Positions 1 through 32,000 are shown, counted from the first letter of the stretch. The stretch is 32,000 nt of DNA from Nitrosotalea sp. (GCA_050749405.1 JBOGRD010000004.1:1-32000), one strand, 5' to 3'. Numbers and translations are program-made. Notes: generated by a model from the letters alone, not told the origin.

Positions 1-74
1 TAATGCATGACAGCTCTTAATCTGGTTTCAAATGTAGATTTGATCATGCCTTGACGGAGTTACAAGGCATGTTA

Positions 75-124
75 AAGCGGACAATAACCCTGGCACGCTA
101 AGCGGACATTATCTCTGGCACTCT
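75..124 (+). repeat. imperfect 25-bp head-to-tail tandem duplication at the 5' end of the radical-SAM-like gene
   Basis: 75-99 AAGCGGACAATAACCCTGGCACGCT and 100-124 AAGCGGACATTATCTCTGGCACTCT are 21/25 identical. The 25-nt period is not a multiple of 3. Confidence 0.8.
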
Positions 125-138
125 ACAATTATTGTCCC

Positions 139-1089
139 ATGTGCCCATTTGGAGATTCAGACAAGCAAGGTCAGATAAAACTTGCAAGTAAAAACGACTT
201 GACAACTGATCAATGGAAGCAGATTTTTGATAAGGTTGCAGAGTATTGCATTTGGTCCATAATAGAGGGCGGAGAGCCCACAAGCAGACCAGATTTTATG
301 GAACTTGTACGTCACGTATACAGCCTCAAATTGCCTATTACATTGATTACAAACTGTTCACTGTTACATACAATTAATCTTGATGAGCTAAAGAAGTACA
401 TTCAGTTCATTACATGCAGTATAGATTCGGTATTTGAGGAATCTTATTGCAAAGTTCGCGGGGTTACACCACAGATGTATCAACGTGTAATGCAAAATCT
501 ACAGTTGTTGTCAGAGCACAAGGTCCCACATTACTTTAATTCTGTCATAACCAAGTTTAACACAAAGGAGTTCATTGACAAATCATATTTTAAAAGGGCA
601 AAAGAGATGGGCGTAAATTCTGTTTCTCTGACCTTTGTAGAAGACAGGTCAGATGTAGATTATTCTTTACTTCCTGATAGGGATACCATTGTAAAAGTTT
701 GTCAGAGTGTACTTGAACACATACGTAGCAGAGAAGATCCTCAAGTCATGATCCCGCCGCAATATTTTGAACAGATAATAGAACATGGGCGTGGGATGTA
801 TGACGAGTGTGGAGTTTGGAAAAGCATCTTCGTGAACGGAAACGGTACAGTCATGGTACCATGTTGGAAATACAGTAAACCAGAAAACACGTACAACCTT
901 CTTGAAAAGAGCGTGGATGAAATCTGGAGTGCGCCACAATGGGAGATTGCAAGGACATGCCATGACTGCGAAGTGTTGGGATGTATATGGTATTCTTCCC
1001 AGCCTGTGACGACTTTTGCTCAAAACTACATGCGTGGTCTGTCCAAGATGATTAACCAGCGCGTTCCCGATACCGCACAGCAAATCTAA
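139..1089 (+). CDS. radical SAM / SPASM-like Fe-S enzyme with an incomplete N-terminal cluster motif
   Basis: 316-aa ORF. A GGEP-type SAM-binding motif (IIEGGEPTSRPDF) lies about 45 aa after an N-terminal CPMC. The Cys-rich C-terminus (CGVWKSIFVNGNGTVMVPC ... CHDCEVLGC) resembles a SPASM/twitch auxiliary-cluster domain. In-frame upstream codons read LYNYCPMC, so only 2 of the 3 CxxxCxxC cysteines exist, and the first start codon (ATG 139) lies inside the motif. Confidence 0.6.
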   Translation: MCPFGDSDKQGQIKLASKNDLTTDQWKQIFDKVAEYCIWSIIEGGEPTSRPDFMELVRHVYSLKLPITLITNCSLLHTINLDELKKYIQFITCSIDSVFEESYCKVRGVTPQMYQRVMQNLQLLSEHKVPHYFNSVITKFNTKEFIDKSYFKRAKEMGVNSVSLTFVEDRSDVDYSLLPDRDTIVKVCQSVLEHIRSREDPQVMIPPQYFEQIIEHGRGMYDECGVWKSIFVNGNGTVMVPCWKYSKPENTYNLLEKSVDEIWSAPQWEIARTCHDCEVLGCIWYSSQPVTTFAQNYMRGLSKMINQRVPDTAQQI

Positions 1090-1430
1090 TTGTTTTTTTG
1101 TGCAATAATCAGATCCACTTTATAATTCAAACTTAACCTGGAATTTACGTTTAATTTCCATGAAATAAAACCCGGATGTGTGGTTCTTTGAATTAATTTA
1201 AATCCAGTATTCCTCAAGTGTGATCTTAATTCTTCTGGGCTTGTTTTTGATTTTACAGAGTCTTTTCCTCGCTCAAAGTCATATGGGTCAGACAGCACAA
1301 GAAATCTCCCGGATTGTGGTAAAACAACCTGCAAAAGCTTTGATGGCTCTGTAATATCAAGCAAGTTTAATGCAATTACCAAATCAAATTTCTGATTGCC
1401 AAAAGGAGGATTTAACGAGTCAGCTACCAC
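1086..1430 (-). CDS. class I SAM-dependent methyltransferase-like protein, C-terminal fragment only (possible pseudogene)
   Basis: 114-aa ORF with a GTG start. It carries the post-I/II/III region of a Rossmann methyltransferase (KFDLVIALNLLD, GRFLVLSDP) but no GxGxG motif I. An in-frame TGA lies at 1437-1439, and only 131 bp of AT-rich non-coding DNA lies upstream. Confidence 0.5.
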   Translation of the reverse strand: MVADSLNPPFGNQKFDLVIALNLLDITEPSKLLQVVLPQSGRFLVLSDPYDFERGKDSVKSKTSPEELRSHLRNTGFKLIQRTTHPGFISWKLNVNSRLSLNYKVDLIIAQKNN

Positions 1431-1512
1431 AAATTCTCAAGTCAATAAATGCAAGATCCCATATAACAGATTTTTATTTTAAAATACAAAGAAGCACGTA
1501 CAAAAAGGCTAG

Positions 1513-1525
1513 TTAACTTAGTTAA
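1513..1525. promoter_or_regulatory. 13-bp palindrome TTAACT-T-AGTTAA upstream of the HTH regulator gene (candidate operator)
   Basis: Perfect 6-bp arms with a 1-bp centre, 37-49 bp upstream of ATG 1562. AT-rich TATA-like tracts lie on both sides (1471-1487, 1532-1540). Confidence 0.3.
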
Positions 1526-1561
1526 GTAACCCATTAAATCAAAGAAGCAAAATTAAGAGTA

Positions 1562-1849
1562 ATGCTAGAGGTTGAAGACATTAACTTTGTTGGTATGCAA
1601 GATCTCTTGTCAGACAAATCTAATAGAAGAATACTGAAATCAATTATGACAGTTCCAAAATCTACAACCCAACTTTGCATAGAATGCAACATACCTACAA
1701 GCACAGCTTATAGAAAGATGCAAAAATTACTCAATTATAAAGTAATACGTAGAAGTGGTACCATAAATGAAGCAGGTAAAAGGGAGATACTCTATAAGAG
1801 CAATTTTTCGGTTTTGAAGAAAACGCCCGAATGGGAAGAACTTTGTTAA
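1562..1849 (+). CDS. small winged-helix (ArsR/TrmB-like) transcriptional regulator
   Basis: 95-aa ORF. The pattern RRILKSIMTVPKSTTQLCIECNIPTSTAYRKMQKLLNYKVIRR fits helix-turn-helix plus wing. Confidence 0.6.
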   Translation: MLEVEDINFVGMQDLLSDKSNRRILKSIMTVPKSTTQLCIECNIPTSTAYRKMQKLLNYKVIRRSGTINEAGKREILYKSNFSVLKKTPEWEELC

Positions 1850-1880
1850 ACTAAAATAAAGTGCCATTTTTGTACATGGT

Positions 1881-2249
1881 GTGATTACTGTCAACTGTAG
1901 AGACATTCTTCCTATAAAATCAGCGTTAGCTGTTCATACTTCTGATCAGGTTGGAGCAGTTCCAGCCTTAAAGTCACGCGAATTTGTTCTTGCCCCTATA
2001 GAAGATGAAGAGATCAACGCCGCAAACGTCATATCAGCAATCAAAATGTTCCTTGCATCCTTGGGATGTGAAAGACACTTTGCAGTAATACAGAAAAACA
2101 ATGTCATTTCAGTAGTTGCACTTGATGGATATAAGATAGAGCCGCCGCCGCAAGATACCTCAGACCAGTTTTTCTCGTGTGTTCATTGCGGTCATGTTAC
2201 TCAATTTGAGACCACACACAAGAATCACATGAAAATTCATTATCTATAA
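1881..2249 (+). CDS. hypothetical protein with a C-terminal C2H2 zinc finger
   Basis: 122-aa ORF with a GTG start 25 nt downstream of AAAATAAAG. The C-terminus FSCVHCGHVTQFETTHKNHMKIH fits C-x2-C-x12-H-x3-H. Confidence 0.55.
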   Translation: MITVNCRDILPIKSALAVHTSDQVGAVPALKSREFVLAPIEDEEINAANVISAIKMFLASLGCERHFAVIQKNNVISVVALDGYKIEPPPQDTSDQFFSCVHCGHVTQFETTHKNHMKIHYL

Positions 2250-2354
2250 GATGTTCCTTGGTCAAATCTTTTCTTATTCATTATAAACCAAAAATCCCGT
2301 CAATTAGACCAAAAAATTGTTTCACGTACTGAAATGATACAGGTAGAACTTTTG

Positions 2355-2657
2355 TTAATTGGTAATTACTTCGTAGAATATCGGCTTAGGAGGGGTCTCC
2401 ATGTACGAATGTCCCTTTGATTGAATTTTAAAATGTTCCTGTGTTTGATGCATTTTTTCAAACTTTTCATGATTCTCAAACTCTACTAATATGGCATGTT
2501 TACCAGTACGAGTCACCAGCAATCTCCTGTTAACAAATCCATCAAACTTGGCAAGATCTTTGTTAGATTCATTTATCCATTTTTTGAATTCTTCTTCAGT
2601 TCCATTTTTCAGTCGAATCTCAACTACAGCTACGAACACAGAATTCTTCGATGACAA
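2355..2657 (-). CDS. ABM (antibiotic-biosynthesis-monooxygenase / Dabb-like) domain protein
   Basis: 100-aa ORF of the size and ferredoxin-like beta-alpha-beta pattern typical of ABM domains (VFVAVVEIRLKNGTEEEFKKW ... HAILVEFENHEKFEKMHQTQEH). Start is TTG 2657 or GTG 2639. Confidence 0.55.
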   Translation of the reverse strand: MSSKNSVFVAVVEIRLKNGTEEEFKKWINESNKDLAKFDGFVNRRLLVTRTGKHAILVEFENHEKFEKMHQTQEHFKIQSKGHSYMETPPKPIFYEVITN

Positions 2658-2675
2658 GAGGATTTAAGAGGATTT
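2656..2675. repeat. perfect tandem 10-bp repeat (AAGAGGATTT x2) at the start of the ABM gene
   Basis: Copies at 2656-2665 and 2666-2675 are identical. The repeat lies between a TATA-like AATATTAG (minus strand, about 2677-2684) and the start codon. Confidence 0.6.
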
Positions 2676-2752
2676 CTAATATTCCCATTCTTTGCAAATA
2701 AGGTCACGATAGGCGCAATAATGCTAAATAAAGGATTACTTTCGACAGATGT

Positions 2753-3010
2753 ATGAATGAGAAACTGCTCATATTTGGTGGGATTGCAGCAGCAATTGCA
2801 ATTATGACCACGGCGGTTTTCCCATTTTGGAATCTCATACCCAACACAGTAACTGAAGAAGTTACAGTAAGGTCAGCAGACCAAAACGGTTGTTATGTTG
2901 AGACTCATGATCATTTTGTCATAAAGATACCTCCATGCAATGCACAACCTGGGCAGAACATCACAGCTACATTTGATGCAAAAGTAAGAGATCGTGAGAA
3001 GCAGATCTAA
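2753..3010 (+). CDS. small membrane-anchored hypothetical protein
   Basis: 85-aa ORF with one N-terminal hydrophobic helix (LLIFGGIAAAIAIMTTAVFPFW) followed by a short soluble domain with 2 Cys. It overlaps the pth2 stop by 4 nt. Confidence 0.45.
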   Translation: MNEKLLIFGGIAAAIAIMTTAVFPFWNLIPNTVTEEVTVRSADQNGCYVETHDHFVIKIPPCNAQPGQNITATFDAKVRDREKQI

Positions 3011-3363
3011 AGCAACTTCAAACTTTGTGTAACTTTATCAATCGTGTCTTCTGGAGCAGGCCCTATGGAGATACAGGTCACTGTTCCAGGCTCAATCTGG
3101 GTATGACCCGCATCGGTCACCTCTGACCATGGCAGACCAAGAGAGATTACATGTTTTTTTACATTTTCCAATTCAGATAAACTTGAAACTTTGAGTACTA
3201 CTTTTTCTTGACCAGACTCTTGCCATTCACTATACCATTCCCTATGAGACTTTCTCACATGTTCTGCTCCTAAAACACATGCATGCCCCACTTGGGCTGC
3301 AATCTTTCCAGTACCCATACCAAGATCCTTTCTTACCACTATTACTTGTTTAATGGCACCCAT
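3007..3363 (-). CDS. pth2: peptidyl-tRNA hydrolase, archaeal/eukaryotic Pth2 type
   Basis: 118 aa. Matching segments are KQVIVVRKDLGMGTGKIAAQVGHA, VVLKV and TDAGHTQIEPGTVTCISIGPAP, and the size fits the Pth2 family. Confidence 0.9.
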   Translation of the reverse strand: MGAIKQVIVVRKDLGMGTGKIAAQVGHACVLGAEHVRKSHREWYSEWQESGQEKVVLKVSSLSELENVKKHVISLGLPWSEVTDAGHTQIEPGTVTCISIGPAPEDTIDKVTQSLKLL

Positions 3364-3444
3364 ATCAATTTGGAATAATAATAGTACATGTTAAACTTTT
3401 GAATTGAAAGTATTTTTGTCATAGACAATAACGGATTTGAGGCA

Positions 3445-3465
3445 AGTCTTCAACAGTTGAAGACT
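3445..3465. promoter_or_regulatory. 21-bp perfect palindrome AGTCTTCAAC-A-GTTGAAGACT in the pth2 / geranylgeranyl-reductase divergent intergenic region
   Basis: 10-bp perfect arms with a single-base centre, followed by ATGCTTTTT. It lies 82 bp from the pth2 start and 99 bp from the reductase start. Confidence 0.5.
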
Positions 3466-3563
3466 ATGCTTTTTACAAATATGTGATTGCACCCCAAGCA
3501 AGAGGCAAGAGATGTTTGTTGATACGATGTTTGATATAAATAAATGATAAAAAATAACAAAGT

Positions 3564-4700
3564 GTGGATTACGACGTAGTTGTTGCAGGTGGAAGCGTAG
3601 CAGGGCTCTTATGTGCGAGAGAAATTTCCGCACGAGGGCACAAAGTACTTGTCATAGAAGAAGACTATGAGATTGGTACACCAGAACACTGCGGGGGGCT
3701 CGTGAGCACATTAGCTATGGATGATCTCGGAATCATCCCAATGAGAGCTACACTTGACAACAAGGTAAGATCAGCACGCATGGTGGCACCATCAGGAAAA
3801 AGCTTTACACTAGACGCAAGACCGCAACAGGTCATAGTACTTGATAGAAGAGAATTTGACAAACAAATTGCGCATCAGGCCAAAGTCAATGGCGCAGAAA
3901 TACGGGTAAGATCATCGCTCAGAGAAATAACAAAAAACGGTGTTAGGACAACAGATGGGGACATCAAGTGTAAGATCATAGTTGATGCAAGAGGAGTTTC
4001 TTCTTTAATTCACAAGGACCGTACGGGAACACTACAATCTGCACAATATGAGGTATATGCAGACTGGATTGATAAGGAACAAGTCGAAGTATACCTTGAT
4101 CAAGAAAAATATCCAGGTTTCTTTGCATGGGTAATACCAACTAGACGCGACGAGGCAAAAGTCGGAGTTGCCGGAAAGGGAATCAATCCAGCAGCAGTAC
4201 TAGAAGATTTTTTGAAGCAAAAAGGCGGCTATTCCACTGTAAGAAAGATATTTGCACCAATATGGATAAAGGGCCCAATCAAAGAATTTGTAACAAGAAA
4301 CATAGTAACCGTAGGAGATGCAGCAGGACAGGCAAAACCCACGACGGCCGGTGGAATTTATTCTTCAGGACTTGGTGGCATATTAGCTGGAAATGCCATA
4401 TCCAAATTCTTGGAATCTGGAAAAGAGAAAGAGTTACAGAGATATCAGAAAGAGTGGTCAGATAAATTTGGAAAAGAGTTCGATCAAATGCTTCTTGCTA
4501 GATCTCTTCTTGAAAGACTTGACAACAAATCAATCAATGATCTTTTTGAATCAATAACTCCTCAAGTATTAGAGGAGATTTCAAAAGAGGGAAGTTTTGA
4601 CTTTCACACAGTATCGGTTGCAAAACTTTTGGGAATAAAGGGTTCTGTAAAAGCTATTCAGGCAATTTTAGGAAATGAATTGAGACGTTTATTGAGTTGA
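3564..4700 (+). CDS. FAD-dependent geranylgeranyl reductase family protein (archaeal lipid saturation)
   Basis: 378 aa with a GTG start. N-terminal dinucleotide fold YDVVVAGGSVAGLLCAREISARGHKVLVIEE. GGLV, VGDAAGQAKPTTAGGI and the length are typical of digeranylgeranylglycerophospholipid reductases. Confidence 0.8.
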   Translation: MDYDVVVAGGSVAGLLCAREISARGHKVLVIEEDYEIGTPEHCGGLVSTLAMDDLGIIPMRATLDNKVRSARMVAPSGKSFTLDARPQQVIVLDRREFDKQIAHQAKVNGAEIRVRSSLREITKNGVRTTDGDIKCKIIVDARGVSSLIHKDRTGTLQSAQYEVYADWIDKEQVEVYLDQEKYPGFFAWVIPTRRDEAKVGVAGKGINPAAVLEDFLKQKGGYSTVRKIFAPIWIKGPIKEFVTRNIVTVGDAAGQAKPTTAGGIYSSGLGGILAGNAISKFLESGKEKELQRYQKEWSDKFGKEFDQMLLARSLLERLDNKSINDLFESITPQVLEEISKEGSFDFHTVSVAKLLGIKGSVKAIQAILGNELRRLLS

Positions 4701-4755
4701 ATGTGCATCTAGTCATAAGGAAGATATAAATTCGGTAGAGAGCCCATCTTCCAAC

Positions 4756-4935
4756 ATGTCGTCGTCTATTACTTTACCAGTATGCACTTCGTGCCATAGA
4801 CCAATAATGCCTAATGATAAATGCGTAAAATTCAACTGCCCTAGCTGTGGTACCGTACTGCTTTGGCGCTGTGAAAGTTGCAGAGAGGCAGCTAGCGCAT
4901 ACAAGTGCAAATCATGTAATTTTGAAGGTCCATAA
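4756..4935 (+). CDS. Zn-ribbon protein (four CxxC), the type conserved upstream of aEF-1beta (COG2888-like)
   Basis: 59-aa ORF just below the ORF-track cutoff: MSSSITLPVCTSCHRPIMPNDKCVKFNCPSCGTVLLWRCESCREAASAYKCKSCNFEGP. CxxC motifs are CTSC, CPSC, CESC and CKSC. Its stop lies 5 nt before the ef1b ATG. Confidence 0.8.
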   Translation: MSSSITLPVCTSCHRPIMPNDKCVKFNCPSCGTVLLWRCESCREAASAYKCKSCNFEGP

Positions 4936-4940
4936 AGGAA

Positions 4941-5222
4941 ATGCCTCGACTAGTATTACGAGCAAAGATTTTACCAACAGGTACTGAAATAGATCTTGAT
5001 AACGTTGCCAAAAAGATCAACATGGCTCTAAAGGATGGCATAACGCTCTTAAAATATACAAAAGAGCCACTTGCTTTTGGTCTCTACTTTATTAATGCCG
5101 AATTCTCCTTAGATGATAAGGAAGGACAGATGGACTCGCTTGAAAACAGTGTACGTTCAATTGAAGGCGTAGGAGAGTTCGAGGTGCTGGGAATAAGTCG
5201 AGCTTCTGTAGATGCCAAGTAA
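4941..5222 (+). CDS. ef1b: translation elongation factor aEF-1 beta
   Basis: 93 aa. KILPTGTEIDLDNVAKKI ... EPLAFGLYFINAEF ... EGVGEFEVLGISR matches the archaeal EF-1beta guanine-exchange domain pattern and size. Confidence 0.85.
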   Translation: MPRLVLRAKILPTGTEIDLDNVAKKINMALKDGITLLKYTKEPLAFGLYFINAEFSLDDKEGQMDSLENSVRSIEGVGEFEVLGISRASVDAK

Positions 5223-5234
5223 TGAGGTGTCTTT

Positions 5235-7406
5235 TTGGTAAAAAAAGACGAGCTGCTCCAGATGCGTGTTGGAGAGGCTAAGCAGAGAGATGTAGGCAAA
5301 AGACGCGCTAGGATAGAACCAGAAGCTATGGAATTTTTAAAAGTCGAGCCTGGAGACATGATAGAGATCATAGGAAAAAAATCCAGCTGTGCAATAGTAT
5401 GGCCTGCCGATGATGATAACAAGGCACCAGATATGGTTAGAATAGACGGTCAGACAAGAAAGAATGTCAATGTAGGAATAAACGATCTGGTCAATGTTAG
5501 AAAAGTTATTGCAAAACCAGCAAAAAGTGTAGTCTTGATGCCAGTTAACGGGAATGTTACAGTAGACAAGGAATTTACAGATTTTGTCAAAAATAGGTTA
5601 AAGGGCTTACCCCTTTCTGAAGGAGATGAAATATCAGTAATGATTCTTGGAAATTCCATGGACTTTAAGATACACAAGATTTCACCAAAAAGTGTTGCCA
5701 AAATAGACCGTGGTACGTCACTTACCATTTTGACTGACGCGTCAGTTGACAAAAAGATACGTGTTACATACGAGGAGATAGGTGGGCTCAGATCACAGAT
5801 AGACAGAATGCGTGAGATTGTAGAACTTCCCTTAAAACATCCCGAGGTTTTCAGTAGATTAAACATAGAACCACATAGTGGGATTCTCTTGTACGGACCT
5901 CCTGGATGTGGAAAGACATTGATTGCAAAAGTACTTGCAAGTGAATCAGAAGCCAACTTCTATTCCATAAATGGTCCTGAGATAATGAACAAGTATTATG
6001 GAGAGACAGAGGCAAGACTTAGAGATATTTTCAAAGAAGCAAAAGACAACGCCCCAAGTGTAATATTTATCGATGAAATTGATGCAATTGCTCCAAAAAG
6101 AGAAGAAGCCTACGGAGATGTTGAGAAAAGAGTAGTAGCTCAGCTATTGGCATTGATGGATGGCCTAACAGACAGAGGCAATGTAATCGTGCTAGGGGCA
6201 ACAAACAGACCAGAAAGTGTAGACCCTGCATTGAGAAGACCGGGTAGATTTGACAGAGAGATAGAAATCTCAGTACCAAACGCGGAAGGCAGATTAGAGA
6301 TCCTACAGATTCACACAAGAGGAATGCCTATTGCAGATGATGTTGAATTGAAGGTCCTTGCAGCAGAGCTTCATGGATATACAGGTGCTGATATCAAGTC
6401 GCTTTGTAGAGAGGCAGCAATGAAAGCTCTCAGAGCATTTTTGCCAGAAATTGAAATGGAGACAGAAAAGATATCACCTGCAATTTTACAGAAGATGACC
6501 ATACGCCTTCAAGACTTTTACGATGCAACACATGAAATTGTTCCAACTGCAATGAGAGAGTTCTACGTCGAAAGTCCAAAAGTATGGTGGAAAGACGTGG
6601 GAGGACTAGATGACGCAAAAAGAACACTAAATGATAATTTGATTACAGCCATAAAGGAACCAGCAAAATTTCAGAAAATGGGCATCAAACCTCCAAAAGG
6701 CGCTTTGCTTTATGGACCCCCAGGATGTGGAAAGACGATGCTTGCAAGAGCACTTGCAACAGAGAGCGGTGGTAACATGATATTTGTCAGAGGAGCAGAA
6801 ATCTTGTCAAAATGGGTAGGAGAATCTGAAAAGGCAATAAGAGAGATTTTCAGAAAAGCAAAAGCATCATCACCATGTATTATAATTTTTGACGAATTGG
6901 ATTCCTTGGCAAGATCAAAATCACTTGAAGAAGGAGGAGTGGGAGAAAGACTACTCAGTCAGTTGCTCACTGAAATGGAAGATGGGGGAGCTGCAAGAGT
7001 AATAGTCATCGGAGTTTCCAATAGACCTGATCTTATAGACCCCTCATTGTTAAGGCCCGGTCGCCTAGATTTGATACTCTTCATTCCACCACCTGAAGAA
7101 AAAGGAAGATTTGAGATAATTAAGACGCTCACACGACAGATGCCTCTATCTGGAGATGTCGATTTGAAGGAGATCGCCCTTTCAACAAAGGGATACACAG
7201 GTGCTGACTTGGTAGCAGTGTGCAGAGAGGCGGCAGTACAAGCTATGAGAAATAACACACCAAAAATCAGTAGCATAGACTTTGCCGCAGCATTAAAAGT
7301 CGTCAAACCTTCTATTACCAAAGGCGTTGAGGATTGGTATTCCTCAATCAAAGACAATATATCATACGCGTTACCCAAGCCAATTGACAAGGCATTTTAT
7401 GGTTAG
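5235..7406 (+). CDS. cdc48: Cdc48/VCP-type AAA+ ATPase (N domain plus two AAA modules)
   Basis: 723 aa with two Walker A motifs (GPPGCGKT twice) and Walker B motifs IIFIDEID and IIIFDELD. Also GATNRP/SNRPDLIDPSLLRPGR. The C-terminus ...KAFYG fits the HbYX proteasome-docking pattern. Start is TTG 5235 or ATG 5262. Confidence 0.95.
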   Translation: MVKKDELLQMRVGEAKQRDVGKRRARIEPEAMEFLKVEPGDMIEIIGKKSSCAIVWPADDDNKAPDMVRIDGQTRKNVNVGINDLVNVRKVIAKPAKSVVLMPVNGNVTVDKEFTDFVKNRLKGLPLSEGDEISVMILGNSMDFKIHKISPKSVAKIDRGTSLTILTDASVDKKIRVTYEEIGGLRSQIDRMREIVELPLKHPEVFSRLNIEPHSGILLYGPPGCGKTLIAKVLASESEANFYSINGPEIMNKYYGETEARLRDIFKEAKDNAPSVIFIDEIDAIAPKREEAYGDVEKRVVAQLLALMDGLTDRGNVIVLGATNRPESVDPALRRPGRFDREIEISVPNAEGRLEILQIHTRGMPIADDVELKVLAAELHGYTGADIKSLCREAAMKALRAFLPEIEMETEKISPAILQKMTIRLQDFYDATHEIVPTAMREFYVESPKVWWKDVGGLDDAKRTLNDNLITAIKEPAKFQKMGIKPPKGALLYGPPGCGKTMLARALATESGGNMIFVRGAEILSKWVGESEKAIREIFRKAKASSPCIIIFDELDSLARSKSLEEGGVGERLLSQLLTEMEDGGAARVIVIGVSNRPDLIDPSLLRPGRLDLILFIPPPEEKGRFEIIKTLTRQMPLSGDVDLKEIALSTKGYTGADLVAVCREAAVQAMRNNTPKISSIDFAAALKVVKPSITKGVEDWYSSIKDNISYALPKPIDKAFYG

Positions 7407-7408
7407 AT

Positions 7409-7726
7409 ATGGCAACTATTCCCCTTAGAAATTCAGTATATGAAATAGTAAAAAATGCAGGCTCTATGACAGACTCTGAGCTCTCAAAGGCGCTGATAAA
7501 ATCTGGAATTTCAATTCCTGAAGACGAATTCAATAAAACATTATTGAATCTCGAAATATATGGCCTCATCAAGGTTACCTGGCTAACAAAAGACGAGAGA
7601 AGGATCGAGATTTACGAAAAAGAGGAAAACGAAGACGACATAGAAAAACAGAACAGGGAAAACCTAGAAAAAGAATATGAGGCAGGATTCCCCGGTGTTG
7701 AACAAGAACAAGACACCCAAGAATAA
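7409..7726 (+). CDS. small winged-helix-like protein with an acidic tail, tightly coupled to cdc48
   Basis: 105-aa ORF starting 2 nt after the cdc48 stop. The N-terminal ~65 aa look winged-helix-like (SVYEIVKNAGSMTDSELSKALIKSG ... LLNLEIYGLIKV). The C-terminal 40 aa are Glu/Asp/Lys-rich. Confidence 0.55.
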   Translation: MATIPLRNSVYEIVKNAGSMTDSELSKALIKSGISIPEDEFNKTLLNLEIYGLIKVTWLTKDERRIEIYEKEENEDDIEKQNRENLEKEYEAGFPGVEQEQDTQE

Positions 7727-7727
7727 T

Positions 7728-8654
7728 TTATTTTATCACAGGAAAGTGGAATGCGGCATCGAGTGCAATTCCTACAAATATTATTGTAAGGTACGGAGCA
7801 GTCACCTTGTAGGCTTTCCATGCAAAGTCCGAAGTTGGAGTCTTTGTCAGTTTGTAATGATATAGTAACATCAAGCTGCCCGATACTGCAGCAATTGCAA
7901 GATAGACATAACCTAATCCGAATGCTACAAGTGCCAACGAATATGGAAGTAATATTGCGGTGTTAGCAAGTATGTACTTCGAGGTCTTTTGCATTCCAAT
8001 CAATACTGGTAACATTGGAACGTGTGCTTGTGCATAGTCATCTCTTATCTTCATTGCAAGACACCAAAAGTGAGAAGGAGTCCACGCAAAGACAAGAACC
8101 CCTACAAGCGCACCCAATATGTCCATCGAACCAGTCGCAGCTGACCATCCTGCCATGGCAGCACAGCTACCGGCAAAGCCTCCAATTACAATGTTGGATG
8201 AATTGGTACGTTTGAGCCACACCGTATAGACTACAACATAGAAGAAAACTCCTAATGCAATGAAAAATGTAGAAATTGGGTTAAGGGTAAACCATGCATA
8301 AATTACAGATGCAGCGCTTACAACTAGACCATATATCAAAACATTTCTTGCGGACATCCTCCCCGATGGAATTGGTCTATTACTAGTTCTTTTCATCAAT
8401 AGATCGATGTCTCGATCATAATAGTGATTGAGCGCACTTGAACCAGCTGAAGAAAGCGATCCAGCAATGATTATGTGCAATAGACTGACATAGTTAAGTT
8501 GAGGTCCTATCAATTTACTGGCCGCATACATCGATGTTACGGCAGTAATTACAAGTAATACTACTATACGTGGTTTTGATATTTCCAGTATTTCTTTTAA
8601 TCCCACTAATCTTAGCGAGTTTGTTGGGAATTTAATTTCTTCGAAGTTTGTCAC
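7728..8654 (-). CDS. ctaB: protoheme IX farnesyltransferase (heme O synthase), UbiA family
   Basis: 308 aa, polytopic. Carries the UbiA motif NHYYDRDIDLLMKRTSNRPIPSGR and a second Asp-rich region (KIRDDY). GTG start. Confidence 0.9.
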   Translation of the reverse strand: MTNFEEIKFPTNSLRLVGLKEILEISKPRIVVLLVITAVTSMYAASKLIGPQLNYVSLLHIIIAGSLSSAGSSALNHYYDRDIDLLMKRTSNRPIPSGRMSARNVLIYGLVVSAASVIYAWFTLNPISTFFIALGVFFYVVVYTVWLKRTNSSNIVIGGFAGSCAAMAGWSAATGSMDILGALVGVLVFAWTPSHFWCLAMKIRDDYAQAHVPMLPVLIGMQKTSKYILANTAILLPYSLALVAFGLGYVYLAIAAVSGSLMLLYHYKLTKTPTSDFAWKAYKVTAPYLTIIFVGIALDAAFHFPVIK

Positions 8655-8668
8655 GAGAGGTCAAAAGA

Positions 8669-8687
8669 ATTAAGTACCTCACTTAAT
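8669..8687. promoter_or_regulatory. palindrome ATTAAGT-ACCTC-ACTTAAT centred in the 46-bp ctaB / cupredoxin divergent spacer
   Basis: 7-bp perfect arms. The palindrome centre (8678) is 24 nt from the ctaB start (8654) and 23 nt from the cupredoxin ATG (8701). It may be two mirror-image TATA-like boxes or a shared operator. Confidence 0.45.
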
Positions 8688-8700
8688 CGAACTACCACAG

Positions 8701-9807
8701 ATGAGCGACTGGGATCTAATGATGCCTGGTATGGGTTTGACCGCCATAGGTCTTGGAGGAGTCATTTTATCCTACTTGGGAATCGCCAACACTTTCCTTA
8801 CAGGAATGCAGGCACTTTCAGGTTTGACCATGTTTGTTGGCATGGTGTTTTTGTCCGCAGGAATTCTAAGCGGAGGTGTTTCAACTAGTCCAAGAGCCAA
8901 AGCAACAACCCTTGTAATATTTGGGATCGCTGGCTCAGTAGGAGCTTACGCAATAAGTCTGAACACCGTAATATCGTCATTGCCCAGGTTTGTAGGCATT
9001 TTAATTATCATAATCATACCAACTATTGTCATAGCATTTTTTTCTATGAAGGCACAAAAATATTTCAGGCCCATAGCCATAATATTTGTAGCCGCCATGG
9101 CATTGGGAGTCGGATCTTTTACTGTATTTGGATTCATAGGACCCGGCGCACAATTCTCGCTACACTCACTAAATGAAACTAATGGAACCAACGCAACCCA
9201 AGCAATTAGTCAGACGTTGCCAACAGCACCAGTAATACATGTCAGCATTCCAGTCAATGCATCCATCAAAGGAAATCCAAACTTTACACCCAATACCGTC
9301 ACTGTTCCAAAAGGCGATATAATAGAGTGGACTAATAATGATACAGTGCCTCACACTGTCACAAATGCGCCAGACGGTTCAATATTTGATTCTAGCTTGA
9401 TTGCACCCGGTAAAACATACTCACTTGATACATCAAAATTAAATGGAACCGAGTATGATTACTTGTGTACAGTTCACCCATGGATGACGGGCAAGGTAGT
9501 GATAACCCAGCCACTTGTTGCAAATGTTACAATCTCAAAAGGAGCGTCCACACAAGGTGCTGGACAGAAATATTTTGATCCGGCAAATCTCTCTGTCAAA
9601 GTTGGAACAACTGTAATTTGGACCAACCAAGATGCCGCGGCTCATACGGTCACAAGTGGCGATCCAAGTGCTGGTCCCTCAGGAACATTTGATTCCGGTC
9701 TGATCAAACCTGGAAATACATTCAAACATACTTTTACAACAGCTGGTACAACATCATACTTCTGTACAATTCATCCATGGATGACTGGAAAAATAATAGT
9801 AGGATGA
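8701..9807 (+). CDS. membrane-anchored protein with two type-1 (blue) copper cupredoxin domains
   Basis: 368 aa. The N-terminal ~150 aa hold about 5 hydrophobic helices. Two plastocyanin-like modules each have a His...Cys-x2-His-x2-Met ligand set (PHTV...CTVHPWM and AHTV...CTIHPWM). Confidence 0.85.
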   Translation: MSDWDLMMPGMGLTAIGLGGVILSYLGIANTFLTGMQALSGLTMFVGMVFLSAGILSGGVSTSPRAKATTLVIFGIAGSVGAYAISLNTVISSLPRFVGILIIIIIPTIVIAFFSMKAQKYFRPIAIIFVAAMALGVGSFTVFGFIGPGAQFSLHSLNETNGTNATQAISQTLPTAPVIHVSIPVNASIKGNPNFTPNTVTVPKGDIIEWTNNDTVPHTVTNAPDGSIFDSSLIAPGKTYSLDTSKLNGTEYDYLCTVHPWMTGKVVITQPLVANVTISKGASTQGAGQKYFDPANLSVKVGTTVIWTNQDAAAHTVTSGDPSAGPSGTFDSGLIKPGNTFKHTFTTAGTTSYFCTIHPWMTGKIIVG

Positions 9808-10217
9808 CATTACAAAAAGAGATAACACTTTCCAAAAATCACGTTGACATACTAATACAACATGCAAAGCAAAACGAACCCAATGAATCTTGTGCCATAC
9901 TTTTTGGAAAGAATGACGATAGGCAATTTTTAATAATGGATGTTTTTCTAACAAAAAACGCAGAACCGTCACCTGTTAATTTTACCATATCAAACGATGA
10001 ACTCATAAAAGCATACAAAGAATCTGAAAAGAAAAATTTAGAAGTCATAGCAATTTTTCACTCCCACCCAAACTCAGCAGCTTATCCTTCCTCTACGGAC
10101 CGCCAATACATGGAAGTAAATCCAGTCCCGTGGATTATCTATTCTAATACAAATAATGAGTTCAGAGCATATATTTTAGAATCGACCATCATACCCATCA
10201 ATATAACAACCCTTTAG
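9804..10217 (+). CDS. JAB1/MPN/Mov34 (JAMM) metalloprotease domain protein
   Basis: Contains ESCAILFG (conserved Glu) and the HSHPNSAAYPSSTD JAMM motif (H-x-H-x7-S-x2-D). The ATG at 9804 overlaps the upstream stop as ATGA. The ORF-track start at 9777 is less likely. Confidence 0.8.
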   Translation: MTLQKEITLSKNHVDILIQHAKQNEPNESCAILFGKNDDRQFLIMDVFLTKNAEPSPVNFTISNDELIKAYKESEKKNLEVIAIFHSHPNSAAYPSSTDRQYMEVNPVPWIIYSNTNNEFRAYILESTIIPINITTL

Positions 10218-10219
10218 CA

Positions 10220-10321
10220 TTATTGCTTGTGTATGTTCTTTTTATGTCGCTCAAAATGCTCTTTATCTACAAAGGTTGCACTACAATCCTTACACTTGAA
10301 TCCGGCTTTTTGGCCCCACAA
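10220..10321 (-). CDS. candidate 33-aa single C2H2 zinc-finger miniprotein
   Basis: Not in the ORF track. TTG start. MWGQKAGFKCKDCSATFVDKEHFERHKKNIHKQ fits F-x-C-x2-C-x3-F-x5-F-x2-H-x4-H. It is bounded by an in-frame TAA 8 codons upstream. Its stop lies 2 nt from the convergent JAMM gene stop. Confidence 0.45.
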   Translation of the reverse strand: MWGQKAGFKCKDCSATFVDKEHFERHKKNIHKQ

Positions 10322-10626
10322 TATGACAAGTAATACACGAAGTTACGTAAAAGAATTACTCTGGGCCTAAATGCAATCTCTATAACCATCATTGGGATTT
10401 ATTCATAAATTACTCGTGAATAGTGCATATCTTTCTATTGTAGCCACAAGAAAGTATAGCATTATCTTGTCATTCGATCAGATATTGGTAGCTGAAGAAT
10501 GATCAGACTGGCCAACTTTGTTATCAAATTCTAGAATAATGGCTGTTCTTTAGATCTCGGCAGGCACATGCATTCACAAAGCCCGTGTGATTTAGAATAA
10601 ATATCCCTTTTTTATCCATCAAAAAC

Positions 10627-10884
10627 ATGGAAATTCACGTATATGATACATATGTAGAGGCAAAGGACGGCCATACGATGCACTTTGATGTGATCACAAA
10701 TGTAAAGGATCATCAAAAGGCAATCCAGTATGCAAAAGAATGGCTAAAAACCATAAACGAGGCAGATGCAAAAGTTACAACCGAAGAGTGTCAATTCTGT
10801 CACTCACAAGGTGCGCCTCAACCAATAGCCAATGAAATCCAACAGAAAGGATACTTTATCCAGAAAATGGAAGGCTGCCCGTAG
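10627..10884 (+). CDS. conserved hypothetical protein; from memory resembles the DUF2024 family
   Basis: 85 aa. MEIHVYDTYVEAKDGHTMHFDVI ... ECQFCHSQ ... GYFIQKMEGC resembles what I recall of DUF2024 proteins. TAGAATAAATA lies 27 nt upstream of the ATG. Confidence 0.5.
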   Translation: MEIHVYDTYVEAKDGHTMHFDVITNVKDHQKAIQYAKEWLKTINEADAKVTTEECQFCHSQGAPQPIANEIQQKGYFIQKMEGCP

Positions 10885-10889
10885 CTACC

Positions 10890-10931
10890 TTTTTCAATTT
10901 TTTAAACTCATTATTTTTGAAAACTCTTTTT
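10890..10931 (+). terminator. cluster of oligo-T tracts (candidate archaeal terminator)
   Basis: Four T5-T6 runs within 45 nt immediately after the stop at 10884. Confidence 0.35.
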
Positions 10932-10956
10932 AGATCGCTCTATCCTATTTTGTATC

Positions 10957-11169
10957 ATGGCAAAGAATAGCAAATACAACAAACTGACGGTAGAAGGCGA
11001 AATCCAAACCAAGTGGATATGCGGTTGTTTTGAGACTGTGGACGGGTTCTTCAAGTTTTGTCCGGAACACAACAATGCAATGAGAAAAACAATAGAGGCT
11101 CAAATAGACGAGCTAGACATGACATTGATTGTGGATGATAAAATAGATCATCCTACAGAACAAAGATAG
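10957..11169 (+). CDS. hypothetical small protein
   Basis: 70-aa ORF with an ATG start and Cys/His residues (CGC ... CPEH). No family recognised. It overlaps the hppA 3' end by 17 nt. Confidence 0.4.
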   Translation: MAKNSKYNKLTVEGEIQTKWICGCFETVDGFFKFCPEHNNAMRKTIEAQIDELDMTLIVDDKIDHPTEQR

Positions 11170-13186
11170 CAACAAATGCAGATACGAAAACTATTGCTAC
11201 GGTGTTTAACAACTTGATGACAGTATTTAGTGCGGGTCCTGCAGTATCCTTGTATGGATCCCCAATTATATCGCCAACAATTGCTATCTTGTGTTCTTCG
11301 GTTCCCTTTTGTTTGTTAATTTCCATGTATTTTTTGGCATTGTCCCACGCGCCACCAGTATTTGCCAGATGGAATGCCAGGAAGATCCCCGTAATTACTG
11401 CACCCATTAAAAGCCCAACTACTGCAGATGGACCCAAAACTATACCAAGTACTATTGGTGCCGAAATTGTTATTGCTGCAGATTTCCAAAGCTCACGTAA
11501 TGAAGCTACTGTTGCAACATCAACACATTTTGCATAATCTGGTTTTACCTCATGGGTCAAAATGCCAGGAGATTCCTTGAATTGCCGCCTTACTTCTTCT
11601 ACCATTTTAGATGCTGCCCTTGCTACTGCTGAGATAAGCTGGCTTGTAATAAAGAACGGCAATAGACCACCTACAAGCAATCCAATAACTACTGCAGGGT
11701 TTGAAAGACTGTAATCGAAAGCGTGATGAAACACTTTTCCTGCTTCATACTGAAATGCCTGAATCATGGCTAGCGCAGCTAGACCAGCACTTGCAATTGC
11801 AAAACCTTTAGTCACAGCCTTTGTAGTATTTCCTACTGCGTCAATTTCATCTGTAACTTTACGATTTTCTTCCCCCATACCAGTCATTTCTACAATTCCA
11901 CCTGCATTGTCACTGATAGGGCCAAATGCATCTATACTCAATACAATTCCTGCAAGGCTTAGCATGGCCATGGCTGTAAGCGATGTCCCAAAGATTCCAT
12001 AAAGTGCAGCTTGTGCAGGATCTGGCGTTGCAGATGACGCCAATACATACGATGTAGCTAAAGCCACAACAATGGCAATCATAAACGGACCTGTTGAGCG
12101 CATTCCTTGTATTATTCCCATTAGTGTAAGTGATGCATATCCCCATTTTGCAGAAGCAGCAATTTCTTGCACTGGCTTGAATCTATAGCTTGTAAAGTAA
12201 TCTGTGATTCTCTGTATTACTGGCACCAGAATGACTCCTATTACCGTACTACCAAACAGTGCATATGCAATCTGCGTGTGACCAAGAAACAGATATGTGA
12301 AAACAAAATTAAGTGCAATTGCTATTGCAGCCGAAACATAAAATGCGTTGGCAAGTGGCCTGTTTACATCCGTCATCTTTCTTGGGCCTATGGTTGCAAT
12401 GCCAATAATAGATGCAAATAATCCTGAAGCACCAATTAACATCGGATAAAACAGGTTCTGAGGCGTTCCAATTAGCCCAGCAATCAGTAACGATGCAAGC
12501 ATCGTGACAATATATGATTCATAAATATCAGACCCCATCCCAGCTGCATCTCCTACATTATCGCCCACGTTATCAGCAATTGTTGCGGGGTTTCGCGGGT
12601 CATCTTCTGGTATATTTGCTTCTACTTTTCCTACCAGGTCTGCACCCATGTCTGCAGCCTTTGTGAAAATTCCACCTCCAACTCTGATAAACAAGGCAAT
12701 CAAACTAGCACCTATACCAACTCCAGCAATTGTGATAGGGCTAGGAAATGCAAAATAGAGTAAACTCATGCCCAAAAGAGCCATGGCAGGCACGGCAAGA
12801 CCCACTGTTGCCCCGCCTCTAAATGCAAGAGCAAAGGTATGTCCAAGCCCTTTTCCAGATGCGTTTGCAGCTCGAACCGCTGCCTTTACTGTAATTTTAA
12901 GTGAGATCAGCCCGGCAATAGCAGAAAGCCCTGCACCAACAGCAAAAGCAATGCCGTTGGTAAAGCCAATTGCAGCACCAATCAAGACCGCAAGACCTAT
13001 GGCTATTGGAATAACAATCCTAAATTCTCTTCTCAAAAACGCCATTGCACCTACCCCCACTGCATTTGAAATATCCAGCATCTGTTGTGTTCCAGGTTTT
13101 TGTTTAGATACCCACGCTGCAAGCACTGCCGCAATGATAAAAGATATGATTGACGCACCGACAGGAATCATTTCTTTGAGCGTCAT
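11153..13186 (-). CDS. hppA: membrane-bound H+-translocating pyrophosphatase, K+-independent type
   Basis: 677 aa, polytopic. Contains DNVGDNVGDAAGMGSDIYESY, DNAGGIVEM and GDPYKDTAGPALN. The GNTTKA motif (Lys rather than Ala) is the established signature of K+-independent enzymes. Confidence 0.95.
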   Translation of the reverse strand: MTLKEMIPVGASIISFIIAAVLAAWVSKQKPGTQQMLDISNAVGVGAMAFLRREFRIVIPIAIGLAVLIGAAIGFTNGIAFAVGAGLSAIAGLISLKITVKAAVRAANASGKGLGHTFALAFRGGATVGLAVPAMALLGMSLLYFAFPSPITIAGVGIGASLIALFIRVGGGIFTKAADMGADLVGKVEANIPEDDPRNPATIADNVGDNVGDAAGMGSDIYESYIVTMLASLLIAGLIGTPQNLFYPMLIGASGLFASIIGIATIGPRKMTDVNRPLANAFYVSAAIAIALNFVFTYLFLGHTQIAYALFGSTVIGVILVPVIQRITDYFTSYRFKPVQEIAASAKWGYASLTLMGIIQGMRSTGPFMIAIVVALATSYVLASSATPDPAQAALYGIFGTSLTAMAMLSLAGIVLSIDAFGPISDNAGGIVEMTGMGEENRKVTDEIDAVGNTTKAVTKGFAIASAGLAALAMIQAFQYEAGKVFHHAFDYSLSNPAVVIGLLVGGLLPFFITSQLISAVARAASKMVEEVRRQFKESPGILTHEVKPDYAKCVDVATVASLRELWKSAAITISAPIVLGIVLGPSAVVGLLMGAVITGIFLAFHLANTGGAWDNAKKYMEINKQKGTEEHKIAIVGDIIGDPYKDTAGPALNTVIKLLNTVAIVFVSAFVAIFVL

Positions 13187-13283
13187 CTGAGAGAAGACTC
13201 GATAGAGTATTTATATAAATTTATTCTACTTTTCTTATATAATGTCATGAGGATGTGATTTAAAATAATTTTAAGAAGAATTT

Positions 13284-13646
13284 TTACACTCTTTTTTGAT
13301 ACGGTTTAAAAATTTTTCCTGCCAAGCCTTGCCTTACAAGCTTGTTGAAGCGTTTTCCATGACTTAGGTATGGAAATCGAAAATGAATAAGTTCGTGAAC
13401 TATGGTATTTTCAAGTGTCTTGTCATCCGGTATTTTCTTGATATTGACAAATACAAGATTGTGTTGCAAATAGGACACACCTAGGTATTTGTAAGCCGAA
13501 GTTCTCCTGCCTTGGGTAACTTCCTTTGGCATGCCAAGAACTTCTCTAGTTGTTAGCAACACTTTCGGTTCTGAAATTCCAAATCTGTTTGAATATATTC
13601 CAACCTTCTCTAATATTTTGACTTTCAAGTCCAAATCATTTTTCAT
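13284..13646 (-). CDS. YgjP/SprT-like (DUF45-type) zinc metallopeptidase domain protein
   Basis: 120 aa with the HExxH motif in TIVHELIHFRFPYLSHGKRFNKLV. A TATA-like TTTAAACTA lies about 28 nt upstream of the ATG. Confidence 0.55.
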   Translation of the reverse strand: MKNDLDLKVKILEKVGIYSNRFGISEPKVLLTTREVLGMPKEVTQGRRTSAYKYLGVSYLQHNLVFVNIKKIPDDKTLENTIVHELIHFRFPYLSHGKRFNKLVRQGLAGKIFKPYQKRV

Positions 13647-13727
13647 TACTTGAGAATCTTCAGGAAATAGTTTAAATTTGAATTGTCAAATATCGTACAA
13701 GAGTTTGTGTATTTTTTCAAGTTTACC

Positions 13728-13733
13728 AAAAAA
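13728..13733 (-). terminator. T6 tract on the minus strand about 12 nt downstream of the C/D sRNA candidate
   Basis: The minus strand reads CCACTTTTTTGG just after the sRNA 3' flank. Confidence 0.35.
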
Positions 13734-13744
13734 GTGGTTAGGTA

Positions 13745-13802
13745 GGGTCAGAACTTGTGTAGCTTAATCACATATCATACAGCCACCGTGTCATCATACC
13801 CC
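13745..13802 (-). ncRNA. candidate C/D box sRNA (2'-O-methylation guide)
   Basis: The minus strand reads GGGGU-AUGAUGA(C)-CACGGUGGCUGU(12 nt)-AUGA(D')-UAU-GUGAUUA(C')-AGCUACACAAGUU(13 nt)-CUGA(D)-CCCU. The C and D boxes are perfect, spacing is canonical, and G/C flanks stand out in an AT-rich spacer. It starts 3 nt after the upstream gene's stop codon. Confidence 0.6.
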
Positions 13803-13804
13803 AA

Positions 13805-14371
13805 CTAACTCATAGAATTCATAATCTTAGCTGCATTATTTCTTATCTCTTCGGTTACCTCTACAATGACTAGCCCTTCATTTGGTTGCCCATACATGAC
13901 GACCGAATTTTCCGGAGCATACAAGACGGCAGGTAAGACCAGCAAGTCTTCCTCACCTTTTACGATTATTCTAACTGGCACGTCTGCCTGAAAGGCTTTT
14001 TTTATTACAGATATGCTATCATCAGTAATCTCTGCCGCGGGGTTTACGCATTCAAGAGTTGTTCTTGCTTGTCCCACTGGCAAGTTTCTCTTGTTCCTCT
14101 TTTCCAATGAATCGACTATCTGCAATTCCGGGTCAAGCCCAAATTTTATCATCTTCTCAGTTGTAGCATCGCCGACAGTTATCAAAAAGACATCTTTTGG
14201 CATAGCTTGTAAAATATTTTCTTTTGTTACCTCTGAATCTTTAATTAATAATCCCATGGGTTTTTTGAGGCTCTCACGCAAACTGTCTGGCAGATGCACA
14301 AGATACCTTTGTTTTATTCTATTTTTATGTAGCTGCCTCTGCGGCCATTTCCTCACTAAGTTGGCTTGCAA
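13805..14371 (-). CDS. GTP-dependent dephospho-CoA kinase (DUF359 family)
   Basis: LPDSLRESLKKPMG, LITVGDATTEKMIKFGLDPELQIVD, VNPAAEIT, GEEDLLVLPAVLYAPENSVVMYGQPNEGLVIV match my recollection of the archaeal DPCK (TK1697-type) pattern. A GTG start at 14299 (165 aa) would avoid the 47-nt overlap with the upstream gene. Confidence 0.8.
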   Translation of the reverse strand: MQANLVRKWPQRQLHKNRIKQRYLVHLPDSLRESLKKPMGLLIKDSEVTKENILQAMPKDVFLITVGDATTEKMIKFGLDPELQIVDSLEKRNKRNLPVGQARTTLECVNPAAEITDDSISVIKKAFQADVPVRIIVKGEEDLLVLPAVLYAPENSVVMYGQPNEGLVIVEVTEEIRNNAAKIMNSMS

Positions 14372-15407
14372 TCACACTGCATCTTGCCGCCACGTTCTTT
14401 GCCACAGTCATAAATGCCTGAGCGTTGGGAGAATTCGGATCAGTGACAAGCACAGGTCTGCCACTGTCGGAGCTTTCCATTATACCTGGATTTAGAGGAA
14501 TCCCACCCAAGAATGGCAGGCTGTGTTTTTCACCCATTCGTTTTGCACCGTCTTTACCAAAGATATAATGATCGGTATCGCAATTATTGCATTTGAAGTA
14601 ACTCATGTTCTCTATCACACCAATAATTGGAACGTTGAGTTTTTGAAACATGCCAAATGCCTTTACTGCCACATTGCTTGCAACTTCTTGAGGAGTGGTC
14701 ACAACTACGATGCCGGTTATAGGAATAGTCTGAGCTAGTGTCAGCGGGATATCTCCTGTTCCCGGGGGAAGGTCTACAATTAGGTAATCAAGATCGCTCC
14801 AGTTGGTATCTACCAAAAATTGTTTTAAAATTCCTGAAATTATTGGACCACGATATATTGCGGCCTGGTGTTCCTGATCAGCGAAGAATCCAAATGACAC
14901 TACTTTTAATCCGTGTGATTCTGCAGGTTGTAGTTTGTTATTTTCAACTTCCAGAGCAGCCTTTCCCATTCCAAGCATAAGCGGCACACTTGGACCGTAA
15001 ATATCTGCATCAAGAATTCCAACCCTAGCGCCAGTATTTGCAAGAGCCAGTGCGAGATTTACAGAGACAGTCGTCTTACCTACTCCACCCTTTCCACTTG
15101 CAATGCCTATGATGTTCTTAACAGTAGGAAGCATCTCATCCATGCTGAGCGCACGTCCTTCCATGACTTTGGCAGTAACTTTGATGTCTGGCTTTGATAC
15201 TCCGGGAATTTTAGATATTGCTTGACGGACATCTTGTTCTATCTGTTCATTGAAAGGACATGCAGGAGTAGTTAGTTCCAGAGTAAACTTGAGATCATTA
15301 CCATTTATCTCCAGATCCTTTATCATACCCATTGAAACAATATCTTTTTTGAGATCCGGATCAATTACTGTACTTAGTGTCTGTAAAACCTCGTCAACTG
15401 ATACCAT
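14325..15407 (-). CDS. Mrp/NBP35/ApbC-type Fe-S cluster carrier ATPase with an N-terminal DUF59 domain
   Basis: 360 aa. The N-terminal VIDPDLKKDIVSMGMI is DUF59-like. Deviant Walker A is GKGGVGKTT. Also DLPPGTGD and the C-terminal CNNC. Confidence 0.9.
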   Translation of the reverse strand: MVSVDEVLQTLSTVIDPDLKKDIVSMGMIKDLEINGNDLKFTLELTTPACPFNEQIEQDVRQAISKIPGVSKPDIKVTAKVMEGRALSMDEMLPTVKNIIGIASGKGGVGKTTVSVNLALALANTGARVGILDADIYGPSVPLMLGMGKAALEVENNKLQPAESHGLKVVSFGFFADQEHQAAIYRGPIISGILKQFLVDTNWSDLDYLIVDLPPGTGDIPLTLAQTIPITGIVVVTTPQEVASNVAVKAFGMFQKLNVPIIGVIENMSYFKCNNCDTDHYIFGKDGAKRMGEKHSLPFLGGIPLNPGIMESSDSGRPVLVTDPNSPNAQAFMTVAKNVAARCSVIASQLSEEMAAEAAT

Positions 15408-15505
15408 ACAATAAAAAATTCCCTAGTAGGATATTTAAACATAGGCAAAAATAGCATACAAATTATCCAAAGATTCATAAATTCAAATTTTGCAAGTTTT
15501 TTTGA

Positions 15506-16105
15506 ATGTTTTCTATATCAACCCTTACTGATGTAGTTAGAATTCCTCCGAAATTATTTGGCGAGTCACTGAAAAAGGCGGCCATAACAATTTTGAGAGA
15601 GAAATATGAAAGTATGATAAATCCCGAATTGGGCTATGTTATAATGATCATGGACACCAAAGTCGAGAAGATGGGTAAAATAATTGCAGGAGATGGAGGT
15701 ACTTATCACAGAGTAGAGTTTACCGCACTTACATTCCATCCAAAGCTTCAAGAAATTGTCAGAGGCGAAATTGTCGAAATTACAGACTTTGGAGCATTTG
15801 TAAGAATTGGTGCAACAGATGCTTTGTTACACTTGTCACAAATAATGGATGACTATCTAAAGAGCGATGTAAAGTCAGGTATGATTTTAGCTAACCAAAG
15901 TGGAAGAACTATGAAGATTGGTACAACTCTCAGAGCAAGAATCACCGCAGTTTCATTAGGTAAGACTGCCGCAATGAAAGTTGGCATAACTTGCAGACAG
16001 CCATTCCTTGGTGCAGATGAATGGATCGAAGAAGAGATAAAAAAGGCAAAATCTCCTCCAACGCCGCAAGCTGAAAAGACTAAAAAACCTGTAGAAATCA
16101 AGTGA
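15506..16105 (+). CDS. rpoE: DNA-directed RNA polymerase subunit E' (Rpo7) with an S1 domain
   Basis: 199 aa. The N-terminal VRIPPKLFG ... LREKYE ... GYVIMIMD is followed by the S1 fold GEIVEITDFGAFVRIG. Confidence 0.9.
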   Translation: MFSISTLTDVVRIPPKLFGESLKKAAITILREKYESMINPELGYVIMIMDTKVEKMGKIIAGDGGTYHRVEFTALTFHPKLQEIVRGEIVEITDFGAFVRIGATDALLHLSQIMDDYLKSDVKSGMILANQSGRTMKIGTTLRARITAVSLGKTAAMKVGITCRQPFLGADEWIEEEIKKAKSPPTPQAEKTKKPVEIK

Positions 16106-16111
16106 TGAAAA

Positions 16112-16300
16112 ATGGTTAGAGAGATGGCTTGCCGCAAGTGCAAATTTGTAACCGTTGGCAAGGTATGTGCAATTTGTAAATCAACAGACCTGACGCCTGA
16201 CTGGAGTGGCGCGATTCTCATAGTGGATCCCATAAACTCAGTCATTGCAAAATCTTTAGGAATAACTGAAAAAGGAAAATACGCCCTCAAGGTAACTTAG
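16112..16300 (+). CDS. spt4: transcription elongation factor Spt4 / RNAP subunit E''
   Basis: 62 aa with the zinc ribbon CRKC ... CAIC, followed by DWSGAILIVDP ... SVIAKSLGI ... GKYALKV. Confidence 0.85.
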   Translation: MVREMACRKCKFVTVGKVCAICKSTDLTPDWSGAILIVDPINSVIAKSLGITEKGKYALKVT

Positions 16301-16301
16301 A

Positions 16302-17129
16302 TTGCATAGTCGTGCAAAAAAAGCACTAGAAACATTTCTCAAAGAGGACATAGGCAAAGGAGATGTAACAAGTAAGCTTCTTCCAAGAAAAAAAATTACT
16401 GCAAGTATAATTTCGCGTCAAAGTGGCATCATTGCAGGAACATCATATGTCAAAGAAATATTTACTTCAAGAAACTGTAAAGTAAGAATTCTAAAAAACG
16501 ATGGCATCAAGATAGAGCCTACCGATAAGATAATGACAATATCAGGCCCTGCATACTCAGTTTTATCGTGTGAGAGGACCGCGCTTAACTTGCTATCAAG
16601 GATGAGTGGAATTGCAACCCAGACAAACAAGTTGGTAAAAATCATCAAAAGCGCAAATCCAAAAGTAGAACTCTACTCCACAAGAAAAACCGCCCCCGGT
16701 TTGCGCATCTTTGACAAAGAAGCTGTAGAGATAGGCGGCGGCAGAAAACATCGAAGTTCGCTTGACCAGATGGTCATGATAAAAGATAATCATCTGGCAG
16801 TTGCAAAGTCATTACAAGACATAGTTCGTTCTGCTAAAAAACGATACAAAAAATTTGAGGTAGAAGTTGAAAGCCTTGATGACGCAATAATAGCTGCAAG
16901 AGAAGGGGCATCAATCATAATGCTTGACAATATACCTCCCAAAGAGATCTTGCGCATTATCCAAGTCTTAAAACGGCTTAACCTTCGAAGTGGGATAAAA
17001 CTTGAAGCATCAGGCGGAATAGATGCGTCAAATGTAAGATCATATGCCAGAACTGGGATAGACATCATTTCTATTGGCAGATTAACCAGTTCTGTTTCAG
17101 GATTGGATTTGAGTCTTGAAGTTAACTGA
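16302..17129 (+). CDS. nadC: nicotinate-nucleotide pyrophosphorylase (quinolinate phosphoribosyltransferase)
   Basis: 275 aa with a TTG start. Contains EDIGKGDVT, ERTALNLLSRMSGIAT, HR, IIMLDN and ASGGI. Confidence 0.9.
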   Translation: MHSRAKKALETFLKEDIGKGDVTSKLLPRKKITASIISRQSGIIAGTSYVKEIFTSRNCKVRILKNDGIKIEPTDKIMTISGPAYSVLSCERTALNLLSRMSGIATQTNKLVKIIKSANPKVELYSTRKTAPGLRIFDKEAVEIGGGRKHRSSLDQMVMIKDNHLAVAKSLQDIVRSAKKRYKKFEVEVESLDDAIIAAREGASIIMLDNIPPKEILRIIQVLKRLNLRSGIKLEASGGIDASNVRSYARTGIDIISIGRLTSSVSGLDLSLEVN

Positions 17130-18060
17130 TTGCAAGCATGCGTTCTATAGCTAGCTGTGCTTTTTGTGCAATACTTTTTGAAACCTTGACTTCGTACTTT
17201 TCTTCCTTCAATGACAAATAGACCTTGTCAAGCGTTATCATCTTCATGTATTTACAAACAGCGGAGTCTGACATTGGTATGAATTCTTTTTCAGGATTTT
17301 GCTTTCTCATTCTGTACAATATACCGGTTTCTGTAGCCACAACGAATGTCTTTCCATTAGAACTCTTTGCATGATTCATCATGCCTTCTGTTGACAAGAT
17401 CTGGACTTGCCTGTTTCCATAATCTCCACATGCAACATCATACATGACAGATGAAGTACAGCTACATTCTGGGTGAACCAAAAACTCTGCACCTGCATAT
17501 TGCGTTAGTTTTTCTTGTACTTCTTGTGGTCGTATACCCGCATGGACGTGGCATTCTCCTGCCCAGATGTACATGTTTTTTCGGTCTGTCATTTTGGCCA
17601 CATATGAACCAAGAAACATATCAGGCAAAAAGAGTATTTCCTTATCGACTGGAATTGATTTAACTACATTAACGGCATTAGACGAAGTGCAGCAATAGTC
17701 AAGTTCTGCTTTTACTTCAGCAGACGTATTTACATATCCTACCGTCACTGCACGCGGGTGTTCACTTTTCCATTTCCTTACCTGGTCGGCATTAATAGTA
17801 TCTGCAAGAGAACATCCTGCTGACAGGTCTGGAATAAGCACCTTTTTGTCAGGACATACAATTGATGCAGTCTCTGCCATGAAATGTACTCCGCAAAATA
17901 GAATTGTTTTATGATCAGTTTTTGCAGCTTGGCGCGAAAGCCCTAATGAATCACCTACATAATCTGCGACATCTTGTACTTCTGGCAATTGATAATTATG
18001 AGCAAGAATCAGCACGTCCTTTTGTTCTTTTAGTTTAAGAATTTCTGATTTTAGGTCCAT
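17122..18060 (-). CDS. nadA: quinolinate synthase
   Basis: 312 aa. Contains ILAHNYQ, CGVHFMAETA, LVHPEC and ATETGILYRM. It overlaps the nadC 3' end by 8 nt. Confidence 0.9.
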   Translation of the reverse strand: MDLKSEILKLKEQKDVLILAHNYQLPEVQDVADYVGDSLGLSRQAAKTDHKTILFCGVHFMAETASIVCPDKKVLIPDLSAGCSLADTINADQVRKWKSEHPRAVTVGYVNTSAEVKAELDYCCTSSNAVNVVKSIPVDKEILFLPDMFLGSYVAKMTDRKNMYIWAGECHVHAGIRPQEVQEKLTQYAGAEFLVHPECSCTSSVMYDVACGDYGNRQVQILSTEGMMNHAKSSNGKTFVVATETGILYRMRKQNPEKEFIPMSDSAVCKYMKMITLDKVYLSLKEEKYEVKVSKSIAQKAQLAIERMLAIS

Positions 18061-18154
18061 TGTTCAGAATAAAGCTGTATTTCTTTCCATTTAAAGGGTC
18101 ATGATATTGACAAATTTGTAGTCAGATGGAATACATTATGGCAATATTTGCCAT

Positions 18155-19051
18155 TCATGTTCCTATTTGGATTTCTCCGTCACAAATCTTTCTCAGGCAT
18201 TCAATTGCAGAGAGAATTGCAAGTCTGCTTGTTTTTGGATTGCTCTCGCTTGGTATGTTTTCAATTTTTATCGAAAACTTTCCAAACTTTCCACTGGCCT
18301 GTATCTCATGAGTGTTTTTGTCAGTTTTTGGGTCAGCAACTATTCTTACCTTGGTTTTTGTGCTTCCAATCCCAGCCAAACTGATGAGTGCTGCGACGTT
18401 AATGTTTGCAGGAAACAGCCTTACTGCCTCTTCTGCAGTCCCGTCATATATCATAGTAGATTCTTTTATTTCATCCGGATTTATTTTTGAAGTCTCAAAA
18501 AATTTTGCTCCCTTTAGCGCTTTGGGATTCTTGGTTGTAACTAATACTATTGATTCTAACTCATCTTTTACTGCTCTGATACTATCAAGTCCAGCAATTG
18601 CTCCAGACGGAAGAAAGATTCGTTTGTTAAAATCCTTGCAGCCCTCTGATACTATCTCAAATATTGATTCATCCAATAGTGCACCCACACTCATTATCAT
18701 CATGTCTTTCCTATTTTGAAGGATAGATAACGCGTTATCTCTAACTGCGTTCTGGGAAGCAGCCTCTATTATTAGATCTACCGGCGATGCTGCCAGTATA
18801 CCAACATTTTCTGTTATCACAGGTTTGTTTTTTAGTTTTGAGACTAGTCGTTGTGACGATTCTTTAGAAAAATCAAATACATGGGTAAGTTTTGCAGAAA
18901 TTTTGCCAGAATCGATAGCAATGGCTATTTCTGTCCCTATTGCTCCACAACCCAAAAGTCCTATCCTTTTCAAGCCAATACTTTTGACAAGCCACCTTGT
19001 TAAATCTGTTATCGGGTTTACAGATACATAACACAAAATTGAATTATACAA
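18155..19051 (-). CDS. nadX: L-aspartate dehydrogenase
   Basis: Rossmann motif RIGLLGCGAIG and LPSGAIAGLDSIRA (Asp-DH C-terminal domain). It sits downstream of nadA. A TTG at 18973 (272 aa, MKRIGLLGCG) is the more likely start and leaves a 112-bp divergent spacer. Confidence 0.8.
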   Translation of the reverse strand: MYNSILCYVSVNPITDLTRWLVKSIGLKRIGLLGCGAIGTEIAIAIDSGKISAKLTHVFDFSKESSQRLVSKLKNKPVITENVGILAASPVDLIIEAASQNAVRDNALSILQNRKDMMIMSVGALLDESIFEIVSEGCKDFNKRIFLPSGAIAGLDSIRAVKDELESIVLVTTKNPKALKGAKFFETSKINPDEIKESTMIYDGTAEEAVRLFPANINVAALISLAGIGSTKTKVRIVADPKTDKNTHEIQASGKFGKFSIKIENIPSESNPKTSRLAILSAIECLRKICDGEIQIGT

Positions 19052-19085
19052 TTTGTTAAGTTAATGCGGAGTTCAAATTCTAGAA

Positions 19086-19961
19086 TTGGAAACACATGAA
19101 TCTACGCTTATAGAAAAATTTCTCTTCAGAATAGCAAAACAATGGATTGCGGGCGATACTATGAACGAAGCCCTTCGATCTGCCAAGGCCGCAAACAAGA
19201 ACGGAATGAATGCGATAATCAACAAGCTTGGGGAACACATGACGTCAAAAGACCAGATCAGTGACACTGTGTCAGAATATCTAGCGCTTGTCTTGAACTT
19301 GCACAAATTCAAGGTTTCTGGCGGAATATCAGTCAAGCCAACTCAGGTGGGTCTGTCTAAAAGTATAGAAGACTGCATGGTAAATCTTGAAAAAATAATA
19401 GAAAAAGCAGTGTCCCCCCAGTCCTTTGTTTGGATAGACATGGAATCATCTGAATATACTGACAACATCATCAAGATCTACCTAAGACTATTTGAAAAAT
19501 ATGAGAGACTGGGCATGGCAATACAGGCAAACCTCAAGCGTACCGAACATGATTTGAATATGTTATTAGACCATGGTGCAAAAATTCGATTGGTAAAAGG
19601 AGCATATCGAGAGAGTAAGAAGAGCGCCTACAAAACAAGACATGAAGTGGATGAAAACTACAAGAAACTCACAGAGATGCTTTTTTCACACGGTAACGAG
19701 TTTGCAATAGCAACTCATGACTCAAAGATGATTGAGCTTGCCATGGATTTATCAAAAAAATATGAGAGAAAGTTTGAGTTTCAGATGTTAAAGGGAATAC
19801 GAGATGAACTAAAGCCAATCTTGATCAAGAGTGGTTTTTCCATATCAGAATACATACCATATGGAACCAATTGGCTTCCTTATTCAATAAGGCGCCTAAA
19901 GGAAAGAAAACGGAATATCTTGCTTCTTGGAAGTTCTTTTCTTCACTCACATCGTGTTTGA
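19086..19961 (+). CDS. proline dehydrogenase (monofunctional PRODH)
   Basis: 291 aa with a TTG start. Contains VKPTQVG, IRLVKGAY, FAIATHD, FEFQMLKGI and YIPYG. Confidence 0.8.
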   Translation: METHESTLIEKFLFRIAKQWIAGDTMNEALRSAKAANKNGMNAIINKLGEHMTSKDQISDTVSEYLALVLNLHKFKVSGGISVKPTQVGLSKSIEDCMVNLEKIIEKAVSPQSFVWIDMESSEYTDNIIKIYLRLFEKYERLGMAIQANLKRTEHDLNMLLDHGAKIRLVKGAYRESKKSAYKTRHEVDENYKKLTEMLFSHGNEFAIATHDSKMIELAMDLSKKYERKFEFQMLKGIRDELKPILIKSGFSISEYIPYGTNWLPYSIRRLKERKRNILLLGSSFLHSHRV

Positions 19962-21508
19962 GTTTGTTCACGCATGAATTGAAGTAAATAGTAAACACCT
20001 CCTGTACCCTTGCCTGAGATTCCAGAATATTTCCATCCCACAAAAGGCTGAGCTCCAACCATTGCTCCTGTTGTAGCACTAGCCTCCCTATTTGCATACG
20101 TAACACCGGCTTCAATCCTATCGAAGAATGACTCAATCTCGTTTTTGTCTTGGCTGAAAATTCCTGCAGTGAGTCCGTAGTTACTCTTGTTGGCTTCAGA
20201 TATTGCCTCATCAAAGTTGTCAAACTCTTCTACACAAAGAAATGGAACAAACAGTTCTTCTCTTACTAGTTCATGATCTTTTGGAAGGCCTACAACAATT
20301 GTAGGCTCGACAAAATTGCCATTCTTGAATTGGGAATCAGACAAGACAGAACCGCCACAAACTATCTTGCCATCTTTTTTTGCAATTTCCGTCGCCCTTT
20401 GAAATTTTTTCAAAGACGCCTCATTTATTACAGGACTGACAAACACATCTTTTTCCCACGGTTTTCCCATCTTCAGTACCTTGGTCTTTGCAACCAACTT
20501 CTCCACAAACTGGTTTGCGATGTCTTTTTGAACATAAACCCTTGAGCATGCACTGCATTTCTGGCCGCTGTAACCAAATGCCGCTCTCAAGACGCCATCT
20601 GTTGCCTTTTCTAAGTCAGCTGTTTTTGTAATTATTGCAGGATTCTTTCCTCCCATCTCCGAGATGAACGGTCTTGGAGTGTTTTGAACAAATGAGTTAA
20701 AGCCAGATACCCCAACTTCTTTTGAACCAGTAAACGCTATTCCGTCCACAAGTGGACTTTCTAAAATTGCTCTGCCCACAATACTGCCAGAGCCTGTTAC
20801 AAAATTTACAACTGCCGGAGGAAGTTTGTGATATATAGCCTCAATGAACTTGTAGGCAGAGATTGGGGAATCACTAGATGGTTTCAAGACAGCAGTGTTG
20901 CCAGTAATTAACGCACCAGAGGTCATTCCTATCGATATTGCAGATGGAAAGTTAAAGGGAGATATGATTCCCCAGACGCCATAGGGTTTCAATGTGCTGC
21001 GAGTTTTTTCATTTGGATTTGCGCTTTGAGTTTCCTTTGAAAAGCCTTGGTTTATCTCAAGTTGTTCTGCGTAGAATCGCATAAAATCTATTGATTCATC
21101 CAAGTCGCCCATAGACTCTAACCTGTTCTTCCCATTTTCAAAACTCAGTATTGCCGCAAGATTGAATTTGTTCTGTGCAAATATATCTGCCACTTCTCGA
21201 AATATTTGAGATCGCTTCTGGTACGATGTAAGAGACCACTTGTGAAAAGCCTCCTTGGCCGATTCTATTGCATGCAAGGCATCTTCCTTTGACGCCAATG
21301 GAAAGTTTGCCAAAACAAGATTTTTGTCGGCTGGAGAGCGTACTTGAAATTGATTGTTTGAAAATAACTCTTTTCCGCCTATTATCATGGGGTAATTCTT
21401 GCCAAAATCTTTCTTGATTTCCTCTATTGCCTGATCAAATTTTTTATGAAATTCGCCAGTTGTGTTATTTTCTACAAATTTTGTCCATGTCTTTTCGTTT
21501 TGAAACAC
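19943..21508 (-). CDS. 1-pyrroline-5-carboxylate (glutamate semialdehyde) dehydrogenase, aldehyde dehydrogenase family
   Basis: 521 aa with a GTG start. Contains FENGKNRLESMGDLDESIDFMRFYA, SEMGGKNPAI and GQKCSACSR, plus the C-terminal YLLQFM. It overlaps the PRODH 3' end by 19 nt (convergent). Confidence 0.85.
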   Translation of the reverse strand: MFQNEKTWTKFVENNTTGEFHKKFDQAIEEIKKDFGKNYPMIIGGKELFSNNQFQVRSPADKNLVLANFPLASKEDALHAIESAKEAFHKWSLTSYQKRSQIFREVADIFAQNKFNLAAILSFENGKNRLESMGDLDESIDFMRFYAEQLEINQGFSKETQSANPNEKTRSTLKPYGVWGIISPFNFPSAISIGMTSGALITGNTAVLKPSSDSPISAYKFIEAIYHKLPPAVVNFVTGSGSIVGRAILESPLVDGIAFTGSKEVGVSGFNSFVQNTPRPFISEMGGKNPAIITKTADLEKATDGVLRAAFGYSGQKCSACSRVYVQKDIANQFVEKLVAKTKVLKMGKPWEKDVFVSPVINEASLKKFQRATEIAKKDGKIVCGGSVLSDSQFKNGNFVEPTIVVGLPKDHELVREELFVPFLCVEEFDNFDEAISEANKSNYGLTAGIFSQDKNEIESFFDRIEAGVTYANREASATTGAMVGAQPFVGWKYSGISGKGTGGVYYLLQFMREQTQTRCE

Positions 21509-21614
21509 GCGATTACTATATAATCGTCACATAAATTAGTTTGATTGTTTGTTAGCTTAAGACCAAAGCTGTTTCAAACGAGAAACATTTTATCTCAGTA
21601 GACAAAGGGGTTTT

Positions 21615-22454
21615 ATGCTTAATACGGTTTATCGTGATGCCATAAAGAAACGAGAGGAGGCAAAATCCGTCTTCAAGGGAAAAACATTTGAACGCATCAT
21701 TCAGGCTGCCAGAGAAAAATGGATTGACTATTTGCCTCAGAAGAAGGATTCAGTCATAGCAGGCATAGATAGTAGTTATAACAGCACAAAGTTTCAAGGG
21801 CTTGAATTATGGGTGGTCACAGGAGTATCAATAAAGTCAGATGGTCAAATCATAACTGAGACACATAATCAAGGACTAGGCCAACCTTCCCCAGAGCTTG
21901 AGACGCAGGCAAGCAAGATGGAAGTTGAGGCCTGTGTTGCCTCAGTGGATAGGGCGGACATAGTAGCACTTGACGGCTCACTTTATTCACAGTTTCTTAC
22001 TAGACAGTCTTCACTTGGCAATTCTATCACTTTGGCAATCAAAAAGAAAGGAAATGTTGTTTTCATATCAAAGACCTCATCGGCAAGAAAACAATTTGAA
22101 AAACTTGGATCTGCCGCCGGAGACATCTTCTATTACAATCACGCAGTTAGGGGACCGGGCTTTAGCAAGATATTTGTCGATAATTCACTTGGACCAGGAA
22201 AGGTTGTGTCATATGTTTATGCAAGACTGAGAGATTCCACACCACTAATCAAGATTGAGTTACTGGGGTCAGGAATTAGCGAAAATGAGATAAAATCCCT
22301 TTTGGATAGATTAACAAAAAATAGTGTTGGTGGATATCCATACGCGTTAAAGTTGGCGCACGAGAATTGCAAGATTACCAATTCAGAGTTGTCAAGACTC
22401 GTTAGTCTATATGGACTGACAAATGAGATTGGTTCTAGGGAAGTGCTGAATTGA
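21615..22454 (+). CDS. nurA: NurA 5'-3' nuclease
   Basis: 279 aa. Contains GIDSSYN and ALDGSLYSQF (NurA catalytic Asp motifs). It is the first gene of a four-gene overlapping cluster with herA-mre11-rad50. Confidence 0.8.
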   Translation: MLNTVYRDAIKKREEAKSVFKGKTFERIIQAAREKWIDYLPQKKDSVIAGIDSSYNSTKFQGLELWVVTGVSIKSDGQIITETHNQGLGQPSPELETQASKMEVEACVASVDRADIVALDGSLYSQFLTRQSSLGNSITLAIKKKGNVVFISKTSSARKQFEKLGSAAGDIFYYNHAVRGPGFSKIFVDNSLGPGKVVSYVYARLRDSTPLIKIELLGSGISENEIKSLLDRLTKNSVGGYPYALKLAHENCKITNSELSRLVSLYGLTNEIGSREVLN

Positions 22455-23971
22455 TAATAGGTGTTGTAATTGGCGAATCAAAGCCAACTGAAATAACTGC
22501 TCAGTCATCAAAACCTCTCTCTGTTGGAGAGTACGTCATAATTGATTCACATGATGGCAGGATTCTTGGCCTAGTTGAAAAGTCCGCAATATCAAGTGAT
22601 GCCCTCACAGATATTAGAAATTTTGATGAAGCAATTGAGAGCAAAGAGGTAGCCGAGATTAATTCTAGGGACAAAAATTACAAGGTAAAGATTGGAATAC
22701 TTGGATTTTTGGACAAGTTACAAAAAGGACATGTGATGATTCCTGCAATTCCACCACTACCAGGAACTTCAATTCTTGAAGCAACACACCATGACTTGGG
22801 GATGATATTTGGGCCTGTTGGAAACGAATGGATTAGGATAGGGTCGCTCTTGAGAAATTCAAGCATTGAAGCAAAAATAAACATCAACAAAATAGTATCA
22901 AGACACTTGGCCATTCTTGCAATGACTGGAATGGGAAAGAGCAATCTTGTTTCGCTCATAGCAAAACATGTTGCAACATTAAATGGCACACTAATTATCT
23001 TTGACTATCATAATGACTATGAAAATCTTGATGTTGCCAAGATGAATTACATGATGGCAAAAATAAATCCTAGGCTTTTGCCATCAGACAAACTAGCCGA
23101 AGTCATAGAACTTCGCGAGAATGCAGACAAACAACAAAGAGTCTTGCGGGAATCACTTACTGATTCAGTCAAGCAAGCAAAAGACTTTTGGTCATCTTTA
23201 GAAGAGACCGTTGCTGCATTTGGTCACACTACAAAAGGCTACGCAGACAGTGCAAGTAGGGTTTTAGACAAAATAGATGATGCCAAGCATAGATTTTCAG
23301 ACATACTAGACCCGGACTGTGGAGATCCTGTAGATTTGATAAAGGAAGGTAGAGTGAATGTCTTGAACATAGCAGAACTAAGCGAGCGGCAGGCAAATGC
23401 TGGGTTGTCATATTATTTACAAGAGCTTTTGCAGCAGAGAAAGGAATCGGTATGGGAAAGAAAAGGCAAGTCCACACATAGAAAAAATTACAAATTTCTT
23501 GCGCCAATATTTGTCATAATAGAAGAGGCACACGTGTTCATACCAAAGGGAGAACATACGGATACCAAGTACTGGGCCTCAAAGGTAGCAAGGGAGGGAC
23601 GCAAGTTTGGAATTGGCCTAGGCGTGGTCTCACAGAGACCAAGAAACATAGATCCCAATGTTCTAAGCCAGATGGGCTCTCTTGCAATAATGAAGATCGT
23701 GCAAGACGATGACCAGCAACAGATAGCGTCTGCTGCAGAATCACTAAGCAAGGATCTCCTTTCTCAGCTTTCCTCTTTGAATATTGGTGACGCAATACTG
23801 ATTGGACAGTGGGTAAACTTGCCTTCCATAGTACACATAGATGAGGTGAAAAGTAGAAAATCTGGCTCTGACTTGGATGCGGTATCAGAATGGAAGCAGA
23901 CAGACAAATTCAAAGATATTGCAAAAGAAACAACTCGAGGACTAATCCAAAAAGACCTGTTGCTTGATTGA
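22451..23971 (+). CDS. herA: HerA hexameric DNA translocase/helicase ATPase
   Basis: 506 aa with Walker A AMTGMGKSN and Walker B FVIIEEAHVFIP. SQRP. The TTG start overlaps the nurA stop. Confidence 0.9.
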   Translation: MIIGVVIGESKPTEITAQSSKPLSVGEYVIIDSHDGRILGLVEKSAISSDALTDIRNFDEAIESKEVAEINSRDKNYKVKIGILGFLDKLQKGHVMIPAIPPLPGTSILEATHHDLGMIFGPVGNEWIRIGSLLRNSSIEAKININKIVSRHLAILAMTGMGKSNLVSLIAKHVATLNGTLIIFDYHNDYENLDVAKMNYMMAKINPRLLPSDKLAEVIELRENADKQQRVLRESLTDSVKQAKDFWSSLEETVAAFGHTTKGYADSASRVLDKIDDAKHRFSDILDPDCGDPVDLIKEGRVNVLNIAELSERQANAGLSYYLQELLQQRKESVWERKGKSTHRKNYKFLAPIFVIIEEAHVFIPKGEHTDTKYWASKVAREGRKFGIGLGVVSQRPRNIDPNVLSQMGSLAIMKIVQDDDQQQIASAAESLSKDLLSQLSSLNIGDAILIGQWVNLPSIVHIDEVKSRKSGSDLDAVSEWKQTDKFKDIAKETTRGLIQKDLLLD

Positions 23972-23972
23972 G

Positions 23973-25127
23973 ATGATTTTTTCACATATTTCTGACATAC
24001 ATCTTGGTTTTGTGCAATATCACTCGGAGGAACGTGAAGAAGACATTTACTCTGCGTTTAACCAAGCTGTGGACACTTCAATAAATGACCATGTCAGTTT
24101 TGTAATATTTGCTGGAGACATCTTTCATGTGCCAAACCCAAGCGGCAAGGCAATTGTCGTACTGGCAAATGCCCTGAAACTATTAAAACAGAATAACATC
24201 GAGTCATTTTTTATTTTAGGAGAGCATGACATCAGTAGAATAAGAGCAACTCCTGTGCCTTTTGTATACCACAATTTAGAATTTTCAAGATACATAGGGA
24301 ATGGCAAACCCATCGTGTACAAGGATATTCTCATAGTGGGATTTGACAAGAGACGAAAAAGTGAAATCCATACATTTGAGAGCGATTTTGCCACTGCTGA
24401 TCTAGCAACAAAGAATCACCAAGGACACAAGATATTGGTTTTACATCAAGGTATTTCTGAAATTAATAAATTTGCAGGAGAGTTAAATTCTACGGATCTG
24501 CCAAAGAACTTTACATATTATGCAATGGGTCATTTGCATGACCAAGAGCTAAAAAGATTCTCTCACCTAGGAGGACCCCTGGCATATCCAGGATCTATAG
24601 AAATGACATCAAGTGAAAGCATAAAGGATGCCCGGAAGGGATTCTACCAAGTGGACATTTCAGGTCCCGAAGCCATTCCAAGTTGGATAAAGCTTGACAC
24701 TAGACCCCAGATGTCTTCTAGAATCTCAATTGACAAACTTCCTGATGAGATTGATGCGCTCTCTGAGAAGATCAAGTCATGTAACAGAAAGCCAGTGGTT
24801 GAGATAAGAATAACTGGTGATATTTCGGATCCTAGATTTATTCAAACACAGATCTCTCGATTATCTGAACTTACTTTACGATGTTTTTGGAAACACATGT
24901 CATCTGAACAAAAAAATGGTGCCGTGTTCATTGAAAGACCAGTAAAAATAGAAGAAGAGATGCACAAGATTGCAAAAGACATTCTTGGTTCTACCGAGCT
25001 TGCGGATTTTGCCATAAATGAGCTATTGCCACTTCTCACAAAGGGAAGTATTGAGGAGGCAAATGCTGCAATCAATGAAAACTTTGTACAATTCAAAAAG
25101 GGATTGAGAAATGCTACGATCAGTTGA
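23973..25127 (+). CDS. mre11: Mre11 nuclease (calcineurin-like phosphoesterase)
   Basis: Contains MIFSHISDIHLG, FAGDIFH, LGEHD and GHLH. The ORF-track start (TTG 23964) is an alternative. ATG 23973 gives the usual Mre11 N-terminus. Confidence 0.9.
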   Translation: MIFSHISDIHLGFVQYHSEEREEDIYSAFNQAVDTSINDHVSFVIFAGDIFHVPNPSGKAIVVLANALKLLKQNNIESFFILGEHDISRIRATPVPFVYHNLEFSRYIGNGKPIVYKDILIVGFDKRRKSEIHTFESDFATADLATKNHQGHKILVLHQGISEINKFAGELNSTDLPKNFTYYAMGHLHDQELKRFSHLGGPLAYPGSIEMTSSESIKDARKGFYQVDISGPEAIPSWIKLDTRPQMSSRISIDKLPDEIDALSEKIKSCNRKPVVEIRITGDISDPRFIQTQISRLSELTLRCFWKHMSSEQKNGAVFIERPVKIEEEMHKIAKDILGSTELADFAINELLPLLTKGSIEEANAAINENFVQFKKGLRNATIS

Positions 25128-27189
25128 ATTAGCAAATTTTCTCTCTCATGTAAACACCAGACTAGAGTTTGATAGCGGAGTAACAGTCTTTGTTGGGCCA
25201 AACGGGGCTGGAAAGTCTAGCATAATAGATGCGATAACATTTGCATTGTTTGGAGAACATATTAGAAAATCTACAAAGGGATTACTTCGTAGAGGAAGCA
25301 GTCAGGCATATGCCAAAGTAGAGTTTTCCATAGGAAATAGACAGTTTGAGGCAGTCCGTAAGATAGACCCAAAGGGAACTGTATCAGCACAGCTTTACGA
25401 AAAAATCAATGAAGAATTAGTTCCACTTGCGGCAGGCGAAAGAAAACAATTTGGAGAATCCATGACACAGACAATAGAATCTCTAATAGGGCTTGATTTT
25501 GAGAAACTCAAGGTAGCATCCATTGTGCAACAAGGCGAACTGCAATCAATTATTGAGGCAGATCCGAAAAAATTCAAAGAACTTGTTAACGCAATAATTG
25601 GAATAGACAAGCTTGATACAGCATATGAAATTATGAAAAAAACCATTGATGCGTTTAGGATGTCTGTGAAGGCCAGACTGGACTATGACGATACCAGCAT
25701 AGAATTCCTTCAGAACAAGATTGATTCATTGTCAAAAGAGGTCAGGTCTTTAGAACCTCAAAAGAAGAAGCTGGAAGAAGAAAAAAGGATAGAAGAACAG
25801 GAGTTTTTCATACTACAGAGCAAAATAGAAAGTGACGCACCAAAAGAACTCAAGTCAAAGGAGATAGAAAAAAGAAAAGATGAACTTGGACTATATTTGA
25901 GAAACGCCGTTACATCCATCAAAAGAGAGATTGCTGAAAAAGAGAGAAAACTTGCTGAATGTTCTAGCAGTTTGCCAATTTTGTCAGTCAAACCACAGAT
26001 GGAGTATGAGACATGGCAAGTACAGCGCGACATGGAGAGAATACGAAATGAATCCAAGGAGATAGGTGAAGAAATAGCCAAGATAAAAGGACAGCAGGAG
26101 ATTGCAGGCAAGTTACAGATGATAGATGGAAAATGCCCTGTGTGCGATTCCAAAGTAGATCACATCAATCCCTTGTTTGAAGAAGAACATCTACGCATAG
26201 AACTTGAGACACTAAGAAAAAAAGGCGAGATTCTCGCTCAAGAAGAAGTTTCCAATCAAAACAAGAAGAAAGAGATGGATCTAAAAACTCAGCAGATCAT
26301 AAAGGCAGAAAGCATCCTGGCCTCAAACAACATCAAGAGCCAAGAGGATTTGACAGGACTAAAAGAAGAGATCATGAATTTGCAAACCAATATCAAGGAA
26401 GTTCCTCTTGAAGTTAGTACAACTGGAAATCTGACACAATTTGCAATAGATGAGTATTCAACTGATGCAATAAGATCAATAATGTCACTAATAGAAGAGA
26501 CGCGAGGTTTTGACGTTGTAAGCTTTAGAAACATCAAGTCAAAACTTGAACCGCACCGAAGACTTCTCAGTACATTAGACCAAGAACTAGGCGCAGTGAC
26601 CACTAGACTAAAGGATCACAAAGAAGAGTTTGAGAAGATTTCTCAGATATTAGGAGAGTTGCATGATGTGAGACAATATGTTTCAAGTCTTGAAGCTATT
26701 CGGGGTCAGATTTACAACAGGGATGGCCCTGTTGCCACAAGCCTTCGCTCATGGGCACTTGGGATGATATCACAAAAGGCCTCAGAGTACTTGACTACAT
26801 TTAACGTAAAAATTCAGAGAATCATTCTTGAAGACAAGGCAAGAGATATTGGCATCACATGCTATTCTGGTAATTCTACATTTGATTTAGAATCATTGAG
26901 TGGAGGTGAGAAGGTAAGTGTTGCGCTGGCATTACGTCTTGGCATGGCACACCTCATGGGTTCATCAAGTCTGAATTTCATCATTCTGGACGAGCCGACT
27001 ACACATTTGGATCAGGAGAGAAGAAAATCTCTTGTAAGTGTGCTCTCGCAAGCTTTTGAATCAAATGTGGACGCCATATCTCAGTTCATCATAATTACGC
27101 ACGATTCAGAGATCTTTGAAAACTCTAACATAGATGCAATATATGATTTCAAGTCAACGCCAGAAGGAACGCTGGTTACGCCAATTTAG
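25111..27189 (+). CDS. rad50: Rad50 SMC-like ATPase
   Basis: 692 aa with Walker A GPNGAGKSS, a long Lys/Glu-rich coiled coil, the central zinc hook CPVC, signature LSGGEKV and Walker B FIILDEPT. It overlaps the mre11 3' end by 17 nt. Confidence 0.9.
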   Translation: MLRSVELANFLSHVNTRLEFDSGVTVFVGPNGAGKSSIIDAITFALFGEHIRKSTKGLLRRGSSQAYAKVEFSIGNRQFEAVRKIDPKGTVSAQLYEKINEELVPLAAGERKQFGESMTQTIESLIGLDFEKLKVASIVQQGELQSIIEADPKKFKELVNAIIGIDKLDTAYEIMKKTIDAFRMSVKARLDYDDTSIEFLQNKIDSLSKEVRSLEPQKKKLEEEKRIEEQEFFILQSKIESDAPKELKSKEIEKRKDELGLYLRNAVTSIKREIAEKERKLAECSSSLPILSVKPQMEYETWQVQRDMERIRNESKEIGEEIAKIKGQQEIAGKLQMIDGKCPVCDSKVDHINPLFEEEHLRIELETLRKKGEILAQEEVSNQNKKKEMDLKTQQIIKAESILASNNIKSQEDLTGLKEEIMNLQTNIKEVPLEVSTTGNLTQFAIDEYSTDAIRSIMSLIEETRGFDVVSFRNIKSKLEPHRRLLSTLDQELGAVTTRLKDHKEEFEKISQILGELHDVRQYVSSLEAIRGQIYNRDGPVATSLRSWALGMISQKASEYLTTFNVKIQRIILEDKARDIGITCYSGNSTFDLESLSGGEKVSVALALRLGMAHLMGSSSLNFIILDEPTTHLDQERRKSLVSVLSQAFESNVDAISQFIIITHDSEIFENSNIDAIYDFKSTPEGTLVTPI

Positions 27190-27674
27190 CCGCCAGTCAG
27201 TTTTGCAAATTTTTCGTTCTTGCAAAGGCTTTCCATAAATTTCAAGTTAGACAGTGCCACTACTGCCGAATCTCTTACCTGCTCGCTTGAATCCTCAAGT
27301 GCTTTTTGCAATGTCTCTTTTGCATCTTGAGAGCCAATCACACCAAGTGCAACAGCGGCTTCATGTCTAACAAATAAACTAGGATCGTTTCTGGTTGCAT
27401 CTTCGAGTGGAGATATTCCACTTCTCAGACACATCTGTCCTAGAGAAAATGCCGCCTCGTGTCTTACCAATTCGTTAGAGTCCACCTTTAACACATTTGC
27501 GATATATGGAACAACGTCTTCTCCACCCATGTCTACCAGAATACATACTGCTCTGCACCTAATTACAAAGTCTTCATTATCCAACAGGTTGACAAAGAAT
27601 TCCTTATCTTTTTTTTCATATCTTTCTTCCATTTCAGACAATAGGTCAAGACGGCCTTTAGGAATAAGTTCCAT
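27186..27674 (-). CDS. HEAT-repeat protein resembling one half of deoxyhypusine hydroxylase (two His-Glu motifs)
   Basis: 162 aa from ATG 27674 (GTG 27680 is an alternative). Four HEAT-like repeats. HE motifs LVRHEAAFSLGQM and FVRHEAAVALGVIGS lie 32 aa apart. A TATA-like AAATAAATAT lies about 25 nt upstream of ATG 27674. Confidence 0.6.
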   Translation of the reverse strand: MELIPKGRLDLLSEMEERYEKKDKEFFVNLLDNEDFVIRCRAVCILVDMGGEDVVPYIANVLKVDSNELVRHEAAFSLGQMCLRSGISPLEDATRNDPSLFVRHEAAVALGVIGSQDAKETLQKALEDSSEQVRDSAVVALSNLKFMESLCKNEKFAKLTGG

Positions 27675-27682
27675 GCACACAA

Positions 27683-27704
27683 TTTTATAATCGCATATTT
27701 ATTT
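27683..27704. promoter_or_regulatory. two interleaved TATA-like boxes in a 34-40 bp divergent spacer
   Basis: TTTTATAA (27683-27690) lies about 28 nt upstream of ATG 27715 (+). AAATAAATAT (minus strand, 27695-27704) lies about 25 nt upstream of ATG 27674 (-). This implies two leaderless mRNAs with crossed promoters. Confidence 0.4.
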
Positions 27705-27714
27705 CAATGATTGT

Positions 27715-28173
27715 ATGAGCCGATTACGATATTGGAAATTAACAATAGAGGATCTCAGAAAAGCACAGTATGATCCAAAAAAAGTACTAATCTGGGAAAT
27801 AAAATGCACCCGGGATGACCAGGGCACACATTTTGGAGTTTTCTGTTACAGAAACGGTACTCCATGGGATTACACACTCATCCATGGCATTGTCTTTTAT
27901 TACAACCAGATAACTCAACAAGAAACAGAAAAGATAACTGATTTTCTCAAGAGCAAGTTTGGCGGCGAGCCAGCAGAAAAAGGAAGTAGAATATTTTTGA
28001 AGAATTCAAGGGAGATTTATGAGCCAAATGAGATAGCAGATCTTGCCGTTCAGATAGGGGACGCCTTCGAGGTAAGTACAGAACTAACGGTGGAATTGGA
28101 GAATTTTACAGTCCCTGAACAGGAACAAAGCAACTTACCTTCAAGCAAGATTCTCCCCATACCTGGCAAGTAG
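27715..28173 (+). CDS. hypothetical protein
   Basis: 152-aa ORF with an ATG start and coding-like composition. No family recognised. Confidence 0.5.
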   Translation: MSRLRYWKLTIEDLRKAQYDPKKVLIWEIKCTRDDQGTHFGVFCYRNGTPWDYTLIHGIVFYYNQITQQETEKITDFLKSKFGGEPAEKGSRIFLKNSREIYEPNEIADLAVQIGDAFEVSTELTVELENFTVPEQEQSNLPSSKILPIPGK

Positions 28174-28207
28174 ATAAATAGGGTTTTGACGAATTCTAAG
28201 ATCTCTG

Positions 28208-29005
28208 ATGGATATGTCAATGACGATCATGGATCATCTGGAGGAACTAAGAAAGCGAGTCTTCAAGATGATCATTGCAATAGGAATTGTCACTTTCTTC
28301 ATTTTAGGATTCCATTTGACCCCGTTTATCTACAATGGGATTCATCTGTACTATCCAACTTTTAGTCCTTTCAACAACATTGCAGCGCAAGCCACTGTTG
28401 TCATGAAGCATCATCTGCTTATGCCTTCAGTACAATTAATTCAGACAGCCCCAGGGCAAGCATTTTTTGCGCAGTTCTATGTTGCGGTTCTGCTCGGTGT
28501 TGCCATAAGTATGCCTGTCATAATAAAAGAGTTCATGGGGTTTCTGATACCAGCACTTGGCAAGAAAGAGGCACAAATAATAAAATCTGCCACATTTCCC
28601 GCAATTGGCCTTTTTGTAGCAGGTTGCTTGTTTTCATACTTGGTTGTTACGCCATACACGTTAGCATTTCTCTACAAATATGGTGAATCTGCAGGTCTCC
28701 TTACTTTTCTTAACGTAGTAGACTTCATCACATTTGTATTGCAGTTTGCACTTGCATTTGGAATATCATTTCAGCTTCCGCTCATAATGTATGCGGTAAC
28801 TGCTTCTGGAATGGTCGATGAAAAATTCTGGAGAAACAACATAAAGTGGGCCGTAATTGCCATGGTGGTTTTGGGAGCTGCTATAACACCAGATGGCAGT
28901 GGCGTCACAATGTGGTTTGTTGCAGGACCGTTGATAGGACTATATCTTATAGGCATGTTCCTCTCAGAGAGGCACACAAACCAGATTGCAACACTTAAAT
29001 CTTGA
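28208..29005 (+). CDS. tatC: twin-arginine translocase subunit TatC
   Basis: 265 aa with the N-terminal MDHLEELRKRV and six hydrophobic segments in the typical TatC layout. Confidence 0.9.
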   Translation: MDMSMTIMDHLEELRKRVFKMIIAIGIVTFFILGFHLTPFIYNGIHLYYPTFSPFNNIAAQATVVMKHHLLMPSVQLIQTAPGQAFFAQFYVAVLLGVAISMPVIIKEFMGFLIPALGKKEAQIIKSATFPAIGLFVAGCLFSYLVVTPYTLAFLYKYGESAGLLTFLNVVDFITFVLQFALAFGISFQLPLIMYAVTASGMVDEKFWRNNIKWAVIAMVVLGAAITPDGSGVTMWFVAGPLIGLYLIGMFLSERHTNQIATLKS

Positions 29006-29026
29006 TCTGCCGCATTAAGAGCACTC

Positions 29027-29203
29027 ATGGCATATGAGAATGTAATAATTATCGTTGTAGTTATCGCGATACTTATTTTTGGAGTAAAAAAGATCCCAGA
29101 GTTAGCTAGAACATTTGGCAAGGCAAAAGGGGAATACGAGAAGGGAAGAATCGAGGCAGACAAGGAACTAAAAGAGTTCAAAGACAAAGAAGAACTCAAG
29201 TAA
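29027..29203 (+). CDS. tatA: twin-arginine translocase subunit TatA/E
   Basis: 58-aa ORF not in the track: MAYENVIIIVVVIAILIFGVKKIPELARTFGKAKGEYEKGRIEADKELKEFKDKEELK. It has one TM helix, the hinge FG-x-KK-(I/L)PE motif and an amphipathic charged tail. It starts 21 nt after the tatC stop. Confidence 0.85.
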   Translation: MAYENVIIIVVVIAILIFGVKKIPELARTFGKAKGEYEKGRIEADKELKEFKDKEELK

Positions 29204-29210
29204 AGAACGC

Positions 29211-29216
29211 TTTTTT
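29211..29216 (+). terminator. T6 tract after tatA
   Basis: TTTTTT lies 8 nt after the tatA stop codon. Confidence 0.3.
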
Positions 29217-29240
29217 ACCCATACAAAAAGAGATATTCTA

Positions 29241-30332
29241 TTGATAAAAAGATCAGAGATTCAAAAAATAGTAAAAGAGTACTCGGATCTTTCCATAGGT
29301 GCACTTGGCAGCCATTCCGCCCTAGAAATAATGGATGGTGCAAAAGATGAAGATTTTAGAACGATAGTAGTGTGCCAAAAAGGAAGGGAAGTTCCGTACA
29401 AAAGATTTTCGCGAATTGCCGACGAAATAATCATAGTTAATAAATTCAAAGACATGCTCTTGCCTAAGATTCAGTCAAAACTTAGGTCATCAGATACCAT
29501 AGTAGTTCCCCATAGGGCTCTTACTGCATATCTTGGGTATGGGCCAGTAGAAAACAAGTTTATGGTACCATTGTTTGGAAATCGCGCACTCTTTCAGGCA
29601 GAAGAACGCGCACATAAGAAAAACCAATACTATTTGCTACAAAAAGCCAAGATAAGACTACCTAGAATCTTCAGAGACCCAAAAGACATAGACAGACCTG
29701 TCATAGTGAAGGTTCAAGAAAAGACACGTAAGTTGGAAAGGGCTTTCTTCATAGCAACATCTTATGCGGATTACAAAGATAAGACTGAAAAGAAGATCAG
29801 GCAGGGATTGATATCAAGGGATGCACTAAAGGTTGCAAGCATTGAAGAATTCATAGTAGGTACCTACTTTAATTTCAATTATTTTCACACACCAATATCA
29901 GACGAGGTGGATTTTTTGGGAATTGAAAGAAGGCTACAGACAAACGTTCACGACTTTGTTTCATTGCCAGCAAAGCAGCAACTAGAGACAAACATAGAAT
30001 TGCAAAATATAGAGGTCGGTCACACGCCTGCCAGCATACGCGAATCATTGCTAGAAAAGGTAATAGAGGTAGGAGACAGGTTTGTTTCAGCAGTAAAAAA
30101 AGAATACCCTCCAGGAATCATAGGTCCATTTTCACTTCAGAGTGTAATCACAAAAGACTTGGAGATATCAGTATACGATGTATCTCTTAGAGTTCCCGGC
30201 AATCCGATTCTTGCAACTACCAGTCCCTATACAAAGTACAAGTATGGGACAACTTTTGGGGTAGGCAGAAGAATAGCAATGGAGATAAGAAAAGCCCAGC
30301 AAGAAGGAAAACTCGAAGAGATAGTAACCTAG
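29241..30332 (+). CDS. purP: 5-formaminoimidazole-4-carboxamide ribonucleotide (FAICAR) synthetase PurP, ATP-grasp
   Basis: 363 aa with a TTG start. IGALGSHSALEIMDGAKDEDFRTIVVC plus a C-terminal ATP-grasp-like half, typical of archaeal PurP. Confidence 0.8.
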   Translation: MIKRSEIQKIVKEYSDLSIGALGSHSALEIMDGAKDEDFRTIVVCQKGREVPYKRFSRIADEIIIVNKFKDMLLPKIQSKLRSSDTIVVPHRALTAYLGYGPVENKFMVPLFGNRALFQAEERAHKKNQYYLLQKAKIRLPRIFRDPKDIDRPVIVKVQEKTRKLERAFFIATSYADYKDKTEKKIRQGLISRDALKVASIEEFIVGTYFNFNYFHTPISDEVDFLGIERRLQTNVHDFVSLPAKQQLETNIELQNIEVGHTPASIRESLLEKVIEVGDRFVSAVKKEYPPGIIGPFSLQSVITKDLEISVYDVSLRVPGNPILATTSPYTKYKYGTTFGVGRRIAMEIRKAQQEGKLEEIVT

Positions 30333-30754
30333 GCTTCCATTTTTTCTTTTAAAAGATTTTTTCTGACAAGTATCGGTATATTGTAAAACGATGCCAGTGC
30401 TATGGCATCTGAAGCTCTGTAGTTTCGCATGACAAGATCATTTTTTCCTGTAAAGTAAAGATTGGCACGCAGTACACTTCCGCTTTCATATACCTTTATC
30501 CTAACAAGAACTAGTTCGTTGACTTCAGCAATTTCCTCAATCATGTTGTATATGGTAGGTATTGCCCCTCTTTCTCCTTCAATAAAATTTGTAATGTGTC
30601 TTGCAACCTCGCCTGAAAAAGCTCTTATGTGAAATTCTTTACCATCATCAGCTCGTAGTATAACCAGCCCTTCTACTCCATATGGATCAATAAAACCAAC
30701 ATAAGTGATCTTAGTCTCGGCATAATCAGAATCTTGAGGCTCGTCTATCTTCAC
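30329..30754 (-). CDS. bifunctional-nuclease (DUF151/BFN) domain protein
   Basis: 141 aa with a GTG start. Contains LVILRADDGKEFHIRAFSGEVARHI, PTIYNMIEEI, VRIKVYESG and ASDAIALASFYNIPILV. Confidence 0.65.
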   Translation of the reverse strand: MKIDEPQDSDYAETKITYVGFIDPYGVEGLVILRADDGKEFHIRAFSGEVARHITNFIEGERGAIPTIYNMIEEIAEVNELVLVRIKVYESGSVLRANLYFTGKNDLVMRNYRASDAIALASFYNIPILVRKNLLKEKMEA

Positions 30755-30822
30755 GGCTATTTTCTAGCGAGCATCATTGCAGATAAATACTTTGAAAAAA
30801 ACAGATAGAATTTAATGTCACC

Positions 30823-31683
30823 GTGTCTCGTTTTTACTCGTTGGAAAAACAGAGCACAATACGTCGCTCGCATAGAGTGTTGATTATTGTTGGATTTTTA
30901 GCAATAGCAGTGTCGTTTCTTGCCTATGCAAGAAACGATGAGATCACCATAACTCCAGCAGCCATGCCAGCACTGCAGAATTTAGCAGTAGCAACATATG
31001 TCATTTTGTTCATGTCGTTTGGTGCAATAGGATGGGGCCTGTACAAATTTTACAAGGCCAAGATAGAGCTTCCTGATTCATCAACGACTTCAATAATTTC
31101 TAATGCCATAAACAACAAGCGAGCAAAACAGATCTTTATCATTAGTGCCATAGGATATGGAATATTTTTTGGTCTGACATCTGGAATAATCTTATACAAA
31201 CCAGAGATCAGTGCAACTGACTATGGTTTTCCAGCTCCGCCACACATTGAACTCTCCCCTTGTTGCGATTTACCAGGATACATGCCAATGATATTTGCCT
31301 TTTTCACAGAACATGTAGGATTACAAATTGTGCCATTAAATTTGGTTCTTCTTGTCGTAGTATCCTTTCTAGTTGGATTGAATTTTGCCCTCTCTGCAAC
31401 TACATTTACAGTGGCAAGAGGAGTAGGAAAGTTTGGTACATTTGGTGCTGTAACAGGACTCTTTGTAGGATGTCCAACCTGTGCTGGCACTGCCTTTACG
31501 ATGCTTTTTGGCCTTGGAGCTAGTGCAACGGGTGTGACATTGTTTTTGACCAGTTATGAAGCCCAACTGCAAACCATATTCATAGCTGCTTCAATCCCTG
31601 TGTTAATTGCCACTCCATACATCATGGCAAGAAAGATAAGAAAAACTCAAAACGGAAGTTGCGCATTAGAGCCTAAGCAGTAG
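30823..31683 (+). CDS. polytopic membrane protein with vicinal-Cys (SPCCDLPG) and GCPTCAG motifs; function unknown
   Basis: 286 aa with a GTG start and about 6-7 hydrophobic helices. Both Cys motifs lie at or within predicted helices. Confidence 0.55.
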   Translation: MSRFYSLEKQSTIRRSHRVLIIVGFLAIAVSFLAYARNDEITITPAAMPALQNLAVATYVILFMSFGAIGWGLYKFYKAKIELPDSSTTSIISNAINNKRAKQIFIISAIGYGIFFGLTSGIILYKPEISATDYGFPAPPHIELSPCCDLPGYMPMIFAFFTEHVGLQIVPLNLVLLVVVSFLVGLNFALSATTFTVARGVGKFGTFGAVTGLFVGCPTCAGTAFTMLFGLGASATGVTLFLTSYEAQLQTIFIAASIPVLIATPYIMARKIRKTQNGSCALEPKQ

Positions 31684-31963
31684 ATTTTGTGACCTGTGGC
31701 ATTTTCCAGTCACCAATATCATAGCCATCTTGTCGCAAATATTTGAGAGTAAGCTTGTAGACTAGCTCGTCGTTGCCAGAGACCTCTAGAATTTCTTTCC
31801 ATGTGACCATTCCTGTTTGCTCTATCTTCTTTTCAAGTTGAGAAGAGATAGATTTAGCTATTTCTCTGCATTGATTAAATGTTTTACCATTTTTGTAAGC
31901 TCGGGTCCTTGAATCACAGGTATCCATAGTTCTCAGAGTACAATACTCAGATAAAAAGTTCAA
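31673..31963 (-). CDS. hypothetical protein
   Basis: 96-aa ORF with an ATG start. No family recognised. It overlaps the convergent membrane-protein gene by 11 nt. Confidence 0.45.
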   Translation of the reverse strand: MNFLSEYCTLRTMDTCDSRTRAYKNGKTFNQCREIAKSISSQLEKKIEQTGMVTWKEILEVSGNDELVYKLTLKYLRQDGYDIGDWKMPQVTKSTA

Positions 31964-32000
31964 TTTTTTCCACCTGTTGATAGAAGAGTTTTAAACCAAA

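Follow-up and report, generated by a model that had tools for sequence, protein, structure and literature searches.

Some archaea contain hypusine, yet papers published from 2012 to 2021 state that an orthologue of deoxyhypusine hydroxylase (DOHH) is found in no archaeal genome, and the route by which archaea carry out the last step of this essential modification of translation factor 5A is therefore a question to be answered. Genomes of all archaea are reported to encode deoxyhypusine synthase (DHS; PMC5178350), and our literature search returned no report on hypusine versus deoxyhypusine in ammonia-oxidising archaea. A small HEAT-repeat gene within a window of 32,000 nucleotides from Nitrosotalea sp. 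(the whole stretch of DNA that was analysed) had been proposed from its sequence as a candidate for the missing archaeal DOHH, encoding a protein equivalent to one half of the eukaryotic enzyme. The premise that archaea are reported to lack DOHH is indeed what the papers searched say, and here we ask how well the proposal itself stands.

A conserved half-size HEAT-repeat gene

The ORF lies on the minus strand at 27186..27680 and encodes 164 aa when counted from a GTG codon at 27680. Across the 80 loci compared an ATG at 27674 is kept and the GTG is not, and because the database orthologues are likewise 162 aa in length the true start of the gene is almost certainly this ATG, giving a CDS of 27186..27674 on the minus strand (162 aa, stop codon 27186-27188). 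The gene first proposed, with an extent of 27186-27680 and 162-164 aa, is thus a real one with a conserved ATG, and its start is better placed at the shorter of the two lengths. The protein is 96-97% identical to Nitrosotalea proteins, and in marine lineages, where it is 71-76% identical, it is better conserved than its neighbours, Rad50 being typically 47-49% identical (31% in two loci) and Mre11 44-61%.

A divergent intergenic region of 40 bp (27675..27714) separates the gene from a plus-strand gene of 152 aa (unk152, 27715..28173), which is a frequent neighbour and is treated here as context rather than as a proven part of the system. The region holds two A/T-rich boxes, AATAAATAT-GCGAT-TATAAAAT in the orientation of the HEAT gene, and the pattern TAAATAT(G/T)CGAT(T/G)ATAAAAT is conserved from locus to locus about 10 nt ahead of the ATG, also where the divergent gene is missing. 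It is probably an archaeal TATA/promoter region from which near-leaderless transcripts of both genes would start.

Four HEAT-like repeats had been predicted, and Pfam recognises them as HEAT_2 (PF13646; 78.6 bits against a cutoff of 27.7, E 4.4e-22) and HEAT_PBS (PF03130; 54.4 bits, cutoff 20.9), which places the protein in this superfamily. An AF2 model with a pLDDT of 91.5, made from an alignment of family sequences alone with DOHH sequences left out, has a helical cap at the N-terminus and then four helical hairpins. The cap (27579..27674, minus strand as for all parts that follow; residues 1-32, modelled helices 8-20 and 24-30) includes a conserved EME..Y/F..F motif, in which M15, E16 and F27 are each at least 98% conserved in the family alignment of 86 unique sequences, and by BLASTP it aligns with the region of human DOHH that links the two halves of that enzyme. 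Repeat 1 (27483..27578; residues 33-64, modelled helices 36-49 and 52-64) contains VIRCRAVCILVDMGGEDVVPYIANVL and aligns with RFRALFTLRGLGG of human DOHH. The first His-Glu (HE) pair, H72/E73, falls in repeat 2 (27387..27482; residues 65-96) with its codons at 27456-27461 inside LVRHEAAFSLGQM (27432-27470), and the second, H104/E105, in repeat 3 (27294..27386; residues 97-127) with its codons at 27360-27365 inside FVRHEAAVALGVIGS (27330-27374). Repeat 4 (27225..27293; residues 128-150, modelled helix 131-149) contains DSSEQVRDSAVVALSNLKF and aligns with VRESCEVALDMYE in the C-terminal half of human DOHH. The chain closes with a flexible tail (27189..27224) of low pLDDT (57 then 44) that ends in a conserved F[AST][KR][LM]TGG, the TGG itself (27189-27197) being present in 125 of 128 short members and in 83 of the 86 unique family sequences.

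Paired His-Glu motifs in register with both halves of DOHH

The three peptides quoted in the original prediction (RAVCILVDMGGEDVVPYI, NELVRHEAAFSLGQM and LFVRHEAAVALGVIGS) are all present in the translation, and read directly from the DNA the HE codons are CAC-GAG at 27461-27456 and CAT-GAA at 27365-27360. Counting from the ATG, the His residues are H72 and H104, whose spacing of 32 residues is the one that had been claimed. Conservation of these motifs in orthologues had been put forward as a check, and among the 86 unique sequences the HE helices, which are at least 98% conserved, form the best-conserved segments of the family: all twelve residues of LVRHEAAFSLGQ reach this level, and VRHE.A.ALGV.G is conserved around the second pair. 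Exactly two [RK]HE motifs are found in 125 of 128 short family members. Of 1892 generic HEAT_PBS repeats, 8 (0.4%) have HE at the corresponding variable dipeptide, in generic repeats a Q follows LG in just 13%, and only 2 of the 137 best-matching generic four-repeat segments hold two or more HE; judged from these frequencies the pairing of HE motifs in the window protein exceeds chance.

The human DOHH peptides given in the original prediction were correct, with 33 residues from H56 to H89; the sequence used for our comparisons agrees with PDB chain 4d4z_A at every position of residues 1-289. When the window protein was searched against the PDB with phmmer, human DOHH (4d4z) was the best natural match (E 1.9e-20, 76 bits), followed at a distance by YibA (30 bits), CpcE (20) and MTH187 (18), and only synthetic consensus alphaReps ranked above it. 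BLASTP aligned the protein with the N-terminal half of DOHH at 34% identity over 114 aa and with the C-terminal half at 32% identity over 138 aa (E 1e-14 and 8e-12 for the two halves), and in each alignment both HE pairs are in register. The first pair corresponds to H56-E57 and H207-E208 of the human enzyme and the second to H89-E90 and H240-E241, while G79 of the motif SLGQM corresponds to G63 and G214 of CLGQM and VLGQL. In DOHH, iron and substrate are bound by precisely these positions, the HE residues together with the Gly of LGQ (PMC9117371).

The likeness to eukaryotic DOHH (human DOHH, yeast Lia1; PDB 4D4Z; EC 1.14.99.29) extends over HEAT_PBS-type repeats, a four-repeat unit with HE pairs on its second and third repeats, a spacing of 32-33 residues between the His residues, and a shared context of (L/V)(R/K)HExAxxLGQ followed by VRHEAxxALGxIG. 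The description of the protein as one half of DOHH is well borne out, being that of a significant homologue of half size with the HE motifs and the Gly of LGQ in place. The differences are equally clear. DOHH carries eight HEAT repeats in a single chain of around 300 aa with four HE motifs arranged as a symmetrical dyad, whereas the window protein has four repeats and two HE motifs in 162 aa, and a DOHH-like centre with four HE motifs would therefore require a homodimer. The family also has its own N-terminal cap and the invariant C-terminal TGG, where DOHH has a C-terminal F-E/Q-Y tail.

Predicted structure of the four-repeat unit

In a Foldseek comparison the AF2 model superposed on 4d4z_A with an rmsd of 1.8 A over 135 columns and a TMq of 0.75, the highest TMq among the matches listed. 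The alphaReps stood above DOHH by E-value for this monomer model, with rmsd values of about 7 A. As a prediction, then, the four-repeat unit resembles one half of DOHH in three dimensions.

A tandem fusion within a hypusine-pathway gene cluster

A natural counterpart of the proposed dimer is found in P0121, a protein of 363 aa encoded on a contig (L081) judged by its DHS to be DPANN archaeal. P0121 is a tandem fusion of two half units with four HE motifs and is 62% identical to the window protein; its first unit has lost the C-terminal TGG and its second keeps IGG. In a search among 5.8 billion proteins its best matches after its own family were eukaryotic DOHHs, with which it aligns collinearly and with all four HE pairs invariant. 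Its model has the two-arm fold of DOHH (TM 0.83 to 4d4z), and against every other HEAT structure gave a TMq of at most 0.38 and an rmsd of at least 9 A. This agreement is not independent of DOHH because DOHH sequences were in the alignment and AlphaFold was trained on 4d4z. With this qualification P0121 has the predicted eight-repeat, two-half architecture of DOHH which the window gene lacks.

P0121 lies on the same strand as, and 170 bp downstream of, a run of genes for DHS, an Orn/Arg decarboxylase, a CN-hydrolase and an agmatine deiminase, and has on its flanks two IF5A-like genes whose products carry motifs resembling the hypusination loop (KAGKHGGPK and KTGKQGHIK). The same cluster holds a TauD/GBBH-like Fe/2-oxoglutarate hydroxylase, which adjoins an IF5A-like gene and provides an alternative hydroxylase in that cluster. 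Around two close relatives of the L081 DHS the gene pair of DHS and decarboxylase is all that recurs, with no HEAT gene alongside, and when metagenomes were scanned with the fused protein two short fragments and no further fused copies came up; the linkage of the HEAT family to DHS thus comes from one contig.

Full-length archaeal relatives also exist. Uncharacterised HEAT proteins of about 280 aa with four HE motifs in DPANN archaea (for example P0302, P0318, P0323 and P0325) share the repeat type and HE positions of the window protein, and halves of this type are the best-scoring matches to the family HMM outside the family (median 78 bits). They differ in being composed of two halves, like eukaryotic DOHH, and in the V(K/I)HEC/HEG contexts of the second HE of each half. 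Their genes adjoin a NOG1-type GTPase; one example is labelled as Nanoarchaeota and one is named 'deoxyhypusine monooxygenase' by JGI.

Genomic context and the choice of substrate

The neighbourhood of the single-unit copies is of another kind. The window contains a NurA-HerA-Mre11-Rad50 operon, unk152, TatC/TatA and a PurP-like gene, and within its 32 kb there is no gene for aIF5A, DHS or polyamine metabolism. Neither DHS nor aIF5A stood beside the HEAT gene in any thaumarchaeal locus examined, where the neighbours are rad50, unk152, TatC, a DRG-type GTPase or NifU/ferritin, and no DHS linkage of thaumarchaeal-type single units was seen in six lineages. As for unk152, it had no match in Pfam or the PDB; homologues with 43-46% identity stand divergently beside the HEAT gene in distant lineages that have different genes elsewhere around it, while marine group I and some Nitrosotalea lack it at this place. 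As a frequent neighbour it is a possible partner of the HEAT protein.

This lack of a genomic link to DHS or aIF5A in thaumarchaeal loci is one reason to consider that the protein, with its HE chemistry kept, is a DOHH-type oxygenase or hydroxylase, using iron or another metal, whose substrate is not deoxyhypusine-aIF5A but another modified lysine, a polyamine-like side chain or a Nitrososphaeria-specific small molecule. The conserved HE motifs and predicted DOHH-like half fold agree with such an enzyme, and the TGG terminus and EME..Y cap, both absent from DOHH, could be taken as signs of a separate role. One distant family member is encoded with a NifU gene on one side and a ferritin gene on the other, a setting that relates to iron but is uninformative about the substrate. 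The sole informative cluster, that of L081, nevertheless points to the hypusine pathway, and the residues that DOHH devotes to the deoxyhypusine side chain, namely the Glu of each HE pair and the LGQ glycine, are retained without exception. To our knowledge DOHH has no other substrate, and we regard a different one here as unlikely, albeit the most serious of the alternatives.

Comparison with generic HEAT_PBS proteins

Most HEAT proteins are not enzymes, and it may be asked whether the window protein is a non-catalytic HEAT_PBS scaffold or adaptor whose HE pairs serve partner binding or a structural metal, in which case its likeness to DOHH would reflect descent from a common repeat family rather than a shared activity. 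Generic PBS-lyase-type HEAT proteins (CpcE/CpcF, NblB, E. coli YibA, MTH187 and the synthetic alphaReps derived from them) share with it the consensus DxxxxVRxxAAxALGxIG and the solenoid fold and differ in lacking paired HE motifs (0.4% per repeat). The alphaReps give the highest raw scores against the window protein, and a phmmer search of the whole library with it was dominated by giant multi-repeat HEAT proteins, with few family members. A comparison of DOHH and generic HEAT profiles had been suggested as a check, and its outcome depended on direction. In the forward test the HMMs of DOHH halves gave the window protein 83-85 bits and a generic HEAT_PBS profile gave it 124 bits, a biased control in that the generic profile was derived from the best matches to the window protein itself; masking the HE pairs lowered the DOHH-half score by about 20 bits. 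In the reverse test, with the family HMM, the halves of eukaryotic DOHH had medians of 62-64 bits and the DPANN DOHH-like halves 78 bits, compared with 38.7 bits for 643 generic four-repeat windows, of which 2.5-3% reach the DOHH median, so that DOHH halves stand above 97% of generic windows.

The overall scaffold of the window protein is a consensus prokaryotic HEAT_PBS one, and its fit to generic HEAT_PBS is no worse than its fit to DOHH. Generic profiles that equal or exceed those of DOHH, the place of alphaReps above DOHH in the Foldseek ranking of the monomer and an NCBI annotation that reads just 'HEAT repeat domain-containing protein' are all in keeping with a protein devoid of catalysis. 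JGI independently labels several family members 'deoxyhypusine monooxygenase', and the family is for this reason not wholly unannotated. A generic adaptor would hardly explain why the iron and substrate residues of DOHH recur near-invariantly, in matching repeats and at matching distances, nor the unusual closed two-arm architecture, as opposed to an open solenoid, predicted for the tandem fusion, nor the hypusine-pathway cluster around it, and we consider a non-catalytic role improbable, slightly more so than a change of substrate. Identity as a phycobilin lyase or NblB (CpcE/CpcF/CpeY/NblB) was rejected, with scores of 44.8 bits against an NCBIfam cutoff of 300 for NblB, 22.7 against 330 for CpcE and 20.7 against 220 for CpcF; we know of no phycobiliproteins in a thaumarchaeon.

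The position of the gene, tail-to-tail with rad50 in almost every one of the 80 Nitrosopumilales loci (mostly overlapping it by 4 bp), and with the NurA-HerA-Mre11-Rad50 operon still about 1.7 kb away in a deeply divergent lineage, might together with a marginal Pfam Cnd1 match (27.0 bits, cutoff 26.4) suggest an accessory factor of Mre11-Rad50 DNA repair, one that would partner the SMC-like Rad50 in loose analogy to the HEAT subunits of condensin and cohesin. We judge a condensin-like or Rad50-partner identity very improbable, as the two genes are convergent and therefore not co-transcribed, other lineages keep the HEAT gene with no rad50 nearby, the Cnd1 match spans 39 residues of generic HEAT sequence, gene order in this class tends to be conserved, with both flanks looking ancestral, and the conserved HE motifs and DHS cluster would be left unexplained.

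A homodimeric deoxyhypusine hydroxylase is the favoured reading

We favour the reading that the gene encodes a single-half DOHH homologue which acts as a homodimeric deoxyhypusine hydroxylase on aIF5A, and place its probability at around one half. Each chain supplies two HE motifs, on repeats 2 and 3, the set with which one half of eukaryotic DOHH holds one iron through two His and one Glu, and as in such a half the Glu residues and the Gly of LGQ would contact the deoxyhypusine side chain. Two chains may pair face to face in the manner of the two DOHH arms and so form a centre of four HE motifs and two irons, which would activate O2 and hydroxylate the deoxyhypusine placed on aIF5A by DHS, yielding hypusine in an aerobic archaeon. 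Nitrosotalea is an obligate aerobe, and an O2-dependent enzyme is therefore feasible.

What speaks directly for this reading is the homology, the register and conservation of the motifs, the half fold, a natural covalent 'dimer' with four HE motifs and a DOHH-like predicted fold, and one genomic association with the hypusine pathway. The homodimer, its iron, the O2 chemistry and aIF5A as the substrate of the window protein are what we infer from these. The original prediction of a DOHH candidate is upheld on all of those points and fell short in the forward profile test and in DHS linkage, which did not extend beyond one contig. We regard the half-size HEAT protein as a strong and credible, though unproven, candidate for an archaeal DOHH. 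To call it the missing archaeal DOHH is too broad, since an O2-dependent enzyme cannot explain the hypusine of anaerobic Crenarchaeota.

Implications for hypusine in archaea

A wider proposal, which we hold more tentatively than that for the single gene, is that aerobic archaea have real DOHHs in two architectures, a homodimeric half-size form throughout the ammonia-oxidising Nitrososphaeria and a full-length form in DPANN, with the thaumarchaeal form representing the state before the duplication that lies behind the eight-repeat eukaryotic enzyme and with the aIF5A of these globally abundant nitrifiers fully hypusinated in a manner dependent on O2 and iron. Even if the family is active, hypusine in anaerobic or thermophilic Crenarchaeota would be left unexplained. 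An active family would give a directly testable answer for the last hypusine step in aerobic Nitrososphaeria at least, and its full-length relatives would do likewise for DPANN. It would also give mechanistic work an unusual HEAT-repeat diiron oxygenase in minimal form, as a symmetric homodimer, and would suggest that the eukaryotic enzyme arose through duplication and fusion of a half unit, a step whose accessibility is demonstrated by the natural fusion P0121. Translation in major environmental nitrifiers would then be tied to the supply of oxygen and iron.

A half-size HEAT protein with two near-invariant His-Glu motifs

The minus-strand HEAT-repeat ORF at 27186..27680 (including a GTG start) was read directly from the sequence and is as originally predicted, with all three quoted peptides and both His-Glu (HE) pairs in place, the first encoded by CAC-GAG at 27461-27456 and the second by CAT-GAA at 27365-27360 (both minus strand). 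Starting from the ATG at 27674 the product is 162 aa, as are its database orthologues, and a comparison of upstream regions across loci found this ATG to be kept and the GTG two codons upstream not. The protein shares 96-97% identity with proteins of Nitrosotalea, an acidophilic ammonia oxidiser among the thaumarchaea, and gene order matches that in Nitrosotalea MAGs throughout its neighbourhood. By Pfam it belongs to HEAT_2 (4.4e-22) and HEAT_PBS; in an AlphaFold model with only family sequences as input (pLDDT 91.5) two N-terminal helices form a cap, which is followed by four helical hairpins and then a flexible tail.

To judge how unusual the HE motifs are, we took the 141 long HEAT_PBS proteins that matched the window protein best in a library of 1.8 billion proteins and used their 1892 repeat-like motifs as generic control. 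HE occupies the equivalent dipeptide position in 8 of these motifs (0.4%), and at least two HE occur in only 2 of the 137 four-repeat generic segments most similar to the window protein. Exactly two [RK]HE motifs are present in 125/128 short family members. Conservation of both motifs across orthologues was upheld: in 86 unique family sequences, ranging from Nitrosotalea to lineages only 46-56% identical, the motifs are near-invariant: conservation is at least 98% at each position of LVRHEAAFSLGQ and in the pattern VRHE.A.ALGV.G, the best-conserved stretches of the protein. The window protein is more strongly constrained than its gene neighbours: its identity to the counterparts in marine group I and Nitrosopelagicus is 71-76%, as against 44-61% for Mre11 and, for Rad50, typically 47-49%, with 31% in two loci.

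The low-confidence tail of the model ends in TGG (27189-27197). The ending F[AST][KR][LM]TGG recurs in 125/128 single-unit family members (83/86 unique sequences). One chimeric member of 204 aa (P0300) has a thioredoxin/AhpC-like N-terminal part (VNCPGCF) in place of the cap and repeat 1, followed by repeats 2-4, both HE motifs and the TGG end, and could be a genuine fusion or an assembly artefact.

Proposed mechanism

Mutagenesis and the crystal structure of deoxyhypusine hydroxylase (DOHH), summarised in PMC9117371, place its irons on H56/H89/E90 and H207/H240/E241, so that one half supplies a two-His-one-Glu set for one iron; the deoxyhypusine side chain is bound by E57, E90, E208, E241 and one Gly per LGQ (PMC9117371). 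The iron set of a DOHH half is complete in the window protein (H72, H104, E105), which also has E73 and G79. In the simplest model, to which we give a probability of about 0.5, two chains would form a C2 homodimer, close around a diiron centre and use O2 to hydroxylate deoxyhypusine on aIF5A. The analysis shows the homology, the register of the motifs, the predicted fold of the half and a precedent for the fusion; we infer the dimerisation, metal binding, chemistry and substrate. Neither deoxyhypusine synthase (DHS) nor aIF5A is encoded within the 32,000-nt window or near the HEAT gene in any thaumarchaeal-type locus examined, and DOHH-type chemistry acting on a different substrate, which would retain the same iron ligands, is a possible though distinctly less probable reading.

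Comparison with DOHH and generic HEAT proteins

The human DOHH sequence given in the original prediction was accurate, the copy used being identical to PDB chain 4d4z_A, residues 1-289, in which H56 and H89 are 33 residues apart as against 32 in the window protein. BLASTP aligned the window protein with both DOHH halves, at 34% identity over 114 aa for the N-half and 32% over 138 aa for the C-half, and each alignment brings the two HE pairs into register. Among solved structures the synthetic consensus HEAT proteins known as alphaReps, which are top-scoring for any HEAT_PBS protein, score highest, and the best natural match is human DOHH (E 1.9e-20, 76 bits; YibA 30 bits, CpcE 20, MTH187 18).

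The expected profile preference for DOHH over generic HEAT repeats was borne out in one direction only. Under the family HMM the median scores are 62-64 bits for eukaryotic DOHH halves, 78 for DOHH-like halves from DPANN archaea and 38.7 for generic windows (n=643), of which only 2.5-3% attain the DOHH median. In the other direction a generic four-repeat HMM, biased in that its members were picked by similarity to the window protein, scores it at 124 bits, above the eukaryotic DOHH-half HMMs (N 84.7, C 82.6 bits). Replacing both HE pairs lowers the DOHH-half scores by ~20 bits and leaves the generic score unchanged. The profiles thus describe what is likely an ordinary prokaryotic HEAT_PBS scaffold with a DOHH-specific signal that appears genuine yet concentrated in and around the HE helices. 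A non-catalytic HEAT adaptor would suit such a scaffold, the HE signal being the feature that it leaves aside, and we consider it unlikely. Structural comparison of the monomer model agrees with the profile reading: in Foldseek alphaReps lead by E-value, and the tightest superposition and top TMq belong to 4d4z_A (rmsd 1.8 A over 135 columns, TMq 0.75), with alphaReps at about 7 A.

A natural tandem fusion near deoxyhypusine synthase

A representative search found a protein of 363 aa (P0121), at 62% identity to the window protein, that consists of two tandem units with four HE motifs. Among 5.8 billion proteins its best matches are about nine thaumarchaeal-type single units, followed by bona fide DOHHs of eukaryotes (Galdieria, plants, fungi; E 1e-24 to 1e-20, 66-82% coverage), interspersed with ~280-aa four-HE proteins, one of them labelled Nanoarchaeota. 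When all of these are aligned collinearly, the four His and the four Glu occupy invariant columns. Its AlphaFold model (both halves pLDDT >90, pTM 0.79) matches human DOHH with TM 0.83 (normalised to target) and rmsd 5.3 A, and every other HEAT/ARM structure with TMq <=0.38 and rmsd 9-22 A, a gap that points to a predicted closed two-arm architecture common to DOHH only; DOHH sequences formed part of the input alignment and 4d4z is older than the AlphaFold training, so that this fold match is not independent. The internal copy of the family tail has decayed in P0121 and the terminal copy is IGG, as if it were important that the carboxy-terminal Gly-Gly be free. Its first ~45 residues (contig L081, 8001-8140; MNTRILIFTIFLTLIIGSSVYSQ...), disordered in the model, resemble a Sec signal peptide. 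An enzyme whose expected target is a cytoplasmic translation factor would not be thought to need one, and the stretch may reflect a mis-called start or a genuine extension.

The genes around P0121 gave the most informative result of the analysis. A four-gene run on the same strand, ending 170 bp upstream of P0121, encodes DHS (Pfam DS, 1.3e-100), an Orn/Arg decarboxylase, a CN-hydrolase and an agmatine deiminase, in effect DHS combined with an arginine-to-putrescine route. The cluster is flanked by two minus-strand IF5A-like genes (L081, 2857-3522 and 9222-9902), whose products contain KAGKHGGPK and KTGKQGHIK, resembling the eIF5A hypusination loop. One product has a ~140-aa acidic N-terminal extension followed by the IF5A N-domain only (KAGKHGGPK loop) and the other gene (KTGKQGHIK loop) is interrupted by the contig end; both are atypical and neither is a canonical aIF5A. 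A TauD-family gene (L081, 1480-2727, minus strand) comes immediately downstream of an IF5A-like gene and runs in the same direction; its product, with a GBBH-like N-domain, shares the architecture of trimethyllysine and gamma-butyrobetaine hydroxylases and is a second candidate hydroxylase in the cluster, whose target would be a lysine-derived side chain. The DHS shares 65-77% identity with those of Woesearchaeota and Nanoarchaeota, and the contig is therefore most likely DPANN archaeal. Relatives of this DHS keep the DHS-decarboxylase pair with no HEAT neighbour and a metagenome scan for further fused copies found none, so the association of DHS with P0121 is striking but a single case.

Gene neighbourhood in thaumarchaea

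The complete NurA-HerA-Mre11-Rad50 operon (21615-27189, plus strand) ends tail-to-tail with the HEAT gene, the two stops overlapping by 4 bp (27186-27189). The best 80 loci of a genome-collection scan are all Nitrososphaeria, and in nearly all of them (Nitrosopumilales, species-level genomes) this arrangement recurs, usually with the 4-bp overlap; in a deeply divergent lineage the operon is still 1.7 kb from the HEAT gene. The other flank often carries a divergent gene for a 152-aa protein (27715-28173, plus strand, 40-bp spacer), without a match in Pfam or PDB, and then TatC/TatA. This pairing is retained in distant lineages with different other neighbours (homologues 43-46% identical) and broken in marine group I; either a functional partnership or inherited synteny may lie behind it. 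On both flanks the synteny looks ancestral; it neither supports the DOHH idea nor points to a particular alternative, and a Rad50-associated factor, which the frequent adjacency to rad50 could suggest, is very improbable.

In the spacer (27675-27714, and the equivalent region in loci L001-L072) the motif TAAATAT(G/T)CGAT(T/G)ATAAAAT ends about 10 nt before the ATG and is kept across Nitrosotalea and relatives, even where the divergent gene is absent; it probably comprises a TATA/BRE region and a further conserved box, a possible regulator site. Elsewhere in the window lie CDC48 (5235-7406), a multi-cupredoxin protein followed by a Prok-JAB (JAMM) domain protein (8701-10217, plus strand), H+-pyrophosphatase (11153-13186), an NAD-synthesis cluster (nadC, nadA, aspartate dehydrogenase; 16302-19051) and proline dehydrogenase with aldehyde dehydrogenase (19086-21508).

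In the lineage of P0170, a family member 46% identical (L082-L084; HEAT gene at 3143-3658 in L082), the HEAT gene sits between an upstream same-strand NifU_N gene and a LOG-family gene plus ferritin, an iron-handling neighbourhood. In another lineage of the thaumarchaeal type (L091/L092) a DRG-type GTPase (MMR_HSR1, MMR_HSR1_Xtn, TGS; 8908-10056, plus strand) follows the HEAT gene on the same strand; this GTPase and the NOG1 neighbour of the DPANN genes hint weakly at a translation link.

DOHH-like proteins in archaea

Papers of 2012, 2016, 2018 and 2021 report no DOHH orthologue in archaea, as the original prediction stated, and literature searches pairing DOHH or hypusine with the names of thaumarchaea, DPANN or Asgard archaea brought up no relevant work. 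JGI names several family members and one DPANN protein 'deoxyhypusine monooxygenase', and NCBI uses 'HEAT repeat domain-containing protein'. The wording 'the missing archaeal DOHH' is too broad, because an O2-dependent enzyme cannot serve the anaerobic hypusine-containing Crenarchaeota. The window protein differs from DOHH in being without the eight-repeat, four-HE single chain that defines it, and is therefore not to be named a DOHH without experiments. In DPANN (L085, L086, L087) we found full-length HEAT proteins of ~280 aa and two halves, which carry four HE motifs and are collinear with DOHH of eukaryotes and whose gene (8001-8849 in L085 and L087) is in all three convergent and overlapping with a NOG1-type GTPase gene. 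These appear to be uncharacterised archaeal DOHH-like proteins, and the Nitrosotalea protein is, from its sequence, a DOHH homologue of half-size and presumably homodimeric architecture.
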